From positions 1-64,000 of IMG/VR virus record IMGVR_UViG_3300025121_000282: a DNA stretch of 64,000 bases. One strand, written 5' to 3'. How positions within the stretch are numbered: position 1 is the stretch's first letter; every line of letters begins with the position of its first letter. This document shows, in pieces, positions 1 through 64,000 of this stretch. The notes below the pieces were generated by a model that was given only the letters and a program-made list of their open reading frames with translations, searched no databases and had not been told where the DNA came from. Position numbers and translations under genes: made by a program.

Positions 1-31
1 CAGTGTATTTAACGATGGCAGCGGCCTAACA

Positions 32-952
32 ATGGAAACTTATTTTGTAACCGGTACTGATTCTTACAGAAAAACTGCTTGTGTACACACTATCAAAAAT
101 AAAAACAAGCAGCTTGACATGAAAGTACTGCGGTCAGACGATGATTTTATAGAGTATATAGAGGAAGAGAGTATATTCAACCCAACCAACAAGCTTCTTG
201 TGGTTTTAGACGCAGAGAAAATAAAACCAGACGAGCACATGAAGGCTGCTTTGGAGTGTGATAGGCCTCATGTAGTTATTTTTCATGCTTCTTCTGACCA
301 AAGAAACAAGAAGTTAGAATCTGTTTCTGGTATGAAAGTAATGGAATTTAACGGGCTAAAAACTTATGAAAACAACAATGAATTTAAACCGTGGGTAAAT
401 AGACTTATTCGTGCAAATGGACTGCTATTTTCTCCAGAGGCCAACGACCTTTTTTGTAGGTATGTAACCCCAGACTTGCACTCAGTCCAATCAGAATTAG
501 AAAAAATCAAATACTATAAGCCCGACGACACTATTACAACAGATGACATAAAGTTATTGATAGAATGTAGGTCTACACTAGGCATGTGGGACCCTGTGAT
601 GTCTTTGTTCGGTTCAGACAAAGACACAGCTGTACGTCAGCTTTTACAGTTATTGGAAGAAGACTCAGCCCCTGCTGTTTTAGCGGGTATGTACAATCTC
701 GTTTTCAAACTTTCCATGCTGAGCGACATGCTTTCTAAGAAAGAAAGCTTGGATAATATTTCCAAGACTTTAGGTATACCAAAGTTTCTTTTGTCGCTAA
801 ATTGGGTTGGAATTTCTGAAAAGACCTCTACTGAAAAGATTGTAAAGGTGCTGCACTACATGTGTACGGCAGATAACATGCTGACAACAAGTGCCGTGCC
901 ACCCAATGATGTTATGGTCCAGTTATTTAAGTCTATTAGCGATACAACCTGA
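32..952 (+). CDS. holA: DNA polymerase III delta (clamp loader) subunit-like protein
   Basis: 306 aa with a degenerate AAA+ layout: N-terminal YFVTG, clamp-contact-like 'EESIFN' (compare the delta SLF motif), 'DLHSVQSELEKIKYY' lid helix and a C-terminal collar. DnaX and a clamp-like gene lie in the same block. Confidence 0.75.
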   Translation: METYFVTGTDSYRKTACVHTIKNKNKQLDMKVLRSDDDFIEYIEEESIFNPTNKLLVVLDAEKIKPDEHMKAALECDRPHVVIFHASSDQRNKKLESVSGMKVMEFNGLKTYENNNEFKPWVNRLIRANGLLFSPEANDLFCRYVTPDLHSVQSELEKIKYYKPDDTITTDDIKLLIECRSTLGMWDPVMSLFGSDKDTAVRQLLQLLEEDSAPAVLAGMYNLVFKLSMLSDMLSKKESLDNISKTLGIPKFLLSLNWVGISEKTSTEKIVKVLHYMCTADNMLTTSAVPPNDVMVQLFKSISDTT

Positions 953-981
953 TTGACTGTAATACCGTAGTCATCAATACT
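953..981 (+). promoter_or_regulatory. candidate sigma70-like promoter upstream of the ligase
   Basis: TTGACT (953-958), a 17-nt spacer, then AATACT (976-981) in the short intergenic gap. The -10 element is imperfect. Confidence 0.3.
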
Positions 982-999
982 AGTAACAACCACGTACAG

Positions 1000-2961
1000 G
1001 TGATGTCTATGTCTACAAATTACATTGAAGAACTGGTAACCAAGCTTCAGGCCTGGGATGCCGCCTACACCATGGGCACCCCCGCCGTTAGTGACGATGT
1101 GTATGACGCTGTCAAAAGAGAAGTATACCTAGCTGCCCCTGGTCACCCGTATCTCAATGCAGTTGGCGCTCCTGTACCAGCCACCTCCCGATGGCCGGAA
1201 GTTAGGTATACCACTGTTATGGGTTCTCTGCACAAAGTGCACACAGAACCTGAGTTCAGAGACTGGGCAACCAAGACAGGCTCTAACACGTTTAGGGCCT
1301 CGTACAAGGGTGATGGTTTTGCTCTGTCTTTAATGTATGAAAAAGGTGTTTTGGTGTGTGCTGGCACTCGTGGGGAGGGAGACCGCGGGGAAAACATTTA
1401 CCATAATGCCATTTTGTTTGCTGGAGTGCCCCAGCGTTTACCTCACCCTTTAACCACTGAGATTCGTGGGGAGGTGATCCTTACCAATTCTCAGCGGCTA
1501 AAGATGGTGGAAGACGGTCTTCGTAGTGAGGCATACGCGAACAATAGGAATGGAGCAGTGGGGGCTGGGAAAGCTGGTGACCCGACAGATAGGTCTAAAT
1601 CCAAGCTTTGTTCCTACCTTACTTTTATCGCGTATGCTGTTGTTGGTGGTGTGAACGGACTAGTAGACAGAGAGATGGAATACAAGGTCCTTAGGTCCTT
1701 AGGTTTCAACACGTTCACATACATCACTGGTGGTATTGACGCCATAATTGGGTTTATGAATGACGAAACCCTGCGTCGTCCCCTTTTGGACTTTGATATT
1801 GATGGTGTGGTAGTAGAGGTATATAATTTCCAAGACTGCAACAAACTCGGCATGGGCCCTGACAATAGGCCGAGGTATGCAAGAGCCTGGAAGTTTGAAG
1901 CAGAAACCGCCATCGGAACTAACAATATGGTTACATGGGAAGTCGGTCAGGGTGGCACAATCACCCCCTGTGCCAACTTTAACCCTCCCATCAGCTTAGG
2001 TGGTACCAGTATTTCCAGGGCTTCTCTTCACAATGCAAAGTGGGTTAAAGACCACGCCATAGGCGATGGCGCAATCGTCGTAATTAAACGAGCAGGAGAC
2101 GTAATTCCGCAGGTAGTGTCTGTGGTTACCCCTGGCCCAAGCGGTGTTTCTTCACCCCCAGCTTTTTGCCCCGAGTGCGGCGCGGTAGTTGATTACAAAA
2201 CTACCAAAGACGGCGTGGGCGCTCATCTTTGGTGCACCAACATCAAGTGTTTCGCCAGAGTTTATGGCAAGATTGAACGTTGGATAGACACACTTGGTGT
2301 CAAGCAGTTTGGTGGGGCGTTGATTACTGCTCTGGTTAGAGAGAACTTGGTTTCTTCCCCGGATGACCTTTACAAACTGAAAGCGGATGCCGTCGCTGAG
2401 TTGCTTAAGCCTGATAGTAAATCCAGGTTTGGTGATTCGGCCAGGACTGCAATTCAAAACCTCAAGGCTGTGAAAGAAGTGGATTTAGCCACATTCGTTG
2501 CAGGCCTAGGTATTACGGGGGTAGACCGTTCAACGGTCCAGTTAGCTATAGACTCTGGGTTCAAAACATACGATAGCCTATTGGTCGCCACCGTGCCCAA
2601 GTTGGCTTCTATCCCTAAGATGGGCGCTCACACCGCTCAAAAATTGGTGGATGGGCTAATCTCCACTGCCCCCATCGGTAGACGACTACTGGTGGCAGGG
2701 ATCAAGGTAGCACCGCCAAAAACTGGTAAATTTACTGGACTCAAAATATGCTTTACTGGAAGTAGAGACTTAGTAGAGATAGCCTCTGCTGAGGGGGCCC
2801 GTATAGCCAGTTCTTGCTCCAAAGACACTAGTTTCTTGGTGGCGGAAGATCTGGCCTCTGTTTCTGGTAAAGCCGAACAGGCTAGAAAGTACGGCGTTAA
2901 AATCATAACCAGAGACGAGTTCTTGGCCATGTTGACAACTGCCGGGCCTCCTTGTTGCTAA
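1000..2961 (+). CDS. ligA: NAD-dependent DNA ligase
   Basis: Domain Ia 'DDVYDAVK', 'MGSLHKV', adenylation motif KGDG, OB fold 'RAGDVIPQV', Cys4 finger CPECG..C..C, HhH repeats and a C-terminal BRCT 'ICFTGS'. Confidence 0.97.
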   Translation: MMSMSTNYIEELVTKLQAWDAAYTMGTPAVSDDVYDAVKREVYLAAPGHPYLNAVGAPVPATSRWPEVRYTTVMGSLHKVHTEPEFRDWATKTGSNTFRASYKGDGFALSLMYEKGVLVCAGTRGEGDRGENIYHNAILFAGVPQRLPHPLTTEIRGEVILTNSQRLKMVEDGLRSEAYANNRNGAVGAGKAGDPTDRSKSKLCSYLTFIAYAVVGGVNGLVDREMEYKVLRSLGFNTFTYITGGIDAIIGFMNDETLRRPLLDFDIDGVVVEVYNFQDCNKLGMGPDNRPRYARAWKFEAETAIGTNNMVTWEVGQGGTITPCANFNPPISLGGTSISRASLHNAKWVKDHAIGDGAIVVIKRAGDVIPQVVSVVTPGPSGVSSPPAFCPECGAVVDYKTTKDGVGAHLWCTNIKCFARVYGKIERWIDTLGVKQFGGALITALVRENLVSSPDDLYKLKADAVAELLKPDSKSRFGDSARTAIQNLKAVKEVDLATFVAGLGITGVDRSTVQLAIDSGFKTYDSLLVATVPKLASIPKMGAHTAQKLVDGLISTAPIGRRLLVAGIKVAPPKTGKFTGLKICFTGSRDLVEIASAEGARIASSCSKDTSFLVAEDLASVSGKAEQARKYGVKIITRDEFLAMLTTAGPPCC

Positions 2962-2992
2962 GTAATCCTGTCGCTGCTGTATTGTTTGTACC

Positions 2993-5900
2993 ATGGAAAT
3001 AACTGTAAAAGCGCGGATCGACCGCGTCACATTTTCTACTCCGAATGAGCGCTTCTTCATATTTTATGCCACTCTTTTAGACACCCACAAAAAAGGCACA
3101 CGCCTATCATTTAAGGGCTATGCCCACTCGGTTGAGCCACACCCAGACCTAGTATTTACTGCAACAGGTAATTTTACTAGCCACCCTAAATATGGTGAGC
3201 AATTTGATTTTATAAAAATGTCTGAAGTACTCGAATCTGAGTACGGCATCGTTATGTTTCTTCAACATAACTTTAAGAGTATTGGGCCTGCGGCAGCCAA
3301 AAATATAGCCTCAAAATTCGGGGCAGACACCGTAAAGATTCTAAACGATAACATAGATGTACTTGATGACTGTGAGTTCTTAACCACAGAACAAAGACGT
3401 CAAATTAAAGAAAACTGGTTCAACTTAGCTAGGTATAGAGATGTTGCCCTATTTCTGCACGACTTGGGAGTCACTCCTGGGCTTGTGAGTAAAGTCTGGG
3501 CCAAGCTTGGCTCTGATACTCAAATAATACTCACTGAAAACCCATATAGACTTATGGATGTTCCTGGCATAGGGTTTACCAAAGCAGACATGATTGCAAC
3601 CAAAACAGGGTTTCCCCCTGATTCCAATTGCAGAATTCAGGCCTGTTTGAACCATTGTATTGATGAGGTTTGTTTTGCTGGGGGCAACACATACACCTAC
3701 GTAGACCCTCTTCTGTCCAGGATGCTGGACTATTTAGGCGACCACGTCACCCGAGTTAAAATTTTAGAGAATATAAAGCTGTTGCGTGACGCCAAAAAGC
3801 TTATCACCGATAAAGACAGCGATGGGGCAGTGACAGTAGCATCTCCCAAACTCCACTGGGCTGAACAAAGAAGTGCTGAATTCTTAGTAAAGCATATATC
3901 CACTAACGAAAATGTAGACTTAGATTACCTACCCAATTTCATTGCACGTCAAGAAGGTAAAATTGGTTATGGTCTGTCTGAGGACCAAAAGAAGTCAATA
4001 GAATTAGTATACACATTTGGGTGTGCAGTTATCACAGGTCTTCCGGGCACTGGCAAAACCACTGTTACACGGGTTGTGTACGAATTATTAAAGGACATGG
4101 GCAAACGTATATGTCTGATGGCCCCCACGGGGGTAGCAGCCAAAAGAATGGAATCTGCCATCCCCGGAGCAGCGGCTTTCACTATTCACCGCACTCTTGG
4201 ATACATGGGGGACGACGAGTTTAGCTTCAATGAAGACAACAAACTGGACTGCAGTGCTGCAATCATAGACGAATCGTCTATGGTTGACGTGGTGTTGCTT
4301 GAGAAACTTTTAGCAGCACTACCAGATTCCGCTGTGATAGTGTTTGTAGGCGATCACGCACAATTGCCATCTGTTGGCCCCGGCAATGTGTTGTTTGACC
4401 TTATAAATAGCAACATCATACCTGTGGTCAGGTTTACAAAGATTTATAGACAGGGCGAGTTGTCTGGTATCATTACCGCTGCTCACGACATATACTATGG
4501 TAAAGTGCCAGACTTTGGTAAAAAGGGTTCCGATTTTAGAGTTGTCGAGATTGTAGATTCTTCGAATTGCCCAGACCACGATAAGATTCGAGAATCGACC
4601 AAAGAAGTCGCTATCAGGTTGTTTAACGGAGATTTTGGTTCTTTTCAGGTTTTGGCCCCAATGTACAAAGGCCAAACAGGCATTCATGAGTTAAATACCC
4701 TGCTTAGAGACGCCCTCAACCCTCTGTCTCCTGGGGATTTGCAAACTAAAAAATTTAGAGTCAATGACAGAATCATGGTTACTGCCAATGACTACGACCT
4801 GGGTGTTTTTAATGGGGACATGGGCAAAGTAGACACCATAAACAAGGCATCCAACACTGTAACTATAAAAGTATTTGGAGACCCAGATAAATACGTCACT
4901 ATGGAGACTAACGAAGCTCACGATATGCTTACTCTGGCTTATTGTGTGTCCATCCATAAATGTGTCCACCCATCAACATACACAGAAGTTAATGGTGGGT
5001 TGTACCCTATCGGTATACTAAACAGTTCTGGGTCCATATCGTCCCACTCTGGCACTAAGCCTTATACCCAGGTACACAAGTATGGCGAAGCCCCTGCACT
5101 GCAATTGGAAACTGAGGATGGATATACACTTACGGCTACGCCAAATCATGGTTTAGACGTGTGGGACGGAACCTCGTTTACTAAGCAATTGTTTCAAGAT
5201 ATACGGCCGGGGGCACTAACACGACTCAAATTGGGGTGTGTAACTGACCGCACCTCTTATGTTACACTCCCACCCTCAGTTTCGGTACATTCTTCCGCCA
5301 TGTTACATAACATCCCCGTTCAAGTTACGCACGATGTGGCAGAATTTTTAGGACTGATGGTGGCAGATGGGACAGTTTATGATGCTGGTTTTAGACTGGC
5401 AAAAGAACATGTAGAAGTAGCTGATCGATTTGACGCATTGTGCCGCAGTATATTTGGAGTTGAACCAAAAAGATTCTTTACTTTGGGTGCTCACCATGTA
5501 GAAGTCAATTCGACATACCTCGTTGCTTGGTTAAGACAAATTGGGGGTATTCACCCAAACAACAAGTATGTACCCGATTGTGTAATGGAATCCGGCACTG
5601 CGGTGCAACGTAAGTTCTGTAAGGCTTTTTTTGAGGATGGGTCCGTACACCTTAGACGTGGTAGGAACATTTTAGACCATATACAAATTGCCATTCACAA
5701 CCCACACTTACGGTATCAAGTGTATACCTTACTACTGAGACTGGGTATAGCAGTTAGTTGTATAAAATCAAAAACTACCCCTATTTTGGCAATTTATGGC
5801 CAACAAGCACTTGTGTTTGGTAAGGAAATTGGATTTATAACATACGAAAAAGACCGCAGGTCTAAATTGCCTGCAGGGGCAGAATGGCACACCCCGATAC

Positions 5901-6454
5901 CAGTTTCGGCAGCCGAAATCCAAGAGTGTAGAAAGCACGCTATTGTCAGACTACCCAAAAATCTGCGAAACAAAGAATGGCTTAAACGTGGTACATGGAG
6001 TAAATACTTTTTAAATGGTGTGCTTTCTAAATTAGACCCCCAGTCTGACATACACAGCATACTTGTAGATAAGTTGGGATACAATTATCAGTTTGTTAAA
6101 TCTATGATTCCCACAGAGTGTGAGTCGGTTTGTGTAGAAGTTCCCGATGGGCATCAATTTCTTCAGAATGGGTTTTGTGGATGGAATTCTCAGGGTAACG
6201 CTTGGGACACAGTCATTATTATACTGACTCGTGACAATGGCCGCATGCTGTATCGTAACTTGATATACACAGCAATAACCAGGGCCAGATCTCGTGTTCT
6301 AATACTTGGTGACAGGCAAGCAGTTACCAGAGCCATAGAGAACAACGACGCCAACAAGAGAAACACTAAGTTGGCTAAAGTACTAAGGTCTGTGTACGAC
6401 AGCACAAAAAATACTGACACAAAAGAGACTGTTGATGTCGGAAGTGAAACCTGA
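2993..6454 (+). CDS. recD2: RecD2-like SF1B helicase containing an intein
   Basis: N-terminal OB and HhH region, Walker A GLPGTGKT, 'LMAPTGVAAKR', 'IIDESSM', 'VGDHAQLPSVGPG', 'SIHK|SQG' interrupted by an intein, and 'LIYTAITRAR'. Confidence 0.95.
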   Translation: MEITVKARIDRVTFSTPNERFFIFYATLLDTHKKGTRLSFKGYAHSVEPHPDLVFTATGNFTSHPKYGEQFDFIKMSEVLESEYGIVMFLQHNFKSIGPAAAKNIASKFGADTVKILNDNIDVLDDCEFLTTEQRRQIKENWFNLARYRDVALFLHDLGVTPGLVSKVWAKLGSDTQIILTENPYRLMDVPGIGFTKADMIATKTGFPPDSNCRIQACLNHCIDEVCFAGGNTYTYVDPLLSRMLDYLGDHVTRVKILENIKLLRDAKKLITDKDSDGAVTVASPKLHWAEQRSAEFLVKHISTNENVDLDYLPNFIARQEGKIGYGLSEDQKKSIELVYTFGCAVITGLPGTGKTTVTRVVYELLKDMGKRICLMAPTGVAAKRMESAIPGAAAFTIHRTLGYMGDDEFSFNEDNKLDCSAAIIDESSMVDVVLLEKLLAALPDSAVIVFVGDHAQLPSVGPGNVLFDLINSNIIPVVRFTKIYRQGELSGIITAAHDIYYGKVPDFGKKGSDFRVVEIVDSSNCPDHDKIRESTKEVAIRLFNGDFGSFQVLAPMYKGQTGIHELNTLLRDALNPLSPGDLQTKKFRVNDRIMVTANDYDLGVFNGDMGKVDTINKASNTVTIKVFGDPDKYVTMETNEAHDMLTLAYCVSIHKCVHPSTYTEVNGGLYPIGILNSSGSISSHSGTKPYTQVHKYGEAPALQLETEDGYTLTATPNHGLDVWDGTSFTKQLFQDIRPGALTRLKLGCVTDRTSYVTLPPSVSVHSSAMLHNIPVQVTHDVAEFLGLMVADGTVYDAGFRLAKEHVEVADRFDALCRSIFGVEPKRFFTLGAHHVEVNSTYLVAWLRQIGGIHPNNKYVPDCVMESGTAVQRKFCKAFFEDGSVHLRRGRNILDHIQIAIHNPHLRYQVYTLLLRLGIAVSCIKSKTTPILAIYGQQALVFGKEIGFITYEKDRRSKLPAGAEWHTPIPVSAAEIQECRKHAIVRLPKNLRNKEWLKRGTWSKYFLNGVLSKLDPQSDIHSILVDKLGYNYQFVKSMIPTECESVCVEVPDGHQFLQNGFCGWNSQGNAWDTVIIILTRDNGRMLYRNLIYTAITRARSRVLILGDRQAVTRAIENNDANKRNTKLAKVLRSVYDSTKNTDTKETVDVGSET
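4961..6187 (+). mobile_element. intein (409 aa) with LAGLIDADG homing endonuclease in RecD2
   Basis: Starts CVHPST after HK; block B 'TATPNH'; endonuclease motifs 'FLGLMVADG' and 'AFFEDG'; ends 'GFCGWN' followed by Ser. Removing it restores HKSQG. Confidence 0.93.
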
Positions 6455-6761
6455 GGATTTGTTGGTTACTAGTTTTACCGTGTCAGGTAAATTTGTTTCG
6501 CGTACATACAGAGGGGGTGACACATTTATCTCCATGACTGTGTCACCCAGGAGTCCTATCCCGCTTATGGATATGGCAGCCGCCCACGCTATAGCCTCTA
6601 AAAACCTATACAAAAGATTGATGACAGACGCCATATCCAAAGGCCATATCTCTAAACCTGATGGCCTAAATGAACTTAGACTGGTGCTTAGCAACATAGA
6701 CGCACTGTCTAATCCTAACAAAAAACCAGAACAAACAAAGACTGATTCAAATGAAACCTGA
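6432..6761 (+). CDS. hypothetical protein
   Basis: 109-aa ORF tightly coupled to both neighbours. Confidence 0.7.
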   Translation: MMSEVKPEDLLVTSFTVSGKFVSRTYRGGDTFISMTVSPRSPIPLMDMAAAHAIASKNLYKRLMTDAISKGHISKPDGLNELRLVLSNIDALSNPNKKPEQTKTDSNET

Positions 6762-7629
6762 AAGATTTGAGTACATATGTGGTAGACTAGACACTATGAA
6801 CTTGACCTTGCCACCTGACCCTGTTGAAGTTGGGTATGATGGCTTGGCTCAGTTGATATCCCAAGCCAGGGCATTTATGTCAGAGTCAGAAAGGTATATG
6901 AGGGAGACACTGAAAAACATACACATAGTCAGTATACTGCTCAATAACAAGAAGTCCCAGTATGAAATTCAGTCAGATTCATTATTAACAGACCACGACA
7001 TTAAACACCTGCCGAACATTCTAGACAGACGTGCTGCAGTTAATCAATTACTAAAACCCCTTATTGCCGAGATAGCAGCACACGAGGCAGAGTTGTTCAG
7101 TAATAACTCTGCCAGGACCATAATCAGGTCAAAAATGAACGACCTAAAGGGTATCATTATGGACCTGAAAACGATGCACCGGTTATTGGTGGATGATAAG
7201 CACTCTGGTGCGTACTATGGGTCAGAACACAAAGATCCCACTCTACCAGGAAAAGTCGTAGTTACTGTCCCAGAAAATGTCTCGGTTGATGACCTGATTT
7301 CGGGCGACGAAACCCCTACAGACTTTGGTCACGCAGTAATCGACTCGCCCGCCTCTGCCGTCACTACAGAAGACATAGACTGCATTGACGTCTCTGTACT
7401 GCTGACATCGGACATCCCTGCCCCGGTCTCTAACAAAAATTCAGATGCATTTGATATCGATGAGATACTTGCAAATGTGTCCAGTCCTTCAGTAGCGAAG
7501 CCAGTGTCCAGTCCCAGCCCCACGGATGACGATAACGTTTTAGCCTTGTTGAATCAGGTGCAAATACCCCCCAAAAAAGACATAGTTGCAGTTGACAGCT
7601 ATGACTTGGCCGGTCTTATAGGCGATTGA
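6751..7629 (+). CDS. coiled-coil protein with acidic tail, possibly a UvsY-like recombination mediator
   Basis: Helical N-terminal two-thirds and a disordered acidic C-terminus. It lies just upstream of the SSB-like, RuvC and RecA genes; the function is positional inference. Confidence 0.35.
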   Translation: MKPERFEYICGRLDTMNLTLPPDPVEVGYDGLAQLISQARAFMSESERYMRETLKNIHIVSILLNNKKSQYEIQSDSLLTDHDIKHLPNILDRRAAVNQLLKPLIAEIAAHEAELFSNNSARTIIRSKMNDLKGIIMDLKTMHRLLVDDKHSGAYYGSEHKDPTLPGKVVVTVPENVSVDDLISGDETPTDFGHAVIDSPASAVTTEDIDCIDVSVLLTSDIPAPVSNKNSDAFDIDEILANVSSPSVAKPVSSPSPTDDDNVLALLNQVQIPPKKDIVAVDSYDLAGLIGD

Positions 7630-7734
7630 GTGTGGTGATTTTTTGTTGTATAGTGGTAGTGCACAAGTGTGGCGTACTGACTTCTGGTGGTACCAGATCT
7701 TTCAGATGGCCTCCCATAAGCCGGAGAAATCAAA

Positions 7735-8526
7735 ATGGGTGCTGGATTCGTAGACTTAGACCTTGAAGATGGCGACAGCAAAGCCAACAAGTCCCTGACA
7801 GGGGGTAGAACTGAGACCTACAAGGGTATCAAGAACTACACCAACAGACTTTCTTTTATTTGGTATAACCAGATACCGGGTACTTCTGAAAAAGACCCTA
7901 TAGAAAGTCGGTATGCCACGGATACACGCCCCAAGTTCAAGGGTGCAAATGTTGCATATAAGAAAGACTCGGGCCTCGGATTCGTAATATACGAGGGGGA
8001 CAACGAGTTTATTAAGAGCGCCATAGGCGATTCCAAGGGTAGAGTAATCACCCTGGTAGTGAAATACTTGACCGACAAGGATGGCAATCTCATCAAGGGT
8101 GCCATTTCGCCTGAGCGCGGGTGGGAAGTTATACCGTGGGTTATGGCAAAGCAGCGCTTTGACGAACTCATGAAGTACCACAAGCAGAGCCCGTTCCAGA
8201 CTCATGACATTCTGGCGTCGTGCGAGAATTCCGAATTCCAGAATTTCAAGTTTATTTCGTGCAATGAGGCTTTGTGGCGCAATCCCAAACTCAGCAAGAA
8301 TATTCTTTCAGCCGCTGCTACTTTTAAAGAGGAAGAACTCTTAAAGCAGTTGGGCACAATTCGGTCGGACCAGTGGATTCTGGAGAAGTTGGGTAAGGGA
8401 CCCGGGTCGTCTGGCAATGTTGCCGACCTCGTAGCAGATGCTATTGACCTGGACGACCTTACCGCGGGCAGCAAGGCAGCTGGTGGCGACGTCCCCACGG
8501 ACTACGACGACCTACTGGCTCCTTGA
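7735..8526 (+). CDS. single-stranded DNA-binding protein-like (gp32-type)
   Basis: Aromatic- and Lys-rich core, strongly acidic C-terminal tail (DYDDLLAP), GGAG ribosome-binding site, GC-richer codons suggesting high expression, and location in the recombination cluster. Confidence 0.55.
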   Translation: MGAGFVDLDLEDGDSKANKSLTGGRTETYKGIKNYTNRLSFIWYNQIPGTSEKDPIESRYATDTRPKFKGANVAYKKDSGLGFVIYEGDNEFIKSAIGDSKGRVITLVVKYLTDKDGNLIKGAISPERGWEVIPWVMAKQRFDELMKYHKQSPFQTHDILASCENSEFQNFKFISCNEALWRNPKLSKNILSAAATFKEEELLKQLGTIRSDQWILEKLGKGPGSSGNVADLVADAIDLDDLTAGSKAAGGDVPTDYDDLLAP

Positions 8527-9170
8527 TCTACGGGCTTGACCCATCCCTAAATGGATTTGGTTGGGCGAAGCTGAATGGTTCTGGGCTGTTTGCAAATAGC
8601 GGCAGAATCCACACTTCGCCTAAAAACCAATTTGTCCATAGGCACTGGCACATAAAAACAGAGTTGGGTTCCATCATAGAGCCTAACTCTGTTGTAGGCA
8701 TTGAGAGCGTAGCCTTTGAAGGCACTCAATCCGAGGGGTTGTATGCCCTGTACACACACACAATGGAAGTGTTGTGGCAAAAGGGGTGTGACGTTGTACT
8801 CTTTGACCCCACTACCCTAAAGTGTCTCTCAAAAGAGAAATGGGCCGTAGACCCAGAAATAAAACCTTTTATAACTATGGACAAACCTGAGATGATACAG
8901 GTTGCCACCCAACTTTCTAATAACAATTTTAAGTCTTCAGATGAGGCAGACGCCTACTTGGCTGGGTACTTTGCAGATAGGTTTTGGCAACTGTACGATG
9001 GCCGAATAAGTGTTGGGGACCTTGGCCCATCTGAACAAAAATCTTTTGCGGGGATTAAGCAACCCACAAAAGGTAAAAATGCTGGACAGATTTTAAAAAC
9101 TGGTGCGATTTTTAGAGAAAACGTAAGATTTTTTCGATTTTCGCGCCATGACTTAAGTTTTGAGGAGTGA
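8523..9170 (+). CDS. ruvC: RuvC-like Holliday junction resolvase
   Basis: RNase H-fold acidic motifs 'GLDPSLNGFG', 'GIESVAF' and 'DEADA'. TTG start overlaps the upstream stop. Confidence 0.85.
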   Translation: MIYGLDPSLNGFGWAKLNGSGLFANSGRIHTSPKNQFVHRHWHIKTELGSIIEPNSVVGIESVAFEGTQSEGLYALYTHTMEVLWQKGCDVVLFDPTTLKCLSKEKWAVDPEIKPFITMDKPEMIQVATQLSNNNFKSSDEADAYLAGYFADRFWQLYDGRISVGDLGPSEQKSFAGIKQPTKGKNAGQILKTGAIFRENVRFFRFSRHDLSFEE

Positions 9171-9173
9171 CCC

Positions 9174-10433
9174 ATGGCTATGACATCCGCTCAGGTTGGC
9201 CTTTCTTTTTTAAAAAAGAAGTATAAAGATGTATATGACACCTCATACACAGAGATTTCCGAACAAAAACAAGTACCACACATACCTACTGGAAGTATAA
9301 TTCTTGACAACCTTATAGGCGGCACCCGGATAGACGGCAACAAGAGAGTGTGTCCCGGGTGGCCCAAGGGCAAAATCGTAGAGTGTTACGGGCATGAGAG
9401 TTCTGGTAAGTCTACAGTAGCCATGCACTACTGTGCCCAGATTTTGGCTGCAGGTGGGTCTGTTTGTTATGTAGACCTGGAGAATGCATTTTCGCATGGG
9501 TACGCGAAAAACATGGGCATCGACATACACAGCGATAGATTTATTTTGTTGCAACCGTATACATTTGAGGACGCATTTAATATTATAGAAGTTATGGTTG
9601 AAGCAAAGGTTGATGCAGTCATCATAGACTCGGTGTCCGGATTGATCCCTAAAGCTGTGTTTGAGGCCGAATTAGGCACCGGTCAACAGGTAGACTCGTT
9701 ACCTAAGTTGATGTCCCAGAATTTGAAAAGGGTGGTCCAACTACAAAGAAAGTGCGGGCTGATTACCACCATTTTCTTTGTGAATCAGGTTCGTGACAAA
9801 ATCAAGACCAGTAAGTACGACACCGGTCCCAATGAGGACACCAGCGGTGGCCGCGCTCTTAAGTTTTATGCAACACTAAGAATAAAGCTTAGGAGAAAAT
9901 CCATCGAATCGGCTATGGTCAGGGACCCCCTTACTGGAGATTCTAGCAAGCAGGCCATATCAAACGTCATCCAGGTGACTGGGGTTAAGAACAAGATAGA
10001 TTCTAGACAAAACCATACCGCACTTATGAACATAAGATACGGACATGGCATCGACAATTATAGGAGCATAATGGACATAGCCATTATGCGCAAGATTATA
10101 ACAAAGTACAACAAAACATACCTTGAGTATGTAGGCAGTTCTCCAGAGGTGTCATTCGGTAGGCCCGCTGACGATGGTACTTGGTCCCCCATGGCTGGCT
10201 CCAAAAATGGCATTGAACAATGTAGAGCGTTCATCATAAATAACCCATCTGTGTTCAAGGATATCCTGTCTAGGGTGATGGAATACTTGTCTACTGGTGT
10301 GCAGGAAATAAGTTCCGAAATGGTGGAAGGTGAAGAGCTTGAGTCCCAAACCGTGGGTGGTCAAGAAGATTTAGAGGCAGATGAAAACGTCCCAGATATT
10401 GCTGATTTGATCGGGGATGATGACATAGAGTAG
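9174..10433 (+). CDS. recA: RecA/UvsX recombinase
   Basis: 'IPTGSIILD', Walker A GHESSGKS, 'IIDSVSGL', 'FVNQVR' and 'GGRALKFYA'. Confidence 0.97.
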   Translation: MAMTSAQVGLSFLKKKYKDVYDTSYTEISEQKQVPHIPTGSIILDNLIGGTRIDGNKRVCPGWPKGKIVECYGHESSGKSTVAMHYCAQILAAGGSVCYVDLENAFSHGYAKNMGIDIHSDRFILLQPYTFEDAFNIIEVMVEAKVDAVIIDSVSGLIPKAVFEAELGTGQQVDSLPKLMSQNLKRVVQLQRKCGLITTIFFVNQVRDKIKTSKYDTGPNEDTSGGRALKFYATLRIKLRRKSIESAMVRDPLTGDSSKQAISNVIQVTGVKNKIDSRQNHTALMNIRYGHGIDNYRSIMDIAIMRKIITKYNKTYLEYVGSSPEVSFGRPADDGTWSPMAGSKNGIEQCRAFIINNPSVFKDILSRVMEYLSTGVQEISSEMVEGEELESQTVGGQEDLEADENVPDIADLIGDDDIE

Positions 10434-10444
10434 GCACACTGGTC

Positions 10445-11608
10445 ATGATTACAATTAGGATCAAGAATTTTCAAGCCATAACTGAGGCCGTACTAGAAGT
10501 ATCTGGTTTTACGACATTAGTAGGAAGGTCTAATGTTGGGAAATCGTCTGTTATACGTGCCATACAGTCTTGCATCACCAACAAGCCTCCCGCTGGATAT
10601 GTGAGAAGAGGAACTACCTCGGCGCAGGTTCAAATCTCAGATGGCAATTTTACTTTTGGGTGGGAAAAAGGCAAATCTGTATCTAAGTATACCGTAAACC
10701 AAACTACGTATGAAAAAACAGGCAGAGACGTACCCGACGAAATAACCAATAACGGGTACAGACAACTAGAAGTAAACGGTCAAAACCTGGATGTGCAAAT
10801 AGGGGCACAATGGTCTCCGCTGTTTATATTGTCCAAATCAGGATTCCTGCTGGCTGATTTGGTGTCTGGCTTTACCGGCTTGGCAGTTCTGATAGACGCC
10901 ATTCAATTGGCAAATGCCGATTTATCTTCTTTTAATAAGGGTCTTAATCTTCTCAAGTCTAATTTAGAGTCTACAACTGGGAGACTCGTAGGCTTTGATG
11001 GCATAGACCCTTTCAGAGATATAGTTGTCGGGATCGAAGGCTTAGTGGAGACAGCCAACGCCAAAAGGTCTGCACTTTCACAACTTAAAGAATACAAAGA
11101 CAAGATTGATGTAGAAGCACTAGTTTGTATACACAACAAAAGTATAAAACTGGTGAACATACCCGATGTAAACATAAGCACAGACCACATAAACATCCTT
11201 GTGGACTTGCACAACAAGTACCACTTGTACCACCGTCTGAGTAACTTTTGTGTTTTAGACTTACCCGAGGTGGACCTTGATGAGTTGTTACAGAAGCAAA
11301 ACGACAGAGACACACTAATTAAGGTAAACAAAGAGTTTGTCAGTCTTTGTTATGTTTCGGATCTGTCCGCTCCCGAGGTACCACATGTGCCAGACGACTT
11401 GTTTGACAAGTCCACCAAACTAGACGGTCTGCGTGTGGTGAATGGCCAATTAAGCTCTTTGGTAACTACAATAAACAGTCTTACTGCTGAACTAAAAGTC
11501 ATAGACAACCAAATAGCCGACACGGATGTCGAATTAGACACACTGTTGGCCTCCATGTCTATGTGCGACGTGTGTGGAACAATAATACATGATCACGCTA
11601 GTAACTAG
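10445..11608 (+). CDS. sbcC: SbcC/Rad50 N-terminal half (Walker A head, coiled coil, terminal zinc hook)
   Basis: 'IRIKNFQA', Walker A GRSNVGKS, Q-loop-like 'QIGAQWSP', coiled coil, ending CDVCG close to the stop. No signature or Walker B motif. Confidence 0.85.
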   Translation: MITIRIKNFQAITEAVLEVSGFTTLVGRSNVGKSSVIRAIQSCITNKPPAGYVRRGTTSAQVQISDGNFTFGWEKGKSVSKYTVNQTTYEKTGRDVPDEITNNGYRQLEVNGQNLDVQIGAQWSPLFILSKSGFLLADLVSGFTGLAVLIDAIQLANADLSSFNKGLNLLKSNLESTTGRLVGFDGIDPFRDIVVGIEGLVETANAKRSALSQLKEYKDKIDVEALVCIHNKSIKLVNIPDVNISTDHINILVDLHNKYHLYHRLSNFCVLDLPEVDLDELLQKQNDRDTLIKVNKEFVSLCYVSDLSAPEVPHVPDDLFDKSTKLDGLRVVNGQLSSLVTTINSLTAELKVIDNQIADTDVELDTLLASMSMCDVCGTIIHDHASN

Positions 11609-12569
11609 AAGCGACGTCCATTTGTCAGATGTTAGTCCTAAATCCAGGACTGACGACTACAAAGAGGCTATGTTTAATAAGCTCACCACAATATTCAAAA
11701 TGGCCGCCTCATTGGAAGCAGATGCCATCTTAGACGCTGGTGATTTGTTTCACGTCCCAGCTGCGTCTAGAAACACTCATGCTCTGGTGAAAAGAGCCAT
11801 AGAAGTGCACAGAGAGTGGGACATACCCACCTATGTACTGCCTGGAAATCACGACCTGCAGATGGGGTCTTACGATTCCCTAAATAAGCAACCGTTAGGT
11901 GTGATGTTTGCGTCTAAGACTGTATTGCCTCTGTGGGGGGATAACGAATTTGTTTTAATAAAAGATGGTATAAAAGTGCGGGTGGTGGGTGTACCATATA
12001 GTCCAAAACCATCTTTGGCTGACTTCAATATAAAGAAAAAGGACGAAGACATACTCATTTGTGTTACGCACGCCATGGTTGCAAAAGATGGAACTTTTGC
12101 ATGGAAGGGTGAGTACGAAACCGAGCCAATTATGTCGTGGGACCAATTATCCGAATTTGAACCTGACGTATTTTTTGGTGGTCACTGGCACAGAGACCAG
12201 GGGGCCGCGTTGCACAATAACAAGTGGTTTGTCTATCTTGGGTCTATAGCCAGAGGGTCATTATCTCATGACAACATTGGCAGAACGCCCCGCATCGGTG
12301 TTATAACTATCGACAGAATTGGTGGCTGTGTTAATGCCAATGTTAAAACACACACACTGCCTGTGCCACCCTCAGACTCTGTTTTCAACATGGAACAACA
12401 TGCTGAGACTGTAAATATTAGGTCTAGGATAGCAGACTTTGTCACCAAACTTACTTCTGAGTCATTCATCCAGAGTACTTCTCCTGTTGATGCCATAAAA
12501 AATAGAAAAGACTTGTCTCCTGAGATTATAGACTTAGTAGTAAAATACCTAACTAACGCTGCAAAGTAA
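11589..12569 (+). CDS. sbcD: SbcD/Mre11-like metallophosphoesterase nuclease
   Basis: Phosphoesterase motifs SDVH, AGDLFH, PGNHD, VTHA, GHWH and 'LGSIAR'. Confidence 0.92.
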   Translation: MITLVTRSDVHLSDVSPKSRTDDYKEAMFNKLTTIFKMAASLEADAILDAGDLFHVPAASRNTHALVKRAIEVHREWDIPTYVLPGNHDLQMGSYDSLNKQPLGVMFASKTVLPLWGDNEFVLIKDGIKVRVVGVPYSPKPSLADFNIKKKDEDILICVTHAMVAKDGTFAWKGEYETEPIMSWDQLSEFEPDVFFGGHWHRDQGAALHNNKWFVYLGSIARGSLSHDNIGRTPRIGVITIDRIGGCVNANVKTHTLPVPPSDSVFNMEQHAETVNIRSRIADFVTKLTSESFIQSTSPVDAIKNRKDLSPEIIDLVVKYLTNAAK

Positions 12570-12570
12570 A

Positions 12571-13398
12571 ATGTCCAGATACCTAAGCTACACAGGCATG
12601 TCTGTTTATAATGACTGCCCACTTAGATACAAGTGGCAGTACATTGACCAAAAAAAACCTGAGGACCCTGAAAATAAAGCTGGTACGGTGTATGGGTCGG
12701 TAATGGGTAGGATGCTCGAAAGATTTTATAATCAGGAAATGTGGAGAAACACCAGCACTGTTGTTCAAACATTATTGAATTTTGTAGACAAAGACGTAGC
12801 TCAGGTTGAATTTAAAAATAAAGACATAGACTACCCGAAAGCTAAACTAGACAGAAACCAAGTAATAGCTGATATAAACTCTCACATACCAGAAATGGTA
12901 AGGACAATCCAACGCAACTCTCTTTTAGGTATGTATGCTAAGTCAGAAGTTAAGATGAGCATTACTTCTGAAATAGATGGATGTGGGGAGTGGGAGATAA
13001 CCGGTAAAGCGGACCTGATATACACGCAGAAGGGAAAAACCTTCATCTTAGATGGTAAAGGATCTCCTAAAAGAGAAAAATATACGGACCCGGACCAACT
13101 ATTGTCGTATGCCTTGTTATACTGTAACCTACACGGGGTACCGCCAGATGGACTGGGTTGGGTATTTTTTAGATTTACTGGTGACGATTCTTTGTTGTGG
13201 CTGGACTTTACCATGGACAGTATCTTGCTGTTTAAGTCCAGGCTGTACAATACCATTAGGTCCATACATTCTGGTAAATTCGACCCCACCCCCTCAGTAA
13301 ATACGTGTAGAATGTGCCAGTACACAGACTGCAGTGCACGACTCTGTGCTAAAAAAGTTGTTAATACCTTCTCGTCAAGTGGAGCGATAGACTTATAA
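12571..13398 (+). CDS. PD-(D/E)xK nuclease (RecB/AddB/Cas4-like) with probable Fe-S cysteines
   Basis: 'YNDCPLRY', 'GKADL', 'ILDGK', 'QLLSY' and C-terminal 'CRMCQYTDC' (1+3 Cys arrangement). Confidence 0.85.
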   Translation: MSRYLSYTGMSVYNDCPLRYKWQYIDQKKPEDPENKAGTVYGSVMGRMLERFYNQEMWRNTSTVVQTLLNFVDKDVAQVEFKNKDIDYPKAKLDRNQVIADINSHIPEMVRTIQRNSLLGMYAKSEVKMSITSEIDGCGEWEITGKADLIYTQKGKTFILDGKGSPKREKYTDPDQLLSYALLYCNLHGVPPDGLGWVFFRFTGDDSLLWLDFTMDSILLFKSRLYNTIRSIHSGKFDPTPSVNTCRMCQYTDCSARLCAKKVVNTFSSSGAIDL

Positions 13399-13682
13399 TG
13401 TCAGAATTAACCGACAGGATACTCAAGCTGCGTGGCCAGAGTAAAACCCTTACCACTAGAAGAGCCACTCTAGTTGGACAGATTGATGCTAGCAAAGACC
13501 GGTTAAGACAGATTATAGACGAGATTAAGGCCAAGGGCTACGAGCCGACAACGCTGGGGGATACTATTAAATTAGAAGAGAGCCAGTTGTCTGTGCAGCT
13601 AGCCACCATTGAGAGTGAGTTGCAAAATGCAAACAGAGAACTCACTCGGATTGAAGAGGCCATAAGTGCAAATCGTCGTTAA
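13398..13682 (+). CDS. small coiled-coil protein
   Basis: 94 aa with a continuous heptad pattern and a central turn (KGYEP); translationally coupled on both sides. Confidence 0.75.
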   Translation: MSELTDRILKLRGQSKTLTTRRATLVGQIDASKDRLRQIIDEIKAKGYEPTTLGDTIKLEESQLSVQLATIESELQNANRELTRIEEAISANRR

Positions 13683-14841
13683 AGCTGCAGATTTATCCAA
13701 CACTCTAGACTTGGCTTCCTTGGTTCAGGAGGACAAGGATGACGCCCCGCTGTACAACTCAGTGGTATTTAAGTACCACAATCCCACTGAGGTACTTGCG
13801 CATGCTGCTATGAAAACCATGGACCGCTTTGGCATATTTGTATTACCCCTTCAAGTAGTCTCCCCCTCCTTTGACCCTGTAGCTATATCCATAGAATCTC
13901 TGAAGAAGGCCATAGACACAACAGACGACGACGAATTTATAACCATTAGCACTGGTACCTCTGTTTCTCTTCAGTTTTTATCTAGTGATGTAAAGTTACC
14001 TATTGTAAATCCTAAGGGATTCCCCAAACTTATTGATGCCGTTCCTAACTCCAGAGTGGGTGACCTGCCTGTTTTAGTTCTAAGACAGGCTTTAGAGTTA
14101 TGTAAGTCATACATAGGCAAAGACCCGTCTAAGCCCAACGCAATGGTGGCCGAGACTAGGAGCAGAAAGGCAGACCCCCAGGTCCCTAACAGTGTTGATG
14201 ACCACGCCATGTTGGCTCTAGACATGGCATGCCAGTCTGTCTTTTCAGACCCTAGTCTGTCTTTTCCATTTAGAATAGAAGCTGCACACATTAGTAAGTG
14301 TATTTCTCTTTTGAAAAAATTGCCCCCCGACTACATGTTGGAAATACACAACAACTCCACATGTATAGGTATAAAATCCAAATTTGGCGTATTTGTGTTT
14401 AGACAGAGTCCAATAGGGTTTTATCCGAGTCTTGTAAGTTACCTAGCGTCCATGCCCAGCACTACAGACCCGGATGCTGACATTCTTCAGATAAACTCAC
14501 AAGATTTAATAAAGGCAATAAAAATTATCACAGTCCCGCTATCTGATACAGAAAACAGAATGTCTGTGTTTGTGGGCTCTGGAGATTCTAAAATTAAGCT
14601 TTCCACCACCACTTCAGGCGAAACCTCGTCTACTGTGGTGTCGTGTACAAGGCCCTCTAACTTGTCTAATGAATTGGTATTTGACATAAACTACTTATAC
14701 CTGAAACAGGCCATCTCTCAGTTGGGCACTCCGGATGTGTTTTTGGTTACTTACAGAGATAAAGTCAAGTCCAACTGGGTACAAGTTGTTGCTACCCTGG
14801 GGACTTCTTGCGGGTCTATAGTTTTTGCCAAGAAACGATGA
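13666..14841 (+). CDS. DNA polymerase sliding clamp (beta/DnaN-like)
   Basis: 391 aa (beta-clamp size). N-terminus 'MQIVVKAADLSNTL' and C-terminal 'FDINYLYLKQAI' resemble DnaN alpha/beta repeats, and clamp-loader genes are nearby. Confidence 0.6.
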   Translation: MQIVVKAADLSNTLDLASLVQEDKDDAPLYNSVVFKYHNPTEVLAHAAMKTMDRFGIFVLPLQVVSPSFDPVAISIESLKKAIDTTDDDEFITISTGTSVSLQFLSSDVKLPIVNPKGFPKLIDAVPNSRVGDLPVLVLRQALELCKSYIGKDPSKPNAMVAETRSRKADPQVPNSVDDHAMLALDMACQSVFSDPSLSFPFRIEAAHISKCISLLKKLPPDYMLEIHNNSTCIGIKSKFGVFVFRQSPIGFYPSLVSYLASMPSTTDPDADILQINSQDLIKAIKIITVPLSDTENRMSVFVGSGDSKIKLSTTTSGETSSTVVSCTRPSNLSNELVFDINYLYLKQAISQLGTPDVFLVTYRDKVKSNWVQVVATLGTSCGSIVFAKKR

Positions 14842-15479
14842 ACATGGACTTTCTAGACATAAAAAACCGTGCGAACAGGGCTCTTTCTATCTACGATGAT
14901 CTCATTGCAGAAAAAGCAAGTATAGAAGCAAGTATACGCAAAGACACACACGAAGTAGAAAAAACTCGTCAGGCCATACTTATACTTCAAGAGTTGTATG
15001 ACCAACTTATTACTACTTGTGTTAAATCCATAGCTGACACAGTCACCGTGGGGCTGCAAGCAATATTTCATGACCAAAATTTGGTGTGTGTCCCAATTGT
15101 AGAAAAGCAACAAAGTAGAGTACAAGTAGAATTTAGAGTAAAAGAAGTATGTGTCGATGGGGAAACAGAAGGAGACATACTCACTTCTTTTGGTGGTGGT
15201 GTTGCTGCCATAGTTGACATGGTGTTACGTCTATATGCTTTAATTAAGTCCCCCTCACTAAAAAAGTTTTTGGCTCTAGACGAATCTTTGGGGGCTGTTT
15301 CGGATGAGTACATCCCCGCTACTGTTCAATTTATAAAAGAGTTTTGTAAAACGTCATCTGTGGATGTGTTATTAGTTACACACAAGCCAGCATTTTCTGA
15401 AAATGCCGATTTGAATTTCCAAGTTCAAAAAGACTCTTCTGGGTATAAGATAATAAAAACAGCAGAGTTTAGAACATGA
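14808..15479 (+). CDS. sbcC: SbcC/Rad50 C-terminal half (signature, Walker B, H-loop)
   Basis: Short coiled coil, then signature 'SFGGG', Walker B/D-loop 'FLALDESLGAVS' and H-loop 'LLVTH'. No Walker A. Confidence 0.85.
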   Translation: MRVYSFCQETMNMDFLDIKNRANRALSIYDDLIAEKASIEASIRKDTHEVEKTRQAILILQELYDQLITTCVKSIADTVTVGLQAIFHDQNLVCVPIVEKQQSRVQVEFRVKEVCVDGETEGDILTSFGGGVAAIVDMVLRLYALIKSPSLKKFLALDESLGAVSDEYIPATVQFIKEFCKTSSVDVLLVTHKPAFSENADLNFQVQKDSSGYKIIKTAEFRT

Positions 15480-15886
15480 CTGAAGACATACGCAACCAAC
15501 TTGATAAAGTAATAAAACTGCACAGAGAAATATACATTAACTCTAGAACAGAACGTGCCCCACAAAATTGTGCATATAACGCAGAGGCCACAGTGGGTAT
15601 GAATGGTTTCTGCGTAAAGACTCATGTTTGCTCGCTGCAAAACGCTCCAATCCAGGTATTGTGCGATGACCTGAATACAGCAATAAAATGCCCCTCTTTT
15701 ACTAAATACAAAACAACTGGGGATCTTAATGCAGAATACGAAGCCATACTGTCGGACCCAGACCAATTGTCTATACACTACCCAGAAATTAGAGCACTGA
15801 AATGGGTACTGTCAAAAATGGACCAAGAACCACAAGAACAGCACCACCGATTTTCTTGGAAACGGCTCTTAGGTCTTATACCGTAA
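15476..15886 (+). CDS. hypothetical Cys-containing protein
   Basis: 136-aa ORF with an ATGA overlap to the upstream gene; five Cys. Confidence 0.65.
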   Translation: MTEDIRNQLDKVIKLHREIYINSRTERAPQNCAYNAEATVGMNGFCVKTHVCSLQNAPIQVLCDDLNTAIKCPSFTKYKTTGDLNAEYEAILSDPDQLSIHYPEIRALKWVLSKMDQEPQEQHHRFSWKRLLGLIP

Positions 15887-16353
15887 AAGGACCATCTGAG
15901 TCTACCCTAGCCTTTGAACTGCCAACTAATGCTTTCTTTAATGTAGAAGATAAGTATATTATTAGTGGAGTCAACAAAACAGCGATTGCAAGACATAATA
16001 CCCATGAAAGTGTGATACGTCTCGGCTTGCATAAGGCAAAAACCATAACAGAATACTACGATGCCATTGCTCCACTACTTGGCACAAATGTGATAAAACT
16101 TGATACTGACACAGAACTCACAATCAGGGATCAGTATCTTGACCGTGAAATCCACGACGCAGTTGTTTTTACGGGGAATGAGTCATTTGCTGGTCTTGAG
16201 AGTACTAAAGACATACTAAACTTATCTGTTGTATATTATCCTGACTTAGGACCATTTGGTTTGTTGATACCAAAGGCAGGCCTTCTTATTCGGTCTGGTG
16301 ACTTAGTTGGATTTGTTTTGCCTGAGCCGAGTTTGGTGTATGCATTCATTTGA
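15802..16353 (+). CDS. hypothetical protein (start uncertain, possibly TTG at 15856)
   Basis: Fills the gap before the primase; the listed start overlaps the upstream gene by 85 nt. Confidence 0.55.
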   Translation: MGTVKNGPRTTRTAPPIFLETALRSYTVKGPSESTLAFELPTNAFFNVEDKYIISGVNKTAIARHNTHESVIRLGLHKAKTITEYYDAIAPLLGTNVIKLDTDTELTIRDQYLDREIHDAVVFTGNESFAGLESTKDILNLSVVYYPDLGPFGLLIPKAGLLIRSGDLVGFVLPEPSLVYAFI

Positions 16354-17044
16354 TACAGACTTTTTGAGTGACATAGTAAAGTTTGCACACTCAAATGTTG
16401 ATTTAGCCTACGACTACTTGTCTAAACGTGGGGTTTCTGAAGATCAAATTGATGAGTTTGACTTAGGCTTTGTCCCTAATATAAATTTTGACCTTGTTGG
16501 AGCCGGTCCGGACTTTGACCGGTTTTTAAAATTTACCCTGGGGCTAAAAAGACTATGTGGCACCGTTGTTATTCCAATCACCGATTTTGCTGGGTCCATT
16601 GTTGGAATACACACCCGGTCTATAACCGCTAAAGAATACTCCATATTTGTAACCAGTAGGGGCAAGTGGAGTCCATTCTTCATAGGTGCTAAACAGGCTG
16701 TTGAGCATATATGGGCCAAAAATAAAGCTAACATTGTAGAAGGCCCATTTGACTTTTTTCCCATACAAAGACATGCCAAAAATACCCTATGTTCTTTGGG
16801 GGCACAGGTAGCTGATACCCAGGTTGAGGGACTTGCTAGAGTATGTTCAGAAGTTCATTGTGTATTTGACGCTGACGAGGGGGGCACTAGTGGGTATTCA
16901 GAACTTGAGCCTCGTGCCACAAAGAGGGGCCTTTATTGCTACAATGATAGCATTGTAGGGGTTCCTGGGTGTAAAGACCCCGGAGCGGTTTGGGAATACG
17001 GTGGCGACTATCTGATCAAAAAGAAGATAGCACACCTGCTGTAA
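16307..17044 (+). CDS. dnaG: DnaG-type primase catalytic core (Toprim) lacking the zinc-binding domain
   Basis: 'YDYLSKRGVS', 'VIPITDFAGSIVGIHTR', Toprim 'IVEGPFD', DxD 'FDADEGG' and 'CKDPG'. No CHC2 finger. Confidence 0.85.
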   Translation: MDLFCLSRVWCMHSFDTDFLSDIVKFAHSNVDLAYDYLSKRGVSEDQIDEFDLGFVPNINFDLVGAGPDFDRFLKFTLGLKRLCGTVVIPITDFAGSIVGIHTRSITAKEYSIFVTSRGKWSPFFIGAKQAVEHIWAKNKANIVEGPFDFFPIQRHAKNTLCSLGAQVADTQVEGLARVCSEVHCVFDADEGGTSGYSELEPRATKRGLYCYNDSIVGVPGCKDPGAVWEYGGDYLIKKKIAHLL

Positions 17045-17070
17045 CGTGTTTGGTAACATGAGGTACTACT

Positions 17071-18324
17071 TTGAGAGATTGGGCAACTAGATATAGGCCA
17101 AAACTTTTTAATGAGGTTTTGGGTCAGCAGCACATTATTAAAATACTAAAGGGTATCAAGTCTAATAATAGTCAATACTCCTCATCATACATATTCTCTG
17201 GGCCATTTGGTACTGGTAAAACCACCCTAGCTAGAGTGTGGGCTAAGGTAATGTCATGTGAAAGTGTCTCTTCCGACATGGAGCCATGCAATTTGTGTGA
17301 CTCGTGTGTTGGTATAGACACTGACACTTCCATCCATTACACTGAAATTGACGGTGCTAACGAGTCTTCCAAGGAAGACATGCAGAGAATTATCGAGTCC
17401 ACCCAGTACCTGCACTCTGGCCCTAAAAAGATTTACACTGTTGACGAGGCCCACCGCTTATCCTTAGCTGCCAAGTCAGCCTTGCTGAAATCAGTAGAAG
17501 AGGATGACATAACTGGGGAAAAGCGGCTTTTGTGCATGTACTGCACTACGCATGTGAAATCCATGCCCGATGCGCTTAGGTCCAGGTGTTTAGAGTTTAA
17601 AGTACTGAAACCAAACGAAGAAGACATAATAAACAGACTACAAAGTATTTGTAATGAAAATGAGGTGCAGTTTACCCCCGCTGCCTTAAGTGTGATATGT
17701 AAAACCAAAAATAACCATCCCAGGTCTTGCTTTAACACTGCTTATGCCTTATCTTTAGCCGGGCCAATCACTGAGGACAACGTTAGACAATACCTCAGAG
17801 TTTACAGTATAAACATTGTGGACTCTATTTTGAACATGGATTTAAATGGTGTGTTGGAGTTTGTAGATTCCAATTTGGAATCAGTAAGCGCAGAATCCAT
17901 TTATCAGTCTTGGATGAACGAGATTAGTGGTGCCATAAGAAGTGGTGCCATTACCAAGGGTGTTGTTGAGACCTATGACTTAATCACTAAAAGAACATCA
18001 TTTACAGAGCACTCTCTCATTTGTGATGTGGTTAGGTCACATTTTTTAGTACACAGTGCAGAACAAGTTGTTGTAAACACAACACAACAGACCCTTCCAA
18101 GTGTGCCTGTTCCACTTGTCAGTATAGGTGCTGTTGGACAGCGCCGTAAGTTGCAAGAGGGTCCGCTGGCCCACTTGTTGCCTAATAAGACTACCAGGAC
18201 AGTGCAAGAAGACAAGCCCAGCTTGACTTTGCCTGTACTCTCTGGTTTAAATTTACCAGACAAAGATCGACCTATGCCAATATCTGAATTTAAAACATTT
18301 TATACCAGAATTGTCGGAGAATAA
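17071..18324 (+). CDS. dnaX: DNA polymerase III gamma/tau clamp-loader ATPase
   Basis: 'RYRPKLFNEVLGQ', Walker A GPFGTGKTT, Zn module C..PCNLCDSC, 'DEAH' and SRC motif. Confidence 0.93.
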   Translation: MRDWATRYRPKLFNEVLGQQHIIKILKGIKSNNSQYSSSYIFSGPFGTGKTTLARVWAKVMSCESVSSDMEPCNLCDSCVGIDTDTSIHYTEIDGANESSKEDMQRIIESTQYLHSGPKKIYTVDEAHRLSLAAKSALLKSVEEDDITGEKRLLCMYCTTHVKSMPDALRSRCLEFKVLKPNEEDIINRLQSICNENEVQFTPAALSVICKTKNNHPRSCFNTAYALSLAGPITEDNVRQYLRVYSINIVDSILNMDLNGVLEFVDSNLESVSAESIYQSWMNEISGAIRSGAITKGVVETYDLITKRTSFTEHSLICDVVRSHFLVHSAEQVVVNTTQQTLPSVPVPLVSIGAVGQRRKLQEGPLAHLLPNKTTRTVQEDKPSLTLPVLSGLNLPDKDRPMPISEFKTFYTRIVGE

Positions 18325-18327
18325 CAC

Positions 18328-18831
18328 ATGGGGTGGCTGTCTGTAGAATTGTCCTCGTCTTCTGCAGGCATGCGTTTGTCGGACATAAAGTATGCACTAT
18401 CAAAATCTTGTCCAAACAGCGAAATATTCGTCCCTATAACTGAAGAAGTAGACGTAAATGGTCAAGTAATAACAACAGTATTGTGTGAGGGGTATGCCTT
18501 TATAAAACACGTTCCGGATTTTGCTTTGTACAAGTTACAGAGGTGTAGTATAGTAATATCTGTTTTGTCTGAACTTAAAAGAGGCCAATTAGTACCGGCT
18601 ATCATATCTGACGACAAAATTGACAGGATGCGTCGCCAACTGGCTGACATCATCGGAAATAAAATATCAGACAACAGTAAAGTGCAAATACTATCAGGTC
18701 TTTACTCTGGCCTGAGCGGAGATGTGGTAGTTATAATTGATAACGAAGCCATAATCAAAATACGGGAAGTTAAATCTAAAACAATCCTTGCTACGGTCCC
18801 ACTGGGTGGCATTAAACTTGTAGAAGGGTAG
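18328..18831 (+). CDS. nusG: NusG-family transcription elongation factor
   Basis: NGN-like 'IFVP...EGYAFIK' and C-terminal KOW 'VQILSGLYSGLSGDVV'. Confidence 0.8.
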   Translation: MGWLSVELSSSSAGMRLSDIKYALSKSCPNSEIFVPITEEVDVNGQVITTVLCEGYAFIKHVPDFALYKLQRCSIVISVLSELKRGQLVPAIISDDKIDRMRRQLADIIGNKISDNSKVQILSGLYSGLSGDVVVIIDNEAIIKIREVKSKTILATVPLGGIKLVEG

Positions 18832-18848
18832 CTATTTGTTGTAAATTT

Positions 18849-19526
18849 ATGTGTGCATTTAAATTTGTAGGACTAAAAATGTCGTATCTGCAGTCATTCG
18901 ACCCCCATAACATAGAAACCCGAATCTCTTCAGAAAAGTCTTTGTGGTACCATATAGACTTTAGAGGTCCGGTGGACGAGGGTCAAAAAGACCGTATTTT
19001 ATCTTTATTAAGTAGGATACCACCAATAGAAGCCGATTATATACATCTCTACTTTATGTGTGGTAAGCGGCAGGACGACATCGCAGCCATTTTTCAACGT
19101 ACGCAAGCGGATGTGTCATACAGACTTTCTAAAGGTGTAAAAAGACTAAAATTTCTGCTTACTTTACCTGATGCTGTGGACGAAGACCTGATTCGTTTAA
19201 AGTTGAGCCCAATATTATGCAATGGTAGAGATAAAGACAGGATTTGCCATAATGGTGTTATGGTGGACCTGGACTTAGAAATTTTAGTTGGTATGTACAA
19301 AACTACATGTCAATCTTTTGTTGCTAGAACTCATGAAATAACTCAGGGCAAAGTTAGACACAGATTTTTTAGGTCTATGGAAAGGATTAGGTGTAGTGCC
19401 CAACATGAAGTAGACCCGGATGTGAGGCGGATTTTAGAGACCTTCGAAAAAATGTCTAGGCACGTAAATATACTTAGAGACATAAGTTATCCACAGTTTT
19501 TTGTACCTGATTGCATCTTATTTTAA
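18849..19526 (+). CDS. protein with two sigma70 region-4-like HTH motifs (probable start ATG 18879)
   Basis: 'LSRIPPIEADYIHLYFMCGKRQDDIAAIFQRTQADVSYRLSKG' and a second HTH 'TCQSFVARTHEITQGKVRHRFFR'. No recognisable region 2. Confidence 0.65.
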   Translation: MCAFKFVGLKMSYLQSFDPHNIETRISSEKSLWYHIDFRGPVDEGQKDRILSLLSRIPPIEADYIHLYFMCGKRQDDIAAIFQRTQADVSYRLSKGVKRLKFLLTLPDAVDEDLIRLKLSPILCNGRDKDRICHNGVMVDLDLEILVGMYKTTCQSFVARTHEITQGKVRHRFFRSMERIRCSAQHEVDPDVRRILETFEKMSRHVNILRDISYPQFFVPDCILF

Positions 19527-19577
19527 TCGTTAGATTCTCGATAAGCACAAGTTGATAACAATTGATCAGGATATACT

Positions 19578-19832
19578 ATGTCACGTAGAGTCCTTATGGC
19601 AAAGTCTGTTGCAGACTCTTTTGTGCAGAGTTTGCAGGCCGAGCACGAAACTACATTTCCGCACCCTACAAATACGGTTATCAGTGTATTAGACAGTAAC
19701 ACCAGCACATTCATTGCTAGGTGTGGTGGGGGGATTACCGTGTCCTCCTATGGAGAAAACTCCACGTCTGTGACCACACGATCGGCTGATTTGCATAAAT
19801 TGGTGAACGCCGTACTTAAGGCACTAAAATGA
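19578..19832 (+). CDS. hypothetical protein
   Basis: 84-aa ORF coupled to the next gene. Confidence 0.6.
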   Translation: MSRRVLMAKSVADSFVQSLQAEHETTFPHPTNTVISVLDSNTSTFIARCGGGITVSSYGENSTSVTTRSADLHKLVNAVLKALK

Positions 19833-20950
19833 TACAGCGTATAACAAATTTGGCCAGTGTTGTTGCCAATCAGTTTGTGATAGCACGAGAGGGGACTGTA
19901 GACGACTTTGCTGAGTATGTGTTTGCTACTCGCACCAGCCCCATCTCACCTAATGAAATAGAAGAATACCTCAAAGCCGAATTTGGCGTAGAGGTCTTGG
20001 ATGCCCTGCCGAGCAAGGCGGGAGTAGCCAGATTTAGTATAGAAGACCCCGTAACTGTAAACATAGAAAAGCACAAGGCAAAAGACTATCCCATAGCAGA
20101 CTGCCCAGAGTACCAAACACACAACGGTAAAGAGGGAATAGTTATCGACGTTCAGGGCCAGGATGTAGTGGTAGAACTTAGTGATGGGAACAAGGTTTTG
20201 TTCCATGGTGGTATGAAGGCCAACAGTGGCTTAACTAAGCCCACTAAATCATACGACGCACCCCCACATGGGCCTATCGAAATAATATACACCAGGAATC
20301 CTGAAAATAAGCCTAGCCGTATGGAGGCTGTGCAGGAATACCTAGATAAAAAGCCAGGACAAAGGTCCCCTAACTATTACAGCGGCAATTTTTCCAATCC
20401 ACGTAGAACCCAGAGTGGAGATAAGTGGACGTTGAATGTCAGGACCCAACAGCGGGCGGACCAGCCGGGCGGTGAATTTGGATTTGCGGCTATGGACCCG
20501 TTTAATGGTGCAATTTGGTACATTGGGAGACCAAATAAGAGACCTGTAGGTTGGTTTGCTAAGCTGAAACAAATCGTAGAAAACACACAAAAAACTGCCA
20601 GTGTCAAGACTGCTGGTAACCTTCCAAATGGTTTTGCAAACAGTATTTCTACTGGTTTGAAGTCATTAGGTATATTTGCTAATGGCATGGATACCAAGAT
20701 TGTGCACGCTCGTGGATTTGAACTTGAAACTCCTAGTGTATTAGCATCCGTAATAAATAAACTTAGTGTGTCTTTTAGCGGGAATCAGTTTGAGGGTGGA
20801 ATGTCCGAACAAGTTGTTGTAAGTATTTTACACGACACTGAAACGGGACCTGTCACTTACAAAATCCCGGTGGGTAAGTTTGTGTTTGATGCAAACACAA
20901 ACCAAACCACGTTTGTACCTGTAAGTGGGAAAACGAAAGAGATACCGTAA
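19829..20950 (+). CDS. putative virion/head-associated protein
   Basis: Position in the block upstream of the terminase; SH3/KOW-like 'GIVIDVQGQDVVVEL'; carries KTAS/KTAG motifs. Confidence 0.45.
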   Translation: MIQRITNLASVVANQFVIAREGTVDDFAEYVFATRTSPISPNEIEEYLKAEFGVEVLDALPSKAGVARFSIEDPVTVNIEKHKAKDYPIADCPEYQTHNGKEGIVIDVQGQDVVVELSDGNKVLFHGGMKANSGLTKPTKSYDAPPHGPIEIIYTRNPENKPSRMEAVQEYLDKKPGQRSPNYYSGNFSNPRRTQSGDKWTLNVRTQQRADQPGGEFGFAAMDPFNGAIWYIGRPNKRPVGWFAKLKQIVENTQKTASVKTAGNLPNGFANSISTGLKSLGIFANGMDTKIVHARGFELETPSVLASVINKLSVSFSGNQFEGGMSEQVVVSILHDTETGPVTYKIPVGKFVFDANTNQTTFVPVSGKTKEIP

Positions 20951-21549
20951 TGGACATTTTTACCCCGCAGTACTCGGGCATAGATCAGGCTCTGAGCAGA
21001 GAACAGAATTTTTTCTTTATTAAGCCCGAAATGGCTAGACAGTCTAACATAGGGCCGTTTGCTCGGCTGTCTGCTACTGACACGCTAGTTAGAATGTCTG
21101 AAAGAGACTTATGGGCTGTGGAACCCACAATTGATGGAAAGTATGTTATTAAAAGATTGTTTGATGACTCTGAGGGACCAATACAAATAGGTACTACTAA
21201 AACAGCCGGTCTCAACTCTGAAAAATACTATGTGATAGCTACAGGTTTGCATGGTGGAGTTGTGGCTAAACGGGGCCCGTTTGATTTTGCAATAGCCAGT
21301 GACAAGTTGGACATACTTAAAAAGGTGTGGGGTGCATCGAGTATTATCCAGGTACCCGGCAGTCAGATCGATTTGAATAAGTATGGCTTGGGTGCCACAG
21401 GCGACCCAGTGTCTACGCCGGGGGCATCTAAGTTACACAGACTTACTTCAATGGTCGCTATGACTTCATCCAGGCTATTGGTTCAGCGCAGTGCTAGTGT
21501 GACCAGCCAAATTTATGATTACCATGGTAATCCATACAGGGTTGTGTGA
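20950..21549 (+). CDS. putative virion/head-associated protein
   Basis: Coupled ORF in the head block with KTAG and RSAS motifs. Confidence 0.4.
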   Translation: MDIFTPQYSGIDQALSREQNFFFIKPEMARQSNIGPFARLSATDTLVRMSERDLWAVEPTIDGKYVIKRLFDDSEGPIQIGTTKTAGLNSEKYYVIATGLHGGVVAKRGPFDFAIASDKLDILKKVWGASSIIQVPGSQIDLNKYGLGATGDPVSTPGASKLHRLTSMVAMTSSRLLVQRSASVTSQIYDYHGNPYRVV

Positions 21550-22046
21550 TGTCAGACCTATACAAGACAGTCGCCACAAACCACGTATTCAGAGTCGCTT
21601 CGTCTGCTACTGGTGGCACTGGCAGGGCCATACCCGATTCTTTTAACGGTGACCAACTGTCACTAAAGCACTTGGCTAAAGCCCAGTGGCAACTCTTGGT
21701 TGCACTGGGTCATGTACTTAGCGGGTATAGTACTATCAGTAAAATAAAATCCACCTCTATGTCTCCAGATGGTAAGTTGGGTGGGTATGGATATGTTATG
21801 GGCATCAGTAACATTCGTAAAGACTTGGCTGAGATTGTTGAAAAATTATCAACTATAACAGATACCATCCACGACGAGACAAATGGGCCTCATTGGAAGA
21901 ATCAGCCCAAAGATACTCAGAAAATTCTTGAAGAAAGTGACCAGCTGCTGTCCAACGGATTAGAAGCAGTTGCCGAGTCTGAGTATGCAGAAGAAGTTCT
22001 AAATTCCGTTGGGCCTAAGGATAGTGGGCATGAACAAAGACCTTAA
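21546..22046 (+). CDS. putative virion/head-associated protein
   Basis: Coupled ORF with N-terminal RVAS motif and a helical core. Confidence 0.4.
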   Translation: MMSDLYKTVATNHVFRVASSATGGTGRAIPDSFNGDQLSLKHLAKAQWQLLVALGHVLSGYSTISKIKSTSMSPDGKLGGYGYVMGISNIRKDLAEIVEKLSTITDTIHDETNGPHWKNQPKDTQKILEESDQLLSNGLEAVAESEYAEEVLNSVGPKDSGHEQRP

Positions 22047-24483
22047 AATAAACCTTGGCGGTGTCATTAATTTAGATGGTTTTGTAGACGTTTCTATGTC
22101 TAATTTGGATTGGCTTGATGTGGACCCGGAAAGTTATAGGGAACACACACAACTACCTCGACAGAATGATGTTGTCGACCAGCTGAGTGGGCTGTGGAAT
22201 GGCCCAGACGCCAGTCATGCGCCGCCTGTCAACACCTCTATATTGTATGCCCCCCCGGCCGGCAGGACAGCTGGTTTTAATCCGGAAGCTGTATTTAAAT
22301 ACACCAGACTTAGTATAGCCGCTGGGCACAAGGGTGCTGACTTATACAACAGAATCGCTAGTATCATAAACCAATTTGCCCCTGACTTTGTGTCTAGCCA
22401 CTCGCGCATAGCCTCTACGCCACATGACGAAAAATACACCGCATTTAAAGACACACTATCCAACATAATTGCTTCTGAGCTTGGACTGTTAGGGAAATTA
22501 TACCTATACGCAAGTGATTTTAGTAAGTGCGAGTCTGGGGAAATTTTTAAGTTTTCTAAATCTGTAGGGATTAAGGCTACGCGTCTTTTGGCTAAAGACA
22601 AGTGTACTGACTGTATTTTCAAGCAAAATAACAAGTGCAATCCGTCTGGAATGAGTCTACATTCCTCGTTATCACTTGATAATCAACTTTTATCAGAGTT
22701 GGGTGTGTCCAACCCTGTTTCGGATATCCGTGCCGCCATTGTTTCTCACCTGGACCCAGCACCTGTAGTAAAAACCTCACACACTCCTTTTCTCATTAAC
22801 AAACCAGTAAGCGTATCAGCCGCACAGGCTGACGAATTCCTAGACTCAATAGAAGCTCCCCAAGCTGTCAAAAACAGTGACAACGATCGGCTAACCACTG
22901 TTTTGTATCAAAAGGCATGTCTGGGCAGCATCCCTATAAAGGGTGAATACAACAAAGTAGCATACGAGTTAGACTCGCTACACATTCATCATATGATTGG
23001 GTCTCAGTCTTTCAAGGATTGTACGTCTGCTGCACATTCTTTGAGGAACTCCAAAAATTTCGCTCCATTCATTGCTAAGTCTATATGCAAGTGTGGTGAT
23101 GTTGCTGTCTGTAACAAAACAAACCTGTATATTCATGATGACAAAACCCAACCATACCCTGACTCCTTTGAGGCTGTAAGAACAACTATTGACGCTGCTA
23201 TAAACCACGGATACAAAAGCGAACAGTTAGGGAAAAAAGCAGCTAGTCTCCTTGGTATTACCAAATTTACGTCCTTGCAGATTCTGTCAAAATTTTTAAG
23301 TGTCGCAGAGTCAATAAAGGCACAGAAGTTCGCTTCGCCTGAGATAATAAATACGCCGGTTACACTTACAGAGGCTGATAGAGTGATAGAGTCTTCTCTA
23401 GAATCTATCGACAACAACAACACGCGCGCCCATCAAGTGTTTGTTTCCAAAATAAATGAACCCGTGATAAGCTATGCCACTATGCTGTCAGCCCGCGGTA
23501 TTTCAGTCTCGGATGGATTGAATAAGACTGCCAGTAAATTCCCTGACAGAGATACAGACAGTATTCTGAAGGAATCTAGAATACTGGAGGACTGGGGCAT
23601 CATAGGCAAGCACTACGTACACTCAAGGAACTCTGCCTCTGAGTGTAAGAGAACTAATGATTTTTTGACCAAAACAGGGTCAGCAGCAATAGTGACCGTG
23701 GTGGCTTCAGAAGCCTGTGGTGGCTGTGTGCTTAACAGGGTTGGGACATGTTCTGCCTTTAGAGCCAAACTGTCATCTACCCCGTACACACCTGAAGTAC
23801 TGGGTGTGATTTCTAGCGACGTAAAGTCAGTCAAAGCAAGCCGGGTAGCTTCAGTAGAGGCGGGGCCATCTATAGAAGGTGCCATTAAGACATTTGTCAC
23901 CAGGAATGACCCCGCCCCACGCCAGACTCCTATTTCTTTGAACTCTGGCGTGGCTTTTAGTGGTGTAACCAACACTAAAAAAGTTATTTCCGCTGCTGAC
24001 GTGTCTAGTACTGTTACTAAAGTTAGGGTAGCCATAAACAACGGGCTCCACGGTCACGCCCTGATGGAGTTTATTTCTAAACTAGACAAAGATGTGGTAG
24101 TTGCAGCCAAGAGCGACATTTTGCCCTTGGTAAAACTAAGTGGCAATCTAGGTGTTAATTACATCGACCCTGCTGCATACCCCGATTATGGTGTTTGTAA
24201 GGTTGGCCCCGCCCAGCACCAAAATCGTAAAGCCCTGTTGGTACTGGAGCAAGAGAAATGCACCGGTTGCACCATGAAAAATGCACTGGGCGATTGCACT
24301 AGATACAACAGAAGACTGGTGTCTGAGCCATCTGCTCGTACCAACGAATCGATTACGGTTCAGTCTGCCCCTATACTGAACCCTGTACACGCATTTGACT
24401 TGCAATCTACTCTAAGTATAGAATTGAATCAAGAGGTAAACACGCTGCCTCTTGAAATTAAAATGCGTGGCAACACAATGTGA
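22009..24483 (+). CDS. large protein with four internal Cys4 repeats, putative virion protein
   Basis: Four modules of the form G..(Y/H)...C-x~20-Cx(x)C-x5-8-C (the second is degenerate), plus many [RK]xA[SG] motifs. Confidence 0.55.
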   Translation: MGLRIVGMNKDLKINLGGVINLDGFVDVSMSNLDWLDVDPESYREHTQLPRQNDVVDQLSGLWNGPDASHAPPVNTSILYAPPAGRTAGFNPEAVFKYTRLSIAAGHKGADLYNRIASIINQFAPDFVSSHSRIASTPHDEKYTAFKDTLSNIIASELGLLGKLYLYASDFSKCESGEIFKFSKSVGIKATRLLAKDKCTDCIFKQNNKCNPSGMSLHSSLSLDNQLLSELGVSNPVSDIRAAIVSHLDPAPVVKTSHTPFLINKPVSVSAAQADEFLDSIEAPQAVKNSDNDRLTTVLYQKACLGSIPIKGEYNKVAYELDSLHIHHMIGSQSFKDCTSAAHSLRNSKNFAPFIAKSICKCGDVAVCNKTNLYIHDDKTQPYPDSFEAVRTTIDAAINHGYKSEQLGKKAASLLGITKFTSLQILSKFLSVAESIKAQKFASPEIINTPVTLTEADRVIESSLESIDNNNTRAHQVFVSKINEPVISYATMLSARGISVSDGLNKTASKFPDRDTDSILKESRILEDWGIIGKHYVHSRNSASECKRTNDFLTKTGSAAIVTVVASEACGGCVLNRVGTCSAFRAKLSSTPYTPEVLGVISSDVKSVKASRVASVEAGPSIEGAIKTFVTRNDPAPRQTPISLNSGVAFSGVTNTKKVISAADVSSTVTKVRVAINNGLHGHALMEFISKLDKDVVVAAKSDILPLVKLSGNLGVNYIDPAAYPDYGVCKVGPAQHQNRKALLVLEQEKCTGCTMKNALGDCTRYNRRLVSEPSARTNESITVQSAPILNPVHAFDLQSTLSIELNQEVNTLPLEIKMRGNTM

Positions 24484-24491
24484 GAACCTAA

Positions 24492-24992
24492 ATGGCTGAT
24501 ACAATTCTGACTGTCCCGTACGTGGTTATGCAGCCAGACAAGACGAGTAAAGCAGAAATACTGGACTTCCCTGCTTTATACAAAGATTTTTCGGCCGATG
24601 AACTGGTATCCATGATTGAGGCAGATGCCTCTGGTCCAGAACTACAGAAAACCATACTCATTCAGATGGCAGAAGAGTGTGCTGTTCTTAAAGATAGAAG
24701 ACAACACATAACCACAAATCTTAAAGACCCATCTGAGGTTGTCTCTATCAGGGTAAAATCCCTTAAGCTGTTGTATGATACTATAGCAAAGTTTGACACT
24801 AGAGGCACTGCATTTGATTTTAACTCCCCTACAGTACAAGCTATATTTAGGGTTTGGATGGAAAGAATGCTGTCCACCCTACATGAGTGCGGTGTTCACT
24901 CAAACATGGTAGACAAAATATCTGGTTCTTTCGCCACTAATCTTGCCGATTGGCAAGAAGATGTTGTTGAGAGAATAAAGAAGACAGAGTGA
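24492..24992 (+). CDS. possible terminase small subunit
   Basis: 166-aa helical protein immediately upstream of the large terminase; positional inference only. Confidence 0.4.
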   Translation: MADTILTVPYVVMQPDKTSKAEILDFPALYKDFSADELVSMIEADASGPELQKTILIQMAEECAVLKDRRQHITTNLKDPSEVVSIRVKSLKLLYDTIAKFDTRGTAFDFNSPTVQAIFRVWMERMLSTLHECGVHSNMVDKISGSFATNLADWQEDVVERIKKTE

Positions 24993-24998
24993 CATTAC

Positions 24999-27900
24999 AT
25001 GGATGTCTTTTCGGATTTAATTAGAGACATAGTTTCAAAGTCTAAATCGTCTGTAGTAATAGAACAAAAACAAGAATCTGTGGTGGAATTTGTTGAGTCC
25101 TCTTGGGGGCTAAATTATAGACTGTTTCCAGGGCAGCGTTTTATTCTTAAGTTGTTTTATGATGAACCGTTAGACAACACAGAAAAAACTATACCAATAC
25201 CTGATCCTTTTACGGGACAAGTAAAAGAATGGTACTCAGAACAAGGGTATCTGGATCACTTATTTAGTAGTAAAAGAACTAATATAAAAAACACTGGTGG
25301 GGGCAAAAGAAACATACTAGTGCTCCCGATTGGCCGCCGAGGCACCAAATGTCTACGACCTGAAACACTAATTTATACTGATCATGGTATTTTACCTATC
25401 GGTTCTTTTGGTGATTTGTCAGGACCAGAAGTTCAGCCACTAAACATTACTGTAGTTAAACAAAACAGAAATACTGCTAAAACATCTAATTTCTACAATC
25501 CCGGTATTCTTAAAACCATAGACGTCAAAACACACTGTGGGTATGTTTTGGGTGGTTCTGAATCTCATCGTGTTAAGGTGTTATACCCAGATGGCAAAAT
25601 TGATTGGAAGTGTTTCCAAGACTTACAAGTTGGAGACAGGGTCGGCGTTCATCGAGGACCAGATCTATGGGGCCCTGGAGTAGATTTAACGCCACACCAC
25701 CCGATTTGGCGTTCAGATAACATCCGGTCTAGTGTCCCTCAATACCTAGATGAAGACTGGGGTCTGTTGCTGGGGTATTTGGTTGGAGACGGCACTTGGA
25801 CCCGCAAGTCATGGTTACAAATAACTACTTCGGGACAGATGATTGGGTCTGCTGCTGCATTGTGTTATAAGCTTTTCGGACGATGCACTGTCAAGGCATA
25901 CACCGACAGAAACTGTTCAGATATCAGAGTACACTCTAAGCCTATTCGTGAATTTTTAAACAGGTTGGGTTATACCTGGAATTCTAAGCCTAATACTAAA
26001 CACGTGCCCTGGGTCATTATGCAATCGCCTAAGGCAATAGTGGCTGCTTTTCTTAGAGGATTGTTTGAAGCAGATGGCTATTGTTCGGGTAGAAAAGTAG
26101 GGTTCACTTCTGCGTCATGGCAGTTAGCTCACGAAGTTCAAATGTTGTTGTTGAACTTTGGGGTTATAAGCAGACTTTATGTTGGAAACAGGTATAAAGG
26201 CAAAGACTACTACACTGTTAAGTTGATGGGTCGTCGTAGTCGCAGAATTTTTGCTGATGAGATTGGTTTTGCTACTCCATGCAAGGATGATGGTTTAAGC
26301 ATAAATGTAAATTATCATCAAGACTCGAATGGGAGTATTGAAGCCGTTCCTTTCCAAAAAATTTGGTTGCAACGGTGGCGTGATTCCATACCGTCATCAC
26401 ACGAACTGGCTGGAATACCCAGTGGCACTACCACCAATAAACTAGGATGGGAAAAGTCTAAGCTGCGTAAGATTTTAGGGAATAGCTTAAAAGCATCTAG
26501 TACAGAAAATGTGTCGTACACTAAGTTGCACAAAGCAGTGTCAGAGGGATGGTTAGATAAATGTAGGGATTTGGAAGTTAGGGCCCACTTTGAACATCTG
26601 CTTGAATCGGATTTATATTGGGACACAATTACTGAGACTTCTCATAGTGAAGCTCATTTATGTGACATTGAAGTTCCTGATGGGCATGACTACTCAGCGG
26701 GCGGATTTATAAATCATAACAGTGAAATAGCAGCACTTTGTGCTGTCTACGAAACTTGGAAGCTACTCCAAAAGAATGACCCCCAGAAGTATTATGGTCT
26801 GCCCCCGGGTGAATTTATAGAAATTATTGTTGTGGCCACCGAAAAGGAACAGGCGGCAACTATCTTTGCCCGCGCCGCCGCTCGTTTTGAAGGGAACCCA
26901 TATTTTAAGCCGTACATAGTTTCTCAGACTTTAACATTTATGAAATTTAGGACGCAGGCCGACATCGATAAACGGGGACCCAGAGCGAGAGCGTCTATAA
27001 AGGTCTCTTTTAGAGCTTGCAACGCCAAATCCTTGCGTGGTAAGGGGTACATAGTAGTAATACTGGACGAATTAGCCTTTTGGGAAGCAGAAGGCGGTTC
27101 GAGCCCCGATAAGGTCTGGACAGCAGTAACACCAGCTACTAAAACTTTTGCTCCTAAAGATCCTGAGGACGCCAGAATACCTATAGGCCCATCGGATGGC
27201 CGTATTATATGCATCTCATCCCCTATGAACAAAGCTGGCAAACTTTATGAATTATATGAAGATGGAATGAAGGGTGACCCTGATACCCTTGTGGTCCAAA
27301 CCCCTACGTGGGAGGTCAACCCAACCATACCACCTAAAGAGTACATAAGTGAACGTCACAAAATGGGCCCCGCCTTTTGGTGCGAGTGGGGTGGTGAGTT
27401 CTCTACACGAGTAAAGGGGTGGATAGAAAGAGAAGCAGACTTAGTAGACTGCATTAAAGACCCAAGTAGAAAACCTACCCACCGCGGTGCGGTCCGAGTG
27501 CCACACTACCTGGGCCTAGACTTAGGCTTGAGTGCGTTTCAAGATGGTACTGGTATTGCGGTGTCCCATGTGGACGGGGACATTATAGTTTTGGACGAAG
27601 TGATCGAAATTACTGCAGGCCTGGGCAGATACGAGCATAGAGAAAGACTGGACGTAGAGGAAGACATATACCCCATTATTGCTGATTTATGTGACCGGTT
27701 TATGGTAGTATCTGGTCTTTTTGACCAGTTTAATGGGTACCTTCTAGAACAGTTCTTACACCAAAAGAAACTAAAACAACTTAAAGTTGAACACATTACC
27801 CAAGAATTGCGCTCTAAAATGTACCAGAGATTTAAGCTCTTTATGTATGACAAAAAAATTGATCTACTCAATTTTCCACTACAAGATAGCCTGGATGGCC

Positions 27901-28199
27901 AACCACAGAAATTTTGTAAGTACATTAACGAACTGTTGGAACTTGAAGCTGAGAGAAAAAGTTACTCCATTGTGCAGGTTGGTCATCCAAAGCTTGCTGG
28001 GAAGCACGACGACATGTCAGATGCCATTATGAGATCAGTGTGGCTGGCTTCTGATCACGTTGGTACTTCATCAATCTCTGCACCCAGAATCATAGCTAAC
28101 TCTGGGAATCACCACAGTACTCTTGCCGCTCACAAAAGAAAATTAGCCTTTGGTCCTAGGAATCCCAGGATGGTACCACTTTCAAGGTTTGGCAGATGA
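24999..28199 (+). CDS. terL: terminase large subunit containing an intein
   Basis: Walker A 'GRRGTK|S' interrupted by an intein, Walker B 'VVILDELAF', motif III 'ISSP', nuclease 'LGLDLG' and 'HDDMSDA'. Confidence 0.93.
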   Translation: MDVFSDLIRDIVSKSKSSVVIEQKQESVVEFVESSWGLNYRLFPGQRFILKLFYDEPLDNTEKTIPIPDPFTGQVKEWYSEQGYLDHLFSSKRTNIKNTGGGKRNILVLPIGRRGTKCLRPETLIYTDHGILPIGSFGDLSGPEVQPLNITVVKQNRNTAKTSNFYNPGILKTIDVKTHCGYVLGGSESHRVKVLYPDGKIDWKCFQDLQVGDRVGVHRGPDLWGPGVDLTPHHPIWRSDNIRSSVPQYLDEDWGLLLGYLVGDGTWTRKSWLQITTSGQMIGSAAALCYKLFGRCTVKAYTDRNCSDIRVHSKPIREFLNRLGYTWNSKPNTKHVPWVIMQSPKAIVAAFLRGLFEADGYCSGRKVGFTSASWQLAHEVQMLLLNFGVISRLYVGNRYKGKDYYTVKLMGRRSRRIFADEIGFATPCKDDGLSINVNYHQDSNGSIEAVPFQKIWLQRWRDSIPSSHELAGIPSGTTTNKLGWEKSKLRKILGNSLKASSTENVSYTKLHKAVSEGWLDKCRDLEVRAHFEHLLESDLYWDTITETSHSEAHLCDIEVPDGHDYSAGGFINHNSEIAALCAVYETWKLLQKNDPQKYYGLPPGEFIEIIVVATEKEQAATIFARAAARFEGNPYFKPYIVSQTLTFMKFRTQADIDKRGPRARASIKVSFRACNAKSLRGKGYIVVILDELAFWEAEGGSSPDKVWTAVTPATKTFAPKDPEDARIPIGPSDGRIICISSPMNKAGKLYELYEDGMKGDPDTLVVQTPTWEVNPTIPPKEYISERHKMGPAFWCEWGGEFSTRVKGWIEREADLVDCIKDPSRKPTHRGAVRVPHYLGLDLGLSAFQDGTGIAVSHVDGDIIVLDEVIEITAGLGRYEHRERLDVEEDIYPIIADLCDRFMVVSGLFDQFNGYLLEQFLHQKKLKQLKVEHITQELRSKMYQRFKLFMYDKKIDLLNFPLQDSLDGQPQKFCKYINELLELEAERKSYSIVQVGHPKLAGKHDDMSDAIMRSVWLASDHVGTSSISAPRIIANSGNHHSTLAAHKRKLAFGPRNPRMVPLSRFGR
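25350..26720 (+). mobile_element. intein (457 aa) with LAGLIDADG homing endonuclease in TerL
   Basis: Starts CLRPET after the Walker A Lys; motifs 'LLGYLVGDG' and 'FLRGLFEADG'; ends 'GGFINHN' followed by Ser. Confidence 0.95.
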
Positions 28200-28378
28200 G
28201 TATTAAAACAGACATAATTATGCAAATCGCTCGCAGAACCATGTCTGACTCTCAGGTCAATCAGGTTGACCAGTTGTTTAAAGACGATGGTGGAAAGTGG
28301 GCCGAGGTGTTGAAGGCTAATGAAGAATCTGTAAAAAAACTTAAGAATATTGTTAAGGATGTTTTGTCACATGAGTAA
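28196..28378 (+). CDS. small hypothetical protein
   Basis: 60-aa ORF with an ATGA overlap on the terL stop. Confidence 0.55.
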   Translation: MSIKTDIIMQIARRTMSDSQVNQVDQLFKDDGGKWAEVLKANEESVKKLKNIVKDVLSHE

Positions 28379-28709
28379 CATCCAAGAATTAAACAACATC
28401 TTGGCAAGTATAAATGACATGTCTGCCAAGGCCCTAACTTTGTCTAGGGTACTTTTGGCCGAGGCCAAAGCATCTGATGATGCCACTACTGTAATACAAA
28501 CAAATATGTACGTAAGAATGCTGTCTGCAATGTTAAGTGGCTTGTCTAAACTTAGTCGCCACAAAATCTCTCCCATAAATGTACCCAATTATGTAAAAAA
28601 TGCCAGAGACAAAATGTTTTGGGTAGAAGCCAGAAGAATAGCATACAGCAAAAACAAAACTTCTGAAGTAGAAATTGAAAAGATATGGAAGGGGCTGACT
28701 CGTGCCTAA
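28350..28709 (+). CDS. hypothetical helical protein (start possibly ATG at 28371)
   Basis: Fills the gap to the portal gene. Confidence 0.6.
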   Translation: MLRMFCHMSNIQELNNILASINDMSAKALTLSRVLLAEAKASDDATTVIQTNMYVRMLSAMLSGLSKLSRHKISPINVPNYVKNARDKMFWVEARRIAYSKNKTSEVEIEKIWKGLTRA

Positions 28710-30363
28710 AAGTACAGATCAAGAAGGGCGCGTCGTCCGCACCATACTAACAAGTAATGTGAAAGTTGGCAAACCGTCTCGTAAAAACAGGCTAGCTGCC
28801 AACATCTCTATGGCGCAGAATTCTCAGTTCTATGATACTATCATGTCTGCGGACATGCTCGAATTGCCTCAACCGGGGCAAAACGAAGCCGCTGTAATCA
28901 GACACTTTTATGAGTATGACGAGTATGTTGGTGCTGCCATCGATATGCACACTCAGCTGCCTCTTTCAAAAATTAGGCTAGAGCAAGCTGAGTGCCCTGA
29001 TGTCGAGTTGTCTGAGAAGTCTTACAGATTTTTTTTTAAAATGTGTAAACGTATAAAATTGTTTAAACGTCTGGTTTCTATACTATTTGATTATAATCTC
29101 CATGGTGAGGCAGTTGTATGGGCGGAGGACAGTGCTGACTCTATGCCGTTAGACGTGCGGCACACAACCGAAAGATACATAAATGACTACGGAAAACCTG
29201 TAGAAGAACACATTGTTAGAGACGATGCGGACACTAGAGAAGTAGAGTGGTACAAAAAACATTACAAGGGTTGGGACAAAATTACCACTCTCCCACCTGA
29301 GTGTGTAGAAATAAAAACGTTTCCGTTTTCTAATTTTTCTTCAATAACCATACTACACGATGACCAGACGCGGGCTTTGGTTAACAGGGCTGACATAGAC
29401 CCGGTTTCCGCTCAGGCATACGATGCAATACCCCAAGAACTTAGACCCTATTTGACAGAATCAGATAGGATTCCACTTGGTACCGACCCGAATAAGGGGT
29501 CGTTTGTTTATCACCTAGCCAGGGCAAAATCTGATTATCAAGAACGTGGAGTACCTGTACTTAGGCGATGCCTGAAAACGTTAATTTATAGGGATAAGTT
29601 ACGTCAGGCCCAAACTCAGATCGCTTCCAGAGCTATGACCCCTAAGAGACTGATTTGGGCGGAAGACCTAAGCCCAGAACAGTTGGAAGACCTTCGGGAT
29701 CAGGTGGACATGTCCCTGATGGACCCTGATTTTAGTATTATCACCAACTATCAAGTCAACTGGGAGGAGTTAGGGGCTAGAGACCGTCTTTTAGACTTAG
29801 CATCGGAAGACGAATCCGCAAATAAAAGACTGGTGGCTGGACTCGGTATTACTGAGGGACTGATCACCGGAGAGGCCACCTACTCCGGTGACCGTATGCC
29901 CATAGAGGCAATCAACACCAAGTACATGCTTTTGCGTGAACACATTCAAGAGTATGTTCACGACTATTTATTTGAGCCCATAGCCAGAAAAAAGGGATTT
30001 GTATACATTGACGAGGACGGTGATGAGATAGCGGTGTACCCCACTATTGGGTTCACACGTATGGCACTCACTGATTCTCAGGATGCATATGACAAGCTTT
30101 ATAACCTGTACCAAAAGGGCTCCATTCCAATTAGTGTGATTTTAGACTTGCTTAACATTGAGCCTAGATACGCCAGAAAACAGTTGGAACAAGACCTGTT
30201 TACAGTAAATGACCCCAACTTCAACGAGGTACTCCGCTCCCTGTATGGAGAAATTGGTAGAGCTTTGGTGGAACAGTCTAATGCTGTAGCCAAAACGTCA
30301 GAATACCTTTCTTTGAAGCCTATAGCAAAAGAAGGGTCAGAAGAAGATAACAGGTTCAAGTAA
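28702..30363 (+). CDS. portal protein
   Basis: 553 aa, largely helical, in the canonical position between terL and the protease/capsid genes; 'EYVGAAIDMHTQLPLS' and 'GVPVLRRCLKTL' resemble large-phage portals. Confidence 0.72.
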   Translation: MPKSTDQEGRVVRTILTSNVKVGKPSRKNRLAANISMAQNSQFYDTIMSADMLELPQPGQNEAAVIRHFYEYDEYVGAAIDMHTQLPLSKIRLEQAECPDVELSEKSYRFFFKMCKRIKLFKRLVSILFDYNLHGEAVVWAEDSADSMPLDVRHTTERYINDYGKPVEEHIVRDDADTREVEWYKKHYKGWDKITTLPPECVEIKTFPFSNFSSITILHDDQTRALVNRADIDPVSAQAYDAIPQELRPYLTESDRIPLGTDPNKGSFVYHLARAKSDYQERGVPVLRRCLKTLIYRDKLRQAQTQIASRAMTPKRLIWAEDLSPEQLEDLRDQVDMSLMDPDFSIITNYQVNWEELGARDRLLDLASEDESANKRLVAGLGITEGLITGEATYSGDRMPIEAINTKYMLLREHIQEYVHDYLFEPIARKKGFVYIDEDGDEIAVYPTIGFTRMALTDSQDAYDKLYNLYQKGSIPISVILDLLNIEPRYARKQLEQDLFTVNDPNFNEVLRSLYGEIGRALVEQSNAVAKTSEYLSLKPIAKEGSEEDNRFK

Positions 30364-30371
30364 GGGCACCC

Positions 30372-30995
30372 ATGAAGTATCAATTTGCTACCGACAAAGA
30401 CCCTAATTCTTTAGGGACTGGTGTAAACCTCACTCCAGCCCAAAAAGAAGATAAAGAGGCCCGTCGTCTGGTACGCCCTGCACCTAAATTTAGAAATGTC
30501 AGAAGGGATGTCAGAAGAGAAATTGTAATTGACCCCACAGAGCCAGAAACAGGGTCAAAAGAGATAATCGCTTCGGAGTCTAAGTTAGTTTTAGTTTTTG
30601 ATGATGACGATTTTGACGATGACCCGTATAGGTTAGCTCAGGCGTGTGACATCAGACCATCTAATGTACACGACTTTTTGTGCGGCCATGTGAACGGCAA
30701 AAGAAAAGTAGTTTCTGCTCTCTTTTGTGGAGTGTCTGGTGACACAATGAGTTTTGATATTGTGGTAGACCCAGAATACAGAAGGCTTGGTTTAGCAAGT
30801 GACTTGGTAAAAGTGGTTATAGATGAGTACGAATCAAACCGAGAAGCAGTCCCAGACTTAGTATTGCAAGCAGACGCAGTTAACCCAAACATGCAAAAAA
30901 TATTATTGGATAATGGTTTTAAAATTACTAGGCCCTCTCACAGTGGTTATAACATGGAAAAAGTCTCTTCACTCCTAAGACACTCCCTGCGTTAA
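30372..30995 (+). CDS. GNAT-family acetyltransferase with basic N-terminal extension
   Basis: Acetyl-CoA motif A 'IVVDPEYRRLGLASDLV' and motif B 'AVNPNMQKILLDNGF'. Confidence 0.75.
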   Translation: MKYQFATDKDPNSLGTGVNLTPAQKEDKEARRLVRPAPKFRNVRRDVRREIVIDPTEPETGSKEIIASESKLVLVFDDDDFDDDPYRLAQACDIRPSNVHDFLCGHVNGKRKVVSALFCGVSGDTMSFDIVVDPEYRRLGLASDLVKVVIDEYESNREAVPDLVLQADAVNPNMQKILLDNGFKITRPSHSGYNMEKVSSLLRHSLR

Positions 30996-31048
30996 ATCTT
31001 CTATATTTGGTTGAGTTCAACCACTCAGTGGTTGTCAACACTGCTTAA

Positions 31049-31453
31049 GTGGTTGTAGACCGCACTTCAAAAGGTAAACTAATGCCATCAAATATTGAAC
31101 AGGCCAGAAATTGGATCAGCAGACTGGATCGCTGCGCCTCTATGTGCGAAAAAAAGTTTGCTGATCTTGGTCTCACAGCAGACCAAGGTGTTAAGATGGC
31201 ATCAAAAATCGATTTAATATCTGATGCTATTGAAATTAAGTACCTTGGGAAAGAGTCATTTAAGGCCAGAGTTTCTGGGGTGTTAAACCGCGACCCAGAC
31301 GAGTCTTACATGGACTCTTTTTCTGAAGATGGTGTTATAGATGGACTCATGAATTGGGACGAGTTCATGGCAGACTTTAAGAATCAAGACGAGGCTGCCA
31401 TACCGCCCGCCGCTGTTAGTGGTAATGGTGGGAATTTTGCGTCCAAAGGTTGA
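31049..31453 (+). CDS. hypothetical head-module protein (probable start ATG 31082)
   Basis: Acidic C-terminus and KMAS motif; lies between the portal and protease genes. Confidence 0.6.
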   Translation: MVVDRTSKGKLMPSNIEQARNWISRLDRCASMCEKKFADLGLTADQGVKMASKIDLISDAIEIKYLGKESFKARVSGVLNRDPDESYMDSFSEDGVIDGLMNWDEFMADFKNQDEAAIPPAAVSGNGGNFASKG

Positions 31454-31465
31454 GTAGGTACTAAA

Positions 31466-32032
31466 GTGGAAACACCCGCACCCAATGATGAGTACCATCC
31501 CGATTCCAGAGAATTGGGGAACCATTATAATGTGGGTGATTTTGTAGCTAGACAATTACCTGATGGCGGTATCACTGACGTAGTTGGCGTAATCACCGCC
31601 GTTCTCCGTAAAATTGGATTTGTAGACGTAGAGTTTCCTACAGGAAATGAGCGGATTTCCATTGTAGAAGTGTGGAAAGTACCTAAGGACTCCATATTTT
31701 ATGCCCCCGCTACGCTGAACACTTCCATGGAAACATGGGACACCTCTATGTCTAGATATCTAGATGGGGTTAATTCTGGGTATAGCTACGCTCACCCAAG
31801 AGTTAGCAGTGTTGTTTCGAAGCACATGTTTCGTACATACAGCCCTGTAGTCTCCTTTATTAAAAGGGCTTTCTCAGCGGGGCTTTCTTCAAAACAGATA
31901 ACTGATGTGCTTGGGCGTGTTTTACCTTCCAATTCATTTGTTGAAATGCAAGAATTGGTCGCACACGTCCATGGCGAAGTCTTTAGAAGCAAATTGCCTT
32001 TACTCCAAATGGATAATATAACGGTGAGTTAA
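31466..32032 (+). CDS. hypothetical head-module protein with SH3/KOW-like N-terminal fold
   Basis: 'VGDFVAR...GVITAV...VDVEFP'; coupled to the protease gene. Confidence 0.55.
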   Translation: METPAPNDEYHPDSRELGNHYNVGDFVARQLPDGGITDVVGVITAVLRKIGFVDVEFPTGNERISIVEVWKVPKDSIFYAPATLNTSMETWDTSMSRYLDGVNSGYSYAHPRVSSVVSKHMFRTYSPVVSFIKRAFSAGLSSKQITDVLGRVLPSNSFVEMQELVAHVHGEVFRSKLPLLQMDNITVS

Positions 32033-33498
32033 TGGGGTTTATACGAACGGCTGAAGCTGCTGTCATACACACGGGCTGGACTCGTGAGCAGTGGGGTCGT
32101 ATTCGTGACGAGGCAAAAGACCAGGGCGGCAATGACCGTTTGGCCTCCGTTAATGAAGAATTTAGGCACTTTGACCCTAGCAAGTATTTGTTATCTCATC
32201 TAACAATAATGTGTTCTGTTGATGTGGAAGAGTCTCCACTACCGTTAGGTAAATTCAACTCTTCAAAAATAAAGTCTTCTTCGCTAACTAAGTTTCTACC
32301 CGGCTACGGCATAACTAATCGCAATTTCTCAGATTTTTTAGTTAAGCCTGAACACTCTAAGTACGTGAATGGCAACGGTGACTGTTGGGAACGGAAGCTT
32401 TTACTCTCTGCGTACAAGACCTTTATAGGCGGGGCAAACTATTATGAACACTTACAGGTCCCGGAATTAAATAAGGGCATAATAGTAGATGCTGTCGCTC
32501 GCGATGTCGGGGACACAATTTACATCGACCTGTTGAAAGCAACTGATCGTAAGCACACATATATAACAGAAGACCTTGAGTCGGATGTGCTTAATACAGC
32601 AAGTATGGGGTGTAACGCTTCCTTTGCTATTTGTACTAGATGTGGAAACGTTGCTATAGAAGACACGGACGTCTGTGATTGCGTGTCTCAGGGCTATAAG
32701 CTCAGTTATTACACTGACAACGACATTCGCAGGATCGTGGCTGAGCTAATAGGCCACTGGTCCGACCCCAATTCTTGTGTATTTTTTGAGTCGTCATGGG
32801 TTCGCAATCCAGCCTTTAAAGGCGCTGTAAAACGCAAAATTTTGACCCCACTTGAGGTAAACTCCTCCTCTGGTGTCCCTATCACATTTCCCGAACTAAG
32901 GGTAGCCTCTTTAACGGCCACTCGGTCGGCCCGAGTTGCTAACTTAATGTGGCCCCTACTTGTTGGAAATGTTATGGCCGATGGTACTCCTCAAAAAGGA
33001 CAAGACACTCGGCCCGATGCTCTTAAAAAGTTATACCCACAAAAAACTGCCCCTCCTGCTGAACCCGTTGTGGAGGAGCCTGAGGAATCAGACCCATCCA
33101 CTAAAGAGGAACCAGCACCTCCTCCTGAAGATATTGCCCCGCAGCAGGAGGAGTCTGTAGACCCTCCTGTGGCTGAGCCAGAGCCAGAGCCTGTTGAAGA
33201 CAGGTCCCCCGTTGAGTTGGACATACAGGATGCCAAAGACGCTCTTCGTCAGACGCTCCTGGAGCAGGTTGTAGACGAACTCACAGACAAAAATAAAAAA
33301 GAGTACGTCCCTGATCCTAACCAAGATAACAATCTGTTTGCTACTGTAGCATTGAAGCACATAAATCGTGGTAGAGTAGCCTCAGTTTTGTTTAAATCTG
33401 AAAATGATGTGCATACCACTAAGTACATACAAGCCTTAGCATCAAAGATTGGTGCAGTGCACACCTCCAGACAACCGTCTGGAATTAGACGCCCGTGA
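32032..33498 (+). CDS. prohead (maturation) protease, HK97/herpes assemblin-like, with zinc-ribbon insert and acidic Pro-rich tail
   Basis: His 'YYEH', Ser 'TASMGC', 'ICTRCGN..CDC' insert and 'FESSWVRNPAF' (ExSxVxxPA-type motif). Position before the scaffold and capsid genes. Confidence 0.78.
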   Translation: MGFIRTAEAAVIHTGWTREQWGRIRDEAKDQGGNDRLASVNEEFRHFDPSKYLLSHLTIMCSVDVEESPLPLGKFNSSKIKSSSLTKFLPGYGITNRNFSDFLVKPEHSKYVNGNGDCWERKLLLSAYKTFIGGANYYEHLQVPELNKGIIVDAVARDVGDTIYIDLLKATDRKHTYITEDLESDVLNTASMGCNASFAICTRCGNVAIEDTDVCDCVSQGYKLSYYTDNDIRRIVAELIGHWSDPNSCVFFESSWVRNPAFKGAVKRKILTPLEVNSSSGVPITFPELRVASLTATRSARVANLMWPLLVGNVMADGTPQKGQDTRPDALKKLYPQKTAPPAEPVVEEPEESDPSTKEEPAPPPEDIAPQQEESVDPPVAEPEPEPVEDRSPVELDIQDAKDALRQTLLEQVVDELTDKNKKEYVPDPNQDNNLFATVALKHINRGRVASVLFKSENDVHTTKYIQALASKIGAVHTSRQPSGIRRP

Positions 33499-33515
33499 AG
33501 GGTGTGGAGTAGACC

Positions 33516-34454
33516 ATGTCTGATCGTAATCGTTCCACCTGGAGCCGGGCGGCTGCAACCAATCGTCAGGCCGACCCGTTCACAATGAACCAGACTCGCG
33601 TTCAGCCCAGTGAGGATGCCTATGCAAATGGGGACCCGTCAACTTGGGGTGAAGATGTGGACCACAGCAACATGTGGAAGAATGAGACACGTAATGAGAT
33701 CGGCCAGCCTGTGCCGCACTCTAACGTGATAGATTCCGCGCTGCAGGTAGAGGAAGCTGCCCGTGTTGCTGCCCAGAAAGCGGCAACAGCGGCAACTACT
33801 CCTCCCCCCGTAGACCCCACCATTTTTCAGTATCACCTGAAGAGAGCAAAGCTCGCAACTATGATTGCAGAGTCTATGCTTCCTGGTGGCACCTCCGACG
33901 AGGTTGTTGTGGCCTCAGCCGGACATCTGATGTACCTCCCGGACACGGCTCTTGCAGGGCTGAGAGAAGTTCAGCGTAATGCTGGTCTGGTTAAGTATGC
34001 CAAGGAAGAGGCACCCGCTCCCGAGGCTCCCGCTCCCGAGGTTGTGGCACCCGCTCCCGAGGCTCCCGCTCCTGTGAATGCCTCAATGGACTTTGACGCA
34101 GAATTAGAAGCAGCACTTTTTGCTGGTACAGAAGAAGGTCAGGGCGGAGATAATGGTATAGAACTGCCCTCTTGTGATCTTGGCCTTGAAGACCCGGCCG
34201 AGGGTGTAGACCCAATTATAGCAGCACTGTTTGAGCAGGCACTACCCGCCCCCGTAGTGCGTGCGGCCTCGGTTACTCGGACAGCTTCCCAACAGCCCCA
34301 GGCCCCTGCTACGCCGCAGCGGCTGGGTGCGGCGCCCAGAGCGAGAATGGCCTCTGGGGACGCAAACAGAGCGTCAGCTGACCTTTCGGCCCTTTGGAGT
34401 TCAGAGCCCGACGTGTCAGCCCACTTTGGGACCCCCATCAGCATCAAAGACTAA
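33516..34454 (+). CDS. probable capsid scaffolding protein
   Basis: Ala/Pro/Glu-rich low-complexity protein between the protease and the decoration/capsid genes; strong GGAG ribosome-binding site. Confidence 0.6.
   Translation: MSDRNRSTWSRAAATNRQADPFTMNQTRVQPSEDAYANGDPSTWGEDVDHSNMWKNETRNEIGQPVPHSNVIDSALQVEEAARVAAQKAATAATTPPPVDPTIFQYHLKRAKLATMIAESMLPGGTSDEVVVASAGHLMYLPDTALAGLREVQRNAGLVKYAKEEAPAPEAPAPEVVAPAPEAPAPVNASMDFDAELEAALFAGTEEGQGGDNGIELPSCDLGLEDPAEGVDPIIAALFEQALPAPVVRAASVTRTASQQPQAPATPQRLGAAPRARMASGDANRASADLSALWSSEPDVSAHFGTPISIKD
34011..34072 (+). repeat. 26-bp direct repeat (period 36) encoding APAPEAPAP
   Basis: gcacccgctcccgaggctcccgctcc at 34011-34036 and 34047-34072. Confidence 0.9.
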
Positions 34455-34477
34455 ATAGAACTCAATCATAGCTAGCA

Positions 34478-34526
34478 GCTGAGGCCAACTTTCCGTAACA
34501 AGGAAGTTGGCCTCAGCCGTATTTGG
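34478..34526 (+). terminator. GC-rich hairpin with GTATTTG tail after the scaffold gene
   Basis: Perfect 14-bp inverted repeat gctgaggccaactt (34478-34491) / aagttggcctcagc (34504-34517), followed by cgtatttgg. Confidence 0.65.
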
Positions 34527-34618
34527 ATATCAAAGTTGGCCCAAACCTCGTTAAACCTTAAATCAAATGTTAGGTGTTAGGTGTTCATACCGTACTTGTA
34601 GTTTAAGGAGAATCAAAA

Positions 34619-35239
34619 ATGGCAGGTCAGTCTAATGCTGATTTCAAGGGAAGCAGCGATCGACTTCGAATTTTGTATCGAGGCCACTCGAATTCTAGTT
34701 CGAAGCTAACGGAAGATGCTTACACTAACACCAACCCTCCGATTGCGGCGCTTGCTGGAGTTGCCAGCAGCACCCTGACCGGAATCACCAAGACTGGTGT
34801 TCTTGGCTCCTCGGTGGCTGTCACCCGTCCGGATGCTGGTGGTGGCTACATTGGTGGCCCTCCGTCAAATGAGGCTCTCGAAGGCAACTTCCGCCCCCTC
34901 GGTCTCTTCCGTCGTGACGCCAATGGCCTCCCGAATGAGAACGACCCGGGCGTTGCATCGGAAAAGACTGCTTACCTCCACGGCGGTGGCCAGTATGGAT
35001 GCCAGTTGTACGAATCCAAGATTCTAAACACTGGCGCCGCACTTTCGCCGTCTTGGACCAGTGGTGTTCTGGTTTATTGCTCCCGCAATGGTCTCATCAC
35101 CACGCTGGACAACGCCAACAACACCCTGGAGCGGGTTGCTGCTCACAGCATGTCTCCTGCCACTGGCACCGTGATGGGCGTGGTTCTTATGGGCCCGACT
35201 TCGGCAATTGCTGAGGTTACGCTCGACCTTCACGTTTAA
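34619..35239 (+). CDS. putative head decoration/cement protein (paralogue 1)
   Basis: Gly-rich beta protein upstream of the capsid gene with an AAGGAG ribosome-binding site; clearly homologous to the next ORF. Confidence 0.6.
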   Translation: MAGQSNADFKGSSDRLRILYRGHSNSSSKLTEDAYTNTNPPIAALAGVASSTLTGITKTGVLGSSVAVTRPDAGGGYIGGPPSNEALEGNFRPLGLFRRDANGLPNENDPGVASEKTAYLHGGGQYGCQLYESKILNTGAALSPSWTSGVLVYCSRNGLITTLDNANNTLERVAAHSMSPATGTVMGVVLMGPTSAIAEVTLDLHV

Positions 35240-35250
35240 TTGGAGGTCAC

Positions 35251-36036
35251 ATGAGCTACTTTGGAATCTCAAATCAGGATTTTAAGGGGCTAGCCGGTCG
35301 GCTTCGCATCCTTTATCGGGGCCATGGCAACTGCATGGCAGTCCTGGTGGATGACGCCTACACCCAGGCTAACCCGGGTCAGGCCATCGTATCAGATGAA
35401 GCCACCCCCACTTCCAGCACCTTGACGGGTGTTACGAAGCGTGGTGTGCTTTCTGGTTCGGTAGCTTTCACTCGTCCTTCCACATCAGGCAACGTGGCTG
35501 TGGATAACATGGTAGGTGGCCCTCGTCGTCGTGGTGGTTCCAGCATCGGGGCCGCTAACGCTGAACAGGCCGTAGATGGCACCAACGCCCACGCAGAAGA
35601 TGCACGGACGCACGTAATTGGCCTGTTTATCAACGATGCAATGGGCAACCAGAGCTTCGACAATCAGGCAGGCGTTGCATCGGGTAAGATTGCGTATCTT
35701 TCTGGTCCCGTTGGGTCGGTGGGCGTCCAGGTCTACGAGACCCGGCAGCAAATTGACTGGGCCCGTGGCGGGGCTGGGGCGGCTGTCTCTTGGGGCAGTG
35801 GTCAGTATGTGTACGGGTCTATAAACGGACTTGTCACCAACCTTGTTCGTGATGCTCTGGAGTCCTATTCCACTGGCGTACTGAATGATGCCGGTAATGG
35901 ACTTACTGATGCAGCCGGTGGAGCAGTGGCCGCTCCGTCAGTGTCCATCATGGGAACCACTAAGTTCGGGCCTACTGCGGCTTTGCCAGAGGTCTGTTTT
36001 GACATGCGCTTGTTCAAGTACCGTACGGTCGCTTAA
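35251..36036 (+). CDS. putative head decoration/cement protein (paralogue 2)
   Basis: Shares 'DFKG...RLRILYRGH', 'STLTG(I/V)TK.GVL' and 'GVAS.K.AYL' with 34619..35239; GGAGG ribosome-binding site. Confidence 0.6.
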   Translation: MSYFGISNQDFKGLAGRLRILYRGHGNCMAVLVDDAYTQANPGQAIVSDEATPTSSTLTGVTKRGVLSGSVAFTRPSTSGNVAVDNMVGGPRRRGGSSIGAANAEQAVDGTNAHAEDARTHVIGLFINDAMGNQSFDNQAGVASGKIAYLSGPVGSVGVQVYETRQQIDWARGGAGAAVSWGSGQYVYGSINGLVTNLVRDALESYSTGVLNDAGNGLTDAAGGAVAAPSVSIMGTTKFGPTAALPEVCFDMRLFKYRTVA

Positions 36037-36061
36037 TCTTAATCAGTAGAGGTAAAAGAAA

Positions 36062-36937
36062 ATGTCAGTAAGTAACGCAGTGAAGCAGCAGAAGATTGCT
36101 GAACTCATTGGATCTCAGGGCGGCCGTGACATTATCGCCCGTTCAATGATTCAGCCCCTTCGGTCCCGTCGTGACTATTTCGCTGTAGGGCGTAAGTCAC
36201 TCCACGTCGAGCAGCTTCCCGATGGTGCGCTCCCGATTTATGACAAGGATGTGGACGTCGTCGCCTACATCGTGTCGGAAGAGGGTGATAACATCGTTGC
36301 TGTGCAGAAGCCTCGCCGGGTTCATTTCCCGACCTTCGAGATTGCTGCCAACCCTGAGATTCCCCTGTCTCAGATCCGCCAGCGCCGGTTCGACGTGATC
36401 GACCGGTCGCAGGACGCGGCCAGAAGCCAGATTCAGGCTGCTGAAGACCAGCGGTACTTTGCTACCCTGGATTCGGTTGCTGTTGACGGCTACGACAATG
36501 TGTCGGGCTCGGCTGCACGTGACGTTCAGGTCATTGCTCCCATCTCCCCCAGCGTTCTTGCTGAGGCCTTCTCGGAGATTGAGCAGAACGACCTCCAGGT
36601 CAGCCGGATGTTCTTCAATGCGAAGGACTACAGCGACGTCCGCAAGTTCGGCAGAGACATCCTGGACATCGAGTCCCAGGCCGTCCTGCTGAAGACCGGT
36701 CTGATGGCGCAGCTTTGGGGCGCGCAGATCATGATCAGCCGACTGGTCCCCCAGGGCTTCGTTTATATCGTCTGCGAGCCGCTGTACTTGGGGAGAATGC
36801 CAGTACGCACAGAACTCACCGTAATATCCGCTGATGACCCTAGACGCCGTATGATAGGCTTCTCGGTCTTCGAAGAGATTGGCATTGGCGTGTATAACCC
36901 CGCTGGCGTCACCCGTCTCGTGGTACAGCGCGGTTAA
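36062..36937 (+). CDS. major capsid protein (HK97-like fold, no delta domain)
   Basis: 291 aa with the strongest C/G-ending codon bias in the window; 'VEQLPDGALPIYDKD' and 'FPTFEIAANPEI' resemble large-phage capsid proteins. Last gene of the head operon, followed by a hairpin. Confidence 0.8.
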   Translation: MSVSNAVKQQKIAELIGSQGGRDIIARSMIQPLRSRRDYFAVGRKSLHVEQLPDGALPIYDKDVDVVAYIVSEEGDNIVAVQKPRRVHFPTFEIAANPEIPLSQIRQRRFDVIDRSQDAARSQIQAAEDQRYFATLDSVAVDGYDNVSGSAARDVQVIAPISPSVLAEAFSEIEQNDLQVSRMFFNAKDYSDVRKFGRDILDIESQAVLLKTGLMAQLWGAQIMISRLVPQGFVYIVCEPLYLGRMPVRTELTVISADDPRRRMIGFSVFEEIGIGVYNPAGVTRLVVQRG

Positions 36938-36971
36938 TCTCAGCGGTCTTCCAGACCGTTTTTCGTTCATA

Positions 36972-37018
36972 ATCAACCCGAGGAGCCCGTTAAAGTTCCT
37001 CGGGTTGATGTGTATTTG
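36972..37018 (+). terminator. hairpin with GTATTTG tail after the capsid gene
   Basis: 13-bp inverted repeat atcaacccgagga (36972-36984) / tcctcgggttgat (36997-37009), followed by gtgtatttgg. Confidence 0.7.
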
Positions 37019-37020
37019 GG

Positions 37021-37170
37021 ATTCTTGTTAGTACTTTATACCAATCTTGGCTATATGTCTATTATGTTGTTTAAAGACACTTTCTTGTTACTAGGTTATA
37101 TGTCCCCAACTCGGTGTTAGTTCTTTGTTATTGTTCTGAGTGTTACTAGGCCGTATGCCTATTTAAACTT
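37021..37170. repeat. imperfect direct repeats in a T-rich intergenic region
   Basis: ttcttgtta at 37022 and 37082; tgttactagg at 37085 and 37141; tatatgtc at 37052 and 37097. Confidence 0.55.
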
Positions 37171-37255
37171 AGTACAAATTATTTTATCTCTCCAAAGACA
37201 ACAAGACCAATAATTATTTTGTGGGTACTGTCTGTACTATTGTTTATTTTTTATA

Positions 37256-37285
37256 TTGCGCTGAGCAGCCCCGATCTTGTATAAT
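37256..37285 (+). promoter_or_regulatory. candidate sigma70-type promoter
   Basis: TTGCGC (37256-37261), an 18-nt spacer, then TATAAT (37280-37285), with an AT-rich upstream tract; 30 nt before the ATG. Confidence 0.45.
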
Positions 37286-37315
37286 GTTGTAACACAGCAT
37301 AGGAAATAAACAAAA

Positions 37316-40189
37316 ATGACTGATTACCAACAATTGTTAATTGCTGCAGGCATTACTCCGGGTACTATCCATGAACTGTACCTAAAGCACACAGATGTGG
37401 AATTGGCAGCCCAGGCTTCTGTGTTTGACCAGATAGTCCCGGAACATGTGGTGGCTTATTGGCGTAAAAAATGGGGCGTGAAGACTCTAACCTTTCGTCA
37501 GCGTAGAGACCTGGGCAAAGGTATACCAGACATTTCTGGACTCACTAAAGAGAAGTTTCTGGAGTTACATACCAATTTTGGAGACACTCAAATTGCCAAA
37601 ATTTATAACATCAGTAAACAGGGTATAGCCAAGCTTAGACAGCGATATGGCATTGCAGCCGTCAGTTATGAGAAGAGAATTAACCCAACAGACGAACTTA
37701 CTGATTTTCAGAAAGCCGTAATTATTGGAACATCTTTGGGAGATGGCCACATTACTGCGTCAGGATGTTTAAAGTTAGATCACTCTGCGGCTCAAATGAA
37801 TTACATCAAATTCAAACACGGTGTAGTTGCAAATATTTCTAAACGATTGCAATACTTTGAAGGAGATAGATTTAGAGAATACTTGACTTATGGGTTCACT
37901 TTCGTGACCTCTCCACACTCATGGGTAAAGGAGCTTCGTTCTATTTTGTACCCAGATGGAATCAAAGTTTTTCCATTGGATGTAATTGCTAGTTTGAAGC
38001 CTGTCTCTTTAGCTATGTGGTATTTTGACGATGGTCACTATGAAGACTATCCTAGTATTGCGATGGGACTGGCTACTTTGACTGATGTAGACAACGCTAT
38101 TGTTGGATTAGACACAGCCTTTGGTCTTAAAACGTATCTTTCTCCACGATCTTTACCCAATTGCCATGTTCTTCAGTTCAGAGCAGAGTCTAGTGATAGA
38201 CTATTTGAGTTAGTAGCTGAGTTTGCTACTCCAGATGTTGCCCACAAGATCCCTAAAAAATTTTGGCCTATTAAAATCGACTTACCTAAATACAAGGTTA
38301 CCAGAGAGGAGCTTCAGGTATCTAATGACCTGCAGAAGAAGTCTAAGTCTTGGCTCACAATGACTGAGGCAGAACAAGCAGAGCACACAAATAACGTTTT
38401 TCTTGGGTGGAGAGAAGTTGGTTTTCCTTTTCAGACTCCTAAATCAGAAGAGCTTCAAACCATCGTTGGTTTAGAAGACTATCAGATTTTAGACGAAGAT
38501 ACGATCAAAGCTTGCCAAGTTGGGCAAAGTATATGTCAAGCTTTCATGCCCCACATTTGGGGTCAAAAACCCATTGATTCTACTTACTCTATTAAAGAGA
38601 TTTTTGATGATGATCACATGTTTAAAACCGTTATTGTCAAATCTTTAAATGAAAAGAAGTCTGTTACAGCTGGTGCAATTAGAAGTTCTTTGCGTTCATA
38701 TCGCCGTTCAGGCTTATACAATTTTCGCCCAGCAGCTGCCCGTGTGTTGGTAGATAAGTATTGCGTTTCTGGCGGTACTGTATTTGACCCCTGTGCAGGG
38801 TGGGGTGGCAGACTTTTAGGTGTATTGCTATCTGAACAGAGGGTCAATTATGTGGCCTGTGAGCCTAGCTCTGCTACTTTTAATGGTTTAAATGAACTGA
38901 CCAATTGGTTGCAAGAGCACGGGGTAAATGCCAACAATCGCGTTCATTTGCACAACACCCCAATAGAGGACTTCATAGTTCCGGATGGCATAGACCTTAT
39001 TCTGACCTCCCCTCCATACTGGAAAAAAGAAATTTATTCAGACGAACCAACCCAATCTAGTATTAGGTATACTACTTATTCTGACTGGTTGGATCGATTT
39101 TTGAAACCGTTGATTGAGAATTCTTGGAAGAAACTCAATGCTGGTGGCCACATGATTTTGAATGTAGACGATTTTAATTTAAATAAGGAAACTTACAACT
39201 TAGTAGAGGATACTCAACGAATTGCGACTCAAGTTGGGTGCGGCTCTCCAATATCAATTTTTAAATATGACATGGCTTCTTATGGTGTAGAAAATTTTGA
39301 GTCGGTTTTAATATGGCAGAAAGAATCTGGGGTTGTACTTCCATTCCATACTAGACCTAAAGTCAAGTGTCAGCACTGTGGTGGTGATTTTGAAGCTAGA
39401 GCCGGCAAACAATTTTGCTCTACTTTGTGTCGAGTAAAAGGACATCGTCATAATTCTAAATTGCAATCTGACACAGCCAAATTTTGGGCATTGGACGAGT
39501 ATACCCGTTCTATTACAGATAAGTGTAGGTCTTGTGGATTTTATAAACTAAAATCTAATCTTTTGGGTCATGTATGTTCTGACTGTTCTGTTTTACCTCA
39601 TAACCCCAAGAAAATTTGCAAATTTTGTTCAAACCCGTTTCAAGCCGAAAATCTTACTCATCAATACTGTACTGAAGCCTGTTATAAAAAATACCGCAGA
39701 CGTGAATATCGAAAAACAGTTCCTGCTAAAACAACTCGCACAGCCAAATGTCAAATTTGTGAGAACGAATGGGAAGTCCCAGCAACAGGTGGGTGGCCTA
39801 CTAAATGTGATCAGTGTAAGAATCAATCTGATTTAGACGATCGGAAACGAGTTTGTCAGTATAGACATTGCAACACTGAATTTGTAGACACCTCTAAGTT
39901 TCAGGGTATGCATTTTTGTTCACCTGAACATCGAGGTGCCGAAAAACGCATACGTTCAGGTGCAACTGCTGATGTGCCCCCTAAGGATCTCGTTATTGGT
40001 CGTCAACGCAGTAAATGTATGCTGTGTAAACAGCCATTTCTGCTTAATGGAACTAAAAATACTCGTTGTGATGATTGTAAGGTAAAGACCAGAACTAAAC
40101 AGTGTTTGCGGTGTAGCAATCCTTTTATTGATGACAGTGCAAATAACACGTGCAAATTTTGTATTGTTTGCACTAAAATTTCACGTTAA
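37316..40189 (+). CDS. HTH + LAGLIDADG endonuclease + amino-DNA methyltransferase + multiple zinc-finger fusion
   Basis: HTH 'DTQIAKIYNISKQGIAKLR'; LAGLIDADG motifs 'IIGTSLGDG' and 'AMWYFDDG'; MTase 'FDPCAGWGGR' and 'LTSPPY'; about seven CxxC...C(x)xxC motifs at the C-terminus. Confidence 0.85.
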   Translation: MTDYQQLLIAAGITPGTIHELYLKHTDVELAAQASVFDQIVPEHVVAYWRKKWGVKTLTFRQRRDLGKGIPDISGLTKEKFLELHTNFGDTQIAKIYNISKQGIAKLRQRYGIAAVSYEKRINPTDELTDFQKAVIIGTSLGDGHITASGCLKLDHSAAQMNYIKFKHGVVANISKRLQYFEGDRFREYLTYGFTFVTSPHSWVKELRSILYPDGIKVFPLDVIASLKPVSLAMWYFDDGHYEDYPSIAMGLATLTDVDNAIVGLDTAFGLKTYLSPRSLPNCHVLQFRAESSDRLFELVAEFATPDVAHKIPKKFWPIKIDLPKYKVTREELQVSNDLQKKSKSWLTMTEAEQAEHTNNVFLGWREVGFPFQTPKSEELQTIVGLEDYQILDEDTIKACQVGQSICQAFMPHIWGQKPIDSTYSIKEIFDDDHMFKTVIVKSLNEKKSVTAGAIRSSLRSYRRSGLYNFRPAAARVLVDKYCVSGGTVFDPCAGWGGRLLGVLLSEQRVNYVACEPSSATFNGLNELTNWLQEHGVNANNRVHLHNTPIEDFIVPDGIDLILTSPPYWKKEIYSDEPTQSSIRYTTYSDWLDRFLKPLIENSWKKLNAGGHMILNVDDFNLNKETYNLVEDTQRIATQVGCGSPISIFKYDMASYGVENFESVLIWQKESGVVLPFHTRPKVKCQHCGGDFEARAGKQFCSTLCRVKGHRHNSKLQSDTAKFWALDEYTRSITDKCRSCGFYKLKSNLLGHVCSDCSVLPHNPKKICKFCSNPFQAENLTHQYCTEACYKKYRRREYRKTVPAKTTRTAKCQICENEWEVPATGGWPTKCDQCKNQSDLDDRKRVCQYRHCNTEFVDTSKFQGMHFCSPEHRGAEKRIRSGATADVPPKDLVIGRQRSKCMLCKQPFLLNGTKNTRCDDCKVKTRTKQCLRCSNPFIDDSANNTCKFCIVCTKISR

Positions 40190-40242
40190 CTATTCTTTTA
40201 CCCTTTTTATGCCCGTGTTAGTTTAACTACATAGGTTTTACC

Positions 40243-40677
40243 ATGACTACCATTGCAGATGCCATTTTAAGAGTAGCTTCGGTTTTACAAATCTCTGCTG
40301 ATAAACCTGTTGACAGGCTGCAAGTTATAATAGACAAAATTACTGAAGAGATGAAGATCAGTGACAACCCTGGTCTTGAACGTTTTCCAGCCGTTGTACG
40401 GTATCTAAGAGACCACAGAACGTCTGAATCCCTAGCCACAGACGTTCTGCATAAGATGTTCCCTAAAGACATGTCCCGTGATGTCAAGAACACTGTGTAC
40501 ACCAATAGGTACAACCCTAAAGTTGGTGACCATGTTAAGATTGTTGGTGGCAACTACAATGGGCATGTTGGTACCGTTCAAAGCCTGCACGAAGACAAAG
40601 TTATAATTGTTCTCAATAAACCAGTTACTGTTACGTATCATTCAGTATCAGTCCCTGACGTTTACATACATCGATAA
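40243..40677 (+). CDS. KOW-motif protein
   Basis: C-terminal 'KVGDHVKIVGGNYNGHVGTVQS'; N-terminal 'ILRVAS'. Confidence 0.65.
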   Translation: MTTIADAILRVASVLQISADKPVDRLQVIIDKITEEMKISDNPGLERFPAVVRYLRDHRTSESLATDVLHKMFPKDMSRDVKNTVYTNRYNPKVGDHVKIVGGNYNGHVGTVQSLHEDKVIIVLNKPVTVTYHSVSVPDVYIHR

Positions 40678-40685
40678 GCCACAAC

Positions 40686-41078
40686 ATGTCTCTTTTGAAT
40701 AAACTGAGATCCATCAGAACAGAGATGGCTCACGCTGCTCAAGAGGTGTATGACTCTTGGGACCAGGATGAAGATGGGGACGACCCAAAATTTGGCTCTG
40801 GTGGTATTTGTGACCGCATTTCTGACGCACTGGCTAGCGTAGTTGTCAACGCCATAGAAGACGTGGAAGTGCACGAGGGTGGGCAAGATGGGGACGACCA
40901 CTCGTGGTTAATCGTTATGAATAATGCCGAGGCCTACTCAGTGGACATACCACCCAGGGTGTACGAGACTGGTGGTGGGTACTCCTGGAAGAAAATTCCG
41001 GATGTTGTGTTCAAGTCTGACGACATTGTAATAGATAACATTCCTATTGGAGATGTTATAAATTTACTTGAGGATTGA
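40686..41078 (+). CDS. acidic hypothetical protein
   Basis: 130-aa ORF coupled to the next gene. Confidence 0.65.
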   Translation: MSLLNKLRSIRTEMAHAAQEVYDSWDQDEDGDDPKFGSGGICDRISDALASVVVNAIEDVEVHEGGQDGDDHSWLIVMNNAEAYSVDIPPRVYETGGGYSWKKIPDVVFKSDDIVIDNIPIGDVINLLED

Positions 41079-41683
41079 AAATGACACCAGACAACATACT
41101 TGAAAAATACACAAATAAAATTACAACCTACCTTAAGGACCCAAAACGGTCCAGAAACATTTTGGACCAAGTACTTATAAACCTGCATACCCAAATATTT
41201 GAAGAGTTACCAGTCTCAGTCTCTATTACAAAAAAAGAACATATAGACCTCGGCCACGGTAGGGTTGATGGATACGAAGACATAAAAGTACCCGGTGTAC
41301 CCTCTAGGTGTCTCTTGAAGTTAAGTTATACTATCGACATCCCAGAGGTACCGGGTTCGGTTGAACACGAAGCAGTAAGTGACATAATTAAGTTTCTGTA
41401 TGCTATTTTGCATGAAGAGGACCAGCTAGAGAAAATAGTTGAGCACACTATAGAGAACGACGATGAAAACTTTCCTGGGACCATAGACTGTGGCAGGGGC
41501 ATTTCTGCTGCTGTTGTGTACCAATTGCACACGTTGGAAGCAGATACTTTCATTGGCCACCAGGACCAATCTAAAATTTCTGTGAAGCTTGACATACACT
41601 TAAACCTTGATCCAGAAACTAAGTTTCATAAAGATGAATACCCCCACTTGAAGCCCGAAAGTCATAGAAGAGTGGAACCATAA
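41075..41683 (+). CDS. hypothetical protein (probable start ATG 41080 region)
   Basis: 202-aa ORF, acidic and His-rich. Confidence 0.6.
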   Translation: MKMTPDNILEKYTNKITTYLKDPKRSRNILDQVLINLHTQIFEELPVSVSITKKEHIDLGHGRVDGYEDIKVPGVPSRCLLKLSYTIDIPEVPGSVEHEAVSDIIKFLYAILHEEDQLEKIVEHTIENDDENFPGTIDCGRGISAAVVYQLHTLEADTFIGHQDQSKISVKLDIHLNLDPETKFHKDEYPHLKPESHRRVEP

Positions 41684-41742
41684 CGAAACCCGTGTTCGTT
41701 GTATAATTATAGCTGACGTGTAATAACAACACAGGAAAACCA

Positions 41743-42624
41743 ATGTCAGAGATTGAATACGAACGCGGCGTGTTTTTTACTTATGTGGTGCGCAGTGTGT
41801 TTACTGATGGCCAACAGGACATGCGGTTCAGTGTAGGTGACGAATTCGAGTACGACGGGACAATACTTCGTATTGGTAATGAAGAGACTACGTCACAAAG
41901 AATTAGAGGCGCCATCAAACACGGGTGGGCCACCAGACTGGGAAGCCCTAAGGTTGCGTTACAAGCACCCAGGGCCAACATAAAGATCTCTGCTGCACTT
42001 CCTGAAAACCGGGCTAAAGGTATGATGGAAATGACTGTGGAGAGATTTGAAGACGAGCGGGTGGTGGGTACTGTTGATGGCATCCGCGCTGCCGCTAAAA
42101 ACCCGAGTGGTAACATAGGGAAAGACCGTCAGCCCGCTCCTGCAGTTCGTACGGCATCAGAACTCAACTTTGTTGGTGATTCGGTGAGTGCTCCTGTCTC
42201 TCGTGGGGACAGAGTTGTAGCTACAATAAGCACCCCTCTTAAGACCTCATTTAACACAGAAACTGGTAAGACTGTGGACTTGAATACCGGCAAGCCCATT
42301 TTATCTGTGGATGAGGGTAAAAGAATAAATAGTGGCTACAGCGAAGCAGAAATTGCTAACATAAACAGAGACACTGCTCCTTCTCGGGTGGTTGAGCGTG
42401 CATCTAGACCCTCTGTTGCCCGTCCAACAGTTAAGGCACCAGTCCAGGCCGCTCCTACAGAATTGGAGTGGGACCTTAGTGCCAATCCTATGAAGAGAAT
42501 TGGAGACATGAGAAAGCAGTTTGCTGACCGTCCCGATGTTCTTTTACAGCTTTACAGCATAGAAACGCCTAAAATTAAGGCCATGATGGTGGAAAGATTT
42601 CCAGGGGTGTCATTTCCTAAGTGA
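41743..42624 (+). CDS. hypothetical protein with folded termini and low-complexity linker
   Basis: 293 aa; TATAAT at 41702 and an AGGA ribosome-binding site upstream. Confidence 0.7.
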   Translation: MSEIEYERGVFFTYVVRSVFTDGQQDMRFSVGDEFEYDGTILRIGNEETTSQRIRGAIKHGWATRLGSPKVALQAPRANIKISAALPENRAKGMMEMTVERFEDERVVGTVDGIRAAAKNPSGNIGKDRQPAPAVRTASELNFVGDSVSAPVSRGDRVVATISTPLKTSFNTETGKTVDLNTGKPILSVDEGKRINSGYSEAEIANINRDTAPSRVVERASRPSVARPTVKAPVQAAPTELEWDLSANPMKRIGDMRKQFADRPDVLLQLYSIETPKIKAMMVERFPGVSFPK

Positions 42625-43190
42625 TACTTGTATTAGCACAGCTGGTGAGTCCTATCACCCCTCCAACAGAGGATGTTTGTATAAACCACACAATGTGGTC
42701 CGCGCAAATACGCCCTCTGTTGGAGAAGTTAGATAGACTTGAAAAAAGTACCCCCAGTATAGAGCTAGACCCAGTATACATTGTAGAGGACCAGTTCGGT
42801 AGAACGTACGTAAAGAATACCAAGGCAAAAGGCACTCTTAGATGGGCGGATTTTACCGTAGACCTTGAGTGGGAACCTAAGGTAGACATACATAAAATCC
42901 AAACTTCGAAGTCAGAGTCCAAATTTGACTTGGAATTTCAGTTTTTGTTGTACCCATTCGGAGTTTACAAATCTGGGCCTGTAATAGAAAATTTTGACAT
43001 TTCTTTAGCGTACCCACTTTTTGAGTGGAATTCATTCTCACCAATAGTGTACACAGGCATTCAGTCATACGGATTTGGAACTCAGTATCGTCTGGTACCT
43101 CATATGGCTTTGAGTGTAGTATTGGGTAATGGATGGTACACTCAAATTGACCTGTATGGCGGTCTAGGTGTGGCGTTTAGTATTTTTTAA
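42621..43190 (+). CDS. hypothetical protein with outer-membrane beta-strand-like C-terminus
   Basis: Alternating hydrophobic/aromatic C-terminal strands ending in Phe (YGGLGVAFSIF); short hydrophobic N-terminus. Confidence 0.4.
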   Translation: MILVLAQLVSPITPPTEDVCINHTMWSAQIRPLLEKLDRLEKSTPSIELDPVYIVEDQFGRTYVKNTKAKGTLRWADFTVDLEWEPKVDIHKIQTSKSESKFDLEFQFLLYPFGVYKSGPVIENFDISLAYPLFEWNSFSPIVYTGIQSYGFGTQYRLVPHMALSVVLGNGWYTQIDLYGGLGVAFSIF

Positions 43191-43198
43191 CTCTTGTA

Positions 43199-44839
43199 TT
43201 GTTACACATGGATAACACAGTATACGACAAACTAAAATCAATCCGCTCAAAGACTGATTTAGAGATTAAGCCTTCACAGTTTATAAACAAGACTCTGCCT
43301 GGAACTGACACACCACTAGAAGCTAGAAACTACCAGAAGATAGGTATACTTCATATACTACTAACCCCTAGGATGGTACTTGGAGATGACACTGGACTCG
43401 GAAAGACCCTGAGTAGCATTTTTGCTTTATGTTACATATGGGAACGTGAGTCTCTAAAGACCATAGTTGTTACCACCAAATCGGCTAAGAGACAGTGGTG
43501 GGACGAGTTTTACAAATTCACCAACCAGGGTGACAAGGTTAAAGTTGTAGAGGGTAAGCCACAAGCACGTAGAGAAGTGTATGAGGCGTTTGCCAAAGAT
43601 GACAGTCGAGTCCTTATACTACACTACCACCTGTTGATTCAAGATTATGCCTACCTACTATCAGCCATAAAGGGGATAAGATACGCCCTGGTACTGGACG
43701 AAGTGGCTAATTTAAAAAATCCAAAGTCCAAAACACATAAAATATGCTTTGCTTTAGCAAATAACAAAAATGTAGCCAGGGTAGTCGGACTTACAGCCAC
43801 ATTACTTAAGAACAGATTGGAAGAGGGTTTTGGTGTTTACAGGATAGTTAAGCCTGACGTATTTTCTACTTATTATAAGTTTTTAGACGAGTATTGCATC
43901 GTTAAAATGCAGAAAGTCCCTGGAAACAGACAAGTACCCATAGTGGTTGGCCATTCTAAGATTCAGATTCATAACTTTAGACAGGCCATCGACCCATATT
44001 TTATAGGCAGGCTAAAGTATGATGTTGCCAAAGAGTTGCCTAAGATAATAACAAGAATAATAGACTGTTCTATGTCTAAACAGCAAATAGACCTATATAA
44101 AGAGATATATATAAACAACACACTTACTAAACCCAACGGAGAAGTCCTAGAGCTTACAGACTTGACTCAGAATGGGTATGCCCAAGCTGTGGTAAATAGC
44201 CCCCATTTGCTAGGTTTCACTGTAACTGAAGACCCCAAGTTAGAGACAATACTAGACTTACTAGAGAATGAGCTAAGCGGCGACAAAGTTATTATTTTTA
44301 GTCAGTTACGCACCATGATAGACACCATGGTGCCCCGGTTAACCAAAATAGGAAGGAAGCCATGCAGGATAACCGGGTCTGACAAAGAAAAAGAACGGGA
44401 AGCAGCCAAGAAGGGATTTCAGGGGGATAGGTATGACACTATATGTATTACCACCGCTGGGTCTGAGGCTATTAACTTACAACAAGCATCGGTCATCATA
44501 CTATACGACACCCCCTGGTCCTGGGGTGACTATCTACAGATTCTAGGTAGAGCAGTGAGAATTGGGTCTCCTTATGAGGGCGTTACGGTGTATCATATAG
44601 CAGCCAGTATACCCTCAATTCATAAGATGGGAAAGATTGCGTCTCCATCTAAACGACTCTGTCCTTCGGATTCTGTCCCTACTATTGATTACATCAAGAT
44701 AGCAAGGATCATGTCCAAAAAGAGCTTGATCGAAGCGGCTATGGCTCAGTCTTCTACAGTTTTAGACATAGACAAAGATGATGTTGTGTCGAATAAAGAT
44801 TTGATTCGTCTTGCCAGAGAAGAACTGGCAGCACAATGA
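43199..44839 (+). CDS. SNF2-family SF2 helicase/ATPase
   Basis: 'GDDTGLGKT', 'VLDEV', 'LTAT', 'AGSEAINLQ' and 'QILGRAVRIG'. Confidence 0.92.
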   Translation: MLHMDNTVYDKLKSIRSKTDLEIKPSQFINKTLPGTDTPLEARNYQKIGILHILLTPRMVLGDDTGLGKTLSSIFALCYIWERESLKTIVVTTKSAKRQWWDEFYKFTNQGDKVKVVEGKPQARREVYEAFAKDDSRVLILHYHLLIQDYAYLLSAIKGIRYALVLDEVANLKNPKSKTHKICFALANNKNVARVVGLTATLLKNRLEEGFGVYRIVKPDVFSTYYKFLDEYCIVKMQKVPGNRQVPIVVGHSKIQIHNFRQAIDPYFIGRLKYDVAKELPKIITRIIDCSMSKQQIDLYKEIYINNTLTKPNGEVLELTDLTQNGYAQAVVNSPHLLGFTVTEDPKLETILDLLENELSGDKVIIFSQLRTMIDTMVPRLTKIGRKPCRITGSDKEKEREAAKKGFQGDRYDTICITTAGSEAINLQQASVIILYDTPWSWGDYLQILGRAVRIGSPYEGVTVYHIAASIPSIHKMGKIASPSKRLCPSDSVPTIDYIKIARIMSKKSLIEAAMAQSSTVLDIDKDDVVSNKDLIRLAREELAAQ

Positions 44840-45570
44840 CCAATTTAAACCCTAACTGTACTAAGTGTGGGGGGCGTGGCCACTACAAGACTCATAAAGA
44901 CGAATTGGGCCGCCGTGTCTTTAAAAGATGTGAACTGTGCCACCCTACTACAGCCAGTTTGGCTAATTTGGGCAGGCTGGAAAATGCACCGACTCTGTTG
45001 CAAGACACCACAGAGTCTAACCCTATACTTAAATTTTTAAGTTCTAATTTGGTTATACGTGACACCAACTACTCAGACCAGTACAGCATGTTTGACGTTT
45101 TGCTTAAAAATGCGGTGCTAAAAACCCCTGACTGGGTATACGGGGAAGTTACAGACAGAGAGTTGGTTGATGCTTGGTTGGGTAAAAGTGATTTGCTAGA
45201 GGGCATGGGCATCACCAGGGAACGGCAGTCTAGTACAGATTTGGTAAGAAAACCACCGCTGTTGATTCTAAGATTAGGGTTTATTACATACAAACACAAT
45301 GGGTTATCTGAACAAGTGTCTGATGCTCTGTTATTTAGAAAAATGTACAACAAACCCACTTGGGTTGTACTAGGTATATCAGACGACTTTGACCAGACAC
45401 ACCCCTGCTGGTCTCCTAAAAACGCTGAGATACTCTCCAGCTTTCCTCAAACCACCCTTGCTAAAGGGGCCAAAAAAATACCCAAGCCAAAGCCCGGTGT
45501 TGCTCCAGACACTTCAGGTACATCTGGTATACCTAATGACGGATATTTCTCGGATATTTCGAAGGTTTAA
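44836..45570 (+). CDS. degenerate DnaC/DnaI-like helicase loader
   Basis: N-terminal CTKCGGRG..CELC finger; AAA+-like 'LLILRLG' and 'RKMYNKPTWV'; no intact P-loop; directly upstream of dnaB. Confidence 0.5.
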   Translation: MTNLNPNCTKCGGRGHYKTHKDELGRRVFKRCELCHPTTASLANLGRLENAPTLLQDTTESNPILKFLSSNLVIRDTNYSDQYSMFDVLLKNAVLKTPDWVYGEVTDRELVDAWLGKSDLLEGMGITRERQSSTDLVRKPPLLILRLGFITYKHNGLSEQVSDALLFRKMYNKPTWVVLGISDDFDQTHPCWSPKNAEILSSFPQTTLAKGAKKIPKPKPGVAPDTSGTSGIPNDGYFSDISKV

Positions 45571-45575
45571 CAACA

Positions 45576-48407
45576 ATGTCCGAAGGAATCAATAAAATAC
45601 TACGCAGTTTGCTTGTACTTAATGACAAGCCCGACCAAGAGAATGCAGCTAGGAATTTTGAACAGGTTTTAGTATATAGAATAGACTTTACTGAAGATGA
45701 AGAGAAAGAGATCTTTAATAAAATAAAGAACCACTTTTCTACCTATAGAGAAACCCCTACTATTCAAGACTTGCGTGATGCATTTGAGTTAGAAAAGAAT
45801 CCTGGGGCCATTTTAGTTTTAGATGAAATTTCGAAAGAACCTTGTTACGTCCGCAGTTCTTTTGAAGCTTTGGTTATGGGAGAACTGGAGAAGCAAAGAA
45901 TAGCCAAAATCCATATTTTGGCCAAAGAGTCAGCGCACATAGCATCACATGGCTTAAAAATAGGCAAAGTAGAGCTAAAGGGAGTCAATGATGCCATTCG
46001 TCATTTCACCGGTGGAGCCGACTCTCTACTTGTGATGAATAACGGCGTCAGATTGTCTGGCGATGTGACCCAGGACCATGACGACTTTATAGAAGAAGTT
46101 GAGTACACCCACTCGCACCCAGAAGAAGCTTATGGGTGCCTTACTGGTATAATCCAGGTTGATGAAGGGTGTATGGGGGTAAAACCCTCTGAATTCTGGG
46201 CACACGCTGCATACAGCGGGGGGTTGAAATGTATTAGTGGGGGGTCACGTATTTTTGATAGCAGAGTAGGCATTTTACGTGAAGCCCGAGATGTATACCA
46301 GAATGGTGCCGTAGGTCTGTACACCCACTCATTAAACCACGCCACTGGACAAATCGAATTGGCTGGCGTTAGCCACATACAAGAAAACGGAGTTCGACCT
46401 GTATTTGTACTTGAAAGCTCTCAAGGCCGACAGACAGGGGTCTCAGACAACCACCCATTTCTTACACCTAATGGGTACGTAGAACTTAAGGACCTTAAGA
46501 TTGGAGATTGGATTGCAGTTCCATCTCGTCTTCCAATCCCACTCAGTGCAACCAATCAATTTACTGATGCTCATGCAAAATTGATTGGCTATATGCTGGG
46601 GGGCGGATACATGAACAAAGGTCTGACTTTTGTTACTGTGTCTGACGCCATTAGAACAGATTTTATTGAGCAACTGGTTACTATGGGGTATGTAGAAGGA
46701 AAAGCTACCCCATTACACCCACATTTTCGGTCCACATTTCCCAAAACTAGAGTGCCCACATTACGTATGGGCCATTCTGCTCGTAGTACTAAACGTTATT
46801 GTGCTTCCCCATTGTTACTGTTATTACAATCTTTGGGGCTAATGGGTAAAATTGCGTCCACCAAATTTATTCCAAATCAGCTGTGGTCTATGTCGGATCA
46901 TCAGTTAAAATTACTGGTTGGGGCCATGTGGTCCACTGATGGCCACCTCTCTGTGTGGCGCAATGGTAAGGGTAAAAGGGTACCATCAGTCAAAATTAAG
47001 TACACCACCAAAAGTAGACAACTGGGGGCAGATTTACAATTAGTCTTGCAACGTTTGGGGATTCGTACCTCGTTGGACCGGCACTGGGTTAAATACAAAG
47101 GAGAACGAAGACTGTATTGGACAATAGCAGTTATAGGCCATTCGGCTAAATTCAAATTCTTAACAGACATTGTGGTGATTGGCAAGACTGAAGCTTGTCG
47201 TCTTGCTATTGAAGCGCTTGAGACCCAGCGTGATACATGTGATGACCACATACCTCTGTCTGTATTTAAGAATGTCAAGATTCCACTTCGGGCTGTAAAC
47301 AAAACAGGCAAGACCCCTGTTTACATTGGTTCTATAACCAAGAAGCAAAAAAAAGTGTCTAGAACTGTGGCACTACAATTTGCTTCTGTGCTGAATGACC
47401 CTAGTATCAATACACTGTTGAGTGACCATTTAAACTGGGAACAGGTCCGCTCGATAGTGTGTACTGGTGAGGAGATGACATATGACCTGTCTGTGCCGTC
47501 TAACGAGAACTTTGTTGTAGACGGCTTTGTTACCCACAACACTACTTTTGCTTTAAACTGGGCATACTTTACTGCTGTGTTTCTTAGGAAGAATGCTGAG
47601 TATTTTAGCCTGGAAATGCCATACAAACAGGTTAGACGCATACTAAAGGTGATGCATTCTACTCATTGGAAGTTTACTGATGCACCTTCTGAGGGTGGTC
47701 TCGGGTGGGAACCACTAGAATATAAGAAAGTGCGAGATGGCAAACTAACCCCAATTGAGTTAGAGCGCCTTAAGTACATATCCAAGGACCTTTCAAATCA
47801 AGAGTTACATGGGGCAATACACGTAGTCAAACCCGACCGTGAAGTAACTATAGCAGACCTTAGATTTGTAGCCGAGGCCCAGCATAAGAAGACACCTCTC
47901 TCTGTTATATTTATAGACTACTTGCAATTAGTACAGTCTTCGGATAAGTCTTTAAGGTCAACTACAGAACGGCAAAATGAAGTAGCCCGCGCAGGTAAGC
48001 ACCTCGCCATGAATTTCAATGGTGGTGCAGGGATAGCGGTGATAGGCCTGTGGCAGATCAATAACGAAGGCTACAAACACGCCCAGAAGAAAATGGAAGC
48101 TAAGGAAGAAAAGAAAGGTGGTGTATACGATTTGTCTCACCTTTCTTGGGCAAACGAACTAAAGAATGCCGCCGATTATGTTACATACACCTATGTTGAT
48201 GATGACCTTCGTGCTACAAACGAGGCCATTATAGGCAATATGAAAAACAGAGATAATAGCATCTTTTCTGAAGCTAGAATGAGAGTTGAATGGGGGCAAC
48301 GTAAGTTGGAGTCCCTAATGATCAACTCACCCCTATCTGCCAACAAATCATTTGAAACAGCAGGCGTGAAGGACTTAGACATCGATGTCCTCCTCGGCGG
48401 TCCTTAA
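45576..48407 (+). CDS. dnaB: DnaB-like replicative helicase containing an intein
   Basis: Walker A 'AYSGGLK|TT' interrupted by an intein, 'YFSLEM', 'IFIDYLQL', 'WQIN' and 'MKNRD'. Confidence 0.92.
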   Translation: MSEGINKILRSLLVLNDKPDQENAARNFEQVLVYRIDFTEDEEKEIFNKIKNHFSTYRETPTIQDLRDAFELEKNPGAILVLDEISKEPCYVRSSFEALVMGELEKQRIAKIHILAKESAHIASHGLKIGKVELKGVNDAIRHFTGGADSLLVMNNGVRLSGDVTQDHDDFIEEVEYTHSHPEEAYGCLTGIIQVDEGCMGVKPSEFWAHAAYSGGLKCISGGSRIFDSRVGILREARDVYQNGAVGLYTHSLNHATGQIELAGVSHIQENGVRPVFVLESSQGRQTGVSDNHPFLTPNGYVELKDLKIGDWIAVPSRLPIPLSATNQFTDAHAKLIGYMLGGGYMNKGLTFVTVSDAIRTDFIEQLVTMGYVEGKATPLHPHFRSTFPKTRVPTLRMGHSARSTKRYCASPLLLLLQSLGLMGKIASTKFIPNQLWSMSDHQLKLLVGAMWSTDGHLSVWRNGKGKRVPSVKIKYTTKSRQLGADLQLVLQRLGIRTSLDRHWVKYKGERRLYWTIAVIGHSAKFKFLTDIVVIGKTEACRLAIEALETQRDTCDDHIPLSVFKNVKIPLRAVNKTGKTPVYIGSITKKQKKVSRTVALQFASVLNDPSINTLLSDHLNWEQVRSIVCTGEEMTYDLSVPSNENFVVDGFVTHNTTFALNWAYFTAVFLRKNAEYFSLEMPYKQVRRILKVMHSTHWKFTDAPSEGGLGWEPLEYKKVRDGKLTPIELERLKYISKDLSNQELHGAIHVVKPDREVTIADLRFVAEAQHKKTPLSVIFIDYLQLVQSSDKSLRSTTERQNEVARAGKHLAMNFNGGAGIAVIGLWQINNEGYKHAQKKMEAKEEKKGGVYDLSHLSWANELKNAADYVTYTYVDDDLRATNEAIIGNMKNRDNSIFSEARMRVEWGQRKLESLMINSPLSANKSFETAGVKDLDIDVLLGGP
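46230..47540 (+). mobile_element. intein (437 aa) with LAGLIDADG-type endonuclease in DnaB
   Basis: Starts CISGGS; block B 'VSDNHP'; motifs 'LIGYMLGGG' (degenerate) and 'AMWSTDG'; ends 'GFVTHN' followed by Thr. Confidence 0.95.
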
Positions 48408-48984
48408 AGAAGCACAAGACGAATTACGACGTAAAGAAAACCTTGCTAAAAGAATAGCACGTATTAAAGAGTGTGCCAAAATACATGATGTGATCAAGCA
48501 CCATGGGCTTGAAGTGAGAAATGGTCCTGAGTATGGTGACGACTCCCCATGCAAGTGCCCCTTTCATGGGTATGACAACAGACCTTCTGCTATGGTGTAC
48601 TACCACAGTAACACGTTTTATTGCTTTAAGTGTAAAAAATCGCACGACTTGGTTGGCTTGGAATCCCAACTGTCCAACACCACGTATTTCTCTGCACTCA
48701 GGATTTTAGAGTTTAGGTACAGTCTTCCTTTTATAGGGGAAGAAAAAGAAGAAGTAGAAGAAGTAGAAGAAGTTAAGATCGAAGATATAATATACGCTCT
48801 TAAGAAAAATTTGATAAGGAATAAGGGTGTAGCATCGCTAAACACCTATTTAAAAATATTTAAAGCTTTGGACATGGTGTCATATGACAACCATTTACCA
48901 GACGCAGACACAGATAAGCTTAAAGCAATACTGGTCAAAATTACAGATAGGATGAAAGAACTGTATGAACGAAGAGTTTGTTGA
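48385..48984 (+). CDS. stand-alone primase CHC2 zinc-binding domain protein
   Basis: 'CPFHGYDNRPS...FYCFKC', then 'YFSALRILEFRY' helices and an acidic linker. No Toprim domain. Confidence 0.85.
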   Translation: MSSSAVLKEAQDELRRKENLAKRIARIKECAKIHDVIKHHGLEVRNGPEYGDDSPCKCPFHGYDNRPSAMVYYHSNTFYCFKCKKSHDLVGLESQLSNTTYFSALRILEFRYSLPFIGEEKEEVEEVEEVKIEDIIYALKKNLIRNKGVASLNTYLKIFKALDMVSYDNHLPDADTDKLKAILVKITDRMKELYERRVC

Positions 48985-49147
48985 TTGTCGATGTTGCAGG
49001 TGTGGCAGGGGAATTCGAGTCCTTATAACCGTCTCTCAGTCTAAAAGTGCCATGTGTAAGTCATGTAAAGAGAAATACGCTTTCGTGACTAAACTCAATA
49101 CAGACACAGAGTCCCGGTTTACAAATAAACACGGTGTTATTTATTGA
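48965..49147 (+). CDS. small zinc-ribbon protein
   Basis: 60 aa with CCRC and CKSC motifs; overlaps both neighbours. Confidence 0.5.
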   Translation: MNEEFVDCRCCRCGRGIRVLITVSQSKSAMCKSCKEKYAFVTKLNTDTESRFTNKHGVIY

Positions 49148-49562
49148 AGTGTCTAACTATACAAAGATAAACTTTAACGGAGTTTATGAAAAATTTTTAG
49201 TCATTCGGATGGAAAACGGGGTTATAGAGCCTCAGTGGGCTCAATTATACAGTCAAATACTGAACACTGACTGGCTTAGAGACCTTATACCGATGGTCCC
49301 GGAAGACGTGTGGTTGGAGGCTACACGGTACAGGAACACTAACAAACTACAAACCTATATAAGAATGGAAAAAGGTCAGTACTACAGAAAAGTACCAGCA
49401 GAATATAGGTGCTGTAGAATAACACAACAGTGTGACGTGGCACAACAAAAGTGCACACTTTTTGTGACTGCACCTGTCTGTTTCGAGTCTGACACTTTTC
49501 AGCTTAGAGAAGTGTTAATGGCTTGGAAAGAAAAACACCACGTAATCGTAACGTTTGCATGA
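49134..49562 (+). CDS. hypothetical protein with C-terminal Cys cluster
   Basis: 142-aa ORF (GTG start) upstream of the polymerase. Confidence 0.6.
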   Translation: MLFIEVSNYTKINFNGVYEKFLVIRMENGVIEPQWAQLYSQILNTDWLRDLIPMVPEDVWLEATRYRNTNKLQTYIRMEKGQYYRKVPAEYRCCRITQQCDVAQQKCTLFVTAPVCFESDTFQLREVLMAWKEKHHVIVTFA

Positions 49563-49574
49563 GGAGCCACTAAT

Positions 49575-52352
49575 ATGGACATGTTTTCTTTGTCTCGCGC
49601 TATAGCGCGTCCCGACTGGTTGGACGAATGCAAAACCAGGGTGGTCGGGTCATTACAGGAACTGTCGGATTTGGTGGACGAGGTCTTATCTCAACCTAAG
49701 CCTTGTGTTGCCTCAGACATAGAGACCACGGGTCTGGACGCCAGGGTATACAGAGCAGACCAGCTTGACATAATAGAAAAAATACGTAGAGAGAAGCCCA
49801 TCCAATATAGAGAGTGGTCTCCTAGTGAAATAGAATGGGTACACAAAGTAGGGCACACCACTATAGATAAAGTTTGTGGCATTGGTTTATCACCGAATGG
49901 CATACGGGGGTACTATATACCCCTGCGTCACAGACCTTGGGATGCAAATTGCTCCAACTTGCCAATTCCACAGACTGTGGAAATACTAAAAAAGTTGTAC
50001 GCCAACGCTACCATTGTAGAACACCACTCTAAATATGATAATGAGGTTATGGAGTATGACCTAGGTATACCCATGTCTGGTATCAGTTTGCACGATACCA
50101 TGATAAAACATTATGTTCTAAATTCCAACGCTAAACGCCATGGTCTTAAGGGACTGGCTAAAGATTTGTTGGACATGTCGATGATTGAGTTGGAAGACTT
50201 ATTTCCTCATGCTGTAGGAAAAGGGAAGAAAGAACGGGTAGAAGTTCAAAATCTTTTCCCTGAAGAGATTGAAGAGTACGGGTGCAGTGACGTCATTGTT
50301 ACATACCGCTTGGATAAATTTTTAGACTACCACTGCTGGATTAAGAGGGGCACACGGATAGATCAGCACTCTCATTTTTCGCACCCAAACGGCTCCATGC
50401 GGGTTAAAGAGGTAGACAGCTTTAAAAATTTGGTTCAGTCTTTAGAAAATCCTATTAATAATGAAAAGCAGCACGGGGAGTGGGTCAATCTCTTTGTTTT
50501 CCAGAGAGACCTGCTGTCAATAGAACACAGACTGGTAGACGCCATTAGAGATACTGAGAGGCGCAGAGTCAAACTTAACATACCTATGTTGGAGCAAAAC
50601 AAGGCCAACATAATTGTAAAACTTGCTAAGATTGAACGAGAAATTCTTTCTGAATTAGGGGAAAAGGCTCTGGTCCGTATAGAGTCAGAACCTAACCCGT
50701 GGTATTGCAGTTTGAGGTCTGCTAGGGACCTGTCTGTTTTAATATACCATAACTTGGGTTTTAAACCCCTGGAAAACTTTGCAGGAACAACGGGCCCAGG
50801 AGCGGGGAATAAGGCAGCAGTGGACGCCACTGCTTCTACGGATGCTGCAATTCTGGCCGACTTGATTAAAGAAAATCCTAAAAATAAAAACATAACAATA
50901 CTGCAAAAAATACTTGACTACAGAGCCTTAGACAAGGCTCTGATGTCTTATTACGAGCCTGTTCTTCAGTCAGTTGATCCCAATGGGGAGGCCAGAATAT
51001 CGTATAGCCCCTGGTCTGTAGATACCGGTCGTCTCGCTGCAAGGTCAGGTAATTACCTAGTTGATGGATACTCTGAAGTACAGTGGCACGCCATCCCGTC
51101 TCCGGATGAACTCTCTCCTCAAGAAGTGAATGACCTTAAGAGTATGGTCGTCCCTAGAGAGGGGTACATACTCTGTTCTGCCGATTTTAGTGGTGAAGAA
51201 CTGAGGATTGCCGCAAACCTATCTAGAGAAGAGAAATGGATCAAAGAGTTTCTGGAGGGTACTGGGGATCTACACTCTATTACGGCTAGAATTCTATACG
51301 ACCTGGGTGACAATGGCACACCTACCAAGTCTCAGAGACAGGCAGGTAAGAGAACCAATTTTGCCAAATTATATGGTGGAGGTGGCCCCGCCATAGCCCG
51401 CGCAGTGGGGGCTGCGGACGCAAGTGAGGGCTGGCGCCTAGCAGGCAAGCTCGAATCCGGTCTCCCAGGAATTGCCGCGTGGCAAAAGCGTCAGGAGAGC
51501 GTGGCGAAGCAGCTTGGATTTGTAGTTACAGCTGCAAAGCGCGTCAGATTAGTTCCGCAGATGTTCCCGGATGTAGCAGACGAGCGTGAGTTCCGCAAGA
51601 TTTACGCGTATGGGGTAAGAACGTCAATCAATACTGTTGTCCAGGGCACCGCAGCAGACATTATCAAGTTGGCTATGTCTCTATTAAGGAATAGATTTAA
51701 AAAAGAAGGTTGGAGTATGGACATTGTGGCTATGTTGCACAACGTTCACGACGAGATACTATTTGAAATCAACCTGAAGTGGCTGCACAAAGTTATCCCT
51801 GTTATCGTTGAGTGTATGGAGATGAAGAATATCCTAATGAAACTGTGGGGGTGGGTTGTCCCACTTGTTATTGAGCCCGCTATCGGCATGGACTGGACTG
51901 CCAAATACAAGTGGGAGTCCATACACAAACCCCCGTGTGAGAACTGCAAGGATGGGATTCCCGCAGAGTCCAAGAAAGATTACGAGTGTGGAAAGTGTGG
52001 CAGGCAGGTAGTTCCAAAAGAGTGGGGGGTCAGCCAAGAGGACATAGATGCAGAAACATCCAAAATAAGTAGCCACGCCACCCTTAAAGTACTACAGCCC
52101 AAAGAGGAACCTCGACCAGTACCTGTTATGCTACAGTCCGGTGTTATTAGATACAAACTGGCAAGCCCGCTGAGTAAACGCACGGCACAGCTATTGTTTA
52201 CTGCTGTGAATGCATCCCAGGGTTCAGAGCCCCTGGTTGTTTATGATTCTGTAGGGAATGTGATTTTTGACGAATCTGAGGGGATTAAGATTGACTACAA
52301 CCTGTTCAAAGAGAACGTAGACAAGCATCATTTGGTTGGTGTGTTGAATTGA
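49575..52352 (+). CDS. polA: family A DNA polymerase with 3'-5' exonuclease, no 5' nuclease
   Basis: ExoI 'SDIETTG', ExoII 'HHSKYD', ExoIII 'YGCSD'; motif A 'ADFSGEELR', motif B 'RQAGKRTNFAKLYG', motif C 'VHDE'. Confidence 0.96.
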   Translation: MDMFSLSRAIARPDWLDECKTRVVGSLQELSDLVDEVLSQPKPCVASDIETTGLDARVYRADQLDIIEKIRREKPIQYREWSPSEIEWVHKVGHTTIDKVCGIGLSPNGIRGYYIPLRHRPWDANCSNLPIPQTVEILKKLYANATIVEHHSKYDNEVMEYDLGIPMSGISLHDTMIKHYVLNSNAKRHGLKGLAKDLLDMSMIELEDLFPHAVGKGKKERVEVQNLFPEEIEEYGCSDVIVTYRLDKFLDYHCWIKRGTRIDQHSHFSHPNGSMRVKEVDSFKNLVQSLENPINNEKQHGEWVNLFVFQRDLLSIEHRLVDAIRDTERRRVKLNIPMLEQNKANIIVKLAKIEREILSELGEKALVRIESEPNPWYCSLRSARDLSVLIYHNLGFKPLENFAGTTGPGAGNKAAVDATASTDAAILADLIKENPKNKNITILQKILDYRALDKALMSYYEPVLQSVDPNGEARISYSPWSVDTGRLAARSGNYLVDGYSEVQWHAIPSPDELSPQEVNDLKSMVVPREGYILCSADFSGEELRIAANLSREEKWIKEFLEGTGDLHSITARILYDLGDNGTPTKSQRQAGKRTNFAKLYGGGGPAIARAVGAADASEGWRLAGKLESGLPGIAAWQKRQESVAKQLGFVVTAAKRVRLVPQMFPDVADEREFRKIYAYGVRTSINTVVQGTAADIIKLAMSLLRNRFKKEGWSMDIVAMLHNVHDEILFEINLKWLHKVIPVIVECMEMKNILMKLWGWVVPLVIEPAIGMDWTAKYKWESIHKPPCENCKDGIPAESKKDYECGKCGRQVVPKEWGVSQEDIDAETSKISSHATLKVLQPKEEPRPVPVMLQSGVIRYKLASPLSKRTAQLLFTAVNASQGSEPLVVYDSVGNVIFDESEGIKIDYNLFKENVDKHHLVGVLN

Positions 52353-52699
52353 AAGACCTAACTAGACAGTGCCTAGAAGACGTTAAGTCCGTAGATGCTG
52401 CAGCAACCATACAGGTATTGAGGCAGGGTTTCTGTAAGGGTTCCCCACCCTGTAGAAACCCTGGTTGTTTGTGGTCTGTGGCTAAAGGAACCTTGTTTGA
52501 GTCTAGAATAGCCACAAACTTCGACAGACTGCTAAACTCTGAAAAAGCTGACCCAAACGATAAAGAATTTGAGCACATAAGGAACCAGGACTTTAAGGAT
52601 GTAAATGCACCGACCAAGGTGTTTGTGTCTGGTTATACTTCCAAGCCTATTGTGGTTACCTCTGGGTCGGTTATAACTTTCTCTAAGAAGCCTACTTAA
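52349..52699 (+). CDS. hypothetical protein with CxxCxxxxC motif
   Basis: 116-aa ORF with a TTG start overlapping the polymerase stop. Confidence 0.6.
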   Translation: MKDLTRQCLEDVKSVDAAATIQVLRQGFCKGSPPCRNPGCLWSVAKGTLFESRIATNFDRLLNSEKADPNDKEFEHIRNQDFKDVNAPTKVFVSGYTSKPIVVTSGSVITFSKKPT

Positions 52700-52705
52700 C
52701 TGTAT

Positions 52706-52735
52706 GTACTCCGGATTGAAATACCCCGGAGTGTG
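52706..52735 (+). promoter_or_regulatory. hairpin overlapping the Shine-Dalgarno sequence
   Basis: actccgg (52708-52714) / ccggagt (52726-52732) pairs over GGAG. Confidence 0.4.
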
Positions 52736-53428
52736 AAATACATGTCAGCAGATACTGAATACCCCACCACTAGGGTTATAATTAAGTCTCTTGGCGGAGT
52801 AGTTGTTGAACAACTAAACGAACAAGAGTACTTGGCAAAGATCCCGATCAATGCCCATGATAGTCCAGTCGGCAAACTCGCTGCACTCGCCTCTTTGGTG
52901 GGTAGTAATGGGCTTGCCGGTTCTGAGGTAGTAAACGAGTACCTAACTGGATTGGGATTTACGACTTGCTTAACTAGCCATTTGAGGTTTGTACTAAAAG
53001 AAATAGAAGCAAAAAGACTGACTTGGGGCGACGCCCTAAAAATGTTGCAAACGCCAGTAAGTCAGGACCTGATCTATAGAATAATTGTCAAGCCTATGGC
53101 ACTTGAACATCTGAGTATGTTCGTGTCAGACGGGATTAGTCACGGGTACGGCTTTGCCTGGGCAGATCGAGACACTATAATCATCGACCGGTTTCTTCCG
53201 GGTGATTTTATGTCTGAAATAAACGACCTACCTCAAGTGCAGTGGACTACCAACGAAAGTGGGTTTATTTCCGGATTCCAAAAGCCACTTTCAGGTGGCT
53301 GGCAATTGCTTCTGTGCCCCGGTAACAGTAAGCTGATACTGGGTGAGAGTACTGTACCCATGGCAGGCTTGTCTGTGAACGTACATAAGGAATTTAGGGT
53401 GTCATTCTCTACACCAGGAATATTTTAA
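52733..53428 (+). CDS. hypothetical protein (probable start ATG 52742)
   Basis: 231-aa ORF; GGAG lies 10 nt upstream of ATG 52742. Confidence 0.65.
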   Translation: MKYMSADTEYPTTRVIIKSLGGVVVEQLNEQEYLAKIPINAHDSPVGKLAALASLVGSNGLAGSEVVNEYLTGLGFTTCLTSHLRFVLKEIEAKRLTWGDALKMLQTPVSQDLIYRIIVKPMALEHLSMFVSDGISHGYGFAWADRDTIIIDRFLPGDFMSEINDLPQVQWTTNESGFISGFQKPLSGGWQLLLCPGNSKLILGESTVPMAGLSVNVHKEFRVSFSTPGIF

Positions 53429-53970
53429 TGTCTACTAAAAAGGTTGGTGAGTACGAACCTTCTAAGGCTAAATTAATAGAGCATCGTAAGGTGCTGTGGT
53501 CCGCCAAGACTGTACCTGTATACTACGAGAAGTCCACGTGGAAGTTCTTTGCTTTTCCTGACCCGGCGGACCTAGAAAACATACTCACTGCTGAAACCAT
53601 GCATAAGCTATGCGACCAACTTGACGGGTGGGACAAGACCCAAGCCCATAAGTTTGTGTGGCACAAAGAGATTTGGATTGTGTTTGTAAATGACCTTAAG
53701 ACTTTTAGATTTGACCTCCATGTTGTAGACGTGGGCACCCACCCACTAATCTCGATAAGGTATAAAAACCAGCCGAACGGCTATTACAGCAAGACCACTA
53801 AAATCCCATACAGCCCCGTTGCTGAATCCACTCTAAGAACTTACCTGAAGACACTGAACAGCGATGTTGACAGAATTGTAAGTGAAGATTCTATCCGCAT
53901 GGCTTTCCCACTAGTTTTTGGGGAGAAACCGCCCGTATCTAAACGGTTCAAGCACTTGGAAATGGACTAA
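53428..53970 (+). CDS. hypothetical protein
   Basis: 180-aa ORF with TAATG coupling. Confidence 0.65.
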   Translation: MSTKKVGEYEPSKAKLIEHRKVLWSAKTVPVYYEKSTWKFFAFPDPADLENILTAETMHKLCDQLDGWDKTQAHKFVWHKEIWIVFVNDLKTFRFDLHVVDVGTHPLISIRYKNQPNGYYSKTTKIPYSPVAESTLRTYLKTLNSDVDRIVSEDSIRMAFPLVFGEKPPVSKRFKHLEMD

Positions 53971-53975
53971 TTACA

Positions 53976-54290
53976 ATGTCTGTCACAAAATTTAATGTAG
54001 AATATACAGTTCGTGCTTGTCAGCCCAGTGTAAATGCCGCAGCCCCTGTTACAGAATACTTAGAAGTGCCATACCTAACAGTTGAGGCCTGGGTCGGTGC
54101 AATGAAGAAAGTGGGAAGTTTGGTATTTGACGATCCCATGTTTGGTAAGCTTGGTTTTGTTGATAGTAACGATGTTTGGCACACCCTCCATACACACGTT
54201 GTTACTACAGTTACAAGTCTGTCTCAAACTGATCGGAACTTTTTACAGACTCCAGAGAGCCGGGCACTACTACTTGGAAACAGGCCATAA
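53976..54290 (+). CDS. hypothetical protein
   Basis: 104-aa ORF in a tight operon. Confidence 0.6.
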   Translation: MSVTKFNVEYTVRACQPSVNAAAPVTEYLEVPYLTVEAWVGAMKKVGSLVFDDPMFGKLGFVDSNDVWHTLHTHVVTTVTSLSQTDRNFLQTPESRALLLGNRP

Positions 54291-54293
54291 ACA

Positions 54294-54749
54294 GTGTCTG
54301 GGTTCAAACGAGACGAGGTTGTAGCCCTTCCTGGGTTCGAATCAACAGACCGCAAAACTTGGCTCAGGCTGAACACAATCATGGCTGACGAAAATCTGAT
54401 GCGACGGTTACACATGGGCCTCCCAGTTGGAAATCTCAAAGACCGCACTCAAGACCTTTATTTTGTAGAAGCCGCTAAGCACTTTGGAATCCCAATCGAA
54501 GAAGTCACCCCAGAACAGCGTCGCCAGATGAAGGATATTCTATTCGGTCAGCTGTATGGTCAATCTGAAGAAGTAAAAGCACTTCGTGCTGAGGCCAAGT
54601 TCATGAATTTTGCCGAAGGCCTCCCTTATGGCATGCCAGACAAACTTGTGGAACAACCATCAGACAAATACAGACTTGCTAGACAGCAGGCAATGGCTAA
54701 CGTGTGGAGAATAGTGTACGGGTTGCCAGACGAGCCCACTGAAGACTAA
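54294..54749 (+). CDS. small protein with PolA fingers/O-helix-like repeats
   Basis: 'DLYFVEAAKHFGIPIEEVTPEQRRQMKDILFGQLYG' matches PolA motif B and its upstream helices; two further degenerate copies follow. Confidence 0.65.
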   Translation: MSGFKRDEVVALPGFESTDRKTWLRLNTIMADENLMRRLHMGLPVGNLKDRTQDLYFVEAAKHFGIPIEEVTPEQRRQMKDILFGQLYGQSEEVKALRAEAKFMNFAEGLPYGMPDKLVEQPSDKYRLARQQAMANVWRIVYGLPDEPTED

Positions 54750-54847
54750 CCCTTTTATAAATACTGAAAATACCAGTGCTTCCGCGACCTGGGCCAACAG
54801 CGCGGTAATCTCGTCCAAGTTGTAACATAACTGACTGGAGATTACCC

Positions 54848-55303
54848 ATGGCAATGGTTCGCGCAAAATACCGGTGCATGGCCTTGACCCAGCATTATGA
54901 TGGTCATACAACAGCAACGTTTCGCCCTGTTTACCGCAATAGTAAACAAGGACCGGATGAGGAAAACAAACTATTCAGCCTGGAGACACCATCCGGCGAG
55001 GCTGAACTGAACTACACCGAGTGCCCAGCCGATTTAAAAGCTGGTGATTTTTATTATATTGACATGGAAAAATGTACTGGTGAAGAATGCCCACAGGCTT
55101 GGACCATAACAGGGACTGAGCGGCAAGCTGGATGGAACAACACTAAAATTACTTTAGCTCTTCCATGGCAATACTCCTCTGCAAATCCCCGATGCGGTTC
55201 TGTCCAGCTTGGGATTACTCGCCAGGAGACCGCTGACTTATTTACTCCTTTTGGTAGTAAGTGGAAAGTGACATTTAGTTTCGCTGAAAAGTCAGCTGAC
55301 TAA
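54848..55303 (+). CDS. hypothetical small beta protein, apparently two tandem domains
   Basis: 'VRAKY...TPSGEAEL...GDFYYIDM' followed by a similar '..CGSVQL...GSKWKVTF'; GGAG ribosome-binding site. Confidence 0.65.
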   Translation: MAMVRAKYRCMALTQHYDGHTTATFRPVYRNSKQGPDEENKLFSLETPSGEAELNYTECPADLKAGDFYYIDMEKCTGEECPQAWTITGTERQAGWNNTKITLALPWQYSSANPRCGSVQLGITRQETADLFTPFGSKWKVTFSFAEKSAD

Positions 55304-55338
55304 AGATTTTGGTTACTTTTTATGACTTGGTACCTGTA

Positions 55339-55398
55339 CCAACCTGAGGGCAACCAAAGATGTCATTCAAGAAACTTTCTGCTCAACTCCGATCCGCT
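55339..55398 (+). repeat. 5' cassette repeat (UTR plus first 13 codons), copy 1
   Basis: 54 of 60 nt identical (my count) to 61542..61601. Confidence 0.9.
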
Positions 55399-55743
55399 CT
55401 AAAGTTTTATGATATAGCCGAAACAATAGACATGGGGGACATAAGGGTAGACCTGCGAGACCGAGATACATGGTATGGTATAGCTGGGGACTTTAGGGGT
55501 ATAGAAAAATCATGGAAAGATGGCCCTCCTATTTACACCATAGAAGTAGCAGACCGTCTTGATTTGTTATCTGACTACGACAATGAAGATGTGGTATAGC
55601 TGATAAACGAAACGACCGAGACTCTGCGTTTGATGCTTGAGAGCACATACAAAACTATATCTCAAGAAGAGGGGTATCATTTGATCCCATCTCCAGAGAA
55701 AATATTTGAAAGCCAAGACGCCTACATAAAAAGTGGTGTGTGA
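55360..55743 (+). pseudogene. KLSAQLRSA-leader protein interrupted by an in-frame TAG at 55597-55599
   Basis: The ORF track stops at 55599, but the frame stays open for 47 more codons to TGA 55741-55743, about 20 nt before the hairpin. Read-through length is 127 aa. Confidence 0.55.
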
Positions 55744-55763
55744 CAAGTAACGCAACCCTGTAA

Positions 55764-55814
55764 CTGAGCCCCAGTTTTGAGTTTTCCTCACTGGGGCTCA
55801 GCTGTATTTGAAAT
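55764..55814 (+). terminator. hairpin with GTATTTG tail, 3' cassette repeat copy 1
   Basis: 12-bp stem ctgagccccagt / actggggctcag; 55765..55814 is 49/50 identical to 61935..61984. Confidence 0.8.
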
Positions 55815-55864
55815 AGCTCTTTATTGGTGTTCGTACACACAAGAAGCAATGGAGATGTACGAGC

Positions 55865-56311
55865 ATGGAAAAGTTGTCTGTACTTTTACTGAAGTCAGTG
55901 CTTGGTGGTGAGTCTAGTGTTCCTAAAAAATACATGCACATTGACTTCAAGCCTCCTATGTCGGTAGCAGATGCCGCCGCCAAAGGGCTTGAATACAGGA
56001 GAAGAGCCTCTCCCTCAAATAAAGGAGGCTTAACTCCTGCAGAAGCTGCTAAGCATGGTCTGGGGTCCGGAGTACAAAGGGCCATAAACTTAAAGAACAG
56101 AGACCGCGTATCACCAGAAGTTATACGCCAGATGGTATCTTTCTTTTCACGTCATGAGAAGAACGCAACCATAGAGCCTGAAAACAAAGAAACCCCTTGG
56201 AACGACAGGGGTTATGTCGCGTGGCTTCTTTGGGGTGGAGACCCGGGCAGGTCCTGGGCTAATAAGGTTATGAACCAAATGCGTGCAGCAGATAATAAAT
56301 ATAACGATTGA
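55865..56311 (+). CDS. conserved phage hypothetical protein (WLLWGGD motif)
   Basis: 'AAAKGLEYRR', 'MVSFFSRHE' and 'GYVAWLLWGGDPG' resemble a widespread small phage protein family; function unknown. Confidence 0.6.
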   Translation: MEKLSVLLLKSVLGGESSVPKKYMHIDFKPPMSVADAAAKGLEYRRRASPSNKGGLTPAEAAKHGLGSGVQRAINLKNRDRVSPEVIRQMVSFFSRHEKNATIEPENKETPWNDRGYVAWLLWGGDPGRSWANKVMNQMRAADNKYND

Positions 56312-56332
56312 CAGTCCGACTTATAATGGGAA

Positions 56333-56360
56333 GTACTCCATAACTAGTAGTGTGGAGTGT
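56333..56360 (+). promoter_or_regulatory. hairpin overlapping the Shine-Dalgarno sequence of the PARP gene
   Basis: actcca (56335-56340) / tggagt (56353-56358); TATAAT at 56322-56327 just upstream. Confidence 0.4.
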
Positions 56361-57910
56361 CTCAAGTGGGAACTATTGCGCACAATGTCGTCCTCAACTT
56401 CACTGATCTGACTGGCGACAAGACCGGCTGTGTAACACTTGGCTCCAATAAGTTCTGGAAGGGCCACGTGGTTGATCACGGAAATGGTACTGCAGACTTC
56501 GAGTGTAAGTGGGGCCCTACAGGAGAGCCTGGGTCAGACAAAGGTAGCAAGAGGGGGATTTCACTTGCTGAGGCCATCAAGATTCTCAATTCGAAAGTGG
56601 CCGAGAAGGAAAAGAAGGGTTACACCCGCCTTCAGGTACGGGATGATGCTGAAGAGGCCGCCAAGCAGGCAGCGAAGGGCATCGTAGCGGCTGTGGCTCC
56701 TGGCATTGCAGCTGCTCCAGCCCCCAAGCGTATTTTCCACCCTGAGGTGGGTAAGCTTCTCTCCACGATTTATGGAGCTACATCTACAGTAGTTCGAGCC
56801 GGTTTGTCATCTCAGGCGGGTGCTACAGCTAGCAATCCCATCGGAAACCTCTCCGATAGCCAACTGGACATTGGTGGGTCGATCTTGGATGAAATCGGAC
56901 TCGCTCTTGAAGCTGAATTCGGTCGAGAGTCCACCAACAACAAAGCCACCACTTTCCCTCTCGCCAAAGACGGCACTCCCAGTCCGAAAGTGATCGACCT
57001 GACCAATCGATTTATGTCCAATGTTCCAAGGGAAATTGGGCGAGAAATGCGTGGTCGTGAGAATCTTCATCGACTGGTCATCTCAAGTTATGAGCGCCTC
57101 CAGGCTCAGCGTGAATTCCTACAACTGTTGAGAGACGCGCATCTGACGCAAGCAGTCTTTCAGGCAGCAGGAGCACAGACTGCCTCCTCTGACAAAGAGG
57201 CAGTCTGGTACGACGGGTTGAATTGTGCCATCGAGCACTTGGACCCAGCAAGTCCCGAATTCCGCAGGGTGGTCGAGATCTTTAGCACTGGCCAGAGTCA
57301 GAAGAACTCAAACTGGTTTCGTAATGGTCGATCCACTCTGCGAGTGGCTAACGTTTTCAAATACTGCAGAAACGGAACGGAGTCCACTTTTAGTGCCTAC
57401 GCCGACAAGGTAGCCCGAAAGCCTGGAGCAGTTGGCAAAATCATGGCATGGCATGGTACGAAAGCCGAAAACACTATCGGGATATCCAAGCAGGGTCTTT
57501 TGATGCCTGAGAATTTGCCGCGGGGTGTGAGTCAAACTGGCAAAGCCTTTGGAAAAGGGATCTACCACGCCCCTAACTTCCTCGTTGCTGGAGTTAAAAC
57601 GGTTGGTCCTTACCCCACTGATGGTACTAATGGTGCGCTCAAGAGCATGAACTATACCGGCATGTCTGGAGCCGCTTATGGTGGCGGGAATGCCGCGGCA
57701 TACATGTTTCTTCAAGAAGTGGCTTTGGGTAAGGCTGATGTCCATTTCTCAGCTTGTTGGGATAAACACCGCCCCAACGACTTCCCGAACAACGACTTTA
57801 TCTTTGCTTGTGGTGCCAAGAACCAAGGCGGTTTTGTCCACGACGAAATTGTGACATTCGACCAGAACGCACAGAAGTTCGCTTATTTACTTCTCATCAA
57901 GAGTGTCTAG
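56357..57910 (+). CDS. PARP-like ADP-ribosyltransferase with WGR, helical regulatory and catalytic domains (start possibly GTG 56366)
   Basis: WGR-like 'SNKFW...CKWGPTG'; regulatory-like 'IGNLSDSQL' and 'DLTNRFMSNVP'; catalytic H-Y-E triad 'WHGT', 'FGKGIYHA', 'HDEIVTFD'. Confidence 0.9.
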   Translation: MSQVGTIAHNVVLNFTDLTGDKTGCVTLGSNKFWKGHVVDHGNGTADFECKWGPTGEPGSDKGSKRGISLAEAIKILNSKVAEKEKKGYTRLQVRDDAEEAAKQAAKGIVAAVAPGIAAAPAPKRIFHPEVGKLLSTIYGATSTVVRAGLSSQAGATASNPIGNLSDSQLDIGGSILDEIGLALEAEFGRESTNNKATTFPLAKDGTPSPKVIDLTNRFMSNVPREIGREMRGRENLHRLVISSYERLQAQREFLQLLRDAHLTQAVFQAAGAQTASSDKEAVWYDGLNCAIEHLDPASPEFRRVVEIFSTGQSQKNSNWFRNGRSTLRVANVFKYCRNGTESTFSAYADKVARKPGAVGKIMAWHGTKAENTIGISKQGLLMPENLPRGVSQTGKAFGKGIYHAPNFLVAGVKTVGPYPTDGTNGALKSMNYTGMSGAAYGGGNAAAYMFLQEVALGKADVHFSACWDKHRPNDFPNNDFIFACGAKNQGGFVHDEIVTFDQNAQKFAYLLLIKSV

Positions 57911-58001
57911 AAAAGCAAACTTCAGTCTTGACAAGTCTCGATTGACCCTACCCCTCTTGTGACGAATAAGTTGTAAGCCCTAACCAACTGGAGTATATAC
58001 T

Positions 58002-58145
58002 ATGGTCATCATCGTTATCCTGCTCGTCTGCTCTGCCCTCGGCTATGCCATGGCGGGAACCCGCAAGAAGGCCCTTGGAGCAATCCTCGGTTTCTTCCTG
58101 GGACCATTCGGTATCCTGATCGCCGCCATTGCGTGCAAGGACTGA
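58002..58145 (+). CDS. 47-aa two-TM membrane protein (not in ORF track)
   Basis: Translated by hand as MVIIVILLVCSALGYAMAGTRKKALGAILGFFLGPFGILIAAIACKD; GGAG ribosome-binding site upstream. Confidence 0.75.
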   Translation: MVIIVILLVCSALGYAMAGTRKKALGAILGFFLGPFGILIAAIACKD

Positions 58146-58149
58146 TGCC

Positions 58150-58470
58150 ATGAGCACTTATTCAAAATGGCTTCTGACCATCTTGTCCGTGGTTGCCGTG
58201 CTTTCGGGCGCTACCTACTTTCATCGCTATAGGAAAGATCACTGCAAGGAACGACTCAAGGCGCAGGCTAGTGAATTCGCCATAATGAATGAGGGGGAGG
58301 TCCGAGCGTGTTATGGTGATCTCACCACGAGTGCGGCCCTGGATACCCATATCAAATCACTCGGGTTGGCTTCTGGGGCTGAGCTGACCTGGAGTGAGAG
58401 GCATGACGCCTTTGTCGCCATTGCCAAGGGTAGGTTCGCAGACGGCAATACGGGAGGACTGGTCAAATGA
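58150..58470 (+). CDS. N-terminally anchored membrane protein
   Basis: MSTYSKWLLTILSVVAVLSGATYF hydrophobic anchor; in frame with track ORF 58129..58470. Confidence 0.6.
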   Translation: MSTYSKWLLTILSVVAVLSGATYFHRYRKDHCKERLKAQASEFAIMNEGEVRACYGDLTTSAALDTHIKSLGLASGAELTWSERHDAFVAIAKGRFADGNTGGLVK

Positions 58471-58646
58471 ACACCCTCCTGAAACTCGCCATGACCTTTC
58501 TTTTTGCTACGGGCTGTGGTCGAGGCACCACGTGTACGAGTGGTGCAGGCTGCTTCGTCGGGCTGTATTGCACATCTTCGGGGTTCTGCCAGGACAATTC
58601 CGAGAATGCACCAAAGGTCATCTACATTTACAAAGACTGCCGCTGA
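58467..58646 (+). CDS. 59-aa Cys-rich putative lipoprotein (not in ORF track)
   Basis: MNTLLKLAMTFLFATG|CGRGTTCTSGAGCFVGLYCTSSGFCQDN...; lipobox-like Cys and an ATGA overlap. Confidence 0.75.
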   Translation: MNTLLKLAMTFLFATGCGRGTTCTSGAGCFVGLYCTSSGFCQDNSENAPKVIYIYKDCR

Positions 58647-58648
58647 AC

Positions 58649-58870
58649 ATGAATACCCTCCTAATCCTCACCTTCATCCTGGCCTGTGGGTGCTCCCGTC
58701 TGGGAGAGGATTGCTTCAACCATTGGGATTGTGACGACAACCAGAGGTGTTCTTTTTCTGGCACCTGTCGTTTGTCTTGGTATCTGGACAGATGTGTGGA
58801 GAAGAATTCCTGCGCCCATGGGCTGTATTGCTCAGACCCAGGCGTCTGCCTGCGGGAACCGAAGGACTGA
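58649..58870 (+). CDS. 73-aa Cys-rich putative lipoprotein
   Basis: MNTLLILTFILACG|CSRLGEDC..C..C..C plus a second C..C..GLYC..C module. Confidence 0.75.
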   Translation: MNTLLILTFILACGCSRLGEDCFNHWDCDDNQRCSFSGTCRLSWYLDRCVEKNSCAHGLYCSDPGVCLREPKD

Positions 58871-58874
58871 TCCC

Positions 58875-59141
58875 ATGAACACCTTCCTCAAATTCCTTCT
58901 GATCGCGTCCCTCATTGCCCCCAGCGCCGTTCAGGCCAAGCCCTGCGGTCGCGGGTACATCGCGGACAACAAGGTCTGTCACAAGGGTGGTGGATACTAC
59001 CTCCCGGCCCCCGCCCGCAAAGTGCCCAAGACCAAGGGACGTCTTGGTTCTGTGTGTGCCAGCAACTCGGAGTGCAAGAAAGGGCTGTACTGTACCACAT
59101 CGGGTTATTGTCAGGAGAACAACCACAAGGTGGCCAAATGA
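58875..59141 (+). CDS. 88-aa secreted Cys-rich protein
   Basis: Signal peptide ending AVQA, then 'KPCGRGYIADNKVCHKG' and 'CASNSECKKGLYCTTSGYC'. Confidence 0.75.
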   Translation: MNTFLKFLLIASLIAPSAVQAKPCGRGYIADNKVCHKGGGYYLPAPARKVPKTKGRLGSVCASNSECKKGLYCTTSGYCQENNHKVAK

Positions 59142-59473
59142 ACACCCTGAATACCATCCTGACAATAACCCTGGTCACTGCCCTCATCTTGCCCAATGCG
59201 GCCGGCGCCAAGCCATGTGGGGATAGTTACATCTCAGACAACGAGACCTGTCACAAAGGCGGGGGCGGGGATGACAGCACCCCGCCTTCTTGGGGAAGTG
59301 TTATCCTTTGGAGTTCAGTGGTTGTTGGGGGCTTGTTTTTCCTGGCCTGGGCCACGAGTAAAAGCGGCAACCCGTCTCACGGTACAGGTCCTGGCCCAAA
59401 TGTGCAGCGGGGCGACTCGTTCGAGTCCTTTGTACAAGACCTCGGCGGGACTGTCACTATCACTCACAAGTGA
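59138..59473 (+). CDS. 111-aa exported, membrane-anchored Cys-motif protein
   Basis: Signal peptide ending AAGA, 'KPCGDSYISDNETCHKG', then a TM helix. Confidence 0.75.
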   Translation: MNTLNTILTITLVTALILPNAAGAKPCGDSYISDNETCHKGGGGDDSTPPSWGSVILWSSVVVGGLFFLAWATSKSGNPSHGTGPGPNVQRGDSFESFVQDLGGTVTITHK

Positions 59474-59480
59474 GGAGAAA

Positions 59481-59702
59481 ATGGCACATAGACCTAACAG
59501 AACCCTGCAAGACACAGATGACCACATTGTTTCAATTGTGGTCGTGATTGTAGCCGTACTATTCGCACTTGGGGTTGGGGTGTATACAGTCTCATCCAGC
59601 ATCGACTGTGACCGCAAGTGTGCACCCAAGCAGGGTGTATTCGCCCGCCAAATCATGTCTTACCAGTGTGTCTGTGTAGACCCAGAAGACATAAAAGAAT
59701 AG
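59481..59702 (+). CDS. 73-aa single-TM protein with Cys4 C-terminal domain
   Basis: GAGGAG ribosome-binding site, TM 'IVSIVVVIVAVLFALGVGVY', then C..C..CxC. Confidence 0.7.
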   Translation: MAHRPNRTLQDTDDHIVSIVVVIVAVLFALGVGVYTVSSSIDCDRKCAPKQGVFARQIMSYQCVCVDPEDIKE

Positions 59703-59725
59703 CCTTTTAATTTGGTTTTGATGTT

Positions 59726-60109
59726 ATGCAAAAACTCTCTACCAAACTCAAAAACATATTCAGAAATAAAATCACTCCTCGGATCAAGACGGAGTTTGCC
59801 AATCGGGCCGAGAAGGCCGGATTGGACGGCAAAGGTCGTTTCCCTACTATAGGCAGGGCCATTAACATCATCAATGGCATCCTTGAAAAGCCCTACACCC
59901 TGAGTGATGGCACCCAAGTCTCCATAGAATTGGACGACATCACCTCTGCGGACCTTTTCGTGAAGAGTCCGGCACCCGCTCTTTCCATCTCGCCTTTAAA
60001 ACTACTGACCCTTTTCTCTCCGGACCCCATTGGCAACTCGATGCTTGCCATGTCCTGGCACTACATCAAAGAGCGGGACAACTACGAGGTCCTGGCCTAC
60101 CTGTCGTAA
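59726..60109 (+). CDS. hypothetical protein with KLS-type N-terminus
   Basis: 127-aa ORF starting MQKLSTKLK. Confidence 0.6.
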   Translation: MQKLSTKLKNIFRNKITPRIKTEFANRAEKAGLDGKGRFPTIGRAINIINGILEKPYTLSDGTQVSIELDDITSADLFVKSPAPALSISPLKLLTLFSPDPIGNSMLAMSWHYIKERDNYEVLAYLS

Positions 60110-60157
60110 TTGACCCGCTATAAACTTATGGTAAATAACTCCGAGGGACTATTATAA

Positions 60158-60592
60158 ATGACCGATAAACTCTCAGATCAACTCCGTTTTGCCATGGCTT
60201 TCTCCCGGAGAGATTTTATAGACAGAGCCCACGAGTACATTGCTGGTGCCATCATAGAGTTTTATAAGGTTAAGCTCGCTAAGAAAAATGGTTTTACTAA
60301 GTGGGTTGTACACTGGGATAACGAGTCTAAGCGGTTGATTGACAGACAACTTGTTCTGCTATTTCTGCACCCCATCCGTGGATTTAAAGACACGAAGTCT
60401 GCGGCTTTGCAGGCGCTTAGTGATATCATGGTTGGCAGCAATGGGTACCAAACTGTCGCCACTAATGATGTAAAGAAGGATTTTAAAGTTCAGGGTCTCC
60501 AGACAGGCCTAGACGAGCAAGACGCCCAAGACTTTAAAAACTGGGTCAGTTTGGCCATTGAGGCTAATCATGACCTGAGGGTCCGAAAATGA
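60158..60592 (+). CDS. KLSxQLRxA-leader protein, tandem paralogue 1
   Basis: MTDKLSDQLRFA; colinear homology to 60589..61008. Confidence 0.8.
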   Translation: MTDKLSDQLRFAMAFSRRDFIDRAHEYIAGAIIEFYKVKLAKKNGFTKWVVHWDNESKRLIDRQLVLLFLHPIRGFKDTKSAALQALSDIMVGSNGYQTVATNDVKKDFKVQGLQTGLDEQDAQDFKNWVSLAIEANHDLRVRK

Positions 60593-61008
60593 CCGATAAA
60601 CTCTCAGACCAACTTCGCTATGCAATGGCTTTCTCCCGTCGCGACTTCATCGACAGAGCCCACGAGTACATCTCAGGTGCTATCAGAGAATTCTATAAAG
60701 CTAAACTGGCCCGTAAAAATGGCCTTACTGAGTGGGTCACCCACTGGGATAACGAGGCAAAGCGTTTGGTAAATGACCAGCTTGCTGCGTTATTCTTGCA
60801 TCCGATTCGAGGTTTTAAAAACAAGAAACAAGCTGCCACTCAGGCATTCGAGGACATCTTTGAAAAAAGTGCGGGGTACCAGAGGATCGCTACTACTACC
60901 GTCAAACGAGACTTTAACGTCACCGGTCTAGTCCACAGCCTCGATGTCAGTGATGCTGATGAGTTTCGAGAGTGGGTATTGTCAGTCATCAGCGAGTCGG
61001 AGGACTAA
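60589..61008 (+). CDS. KLSxQLRxA-leader protein, tandem paralogue 2
   Basis: MTDKLSDQLRYA; shares SRRDFIDRAHEYI, HWDNE and FLHPIRGFK with the upstream gene. Confidence 0.8.
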   Translation: MTDKLSDQLRYAMAFSRRDFIDRAHEYISGAIREFYKAKLARKNGLTEWVTHWDNEAKRLVNDQLAALFLHPIRGFKNKKQAATQAFEDIFEKSAGYQRIATTTVKRDFNVTGLVHSLDVSDADEFREWVLSVISESED

Positions 61009-61013
61009 TTGCA

Positions 61014-61043
61014 ATGACTGATAAACTATCAAAGAGTCACTAG
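61014..61043 (+). pseudogene. truncated third copy or minigene MTDKLSKSH
   Basis: atgactgataaactatca matches the paralogue start, has GGAGG upstream, and stops after 9 codons. Confidence 0.5.
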
Positions 61044-61091
61044 ACAATACCCCCTTAATATGTTTTATTGGCAAAAATAGGAGTTAGTAAA

Positions 61092-61484
61092 ATGAATAAA
61101 CTCTCTGTCCAACTCCGTGAAGCCGCCGCAGACTACAGGTCTTGGTTCATTGTCCTTGACAAGGATGGGGACGAGCCGAAGACTGAGTACAAGGTGAGCG
61201 GGTGGACTACCCTGCTCAGTACCCTGGATGATGCAGCTGACGTGGCTGGTTATGACGCAGACGAGGAAAAGTATACCATTTTTGAGGTACTTCCCACTTC
61301 TGACATTTACCCCCACTCCAAAGCCATTGACCTGGGGGCCACAGGAGAACCGCACGAAGATGGGGCAGAACCTGGAGAATCAGAGTACCCTTCTGGTCAG
61401 CCCATGGCTATGGTAAAAGGCAAGAGCTATAATGTGGTTAAGACATACAAATATGACACAGACAAGAAAAAGTTTGTGAACTAA
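61092..61484 (+). CDS. acidic KLSxQLRxA-leader protein
   Basis: MNKLSVQLREAA; AGGAG ribosome-binding site before ATG 61092 (in frame with track ORF 61068). Confidence 0.75.
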   Translation: MNKLSVQLREAAADYRSWFIVLDKDGDEPKTEYKVSGWTTLLSTLDDAADVAGYDADEEKYTIFEVLPTSDIYPHSKAIDLGATGEPHEDGAEPGESEYPSGQPMAMVKGKSYNVVKTYKYDTDKKKFVN

Positions 61485-61541
61485 ATAGCACTGATCACTG
61501 GTCCCACTTGGTCATTGTTTTATAGGCCTTTGTGATTACAG

Positions 61542-61601
61542 CCAACCTGAGGACAACCAAAGATGTCTTTCAAGAAACTTTCTGCTCAACTTCGTTCTGC
61601 C
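61542..61601 (+). repeat. 5' cassette repeat copy 2
   Basis: 54 of 60 nt identical to 55339..55398. Confidence 0.9.
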
Positions 61602-61910
61602 GCTGGTAGTAAAATTGACGGCTCTATGTGTTTAACCAACGACCACGACATGGGAACCCCAACCAAGTTTGTGGCTTGGTCTTTTGACGCAGCTTTAAAG
61701 TACCTTTTAAAGTCTCCGCGTCACGCTGTTGTGCTAAAAAGCCCCGAGGGTAAGGTTGCAGTATTTTGTGGAGCAAGCGACGGTCCCAGTAATTATTATG
61801 TCTCAACTTTCCCTATGGACGACCCCAACGACGCAGACGGTGGGGACTGGACTGCTCGCAGTGCTCTTCAAGAAGCTTGCGGCATGACTGTTATGTCTTC
61901 TAACACATAA
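61563..61910 (+). CDS. KLSAQLRSA-leader protein
   Basis: Its first 13 residues are identical to those of the 55360 ORF; the remainder is unrelated. Confidence 0.8.
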   Translation: MSFKKLSAQLRSAAGSKIDGSMCLTNDHDMGTPTKFVAWSFDAALKYLLKSPRHAVVLKSPEGKVAVFCGASDGPSNYYVSTFPMDDPNDADGGDWTARSALQEACGMTVMSSNT

Positions 61911-61934
61911 AATCAGTTATTGTTAAGTTGGTGT

Positions 61935-61984
61935 TGAGCCCCAGTTTTGAGTTTTCCTCGCTGGGGCTCAGCTGTATTTGAAAT
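61935..61984 (+). terminator. hairpin with GTATTTG tail, 3' cassette repeat copy 2
   Basis: tgagccccag / ctggggctca stem; 49/50 identical to 55765..55814. Confidence 0.8.
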
Positions 61985-62055
61985 CAGTTATTAACTAACC
62001 AGTTATACGTGTGTAAGTAACACTGTACCATAATGTCTTACTGATAGAGTACAAA

Positions 62056-62487
62056 ATGCCTCCCGTCTTTGTGTATTTGACCCTTTTTGGGTTGGCAATC
62101 TTTTTGCTTATGCTGATTGCCATATTTTGGCCCAAGTATGTGTCTGCTAACCCAACTAAAATACTGCCTACAGTGGTGTGTGTTACCAAGGGTCATACGT
62201 GGCACGAGGGGGATGATACCCCGCACACCTTAGCAGGGGCCAAAAATAGTGGCTTTCATTGGTGTACATTTACATGGAGATGCAAGCGGTGTGGTGTCTG
62301 CACAGAGCCTGGAGACTCACCTCCGCCCAACTTTACTTGGGACCACACCTGGGTAAATCCTATGGACGAGCCATCATGGTTTGACGGTCGTCCAGGTGAT
62401 TGTGCAAACATTTATCGTAAACGTCAAGACAAAATAAAAGAAATTAAAATGGCCTGGGCGCGGCAGGAGCAAGACAATGTGGTATAA
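62056..62487 (+). CDS. membrane-anchored protein with Cys/His finger
   Basis: N-terminal TM, then 'CVTKGHTW...CKRCG'. Confidence 0.6.
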   Translation: MPPVFVYLTLFGLAIFLLMLIAIFWPKYVSANPTKILPTVVCVTKGHTWHEGDDTPHTLAGAKNSGFHWCTFTWRCKRCGVCTEPGDSPPPNFTWDHTWVNPMDEPSWFDGRPGDCANIYRKRQDKIKEIKMAWARQEQDNVV

Positions 62488-62719
62488 CAATGACCCTAGG
62501 CACGTGGTTGGTAAGCGAGCCACTGTCATTGTGTGGTGTCCTCCTGACGTAGTGTTTACGGCCTATGTTGAAACTAAGAATACTTATTGGGTTGACGTGA
62601 GGAATCATCCGTCAAATACCATGGCTTCTAATGGTATCGGGGACAACTGGCCCGAGGGTTGGTTGTGGACTTGGCTCCCAACCCCTTCAAAAGCTGTTAT
62701 GAACGAGGAGAAGTGCTGA
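62477..62719 (+). CDS. small Trp-rich hypothetical protein
   Basis: 80-aa coupled ORF. Confidence 0.55.
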   Translation: MWYNNDPRHVVGKRATVIVWCPPDVVFTAYVETKNTYWVDVRNHPSNTMASNGIGDNWPEGWLWTWLPTPSKAVMNEEKC

Positions 62720-62720
62720 A

Positions 62721-63698
62721 ATGGGTGGTAATTTCTGGAAGCTGGACAGAATGGCACGTGTTGCCTACTTAGACATAGAGGACGACCTGAGGCGATACCT
62801 GGACGAAGCAGCCCCGGGTCAATACAGAATTCCGGAGTATTGTGGGGACAAAGCTACCTTTGGAGACTTGGACGTACTACTGTCCTCGAATGTTTTAGTC
62901 AAAAACCCACAATTTTATGATACCCTGCATCGCGATCTGGGCATCACCCAGTTTGATAGTCTGCACACCGGGCATACCACAGTCTATCGTGGGTTGCAGG
63001 TAGACTTCTTTATTGTGTCTCCCGATAACCTCAAGTCCTCGTATAATTTCATGTCATACGGAGAGTTGGGTAACATTATCGGTAGAATGGTCAAGAGATT
63101 TGACTGTAAGTGGGGTGGAGACGGCCTTACTTTCATCTTCAGATGGGGAGACCATTTCAAGAGAGAAGTTAATCTTACTAAAAACTTCGAAATAGTATGT
63201 GAATGCTTTTGTTTGAACTATGACATTTGGTCTAAGGGGTTCGCAACCCAGAGAGACTCGTTTATTTGGGCCACCAATTCTATGTGGTTCCGGTCTGAAC
63301 CATACTTTAGAGAAGACGGCCCCGTAGCCAACAGAATTAAGACCCGTACAGGCATGATAGACTTTGTAGCCTTCGTCAAGTCAAACTTTGGCCCCAACTC
63401 GGGAGCTAAAACAGACGACCCCATTGGACACTTGGAAAAGTACTTCCCTGGGTCAAACCTAAGAGAGAAAATAAGTAAATTCGAGGCTCAGGTAAAGACC
63501 ATAGAAGCAGTTTCTGCCAAGTTCAATGGCAGATACATCATGGGACTCAGACCGGGACTTGCCGGGAAAGAATTGGGAGACTTTATCAGTAAGTTTAAGG
63601 CATCTAAAGAGAACTTTGAGGAGTGGGTCATAGGGAATGACCAACCCACAATTGATAGTGCCGTACTCGGATTTGTCCCCAATCGGAGCGAATTGTAA
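62721..63698 (+). CDS. DNA polymerase beta-superfamily nucleotidyltransferase
   Basis: 'TFGDLDVLL' (DxD), third acid in 'QVDFF', and X-family-like 'YGELGNIIGRMVK'. Confidence 0.65.
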   Translation: MGGNFWKLDRMARVAYLDIEDDLRRYLDEAAPGQYRIPEYCGDKATFGDLDVLLSSNVLVKNPQFYDTLHRDLGITQFDSLHTGHTTVYRGLQVDFFIVSPDNLKSSYNFMSYGELGNIIGRMVKRFDCKWGGDGLTFIFRWGDHFKREVNLTKNFEIVCECFCLNYDIWSKGFATQRDSFIWATNSMWFRSEPYFREDGPVANRIKTRTGMIDFVAFVKSNFGPNSGAKTDDPIGHLEKYFPGSNLREKISKFEAQVKTIEAVSAKFNGRYIMGLRPGLAGKELGDFISKFKASKENFEEWVIGNDQPTIDSAVLGFVPNRSEL

Positions 63699-64000
63699 AT
63701 GAGTGATGACAAGATCCACATTCGGAAAAGTAGCTTTGCGGATACCCGTACATGCGATTACACACAGGTGTCGGAGGCCCAACTTTTAGAGGCTTCCAGA
63801 CAGCACATAAACGACATTGGCCTTGCTATGCGCTTTTTTAGAAGCCTGATTCTAAGAGCCATGCAAGTTCATGACTTTGATAAATTCACGGATATCAAGT
63901 CTTTCCATGAGGATTTTCTCACCGGGTTCAAGCAAACTGGGTGGTGGGACCGGCACAGACGTGTAAATCGTCACCATCTTTTGGTGGCAGACGGTGTGCC
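63699..64000 (+). CDS. partial HD-like protein (runs off the window)
   Basis: Translated by hand: MSDDKIHIRKS...QHINDI...VHDFDK...HRRVNRHH, a His/Asp-rich metal-binding pattern. Confidence 0.55.
   Translation, partial: MSDDKIHIRKSSFADTRTCDYTQVSEAQLLEASRQHINDIGLAMRFFRSLILRAMQVHDFDKFTDIKSFHEDFLTGFKQTGWWDRHRRVNRHHLLVADGV

What the first reader, a model, noticed from the sequence alone, without database searches (positions are those of the whole stretch)
55360..61910. Shared N-terminal KLSxQLRxA leader on otherwise unrelated small proteins
MSFKKLSAQLRSA (55360, 61563), MTDKLSDQLRFA/YA (60158, 60589), MNKLSVQLREA (61092), plus weaker MQKLSTKLK (59726) and the MTDKLS remnant (61014). At least four unrelated bodies carry it, with different codons in different groups, which points to selection at the protein level. 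It is an amphipathic basic helix ending in R-x-A, the same pattern as the putative protease site in head proteins. Inference: a cleavable capsid-targeting propeptide.
Basis: partly seen in the sequence, partly recalled or inferred. Interest (0 to 1): 0.8.

Follow-up and report, generated by a model that had tools for sequence, protein, structure and literature searches.

The report
Short address tag on phage proteins
A nine-residue helix (K-L-S-x-Q-L-R-x-A) starts six otherwise unrelated small proteins of an uncultured groundwater jumbo phage and ends one head-module protein, so it is most likely an address label that loads accessory proteins into the phage head, working like the T4 capsid-targeting sequence but unrelated to it in sequence.

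Summary
K-[LIV]-S-x-x-L-[RK] occurs seven times in the window's proteome, always at a protein end. Six copies are at N-termini in the 55.3-61.9 kb gene cluster. About 0.25 hits are expected by chance, and there are no terminal hits in about 1.08 million residues of related phages. The bodies are unrelated, and homologues of bodies D and E lack the tag. Substitutions in the core fall only on third codon positions, and the two free positions lie on one helix face.

The window is the start of a 315 kb phage of the phage G lineage. Its relatives carry a different, roughly 27-residue helix-turn-helix tag with the same distribution: the C-terminus of the post-portal protein and the N-termini of many unrelated proteins. 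That tag matches 3,504 protein clusters and has no Pfam family. The window has none of it.

Best reading: a portable docking tag, probably for incorporation into the procapsid. Cleavage after R-x-A is untested and only weakly supported. The A-type genes also look like cassettes, with a conserved 59-nt 5' block and a 50-nt 3' hairpin.

The parts
55360..55599 (+). Gene A1 (79 aa). The tag MSFKKLSAQLRSA is encoded by 55360-55398.
   Evidence: Called as a 79-aa gene in independent assemblies.
55339..55397 (+). Conserved 5' block of the A cassette (ribosome-binding region plus 13 codons). It is 92% identical to 61542-61600.
   Evidence: There is 1 difference in the 21 nt upstream, and the 5 coding differences are all synonymous.
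55765..55814 (+). Conserved 3' hairpin of the A1 cassette (stem TGAGCCCCAG / CTGGGGCTCA). It is 98% identical to 61935-61984.
   Evidence: Folding gives -26.4 kcal/mol, z -5.0.
55865..56311 (+). Gene E (148 aa) with the weak tag variant MEKLSVLLLKS. Body residues 23-137 match phrog_2859.
   Evidence: It uses TTG/TTA Leu codons, so the similarity is at protein level only.
59726..60109 (+). Gene D (127 aa) with the weaker tag MQKLSTKLKNI. Homology to tag-less relatives begins at about residue 14.
59698..59718 (+). 21-nt upstream element shared by D and C (second copy at 61046-61066).
   Evidence: 2 hits against 0.01 expected
60158..60592 (+). Gene B1 (144 aa) with the tag MTDKLSDQLRFA.
   Evidence: Remote homologues keep a related N-terminal helix.
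60589..61008 (+). Gene B2 (139 aa), a paralogue of B1, with the tag MTDKLSDQLRYA.
61014..61043 (+). Remnant of a third B-type start (MTDKLSKSH-stop), with a B-like ribosome-binding region.
   Evidence: repeat family D6
61092..61484 (+). Gene C (130 aa) with the tag MNKLSVQLREA.
61563..61910 (+). Gene A2 (115 aa) with the tag MSFKKLSAQLRSA, followed by a predicted flexible linker.
   Evidence: The AF2 model has a helix at residues 3-14, then a low-confidence stretch.
61935..61984 (+). Conserved 3' hairpin of the A2 cassette.
   Evidence: Folding gives -27.1 kcal/mol, z -4.3.
30372..30995 (+). Post-portal head-module protein (207 aa, GNAT domain). Its last residues, encoded by 30960-30992, are KVSSLLRHSLR: a C-terminal copy of the tag.
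28702..30363 (+). Portal protein (context).
32032..33498 (+). Prohead protease with a C-terminal scaffold-like extension. It carries DRLAS, ELRVAS and GRVAS.
33516..34454 (+). Scaffold-like protein with three R-x-A-S motifs and HLKRA.
36062..36937 (+). Major capsid protein, phage G type. It is the candidate shell to which the tag would dock.
40243..40677 (+). 144-aa gene downstream of the capsid gene. Its N-terminus, MTTIADAILRVASVL, is intermediate between the window tag and helix 1 of the relatives' tag, and it shares RVASVL with the protease. It is a possible further member.
   Evidence: The link is by inspection only.

Best explanation
K-L-S-x-Q-L-R-x-A is a portable, one-helix docking tag, an address label. 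Its conserved face (L2, L6 and A9, flanked by K1, Q5, S3 and R7) binds one common partner. The two free positions (x4, x8) point away from that partner. The partner is most likely a component of the assembling procapsid: the inner surface of the capsid protein, the scaffold, the protease-scaffold or the portal. Tagged accessory proteins would then be enclosed in the head and delivered with the DNA, as T4 internal proteins are through their capsid-targeting sequence.

The tag genes sit in a plastic accessory region. There the tag, together with its ribosome-binding region and in the A type a 3' hairpin, also acts as a cassette boundary that lets new bodies be placed behind it.

Shown: the motif, its strictly terminal position, selection on the peptide, its modularity, and the parallel tag system in relatives. 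Inferred: that the partner is in the procapsid, and that the proteins are packaged. Open: whether the tag is cut off after R-x-A. My estimate that it is cut is about 0.35.
For: - Position: 7 of 7 occurrences are terminal. Shuffles give 0.25 in total and 0.016 terminal. Relatives have 0 terminal hits in 1.08 million residues.
- Selection on the peptide: in the conserved codons only third positions vary. A1 and A2 differ by 5 synonymous and 0 non-synonymous changes. Copy E and the C-terminal copy use other codon families.
- One docking face: on a 100-degree helical wheel, A9, L2 and L6 lie at 80-140 degrees and x4 and x8 at 300-340 degrees. This follows directly from the sequence.
- Modularity: the bodies are unrelated. 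Both D homologues and the PHROG family matching E's body lack the tag.
- Link to the head: one copy ends the protein encoded right after the portal.
- The same pattern in relatives: in phages with capsid protein 67-70% identical, that same post-portal protein ends in a 27-residue helix-turn-helix tag. That tag also starts many unrelated small proteins. LR745208 has 10 such copies, one of them between the scaffold and decoration genes. L060 and L126 have copies a few kb from the capsid gene.
- Scale of the relatives' tag: 3,504 clusters match it. Of the top 150, 121 have an N-terminal copy and 55 a C-terminal copy.
- Possible substitution: the window has no such tag, the best score being 4.9 bits. 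The KLS tag could therefore be its substitute.
- Structure: AF2 models put the tag outside the folded body (low confidence).
Against: - There is no virion proteomics, and the phage is uncultured.
- The tagged genes lie after the replication module, among early-type accessory genes, not in the head module.
- The post-portal GNAT protein is called a head component from its position alone.
- In body B the tag region has a counterpart in remote homologues, so there it may simply be part of the fold.
- The link between the KLS tag and the relatives' tag rests on shared position and distribution, not on demonstrable homology.
- The relatives' tag also occurs internally and in 2-5 copies. It could therefore be a general interaction module for some other hub.
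- Only the first 71 kb of the 315 kb genome could be read, so the census is incomplete.
Confidence: 0.5

Rival explanations
1. It is a docking tag for a partner outside the capsid. The helix would bind a common host or phage hub, such as a chaperone, a polymerase or a membrane complex, and so bring different effector bodies to one place in the infected cell.
For: The same evidence for a selected, modular, one-faced terminal helix applies. The genes lie in an accessory region next to a PARP-like enzyme and secreted proteins. The relatives' tag is multi-copy and sometimes internal, as general interaction modules are.
Against: The copy on the post-portal head-module protein, and the relatives' tag on the same protein and on genes inside head modules, point to the head.
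Confidence: 0.2
2. It is a by-product of local duplication and cassette exchange. The 5' end is kept because it carries the translation start region. The peptide itself would have no function beyond good initiation.
For: The genes form a tandem cluster. The B1/B2 duplication and a truncated third B start are present. The A cassettes have a conserved 59-nt 5' block and a 98% identical 3' hairpin around unrelated bodies. C and D share an upstream element. The five strong copies keep the same, partly rare, codon families; CTC is 8% of Leu codons in the genome.
Against: Variation has a period of three, with zero changes at first and second positions of the seven conserved codons. The two free positions lie on one helix face. 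Copy E and the C-terminal copy share the peptide but neither the codon families nor the flanking DNA, and a C-terminal copy cannot serve initiation. RNA folds of the start regions are not better than shuffles.
Confidence: 0.15
3. It is an RNA or DNA element: an operator for a translational repressor, an sRNA target or a recombination site. The peptide would be incidental.
For: The 21 nt upstream of A1 and A2 are better conserved (1 difference) than the synonymous sites (5 of 8 four-fold sites differ). In B1, B2 and C the Shine-Dalgarno region can pair with the K-L-S codons.
Against: Fold z-scores range from -1.1 to +1.0, and the pairing partners differ between copies. There is no Rfam match. 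Third positions are the variable ones, which is the opposite of what a nucleic-acid motif would show.
Confidence: 0.05
4. It is a secretion or membrane signal (Sec, Tat, lipoprotein or an amphipathic membrane anchor).
For: It is N-terminal and basic. The neighbouring genes at 58.4-59.5 kb do carry classical signal peptides. An unrelated two-transmembrane family in other viral contigs begins MLEKLSPQLRHA.
Against: There is no hydrophobic core of 7 or more residues after the basic part, no twin arginine and no lipobox. One copy is C-terminal. The two-transmembrane family comes from unrelated phages.
Confidence: 0.03

Closest known systems
Capsid-targeting sequence (CTS) of T4 internal proteins (IPI, IPII, IPIII, Alt)
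   Same: A short N-terminal peptide is the only thing shared by a diverse set of small accessory or defence proteins. [quoted passage not shown] The genes lie in plastic loci with conserved flanks.
   Different: There is no sequence similarity to the T4 CTS (my own knowledge of its sequence, not tested here). The phage belongs to the phage G lineage, not the T4 lineage. One copy is C-terminal. Cleavage is unproven, and the candidate site (basic-x-Ala) differs from the Glu-specific T4 site (own knowledge).
The roughly 27-residue helix-turn-helix tag of related huge phages (consensus xLRSxLIRLAHxNPxLRxxLLPxL), which I could not find described
   Same: It has the same two locations: the end of the post-portal protein and the starts of many unrelated proteins. 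It has the same basic, amphipathic character, and both contain an [IL]-R-x-A core.
   Different: The window tag is one helix of 9-11 residues, not two helices. The profile of the relatives' tag finds nothing in the window. Homology between the two tags is not demonstrable.
Encapsulin cargo-loading peptides
   Same: Short terminal peptides on unrelated cargo proteins dock to the interior of an HK97-fold shell (own knowledge).
   Different: The consensus is different. Here the shell is a DNA-filled phage head, and any link is by analogy only.
Coat-binding helix-turn-helix at the C-terminus of the P22 scaffolding protein
   Same: A small, basic helical module binds the inside of the procapsid (own knowledge). 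The multi-copy, highly charged proteins that carry the relatives' tag look scaffold-like.
   Different: The scaffold-like proteins of the window and of its relatives do not themselves carry either tag.
Promoter/stem-loop-flanked gene cassettes of T4-type phages (PeSL elements)
   Same: Unrelated small genes are bounded by short conserved sequences, including a stable stem-loop. This favours shuffling (own knowledge). Here the flanks are a 59-nt 5' block and a 50-nt 3' hairpin.
   Different: Here the 5' boundary reaches 13 codons into the gene and is constrained as a peptide.

Membership tests
T4-type capsid-targeting sequence system | A short N-terminal peptide shared by otherwise unrelated small proteins | tested here: met
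T4-type capsid-targeting sequence system | Sequence similarity to the T4 CTS, and a T4-lineage head (gp23-type capsid protein, gp21-type protease cutting after Glu) | tested here: not met
   The capsid protein is of phage G type. The protease-scaffold has no Pfam match and only weak PHROG 'head maturation protease' hits. That the tag is dissimilar to the T4 CTS rests on my own knowledge of the T4 sequence.
T4-type capsid-targeting sequence system | The tagged proteins are present inside virions and are ejected | not testable with these tools
   The phage is uncultured and I found no proteomics. The phage G multi-omics paper has nothing on propeptides.
T4-type capsid-targeting sequence system | The tag is removed by the prohead protease at its C-terminal end | tested here: inconclusive
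   R-x-A-S is directionally enriched in head proteins. But the leaders end in R-x-A followed by L, A or M, and a C-terminal copy exists.
Helix-turn-helix tag of related huge phages | A match to the profile built from 20 copies (alignment A4) | tested here: not met
   The best score in 71 kb is 4.9 bits. True copies score 20-60 bits.
Helix-turn-helix tag of related huge phages | The same distribution: the C-terminus of the post-portal protein plus the N-termini of unrelated proteins | tested here: met
Encapsulin cargo-loading peptide | A terminal peptide on unrelated cargo together with an HK97-fold shell encoded nearby | tested here: inconclusive
   The terminal tag is present. The capsid protein is homologous to phage G gp27. 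Docking itself was not tested. The consensus differs (own knowledge).
Sec/Tat/lipoprotein signal peptide | A hydrophobic core of 7-15 residues after a basic N-region, then a cleavage site or lipobox | tested here: not met
   The sequences show no hydrophobic core. The neighbouring genes at 58.4-59.5 kb show what real signal peptides look like in this phage.
Known RNA family or cis-regulatory structure | An Rfam match, or a fold significantly more stable than shuffles at the gene starts | tested here: not met

The most novel reading that the evidence does not exclude
Huge phages of the phage G lineage use an undescribed cargo-addressing system. A short terminal peptide, the helix-turn-helix tag in most members and a minimal nine-residue helix in this phage, marks dozens of unrelated proteins per genome, and thousands of clusters overall, for enclosure in the head. 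If so, the injected proteome of uncultured phages can be read from sequence alone. This phage would then show that the address can be replaced as a whole on the cargo set in one lineage: in the 71 kb read, the new tag is on the post-portal protein and on the small accessory proteins.
Probability: 0.35. Interest if true: 0.85.

Novelty: new variant of a known kind. Interest (0 to 1): 0.68.

Why it matters
If the tag is a head-loading address, it identifies from sequence alone which accessory proteins an uncultured 315 kb phage injects with its DNA. Such proteins are prime candidates for first-minute counter-defence factors. The tag would also be a very small, 9-11-residue handle for loading foreign proteins into large capsids.

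The comparison with relatives uncovers a much larger tag family: 3,504 protein clusters, with no Pfam entry and no mention in the searched literature. That makes the question directly testable in any cultivable member of the lineage. It also offers a natural experiment in how an address and its receptor change together.

Tried and rejected
- **RNA structure at the gene starts.** Six folds gave z-scores from -1.1 to +1.0, and the pairing partners were inconsistent. There was no Rfam hit in 54-64 kb.
- **Promoter and terminator consensus scan.** Counts were at shuffle level.
- **Function of the bodies.** There were no Pfam, PHROG or PADLOC hits for A1, A2, B, C or D. The ESM Atlas search for B1 gave only sub-threshold leads. 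The AF2 single-sequence models are weak (pLDDT 61.7 and 50.0). The Foldseek search of the A2 model against the PDB gave nothing below E 0.27.
- **More KLS copies elsewhere.**
  - A strict DNA pattern scan of IMG/VR found only the five window copies on the source contig, plus matches at about the number I estimated for chance (about 28).
  - A pattern scan of the JGI metagenomes that required an upstream GAGG found the four copies that have one (A1, A2, B1, B2) and no copy on any other phage.
  - One recurrent outside hit, a two-transmembrane family that begins MLEKLSPQLRHA, comes from phages sharing no protein with the window. I take it as coincidence.
- **The 'LIRLA' match.** The C-terminus of the LR745208 protease shares this string with that phage's tag. 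I first read this as mimicry. Alignment with other relatives shows that it falls in a differently conserved tail, so I dropped it.
- **Strain variation.** Near-identical contigs differ by only 0-4 substitutions over 6.7 kb, too few for a selection test.
- **Phage G and Tunturi_5.** Partial scans (50 kb and 28 kb) showed no shared leader. I did not fetch the whole genomes.
- **Context of a four-copy tag protein (P0017).** The contig was short and the neighbouring genes unknown.
- **Literature.** String searches for the relatives' tag found nothing.
Full report
**What the window is.** The window is the first 64 kb of a 314,886-bp viral contig, IMGVR_UViG_3300025121_000282, which is the same contig as Ga0208375_1000024. 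Near-identical contigs of up to 341 kb come from groundwater metagenomes, and over the region of interest they are 99.94-100% identical. All genes are on the + strand. PHROG hits identify a ligase, helicases, DNA polymerase A, the large terminase, the portal (28702-30363) and a prohead protease with a long C-terminal extension (32032-33498). The capsid protein (36062-36937) is 65% identical to that of the 485-kb uncultured phage LR745208.1, 42% to Tunturiibacter phage Tunturi_5 and 38% to gp27 of Bacillus phage G. The window is therefore part of a jumbo phage of the phage G lineage.

**The observation.**
- A1 at 55360 and A2 at 61563, both MSFKKLSAQLRSA.
- B1 at 60158 and B2 at 60589, MTDKLSDQLR[FY]A.
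- C at 61092, MNKLSVQLREA.
- D at 59726, MQKLSTKLK.
- A 9-codon remnant at 61014.

In the six-frame translation of the window the motif occurs only at these six N-termini. The DNA pattern gives 6 hits against 0.21 expected. Smith-Waterman scores of the bodies against shuffles show no relationship except between B1 and B2. Independent gene callers on other assemblies called the same genes.

I found two further copies. The first is a weak one at 55865 (MEKLSVLLLKS). The second is more important: KVSSLLRHS, which starts 11 residues before the stop of the 207-aa GNAT protein encoded right after the portal (30372-30995). With the pattern K[LIV]SxxL[RK] the 75-gene proteome has 7 hits, all terminal. 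Shuffles give 0.25 in total and 0.016 terminal. About 1.08 million residues of ORFs from LR745208 and 79 related loci have 5 hits, none terminal.

**Peptide or nucleic acid?** In the five strong copies the nine-codon core varies at 1, 2 and 7 sites for codon positions 1, 2 and 3. Within the seven conserved codons the counts are 0, 0 and 5. A1 and A2 differ by five substitutions in 13 codons, all synonymous, and their bodies diverge completely from codon 14. This is the signature of constraint on the peptide.

The strong copies keep the same codon families, including CTC, the rarest Leu codon of the genome at 8%. They therefore descend from one DNA segment. Only copy E and the C-terminal copy switch families (TTG, TTA, CTA, AGA).

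On a helical wheel A9, L2 and L6 lie at 80-140 degrees and the two unconstrained positions at 300-340 degrees, which gives one docking face and one free face. RNA folds of the six start regions are no better than shuffles, and there is no Rfam match.

**Modularity and cassette structure.** Body D has two homologues, LR745208 462917-462351 and P0016. Their similarity begins at about residue 14 of D, and their N-termini are different. Body E matches phrog_2859 only from residue 23. Body B is different: its remote homologues keep a related basic amphipathic helix in front of the conserved AMA[FY] segment, so in B the tag region may be ancestral.

The A genes are cassettes. A 59-nt 5' block is 92% identical between them. 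A 50-nt 3' hairpin is 98% identical, folds at -26.4 and -27.1 kcal/mol and has z-scores of -5.0 and -4.3. Between the two lie unrelated bodies. C and D share a 21-nt upstream element. A truncated third B start sits at 61014. The locus has clearly been built by duplication and replacement behind a retained start.

**What the relatives show.** An unbiased search for N-terminal 6-mers shared within LR745208 found ten proteins of 93-351 aa, scattered over that genome. All begin with a tag of about 27 residues (consensus M-T-T-LRSKLIRLAHENPALRPHLLPLLKEA), and there is one internal copy. One of them is encoded between the scaffold gene and the decoration and capsid genes. The tag has no Pfam or PHROG family.

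A capsid-protein search of IMG/VR returned more than 574 relatives, of which 80 loci were fetched. A profile of the tag finds it in two settings:
- At the extreme C-terminus of the large (937-1347 aa) protein encoded right after the portal, in eleven loci.
- At the N-termini of small proteins a few kb from the capsid gene, in L060 and L126.

Against 1.84 billion representative proteins the profile has 3,504 hits at E <= 0.001. Of the best 150, 121 have a copy within the first 12 residues, 55 have a copy within 10 residues of the C-terminus, and 40 have both. Proteins carry 2-5 copies separated by highly charged linkers. One hit, P0018, is a GNAT domain followed by five copies. That parallels the window's GNAT protein with its C-terminal KLS copy.

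The window plus the next 7 kb contains no copy of this tag; the best score is 4.9 bits. So the lineage has a terminal tag shared by the post-portal protein and a large, varied set of other proteins, and this phage shows the same pattern with a different, shorter peptide. This co-variation is the main argument that the KLS helix is an address tag tied to the head.

**Cleavage.** R-x-A-S occurs 17 times in the window proteome against 5.7 expected. Three are in the protease-scaffold, three in the scaffold-like protein and three in the 824-aa protein at 22009-24483. The enrichment is directional: 16 against 5 for the reversed pattern in the window. In head-module ORFs of the relatives it is 425 against 225 for R-x-A-S and 412 against 111 for K-x-A-S, though those counts are not phylogenetically independent. 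Many N-terminal copies of the relatives' tag end in L-K-x-A. This is compatible with a basic-x-Ala protease site.

Against cleavage, the KLS leaders have L, A or M after the Ala. The C-terminal copy would lose only two residues if it were cut. The conserved R-x-A is equally explained as part of the docking face. I therefore treat cleavage as open.

**Comparison with known systems.** The closest functional analogue is the T4 capsid-targeting sequence, the only element shared by the diverse T-even internal proteins (PMC3012670). The window tag meets the criterion of a shared terminal peptide on unrelated bodies, and its genes lie in a plastic locus as the T4 genes do. It fails on lineage and sequence. 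Packaging and cleavage could not be tested. Encapsulin cargo-loading peptides and the P22 scaffolding coat-binding helix-turn-helix are analogies for docking to an HK97-fold shell (own knowledge). Signal peptides are excluded because there is no hydrophobic core.

**Limits.** Only 71 of 315 kb could be read. No close relative carrying the KLS tag exists in the scanned collections. The structure models are of low confidence, and the fold search gave nothing. There are no experimental data for this lineage's head contents beyond a phage G particle proteome, which does not address propeptides.

**Verdict.** The capsid-targeting reading is the best-supported explanation (about 0.5). A docking tag for some common partner is more secure than that, at about 0.7 when the two docking readings are combined. 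'Cleavable propeptide' is unproven.

Noticed in passing
LR745208.1 (L034-L043); loci L056, L060, L064, L079, L083, L093, L099, L104, L108, L114, L117, L126, L130; proteins P0017-P0166: A helix-turn-helix tag of about 27 residues (xLRSxLIRLAHxNPxLRxxLLPxL) sits at the N- and/or C-termini of thousands of otherwise unrelated proteins of related huge phages. It matches 3,504 clusters at E <= 0.001, often in 2-5 copies separated by charged linkers. It has no Pfam or PHROG family and no literature hit.
   Followed up: partly
window 56357-57910: A 517-aa protein has WGR, PARP regulatory and PARP catalytic domains (Pfam E 6e-10, 3e-8 and 4e-11). This is a eukaryote-like poly(ADP-ribose) polymerase architecture inside the tag-gene cluster. 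It has no KLS tag.
   Followed up: no
window 58467-59473: Four tandem small genes share an MNT[LF]L signal or lipoprotein peptide and a Cys-rich motif (repeat families D3, D4, D12). This is a second 'shared leader' family, of the classical secretion kind, in a stretch of higher G+C. Gene calls in this stretch differ between otherwise near-identical strains.
   Followed up: no
window 30372-30500; L079:1043-1200; LR745208 404303-404416: A second portable motif (E-x-x-R-L-V-R-P-x-P-K-x-K-P-P-R-x-D-x-R-R) lies near the N-terminus of the post-portal proteins. In LR745208 it lies near the C-terminus of a HAD plus topoisomerase IB protein encoded after the portal.
   Followed up: no
window 32032-34454 and 20950-24483; related loci L056-L134: There is a directional excess of [KR]-x-A-S in head-module proteins: R-x-A-S 425 against 225 reversed, and K-x-A-S 412 against 111 reversed. 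It is a candidate recognition site for the lineage's prohead protease.
   Followed up: partly
window 40243-40677: The N-terminus MTTIADAILRVASVL resembles both helix 1 of the relatives' tag and the KLS tag. It shares the 6-mer RVASVL with the C-terminal part of the protease (residues 448-453). The gene is syntenic with tagged genes downstream of the capsid gene in LR745208 and L060.
   Followed up: partly
L004, L006, L009, L013, L019, L023, L048: A small two-transmembrane protein family (68-89 aa in full-length copies) begins ML[ED]KLSPQLRHA, nearly the window tag. Its viral contigs share no protein with the window, so this is probably coincidence.
   Followed up: partly
window 49575-52352 and 54294-54749: A separate 151-aa ORF 2 kb downstream of the DNA polymerase A gene also matches the DNA_pol_A family (profile positions 181-224). 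It may be a fragment or a split polymerase gene.
   Followed up: no
window 37316-40189 and 24999-28199: The 957-aa protein after the capsid gene combines LAGLIDADG and HNH endonuclease hits with methyltransferase hits. The terminase ORF is 1,066 aa, with its terminase match only in the C-terminal half. Both may contain inteins or fused mobile elements.
   Followed up: no
L026:16645-20224 (window contig about 66.6-70.2 kb): A dCMP deaminase-like gene and a SIR2-family gene follow the tag cluster, just beyond the window.
   Followed up: no

Follow-up and report, generated by a model that had tools for sequence, protein, structure and literature searches.

A groundwater phage with a genome of ca. 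315 kb encodes a full WGR/helical-regulatory/ART protein of the PARP1-3 type. The protein belongs to a large clade of huge-phage PARPs in which the arginine of the WGR motif has been replaced throughout, and the same genome carries genes for ADP-ribose erasers. We consider the chances about even that the protein, activated in a non-canonical way, belongs to a system of reversible ADP-ribosylation, probably with polymer formation, that is tied to nick and break metabolism of the phage DNA.

Phage origin, architecture and active site of the PARP

The window analysed comprises bases 1-64000 of a 314,886-bp IMG/VR virus record (CheckV completeness 100%). Its genes, which include those for terminase, portal, protease, UvsX, DnaB, DNA polymerase and NAD-ligase, are all on the same strand, and the DNA polymerase gene precedes the PARP gene (Table 1) by 4 kb. 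In the public gene call (P0001), the PARP is 514 aa long. Since the GGAG motif is located 8 nt upstream of a second GTG, at 56366, and the N-terminus of relatives reads 'MAGTI...', translation probably starts at this second GTG, which gives a product of the same 514 residues. A scan for σ70 promoters and terminators near the PARP gene returned fewer sites than shuffled sequences did, and the TTGACA/TATAAT pair found upstream of the gene has a spacer of just 8 nt. No tRNA genes, sought as a clue to the host, were found in the window, and there was no match to deposited phages at the DNA level.

Table 1. Coordinates of the PARP gene, its parts and the ligase gene in the window
Feature	Position	Strand	Remarks
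NAD-dependent DNA ligase (LigA)	1000..2961	+	C-terminal BRCT, residues 574-644
GGAG, Shine-Dalgarno-like motif	56354..56357	+	read from sequence
PARP gene	56357..57910	+	mechanical ORF, 517 aa; GTG start, TAG stop at 57908-57910
WGR domain	56387..56629	+	residues 11-91; Pfam, conservation
Insertion 1	56408..56431	+	residues 18-25, LTGDKTGC; first hairpin of WGR domain
'WGR' motif, W52-G53-P54	56510..56518	+	arginine position replaced; alignments
Ala/Pro/Lys-rich linker between WGR and helical domain	56654..56740	+	residues 100-128; pLDDT <50 at 102-118
Helical regulatory domain (HD/PARP_reg)	56741..57220	+	residues 129-288; holds both peptides discussed in the text
ART (catalytic) domain	57224..57907	+	residues 290-517
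H366-G367, NAD-binding His of the triad	57452..57457	+	alignments
Y403, Tyr of the triad	57563..57565	+	aligns with the tyrosine of 'GKGIYFA' in PARP1
Insertion 2	57572..57637	+	residues 406-427, ca. 20 residues; catalytic Tyr to KSxNY
K429-S430-M-N-Y433, nicotinamide-pocket motif	57641..57655	+	'SKSANY' in PARP1 and PARP2
H495-D496-E497, catalytic Glu E497	57839..57847	+	aligns with E of 'YNEYIVY' in PARP2

An earlier, sequence-only reading had described the gene as phage-encoded and had named near-identity to a host chromosomal gene as a sign of an assembly chimera. A chimera, or a host gene binned with the virus, could be suspected from a 27.6-kb contig of a bacterial MAG that bears a 56%-identical PARP copy (L043). 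However, positions 54500-59500 are covered by a single 15-kb contig at 130x with zero differences, a 9.2-kb contig from a second study extends over the PARP region with two SNPs, and a soil run covers both junctions of the gene. Because independent assemblies from three studies cross both junctions, we conclude that the PARP gene is not chimeric. The region is present in 12 runs, GC and GC3 of the gene are ordinary for the genome (z ca. 0.6), relatives of the PARP sit on phage contigs of 280-536 kb, and the top chromosomal homologs are merely 41-45% identical. We count the junction-spanning contigs as already refuting a chimera or a binned host gene, and its probability is practically negligible. 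Recent capture from a host was rejected as well, the composition being ordinary and the phage and Myxococcota groups reciprocally monophyletic.

The gene product matched three Pfam domains above their cut-offs: WGR (PF05406; residues 11-91, 39.6 bits, cut-off 22), PARP_reg (PF02877; residues 129-275, 34.2 bits, cut-off 26.8) and the PARP catalytic domain (PF00644; residues 301-459, 43.3 bits, cut-off 26.7). End-to-end profile comparison with the PDB gave E-values of 1.5e-71 for PARP2 and 7e-70 for PARP1, which excludes a chance resemblance. The top fold match of the AlphaFold (AF2) model (pLDDT 87, pTM 0.83) was the WGR-CAT part of PARP1 on DNA (4dqy_C; TM 0.72); the match spans WGR and CAT of both PARP1 and PARP2, and seven helices at residues 129-288 of the model align with the HD of these two proteins. 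An H-Y-E ART, an HD directly in front of it and an N-terminal WGR fold, all of which characterise the PARP1-3 clade, are thus present. Both peptides quoted in the sequence-only reading were located in the helical domain: IGNLSDSQLDIGGSILDEI corresponds to residues 162-180, a stretch that the family profile aligns with 'PLGKLTVAQIKAGYQSL' of PARP2, and DLTNRFMSNVP corresponds to residues 214-224 and is paired by HMMER with '...DLSNRFYTLIP...' of PARP1. We conclude that the WGR-regulatory-catalytic layout and the H-Y-E triad, as originally proposed, are correct, and that the phage protein is a complete representative of the PARP1-3 type.

The triad residues H366, Y403 and E497 are invariant in an alignment of 34 sequences, with identity down to 22%, and are retained in 121/121, 120/121 and 119/120 clade members, respectively. 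Together with G367, S430 and Y433 they match the corresponding residues of PARP1 and PARP2 and are nearly invariant, as is the KSxNY motif. The PARPs of the phage and of its 536-kb relative (G003) are 65% identical, compared with 46% for portal and ca. 38% for DNA polymerase, which indicates strong selection on the PARP. An inactive or purely DNA-binding relic, which the loss of the WGR arginine and the insertion near the active site might bring to mind, is very improbable, given that the triad and the residues of the nicotinamide pocket hardly vary across 121 sequences and that conservation of the PARP exceeds that of portal and polymerase.

By analogy, polymer formation by the phage enzyme is plausible: bacterial PARPs with the same layout synthesise PAR in vitro, and PAR is also formed by the C. 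difficile PARP, in which the spacing ahead of the catalytic Glu is just as short (PMC8120803, PMC5966428). The H-Y-E triad does not guarantee a polymer, since PARP3 and PARP4 bear it and yet are described as mono-transferases; both are listed as PAR-forming in PMC5966428, and PARP3 is treated as mono in a 2026 preprint (10.64898/2026.10.17.759577).

Relatives and the lost WGR arginine

The term 'eukaryote-like', initially applied to the protein, proved misleading, as its nearest relatives are not eukaryotic. The protein falls within a large clade of huge-phage PARPs, and the sole close cellular relatives are PARPs of Myxococcota. Among the aligned sequences, both insertions listed in Table 1 are confined to these two groups; the second insertion lies beside the active site and was modelled with short strands. 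In a careful tree, from which P0121 (long branch), L076 (internal stops) and redundant rows were omitted, the two groups are sisters, with support values of 100 for the super-clade, 100/100 for the phage clade and 84/77 for Myxococcota. A second clade of PARPs from huge phages (L010-L030) branches apart from the first and retains YGRV. The ordinary bacterial-type WGR-PARPs that were found are 22-32% identical to the phage protein and lack both insertions. The only matches in INPHARED had 24-28% identity over 44-60% coverage.

The reading of the WGR motif as WGP was confirmed: W52 and G53 are present, and P54 occupies the place of the arginine, so that the Trp-Gly-Arg motif of PARP1-3 is incomplete. 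The WGR tryptophan touches the 5' end, and the arginine couples DNA binding to activation. The arginine position is non-R in 120 of 120 clade members (S, n=52; P, n=49; A, n=15; T, n=2; E, n=2), with neither R nor K ever observed and with neighbouring residues invariant, while in the same alignment it is R in all outgroup rows and in 33 of 33 Myxococcota PARPs. Equivalents of the PARP2 DNA contacts are mostly kept (N31, K32, W34, W52, K80 and K84; PARP2 alignment and PMC6294510). Activation by DNA ends, as had been suggested, is not directly transferable to an enzyme without the activation arginine, since DNA-dependent activity is lost in the R591A mutant of PARP1 and in the R153A mutant of PARP2 (PMC4081085, PMC6294510). 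Because the arginine was lost across the lineage, the trigger in the phage clade is expected to differ from that of the human enzymes; a different contact, a different ligand or a lowered threshold could be involved. Should the phage enzyme respond normally to DNA, compensation could come from R95 or from K23 of insertion 1.

A bolder reading, which we consider unlikely, is that the huge-phage PARPs were rewired, such that loss of the WGR arginine led to a trigger other than the canonical DNA-break signal, or to permanent de-repression. Two outcomes are conceivable from there: PAR chains may bring in the BRCT-bearing NAD-dependent ligase, as an independent viral counterpart of the PARP1-XRCC1-ligase III axis, or, in myxobacterial hosts endowed with the sister enzyme, the PAR- and retron-linked systems may be disturbed by the phage copy. 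If ligase recruitment or interference were true, it would be the first demonstrated poly(ADP-ribosyl)ation function in a phage-bacterium system. The clade variants provide natural mutagenesis of the WGR arginine, which the sister Myxococcota clade retains, and comparison of phage and Myxococcota enzymes could reveal by what means a minimal PARP links the sensing of DNA to catalysis.

Erasers, ligase linkage and possible roles

A search of the genome for PARG and macrodomain partners, proposed along with the original reading, was successful. The PARG gene (genome positions 82,075-82,827, - strand) matched PF10021 with 83.4 bits in a six-frame genome search and with 80.7 bits in hmmscan of the ORF, and the protein scored 105 bits against D. 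radiodurans PARG and 94 bits against T. curvata PARG. Its catalytic loop of the bacterial type, GGG-X7-QEE, is intact ('PGGGARNGVQAQEED'). Both components of a complete PAR cycle, i.e., a PARP and a PARG with GGG-X6-8-QEE (Perina 2014), are present in the phage genome, which also encodes an ARH (172 bits) and contains a MacroD-type macrodomain gene that is split by an apparent frameshift at a G5 run. PARG was rejected as a conserved partner in the clade, being missing from the complete relative G003, and no close PARG homolog was located on a contig equal in length to a PARP-bearing huge contig. Genes of NAD salvage and turnover (NAMPT/NAPRTase, NMNAT, Nudix), Ku, a DenV-type glycosylase and a second WGR gene were sought in the phage genome and found to be absent, and PADLOC defence models gave zero matches for the phage PARP, PARG and ARH. 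An ART of the Alt/VIP2 type (PF03496) had no match anywhere in the genome, and the PARP is therefore the only ART detected there. An R-S-E-type identity, similar to T4 Alt/Mod, was rejected on this ground and by the H-Y-E residues of the protein.

In the window, LigA is located 53 kb from the PARP gene. In relatives from three lineages the two are close: LigA lies ca. 0.3-6 kb from PARP in three of six clade-A neighbourhoods, it is near PARP in 16 loci of the second phage clade, and a myxobacterial ARH-LigA-PARP operon also links the two genes. Because LigA adjoins PARP in relatives, we consider it a candidate functional partner. Directly 3' of PARP, the second phage clade carries a gene for a pyrimidine-dimer glycosylase. 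Among the ten ORFs neighbouring the phage gene, Pfam and PHROG recognised nothing beyond a DNA_pol_A fragment and families without assigned function, and the PARP neighbourhood showed no synteny with the three closest viral contigs (L007-L009). The recurrent linkage to an NAD-dependent ligase suggests that a PARP-ligase partnership may be older than the DNA-repair pathway of eukaryotes or may have an origin independent of it.

In the explanation that we prefer, the phage protein is a predicted catalytically competent PARP1-3-type enzyme, equipped with a WGR sensor, an autoinhibitory HD and an H-Y-E ART. With NAD+ of the host as substrate, it would attach ADP-ribose, probably as poly(ADP-ribose) chains, to itself and to further proteins where replication, recombination or repair of the phage DNA leaves nicks, gaps or ends. 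Removal would fall to the PARG and the ARH that the phage encodes, and to the MacroD-type macrodomain if this is functional. The BRCT-bearing NAD-dependent DNA ligase could plausibly be recruited or controlled in this way, as a viral analogue of the PARP1-XRCC1-ligase III route. The triggering step would be unlike that of the human enzymes, the WGR arginine being lost. On the other side of the balance we counted this same arginine loss, the 53 kb that separate LigA from the PARP, immediate neighbours devoid of a known function, the lack of PARP synteny with L007-L009, the fact that PARG is not clade-conserved, the frameshift in Macro, the insertion of ca. 20 residues by the active site, and the fact that H-Y-E is no proof of a polymer.

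Take-over of the host or counter-defence is a somewhat improbable alternative; NAD draining and counter-defence had already been named in the sequence-only reading. The targets would be RNA polymerase, defence factors or other proteins of the host, modified as by T4 Alt/Mod but with chains, or host NAD+ would be consumed, and the erasers would protect phage proteins or undo ADP-ribosylation defences of the host, with no specific role at DNA breaks. The same idea was proposed for jumbo-phage PARPs by Iyer et al. (PMC7824862), the loss of the DNA-activation arginine suits an enzyme that is not gated by DNA breaks, and no other ART was detected in the genome. In addition, one subclade of the cellular sister clade is located directly behind a type XIII retron, and PARG, ARH and Macro could equally counter host ARTs. 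A simple effector would, however, not need a full WGR domain and an autoinhibitory HD with DNA-contact residues under strong selection, and the gene is outside of a head/packaging context and has no MuF fusion, unlike injected ARTs (PMC9503650). The repeated linkage with DNA ligase and DNA glycosylase and the absence of a PADLOC match also argue against take-over, and since NAD salvage genes are absent, a heavy NAD drain would starve the phage's own NAD-dependent ligase. If host proteins or NAD+ were indeed targeted, poly-ADP-ribosylation would join the list of phage take-over strategies.

We give only a small chance to mono-ADP-ribosylation of DNA or RNA terminal phosphates, a reaction of which PARP1-3 are capable in vitro and by which ends or nicks of the phage genome would be marked or protected, with ARH, PARG and Macro removing the caps before ligation. 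Capping followed by ligation would suit the linkage to LigA, the choice of acceptor could be shifted by the altered WGR and by the insertion at the side of the active site, and the architecture is that of PARP1-3, which are described as modifying DNA besides proteins (PMC8150716). A PARG with an intact catalytic loop, in turn, favours chains over single units, and the idea is built on the in vitro behaviour of distant homologues. A 514-residue writer and its own erasers in one phage genome, with more than 120 natural variants, make a compact and strongly conserved test case. To our knowledge, no phage PARP has been assayed. In the literature, it is still an open question if poly(ADP-ribose) metabolism functions at all in non-eukaryotes (PMC4245714, PMC8120803).

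Comparison with known systems

The phage PARP has its domain order, fold, H-Y-E triad, KSxNY motif, WGR tryptophan and DNA-contact lysines in common with human PARP2, PARP1 and PARP3, at an identity of ca. 18-21%. In contrast to the human proteins, it has neither N-terminal zinc fingers nor BRCT, lacks the ca. 29-residue loop that precedes the catalytic Glu of PARP2, and contains additional insertions at residues 18-25 and 406-427. The human WGR arginine (R591 in PARP1, R153 in PARP2) is P in the phage protein and S, P, A, T or E in its clade.

Bacterial HaPARP (Herpetosiphon aurantiacus) and CdPARP (Clostridioides difficile) resemble the phage protein in the WGR-HD-ART layout, the H-Y-E triad and the presence of a genomic PARG; both produce PAR in vitro, and HaPARP requires DNA (PMC8120803, PMC5966428). 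Compared by description only, they differ in retaining G-R of the WGR motif, reportedly the most conserved, co-evolving positions (PMC5966428). The uncharacterised PARPs of Myxococcota, including that of Paraliomyxa miuraensis, are chromosomal (genomes of 8-12 Mb, 60-72% GC), are 41-45% identical to the phage protein over the full length and share both insertions with it. They carry YGRV in 33 of 33 cases, i.e., Arg is kept and Tyr replaces Trp. PARG is also found in 9 of 12 Myxococcota genomes with such PARPs, and one subclade has the gene string retron XIII / ARH / LigA / PARP.

T4 Alt, ModA and ModB are, like the phage PARP, phage-encoded NAD+-dependent ADP-ribosyl transferases. They are mono-transferases of the R-S-E (cholera-toxin) type, and Alt is packaged in the head (PMC8120803, PMC9503650), whereas the phage PARP is of the H-Y-E (diphtheria/PARP) type, contains sensor and regulatory domains and is encoded outside of a packaging context. 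The novelty implied by the sequence-only reading was overstated, since phage PARPs were reported, from sequence, in Perina 2014 and Iyer 2021 and 2022 (PMC4245714, PMC7824862, PMC9503650). Aeromonas phage Aeh1, Cellulophaga phage phi4:1 and a jumbo phage (BBA65562.1) also encode PARP-family ARTs, a gene of Klebsiella phage vB_KpM_FBKp34 is annotated as poly [ADP-ribose] polymerase, and a gene of Klebsiella phage 05F01 is annotated as ADP-ribosylation. The 2014 survey listed no virus with PARP and PARG together (PMC4245714); in the present phage, unlike in the viruses listed then, the two co-occur, and ARH and Macro are present in addition. New are the placement in a huge-phage clade with two insertions shared with Myxococcota, the clade-wide loss of the WGR arginine, the co-encoded erasers and the proximity to ligase.

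The PARP gene and its protein

The 314,886-bp IMG/VR record, of which the window is the first 64 kb, was rated complete by CheckV; its source is groundwater metagenomes, and it is present in a dozen runs from several studies. The + strand carries nearly all long ORFs of the window, whose genes include those encoding an NAD-dependent DNA ligase, an exonuclease V/Dda-like helicase, UvsX, large terminase, portal, prohead protease, a DnaB-type helicase, and a family-A DNA polymerase. The PARP ORF called in the sequence-only reading was borne out by the ORF listing. A GGAG motif (56354-56357) upstream of the second GTG (56366), the 514-aa public gene call, and the N-termini of relatives point to this GTG as the probable true start.

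Coordinates of the PARP gene, its domains (residues of the 517-aa ORF), and the ligase and eraser genes of the same genome
Feature	Position	Strand	Remarks
PARP ORF	window 56357-57910	+	ORF call; start read as second GTG, 56366
WGR domain	residues 11-91		Pfam, above curated cut-off
PARP_reg domain	residues 129-275		Pfam, above curated cut-off
PARP catalytic domain	residues 301-459		Pfam, above curated cut-off
LigA, NAD-dependent DNA ligase	window 1000-2961		C-terminal BRCT domain; 53 kb from PARP
ARH, ADP-ribosylglycohydrolase, 342 aa	74.8-75.8 kb of genome		172 bits
PARG, bacterial-type, 250 aa	82.1-82.8 kb of genome	-	PF10021; GGG-X7-QEE loop intact
Macro, MacroD/YmdB-type	G000:C1 (whole genome) ~156,170-156,822 (L002:1363-2015, locus cut from it)		outside window; split in two overlapping frames

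A profile built from 34 homologues matched human PARP2 (E = 1.5e-71) and human PARP1 (E = 7e-70), the alignment running in both cases from the opening WGR strand through the final ART strand. Both peptides likened to PARP1 in the sequence-only reading were found, one aligned to PARP1 by HMMER and the other in a profile stretch matching PARP2. The top fold matches of an AlphaFold2 model (mean pLDDT 87.1, pTM 0.83) were PARP1 WGR-CAT bound to a DNA double-strand break, and PARP2 in complex with DNA or nucleosomes. Residues H366-G367, Y403, K429-S430-x-x-Y433, and E497 correspond to NAD-pocket and catalytic positions in PARP1/2, and were invariant in the 34-sequence alignment; among 121 close relatives, the triad was retained almost throughout (H 121/121, Y 120/121, E 119/120). 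Given this architecture, fold, catalytic residues, and strong conservation, the phage protein is very likely an active ADP-ribosyl transferase. The H-Y-E triad by itself is no proof of chain formation, and the insertion at the active site may bear on it. Bacterial PARPs to which the phage protein is alike in layout and in the short segment before the catalytic Glu synthesise PAR in vitro (PMC8120803, PMC5966428). Together with the intact triad and the co-encoded PARG, this makes chain formation plausible, and we lean towards it.

Near-identity to a host chromosomal gene, which would have suggested an assembly chimera, was not found: no copy above 56% identity was present in any bacterial or archaeal species-representative genome, and the single 56% copy, from an unclassified MAG (27.6-kb contig), was placed within the phage clade. 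Window positions 54500-59500 were compared with Logan contigs from independent runs. One 15-kb contig (130x) showed zero differences, a contig of another study showed two SNPs, and contigs from a soil run crossed both PARP gene junctions. The GC content of the gene is 51.9%, and its GC and GC3 are inside the genome spread (z ~0.6). A chimera was rejected on these grounds.

Several other features of the window were observed. Two short direct repeats 6.2 kb apart, 55339-55397/61542-61600 (92% identical) and 55765-55814/61935-61984 (98%), bracket the PARP region; the former spans the ribosome-binding site and the initial codons of a small gene (MSFKKLSAQLRS...), the latter is a GC-rich hairpin 3' of it, and the intervening 340-380 nt are dissimilar, pointing to a paralogous small gene whose ends are conserved and whose middle has been exchanged. 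Just 3' of PARP, in a GC-rich stretch (53%), lie three tandem small ORFs (58467-59141), one every ~260 nt. Their N-termini are hydrophobic and their C-termini share a Cys-rich motif, G-L-Y-C-x-x-x-G-x-C, which recurs at 58560, 58820, and 59082; they have the look of related small proteins that are secreted, or of lipoproteins. A 241-nt tandem duplication (60156-60396/60587-60827, 76% identity) reflects two paralogous ORFs of ~144 aa lying side by side. A 151-aa ORF (54294-54749), located 1.9 kb 3' of the gene for the 925-aa DNA polymerase, aligns with no more than 44 residues of the family-A polymerase profile (36.6 bits). The large terminase (24999-28199, 1066 aa) and the DnaB-type helicase (45576-48407, 943 aa) are much over usual length with only partial family matches, and may contain inteins or fused domains. 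A 957-aa ORF (37316-40189) has LAGLIDADG, HNH, and methyltransferase-like matches, and the GC content rises to 56% at 34001-36000 (three ORFs of 206-291 aa) versus ~44% in the flanks.

Relatives and the altered WGR motif

Over 120 protein clusters, 50-70% identical, have the same architecture, many on 280-536-kb contigs; below them, full-length similarity falls from E = 1e-108 to E = 1e-19. The closest cellular proteins, at 41-45% full-length identity, come exclusively from Myxococcota (the isolate Paraliomyxa miuraensis among them) and are carried by long chromosomal contigs. In maximum-likelihood trees, Myxococcota and huge-phage PARPs form one long-stemmed group (support 100), in which the phage clade was supported at 100/100 and Myxococcota formed a single clade at 84/77; the two are therefore sisters, and any transfer may have gone either way. 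Two insertions are found only in these two groups: eight residues in the first WGR hairpin, LTGxKTG[C/A], and ~20 residues placed after the catalytic Tyr and before the KSxNY motif. The Myxococcota link is that of one gene, and their genomes have 60-72% GC versus 47% in the phage. Other huge viral contigs, reaching 448 kb, carry a second, unrelated WGR-PARP clade. Between this phage and a complete 536-kb relative (G003), PARP is 65% identical, versus 46% for portal and ~38% for DNA polymerase, so the PARP gene is under strong constraint.

In the phage protein, the eponymous motif of the WGR domain is W52-G53-P54. Its third position was S, P, A, T, or E in 120/120 relatives, never R or K, while W52, G53, T55, and G56 were almost invariant in the same set. 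The motif is YGRV in 33/33 Myxococcota PARPs and in the second phage clade, and the other aligned outgroup rows keep G-R (five rows are gapped). In bacterial PARPs no positions of the WGR domain are more conserved than this G and R (PMC5966428). PARP1 R591A loses DNA-dependent activity with DNA binding intact, and PARP2 R153A (R140A in other isoform numbering) is essentially inactive, without a stable DNA complex (PMC4081085, PMC6294510). Other PARP2 DNA contacts, placed through the profile-PARP2 alignment, are kept: N31 (N129), K32 (K130), W34 (Y132), W52 (W151), K80 (K179), and K84 (K183). DNA binding is thus plausible. The activation by DNA ends proposed in the sequence-only reading retains this part, but needs its main correction at the coupling arginine, absent in 120/120 relatives: canonical DNA-to-activity coupling is not plausible.

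Eraser genes and linkage to DNA ligase

The suggested search for PARG/macrodomain partners was productive, revealing PARG, ARH, and a split Macro gene in the same genome; NAD salvage and Nudix genes were not found there. PARG scored 83.4 bits against PF10021 in the genome search (80.7 bits by hmmscan of the ORF) and 105 bits against D. radiodurans PARG. The nearest solved relatives of ARH are a T. thermophilus enzyme and ARH3. ARH is flanked (~74.2-76.7 kb, L006) by a phage-type inorganic pyrophosphatase domain protein (PF18823, 124.6 bits) and by a thymidine kinase-like gene, judged by eye from sequence, which suggests a nucleotide-metabolism block. One frame of the Macro gene covers Pfam Macro positions 1-68 and the other 77-118, with the break at or close to five consecutive G (L002:1722-1726); this may reflect a genuine frameshift or a pseudogene, a shift that is programmed, or misassembly of the homopolymer.

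ARH was present in 4/4 complete PARP-bearing huge-phage records examined. PARG was present in 3/3 complete or near-complete second-clade records and 9/12 PARP-bearing Myxococcota genomes, and adjoins PARP at two myxobacterial loci other than those of the ARH-LigA-PARP string described below. As a partner throughout the phage's own clade PARG was rejected: it was not found in G003, and comparison of contigs bearing its close homologues with PARP-bearing huge contigs placed those homologues elsewhere.

PARP neighbours were not conserved in the three closest viral-contig relatives. The sole shared neighbour seen was a small DNA_pol_A-like ORF, resembling the one at window 54294-54749, just 5' of PARP in the 528-kb relative (L089:9435-9632), where type I-C CRISPR-Cas genes (Cas3, Cas5d, Csd1, Cas7) and a Cas12f/TnpB-like gene also lie 2-9 kb from PARP (L089:581-8839). 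An NAD-dependent DNA ligase recurs near PARP in the window's own clade: separated by one small gene on a 437-kb contig, 2.2 kb away in divergent orientation on another, and 3.4 kb upstream on a 331-kb contig. It was not found within 10 kb of PARP in the 528-kb relative or in the 6-kb PARP flanks of a 536-kb relative. The 437-kb relative (L091) also has a stand-alone 226-aa ORF (16264-16944) matching only the PARP catalytic domain (39.7 bits), 4.7 kb downstream of the full-length PARP, and an anti-Pycsar Apyc1-like gene in the same locus. BRCT, carried by the window's LigA, is the domain class by which eukaryotic XRCC1 reads PAR. At 16 second-clade loci the 6 kb upstream contain a ligase match, incomplete at the edge of the locus in five of them, and a pyrimidine-dimer DNA glycosylase gene is immediately 3' of PARP in that clade.

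One Myxococcota subclade has ARH, LigA, and PARP in a tight same-strand string with gaps of 11-18 nt, directly after a type XIII retron, the classical, vertically inherited myxobacterial retron (PMC7736814). At L086:1-9605 (also L046 and L066), genes for a WGR/HEAT-ARM protein, a SWIM protein, and a reverse transcriptase, matching PADLOC type XIII retron models (626-783 bits), precede ARH, ligase, and PARP, the last four genes being 11-18 nt apart. A functional tie between retron and PAR system is possible in this one subclade. Because the linkage to ligase inside each clade reflects common descent in part, only ca. three independent lineages support it.

Possible roles and known phage PARPs

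All functional roles are inferred. The best supported, to which we give about an even chance, is in DNA nick and break metabolism; the kept sensor and regulatory domains, the position in a replication block, and the repeated linkage to ligase and glycosylase genes would fit it. The main rival is that the enzyme modifies host proteins, as proposed for jumbo-phage PARPs (PMC7824862), or drains NAD+. Loss of the DNA-coupling arginine is compatible with this rival, but the gene context speaks against it.

Phage PARP homologues were recorded in Aeromonas phage Aeh1 and Cellulophaga phage phi4:1 in 2014 (PMC4245714), and PARPs of jumbo phages were mentioned in 2021 and 2022 (PMC7824862, PMC9503650), all known from sequence alone; the phage PARP is therefore not a new kind of system. 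The 2014 survey listed zero viruses with PARP and PARG together (PMC4245714). In the deposited-phage collection, the only matches were two Klebsiella phage genes (24-28% identity, partial protein coverage). The PARP described here belongs to a large, apparently undescribed huge-phage lineage of PARP1-3 type, set apart by a WGR motif that is systematically altered and by two insertions specific to the lineage, and accompanied in this genome by a full set of eraser types.

What the first reader, a model, noticed from the sequence alone, without database searches (positions are those of the whole stretch)
58002..59702. Array of tiny exported Cys-rich proteins built by module shuffling
Seven small membrane or exported genes are tightly coupled, two of them below the ORF-track cutoff. 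Four consecutive genes start MNT(L/F)L/N (ATGAA[CT]ACC[CT]T) and combine two modules. Module B is C-x5-C-x5-C-x5-C, usually with GLYC; module A is KPCG..YI.DN..CHKGG. The layouts are B (58467), B-B (58649), A-B (58875) and A-TM (59138), with lipobox-like or signal-peptidase-I-like leaders. The region looks GC-richer than the replication genes. Inference: a diversifying set of disulfide-bonded surface mini-proteins for superinfection exclusion, receptor masking or cell-cell interference. The style recalls Cys-rich lipoproteins of myxobacteria-like hosts, which is a weak hint only.
Basis: partly seen in the sequence, partly recalled or inferred. Interest (0 to 1): 0.7.

Follow-up and report, generated by a model that had tools for sequence, protein, structure and literature searches.

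The report
Phage cassette of tiny envelope proteins
A 315-kb groundwater phage carries a 1.7-kb string of seven tiny, tightly coupled genes for membrane, periplasmic and lipoprotein mini-proteins built from two disulfide-hairpin modules; one module belongs to a large, unnamed family otherwise found in head-packaged phage proteins, and the cassette's job (most likely keeping rival phages out) is untested.

Summary
At 58002-59702, seven small + strand genes follow one another with gaps of -4 to +7 nt. All are predicted envelope proteins: a 2-TM hairpin, an N-anchored protein, two lipoproteins (B, B-B), a secreted A-B protein, a signal-peptide A-TM protein, and a type-II anchored Cys-rich protein. 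Modules A and B and the MNT leader occur nowhere else in the 315-kb genome. DNA repeats show tandem duplication with module swaps.

New here: module A (K-x-C-G-x3-I-x5-C, a predicted beta-hairpin) belongs to an unannotated family. It has 670 representative proteins at E<=1e-3. Most are 300-3000-aa proteins with several copies, encoded between portal, MuF-like protein, protease and capsid genes of other phages. A few are small exported bacterial proteins. Module B is a two-disulfide hairpin whose best solved match is the lectin scytovirin (profile E 0.0011; a lead only).

"Diversifying" is not supported: dN/dS is about 0.25 and five assemblies are 99.9-100% identical. The cassette is accessory, since phages with an orthologous PARP gene lack it.

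Function is untested. The best guess is superinfection exclusion or envelope remodelling (0.4). A holin/spanin-type lysis role for g1-g3 is the main rival (0.2).

The parts
58002..58145 (+). g1: 47-aa inner-membrane hairpin with two hydrophobic helices and a GxxxGFFLGPFGxLI motif
   Evidence: ORF and hydropathy. GGAG lies 9 nt upstream of the start. No family hit. Atlas look-alikes are unnamed ~50-aa proteins (score 0.89); the nearest named cluster is Imm_superinfect at only 0.72. A similar 2-TM protein fused to a SHOCT-like tail sits in the L014 cluster.
58150..58470 (+). g2: 106-aa protein with one N-terminal TM helix (residues 7-23) and a ~80-aa domain with 2 Cys; its stop overlaps the g3 start (ATGA)
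   Evidence: The Rz-like spanin PHROG hit is only E 0.39. The Atlas gave nothing. No relatives in IMG/VR. A 1-bp deletion in the G5 run at 58293 occurs in one assembly.
58467..58646 (+). g3: 59-aa predicted lipoprotein (lipobox FATG|C17) carrying one module B plus an unpaired C58
   Evidence: PS51257-type pattern and Cys positions. B motif at 58533-58589. Called as a gene in four assemblies. No close relatives in IMG/VR.
58649..58870 (+). g4: 73-aa predicted lipoprotein (LACG|C15) carrying two B modules (58712-58768 and 58793-58849)
   Evidence: Its leader is 79% identical in DNA to the g3 leader. GC3 is 0.65. No assembly calls it as a separate gene. No relatives.
58875..59141 (+). g5: 88-aa secreted protein: signal peptide (AVQA|KP), module A (58938-58994), Pro/Lys linker, module B (59055-59111)
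   Evidence: Homologue P0002 is 67% identical over the leader and A, with a different C-terminus. dN/dS is 0.24. AF2 predicts A as a hairpin at residues 28-37, and gives B (residues 61-80) pLDDT 84-86.
59138..59473 (+). g6: 111-aa type-I membrane protein: signal peptide (AGA|KP), module A (59210-59269), Gly linker, TM helix (residues 53-71), conserved 40-aa tail
   Evidence: P0004 is 63% identical over 95% of the length, with dN/dS 0.28. The same architecture occurs in L004:4857-5405, L014:4956-5270 and L036:2786-3232.
59481..59702 (+). g7: 73-aa type-II anchored protein (TM within residues 12-38) with a 35-aa C-terminal domain holding 4 Cys
   Evidence: GGAG lies 7-9 nt upstream. No family hit. 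No relatives.
58137..58177 (+). Repeated gene junction plus leader (AAGGACTGAT.CCATGA.CAC...). Further copies lie at 58450-58490, 58862-58902 and 59131-59170
   Evidence: the repeat finder families D2-D5, 71-94% identity. Alignment of the leaders.
58560..58597 (+). Repeated 3' half of module B (GGGCTGTAyTG...TG.CAGGA). Further copies lie at 58820-58857 and 59082-59119, spaced 260 and 262 nt apart
   Evidence: the repeat finder family D1.
56357..57910 (+). Upstream neighbour: PARP-like gene (WGR, PARP_reg and PARP catalytic domains). It marks the conserved flank of the variable region
   Evidence: Pfam. Orthologues 66% identical sit in L045 and L046, which have a different downstream region.

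Best explanation
The segment is an accessory, moron-like cassette of a huge phage. Its seven translationally coupled genes each place a very small protein in the cell envelope of the infected Gram-negative-type host:
- two bitopic or hairpin inner-membrane proteins (g1, g2);
- two lipoproteins carrying one or two B hairpins (g3, g4);
- one soluble periplasmic A-B protein (g5);
- one inner-membrane protein that shows a single A hairpin to the periplasm and a conserved tail to the cytoplasm (g6);
- one type-II anchored Cys-rich protein (g7).

Shown: the gene structure, the modules, the duplication and shuffling origin, purifying selection on g5 and g6, accessory status, and membership of A in a large phage family.

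Inferred: Sec or Lol export, and disulfide formation (1-3 and 2-4 in B, C-x10-C in A).

Proposed and untested: the cassette is expressed with the neighbouring replication-region genes and changes the envelope so that other phages cannot enter (superinfection exclusion). The B lipoproteins would bind outer-membrane or glycan components from the periplasmic side, as T5 Llp does with FhuA. The exported A units would compete with, or poison, the A-bearing proteins that other phages eject from their heads.
For: Envelope targeting of all seven products and tight coupling.

Modules and leaders are unique to this spot in 315 kb.

DNA repeats at junctions and in B point to tandem duplication.

dN/dS is 0.24-0.29 for g5 and g6 against their homologues.

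The same kind of cluster recurs in other phage contigs with varying content: SP-A-X, SP-A-TM, lipoproteins and small TM proteins (L004/L043, L014). The SP-A-TM gene also occurs alone next to homing endonucleases or a methyltransferase (L011, L036). That is moron-like mobility.

Phages with an orthologous PARP lack the cassette.

The cassette lies in the replication region (SNF2 helicase, DnaB, PolA, PARP), not near the only recognisable peptidoglycan hydrolase (Amidase_2 at 228 kb).

A is a conserved unit of proteins encoded between portal, MuF-like protein, protease and major head protein. An exported copy is therefore a plausible mimic.

Known precedents for small exported or lipoprotein exclusion factors are T5 Llp (PMC9586334) and T4 Spackle (PMC7677548).

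B resembles small binding scaffolds: scytovirin with profile E 0.0011, and knottin-like folds.
Against: No sequence, profile or fold link to any known exclusion protein.

No expression data; no listed RNA run holds the region.

The host is unknown.

The cassette is not adjacent to a receptor-binding protein gene, as llp is in T5.

The g2/g3 arrangement (TM protein whose stop overlaps the start of a lipoprotein gene) is the classic layout of a two-component spanin.

The phage itself has no A-bearing head proteins. A decoy would therefore act only on other phages.

The scytovirin and knottin similarities are not statistically secure.
Confidence: 0.4

Rival explanations
1. Lysis genes. g1 would be a small holin or antiholin, g2 an i-spanin and g3 an o-spanin. 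g4-g7 would be extra lysis-timing or outer-membrane factors. Together they would fuse or disrupt the membranes at the end of infection.
For: g2 has an N-terminal TM helix, and its stop overlaps the start of a lipoprotein gene. That is the 'separated/overlapped' spanin layout (PMC6139136).

Most spanins carry periplasmic cysteines (PMC6139136).

There is a weak Rz-like PHROG hit to the g2 N-terminus (E 0.39).

No canonical lysis cassette was found next to the only amidase.
Against: The PHROG hit is not significant.

Mature g3 has 5 Cys and 1 Pro. Among 526 two-component spanins the maximum for o-spanins was 4 Cys, and the prototype is Pro-rich (PMC6139136).

The periplasmic part of g2 is only ~80 aa.

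No endolysin is nearby; the cassette lies among replication genes.

A second TM-plus-lipoprotein pair of more typical size exists at genome 97855-98663.

The complex prediction gave no answer.

This reading leaves g4-g7 unexplained.
Confidence: 0.2
2. Another envelope-directed role that is neither exclusion nor lysis. Examples are sensing of secondary adsorption (like T4 RI), masking of receptors so that progeny are not lost on debris, or modulation of host envelope stress or Dsb pathways.
For: The same topology evidence applies. The conserved cytoplasmic tail of g6 (GPNVQRG-SFESFVQDLGGTVT, shared with P0004) suggests signalling or partner binding across the inner membrane.
Against: No family link to RI or to other known regulators. 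Nothing favours this reading over exclusion specifically.
Confidence: 0.2
3. Secreted toxin-like or bacteriocin-like peptides used against neighbouring cells.
For: The B region of the g5 model superposes on knottin toxins and inhibitors (TM by target 0.64-0.77). It also superposes on a 49-aa 'bacteriocin-type signal sequence' protein (24 residues, rmsd 0.7, 42% identity). None of these matches is significant.
Against: The leaders are Sec or lipoprotein signals with membrane anchors, not double-glycine export leaders. Lipoproteins and TM-anchored products stay in the producer's envelope. No immunity or transporter genes are nearby.
Confidence: 0.07
4. Virion or ejection components, because module A elsewhere sits in head-packaged proteins.
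For: The A family lies in head-morphogenesis modules of other phages.
Against: g5 and g6 have cleavable Sec signals, which would send them out of the cytoplasm where capsids assemble. They lie among replication genes. They are tiny and lack effector domains.
Confidence: 0.05
5. Some of the short ORFs (especially g4, g1 and g7) are not translated, and the apparent modules are relics of a decayed duplication.
For: Gene finders call g4 alone in none of the assemblies. There are no homologues for g1, g2, g3, g4 or g7. There is no RNA evidence.
Against: All frames are intact in five assemblies. Start spacing and SD motifs are conserved. All Cys positions in four B copies are preserved although the DNA has diverged to 66-74% identity. 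GC3 is elevated in frame.
Confidence: 0.05

Closest known systems
T5 Llp and Cor-type superinfection-exclusion lipoproteins (PMC9586334)
   Same: A small phage-encoded lipoprotein acts from the periplasmic face of the outer membrane. The size class (about 60 aa) matches g3 and g4.
   Different: No sequence or PHROG similarity. llp sits next to the receptor-binding protein gene, whereas this cassette sits among replication genes. Here there are seven proteins built from shuffled Cys-rich modules.
T4 Spackle (periplasmic) and Imm (inner membrane) exclusion proteins (PMC7677548)
   Same: Early-region, tiny, exported or membrane proteins that protect an infected cell at the periplasm and inner-membrane level.
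   Different: No family match. PF14373 was not hit; it appears only as an Atlas neighbour at 0.72. Module composition is different.
Two-component spanins Rz/Rz1 (PMC6139136)
   Same: An N-anchored inner-membrane protein gene is followed, or overlapped, by a small lipoprotein gene. Periplasmic cysteines are present.
   Different: No lysis-cassette context. The would-be o-spanin has 5 Cys and 1 Pro. No significant HMM match.
Polyvalent proteins and MuF-associated head-packaged effectors of phages (PMC5512222, PMC5576092)
   Same: Module A is the same mini-domain that recurs 2-6 times in such large proteins. These carry kinase, LRAT/NlpC-P60 and other domains and are encoded between portal, MuF-like protein, protease and capsid genes.
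   Different: g5 and g6 are tiny, have Sec signals and carry no effector domain. A text search of PMC5512222 for 'transmembrane', 'TM helix', 'cysteines' and 'disulfide' found none of these words. The A motif is not in Pfam.
Scytovirin, hevein-like and knottin-like mini-domains (PDB 2JMV/2QSK; PMC9034974)
   Same: Identical C-x5-C-x5-C-x5-C spacing and a shared C(S/T)SSG(F/Y)CQ stretch. Both scytovirin domains match the B profile (E 0.0011). A predicted disulfide-stapled beta-hairpin is shared.
   Different: The match is borderline. Single sequences score E 0.03-0.45. B has only four Cys. Foldseek matches are not significant. Glycan binding is untested.
TIGR04201 Myxo_Cys_RPT, Pfam EB module, Dickkopf_N
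   Same: Short Cys-rich repeats with G-x-Y-C-like cores, found in exported proteins.
   Different: All scores are below the curated cut-offs: 13.7 against 25, 17.9 against 24.3, and 10.3 against 25.

Membership tests
Two-component spanin (i-spanin plus o-spanin) | The i-spanin has an N-terminal TM domain and the rest lies in the periplasm | tested here: met
   g2 has one hydrophobic helix at residues 7-23. Topology is inferred, not measured.
Two-component spanin (i-spanin plus o-spanin) | An o-spanin gene with a lipobox is embedded in, overlaps or directly follows the i-spanin gene | tested here: met
   The g3 start overlaps the g2 stop (ATGA). A PS51257-type lipobox ends at C17.
Two-component spanin (i-spanin plus o-spanin) | o-spanin composition: few periplasmic Cys (0-4 in 526 cases), and a Pro-rich prototype | tested here: not met
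   Mature g3 has 5 Cys besides the lipidated one, and 1 Pro (PMC6139136).
Two-component spanin (i-spanin plus o-spanin) | Location in a lysis cassette with an endolysin or holin; profile match to spanin families | tested here: not met
   The only hydrolase hit is Amidase_2 at 228157-229152, with no membrane neighbours. phrog_214 scores E 0.39.
Two-component spanin (i-spanin plus o-spanin) | Physical complex between the two periplasmic domains | tested here: inconclusive
   Complex prediction returned 'no answer' (score 0.00, pLDDT 33-40).
Llp/Cor-type exclusion lipoproteins | A small lipoprotein with sequence similarity to Llp or Cor, encoded next to the receptor-binding protein gene | tested here: not met
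   The lipobox is present, but there is no PHROG, Pfam or NCBIfam hit. The neighbours are PARP and replication genes.
Llp/Cor-type exclusion lipoproteins | Binds the phage's outer-membrane receptor and blocks adsorption | not testable with these tools
   Host and receptor are unknown.
T4 Imm family (PF14373) | Profile match of the small 2-TM protein | tested here: not met
   g1 has no PF14373 hit at E<=1. It is only an Atlas neighbour at 0.72.
Module-A family (defined here; no public name found) | K-x-C-G-x3-I-x5-C core with invariant K, C, G, I and C at fixed spacing | tested here: met
   g5 and g6 align without gaps to 56 non-redundant units from about 25 loci. The family was first reached from g5/g6-type sequences alone (L010, E 3e-7). 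The profile finds 670 representative proteins.
Module-A family (defined here; no public name found) | A Gly/Ala-rich hydrophobic helix within about 15-80 residues downstream | tested here: met
   Met by g6 (helix at 53-71). Not met by g5, where B replaces the helix. In the top 150 proteins, 212 of 387 units have such a helix.
Polyvalent / head-packaged effector proteins (PMC5512222) | A large polypeptide with two or more effector domains, encoded in the head-morphogenesis module | tested here: not met
   g5 and g6 are 88 and 111 aa, have Sec signals and no effector domain, and lie in the replication region.
Scytovirin-like lectin domain | Sequence match with the same cysteine spacing in both scytovirin domains | tested here: inconclusive
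   Profile A4 against the PDB gives 2JMV at E 0.0011 and 22.5 bits, with both domains aligned. Single sequences give E 0.032 (g5) and 0.45 (g3), and none for g4. Foldseek places it at rank 15, E 0.94.
Scytovirin-like lectin domain | Oligosaccharide binding | not testable with these tools
   Needs purified protein and glycan arrays or NMR.
TIGR04201 Myxo_Cys_RPT / PF01683 EB / PF04706 Dickkopf_N | Score above the curated cut-off | tested here: not met
   13.7 against 25; 17.9 against 24.3; 10.3 against 25.

The most novel reading that the evidence does not exclude
Module A is a previously unrecognised, widespread hairpin (usually followed by a helix). Head-packaged, ejected phage proteins would use it to dock at, or insert into, the host inner membrane. 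This huge phage and a few others (L004, L011, L014, L036) would have captured the module behind a Sec signal. Exported A (g6 anchored, g5 soluble and fused to a glycan-binder-like B) would then jam the ejection machinery of competing phages. That would be superinfection exclusion by molecular mimicry of the invader's own ejection proteins.
Probability: 0.12. Interest if true: 0.8.

Novelty: new variant of a known kind. Interest (0 to 1): 0.55.

Why it matters
Small phage-encoded envelope proteins decide which phages can share a host, but few are understood, and almost none in huge environmental phages. This cassette shows how such proteins can be generated quickly, by duplicating a leader-plus-junction unit and swapping 20-residue disulfide hairpins.

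More broadly, the work exposes module A as an unnamed family. It has at least 670 representative proteins at 50% clustering. The family links head-packaged polyvalent effectors of many phages, small exported bacterial proteins, and these jumbo-phage mini-proteins.

Defining what A binds would bear on two questions: how ejected phage proteins engage the cell envelope, and how rival phages block that step. Module B offers a minimal four-cysteine scaffold that may bind glycans.

Tried and rejected
Family scans of all seven proteins (Pfam, PHROGs, NCBIfam) gave nothing above cut-off.

Word-indexed searches of 5.8 billion proteins found very little. They returned each protein itself plus P0002 for g5, P0004 for g6 and P0005 for the B alignment.

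Megablast of 12 kb against the phage collection found no match. tblastn of an A-bearing protein (P0148) against cultured phages also found none.

Pattern scans for close relatives of g2, g3, g4 and g7 in IMG/VR found none. The SP-A pattern in 185,579 bacterial genomes found none.

Host inference from the phage GroEL failed. The best hits are about 40% identical and come from unrelated phyla.

Promoter and terminator scans were no better than shuffles. There are no tRNAs in the window.

Metatranscriptomes: no listed RNA run holds the region.

The AF2 model of g5 is only partly confident. AFDB-cluster and PDB fold searches gave no significant match. The A profile against PDB sequences found none.

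The complex prediction for g2 with g3 gave no answer.

I first thought the cassette lay between pieces of a split DNA polymerase. I rejected this because a complete PolA is at 49575-52352; the other hits are short extra fragments.

I considered strain-level diversification and rejected it.

Full report
SOURCE. The window is the first 64 kb of a 314,886-bp IMG/VR virus record that CheckV rates as complete. The same phage appears at 99.93-100% identity in five independent groundwater or soil assemblies. Upstream of the finding lie a SNF2 helicase, an intein-bearing DnaB helicase, a complete family-A DNA polymerase and a PARP-like gene with WGR, PARP_reg and catalytic domains. Long ORFs in this part of the genome run almost entirely on the + strand.

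THE OBSERVATION. Seven genes lie at 58002-59702. Successive gaps are 4, -4, 2, 4, -4 and 7 nt, and Shine-Dalgarno-like motifs precede six of the seven starts. Hydropathy and pattern analysis (inference, since no dedicated predictor was available) gives the following:
- g1 (47 aa): two hydrophobic helices.
- g2 (106 aa): one N-terminal helix and a domain of about 80 aa with two Cys.
- g3 (59 aa): a PS51257-type lipobox ending at C17, then C-x5-C-x5-C-x5-C, plus a lone C58.
- g4 (73 aa): lipobox at C13/C15. C15 leaves an even eight Cys, arranged as two B modules.
- g5 (88 aa): leader AVQA|KP, module A, a Pro/Lys linker and module B.
- g6 (111 aa): leader AGA|KP, module A, GGGG, a TM helix at 53-71 and a 40-aa tail.
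- g7 (73 aa): a charged N-terminus, a TM helix and a 35-aa C-terminal part with four Cys.

In six-frame translation of the entire genome, the strict B pattern, the A pattern and MNT[LF][LN] occur only here. An HMM of A finds only g5 and g6.

ORIGIN BY DUPLICATION AND SHUFFLING. At the DNA level, the junction plus leader (AAGGACTGAT.CCATGAACACC...) recurs at the g2, g3, g5 and g6 starts. The leader recurs at g4, with 71-94% identity. The 3' half of B recurs three times at 260/262-nt spacing. In the protein alignment the lipidated Cys of g3 (ATG-C-GRG) falls on the first Cys of module A in g5 (AKP-C-GRG). The array thus grew by tandem duplication of a unit of about 260 nt, with replacement of the internal module.

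ARE THEY REAL GENES, AND ARE THEY DIVERSIFYING? g5 has one homologue, P0002. It is 67% identical over the leader and A, then continues with an unrelated C-terminus. g6 has P0004, 63% identical over 95% of its length, including the cytoplasmic tail. Nei-Gojobori dN/dS is 0.24-0.29 for these pairs and for the g5/g6 paralogues. That indicates purifying selection. Among five assemblies the array differs by one F-to-L change in the g6 helix and one 1-bp deletion in a G5 run of g2. 'Diversifying' is therefore not supported at either scale. What does vary is gene content between phages. g1, g2, g3, g4 and g7 have no detectable relatives. g4 is called as a gene of its own in none of the assemblies. 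No RNA data set listed holds the region.

MODULE A IS PART OF A LARGE UNNAMED FAMILY. Pattern searches seeded with g5/g6-type sequences reached an IMG/VR contig (L010). There the motif K-K-C-G-x-S-G-I-P-D-N-K-K-C recurs seven times, each time followed by a Gly/Ala-rich hydrophobic helix. A broader alignment then found 19 viral and further metagenomic loci with 1-7 copies per 10 kb. A profile of 58 units has invariant C, G, I and C, with K nearly invariant. It was run against 1.84 billion representative proteins and found 670 at E<=1e-3 and 158 at E<=1e-10.

Among the best 150 proteins the median length is 914 aa and 387 units are present, 2-6 per protein. In 115 proteins the first unit lies within 45 residues of the N-terminus. 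A downstream hydrophobic helix follows 212 of the 387 units. The large carriers contain kinase-like, LRAT/NlpC-P60 and DUF5872 domains. They are encoded between portal, MuF-like minor head protein, head maturation protease and major head protein. That is the signature of head-packaged 'polyvalent' proteins and MuF-associated effectors (PMC5512222, PMC5576092).

No Pfam model covers the motif, and no PDB sequence matches it. A search of PMC5512222 for 'transmembrane', 'TM helix', 'cysteines' and 'disulfide' found none of these words. AF2 with the 58-sequence alignment predicts a beta-hairpin with pLDDT 74-78.

Eight of the 150 are small proteins with Sec-type leaders and two or three A units joined by Ala/Pro-rich linkers. 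One of them lies in an ordinary bacterial chromosomal context.

The architecture of g6 (signal peptide, A, TM) recurs in L004, L011-L013, L014 and L036. These sit next to GIY-YIG-like or Endonuclease_7 genes or a DNA methyltransferase. In L004/L043 and L014 they are accompanied by further lipoproteins and small membrane proteins. The jumbo phage itself has no A-bearing large proteins.

MODULE B. Family scans give only sub-threshold hits: EB module at 17.9 bits, TIGR04201 at 13.7 and Dickkopf_N at 10.3. Atlas neighbours are small bacterial 'dickkopf-related' proteins at 0.79-0.84, which is a lead only. In the AF2 model of g5, B is the confident part (pLDDT 84-86) and forms a hairpin. Foldseek finds knottin-type inhibitors (TM by target 0.64-0.77 over about 27 residues), scytovirin at rank 15 and hevein-like peptides, but none significantly.

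A profile of the B-containing proteins against PDB sequences picks scytovirin (2JMV) at E 0.0011. Both of its domains align, the C-x5-C-x5-C-x5-C spacing is the same, and a C(S/T)SSG(F/Y)CQ stretch is shared. Single sequences give E 0.032 and 0.45. Scytovirin is a two-domain cyanobacterial lectin with five disulfides that binds oligomannose (PMC9034974). I treat glycan binding by B as a lead, not a finding.

ACCESSORY STATUS. The array is 54.4% GC against 47.1% for the genome. That is +1.7 SD and in the top 5.4% of windows. It is similar to the contigs that carry homologues (51-60% GC). Two other huge-phage fragments have a PARP gene 66% identical. Downstream of it they carry an HNH-like gene and different small membrane and lipoprotein genes, and neither A nor g2 is found in the 126-kb and 55-kb records.

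FUNCTION. Nothing links the proteins to a characterised family, so the mechanism is inferred from anatomy and context. All seven products go to the envelope, covering the inner membrane, the periplasm and probably the inner leaflet of the outer membrane. They are co-translated, lie among replication-region genes, and behave as mobile accessory genes. This is the profile of phage exclusion or lytic-conversion functions, such as T5 Llp (PMC9586334) and T4 Spackle and Imm (PMC7677548). I rate it 0.4.

A more specific and more novel version is that exported A mimics the A units of other phages' ejected head proteins and blocks their action. I rate that 0.12.

The main rival is a lysis role for g1-g3. 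A TM protein gene overlapped by a lipoprotein gene is the spanin layout (PMC6139136), and no lysis cassette was found beside the only amidase, at 228 kb. Several points count against this rival:
- The Rz-like hit is E 0.39.
- Mature g3 has 5 Cys and 1 Pro, against a maximum of 4 Cys in 526 o-spanins.
- A second TM-plus-lipoprotein pair exists at 97855-98663.
- g4-g7 would remain unexplained.
- The complex prediction was uninformative.

Other envelope roles, a bacteriocin-like role, a virion role and non-translation are listed with lower weights.

VERDICT. The feature is real. It is a new variant of a known kind, namely phage accessory envelope mini-proteins. Its most interesting aspect is the link of module A to a large, unannotated family of head-packaged phage proteins. 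Function remains untested.

Noticed in passing
window 56357-57910: Phage-encoded PARP-like protein with WGR, PARP regulatory and catalytic domains. Orthologues 66% identical occur in two other huge-phage fragments (L045, L046).
   Followed up: partly
L010/L015, L016, L017, L021 and others (IMG/VR loci); P0007-P0156: Module A (K-x-C-G-x3-I-x5-C, usually followed by a Gly/Ala-rich helix) is a repeated unit of large kinase- or LRAT/NlpC-bearing proteins. These are encoded between portal, MuF-like protein, protease and capsid genes. There are 670 representative proteins at E<=1e-3, and no Pfam or PDB match.
   Followed up: yes
P0088, P0130, P0134, P0138, P0144 (L044:7001-7387); L014:5322-5585: A four-Cys variant of module A (C-x6-C-G-N-S-C-I-x5-C-H) occurs twice in small Sec-exported proteins. 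One of these lies in a bacterial chromosomal context. The variant also occurs once at the C-terminus of a Pro-rich exported phage protein.
   Followed up: partly
window 58293: A 1-bp deletion in a G5 run of g2 in one assembly (L005) truncates g2. It is either a sequencing error or a homopolymer frameshift variant.
   Followed up: no
genome 97855-98663, minus strand (L041): A second adjacent pair: a 100-aa N-anchored protein and a 163-aa lipoprotein (phrog_24725, unknown function). This is an alternative spanin candidate.
   Followed up: partly
window 60158-60592 and 60589-61008: Tandem paralogues 66% identical, with overlapping stop and start and no family hit.
   Followed up: partly
window 45576-48407; 37316-40189: A DnaB-like helicase interrupted by an intein with a LAGLIDADG domain, and a LAGLIDADG_2 endonuclease fused to an N6/N4 DNA methylase.
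   Followed up: no
window 54294-54749 and 62721-63698: Short extra DNA-polymerase-like fragments in addition to the complete PolA at 49575-52352.
   Followed up: no
window 33000-37000: A GC-rich island (52-56.5% GC) with four ORFs of 206-312 aa that have no Pfam hit.
   Followed up: no
genome 228157-229152 (L042): The only recognisable peptidoglycan hydrolase among the four families searched (Amidase_2). Its neighbours look like ThyX, adenylosuccinate lyase and GroEL from their N-terminal sequences; that reading was not tool-tested. No membrane-protein neighbours.
   Followed up: partly
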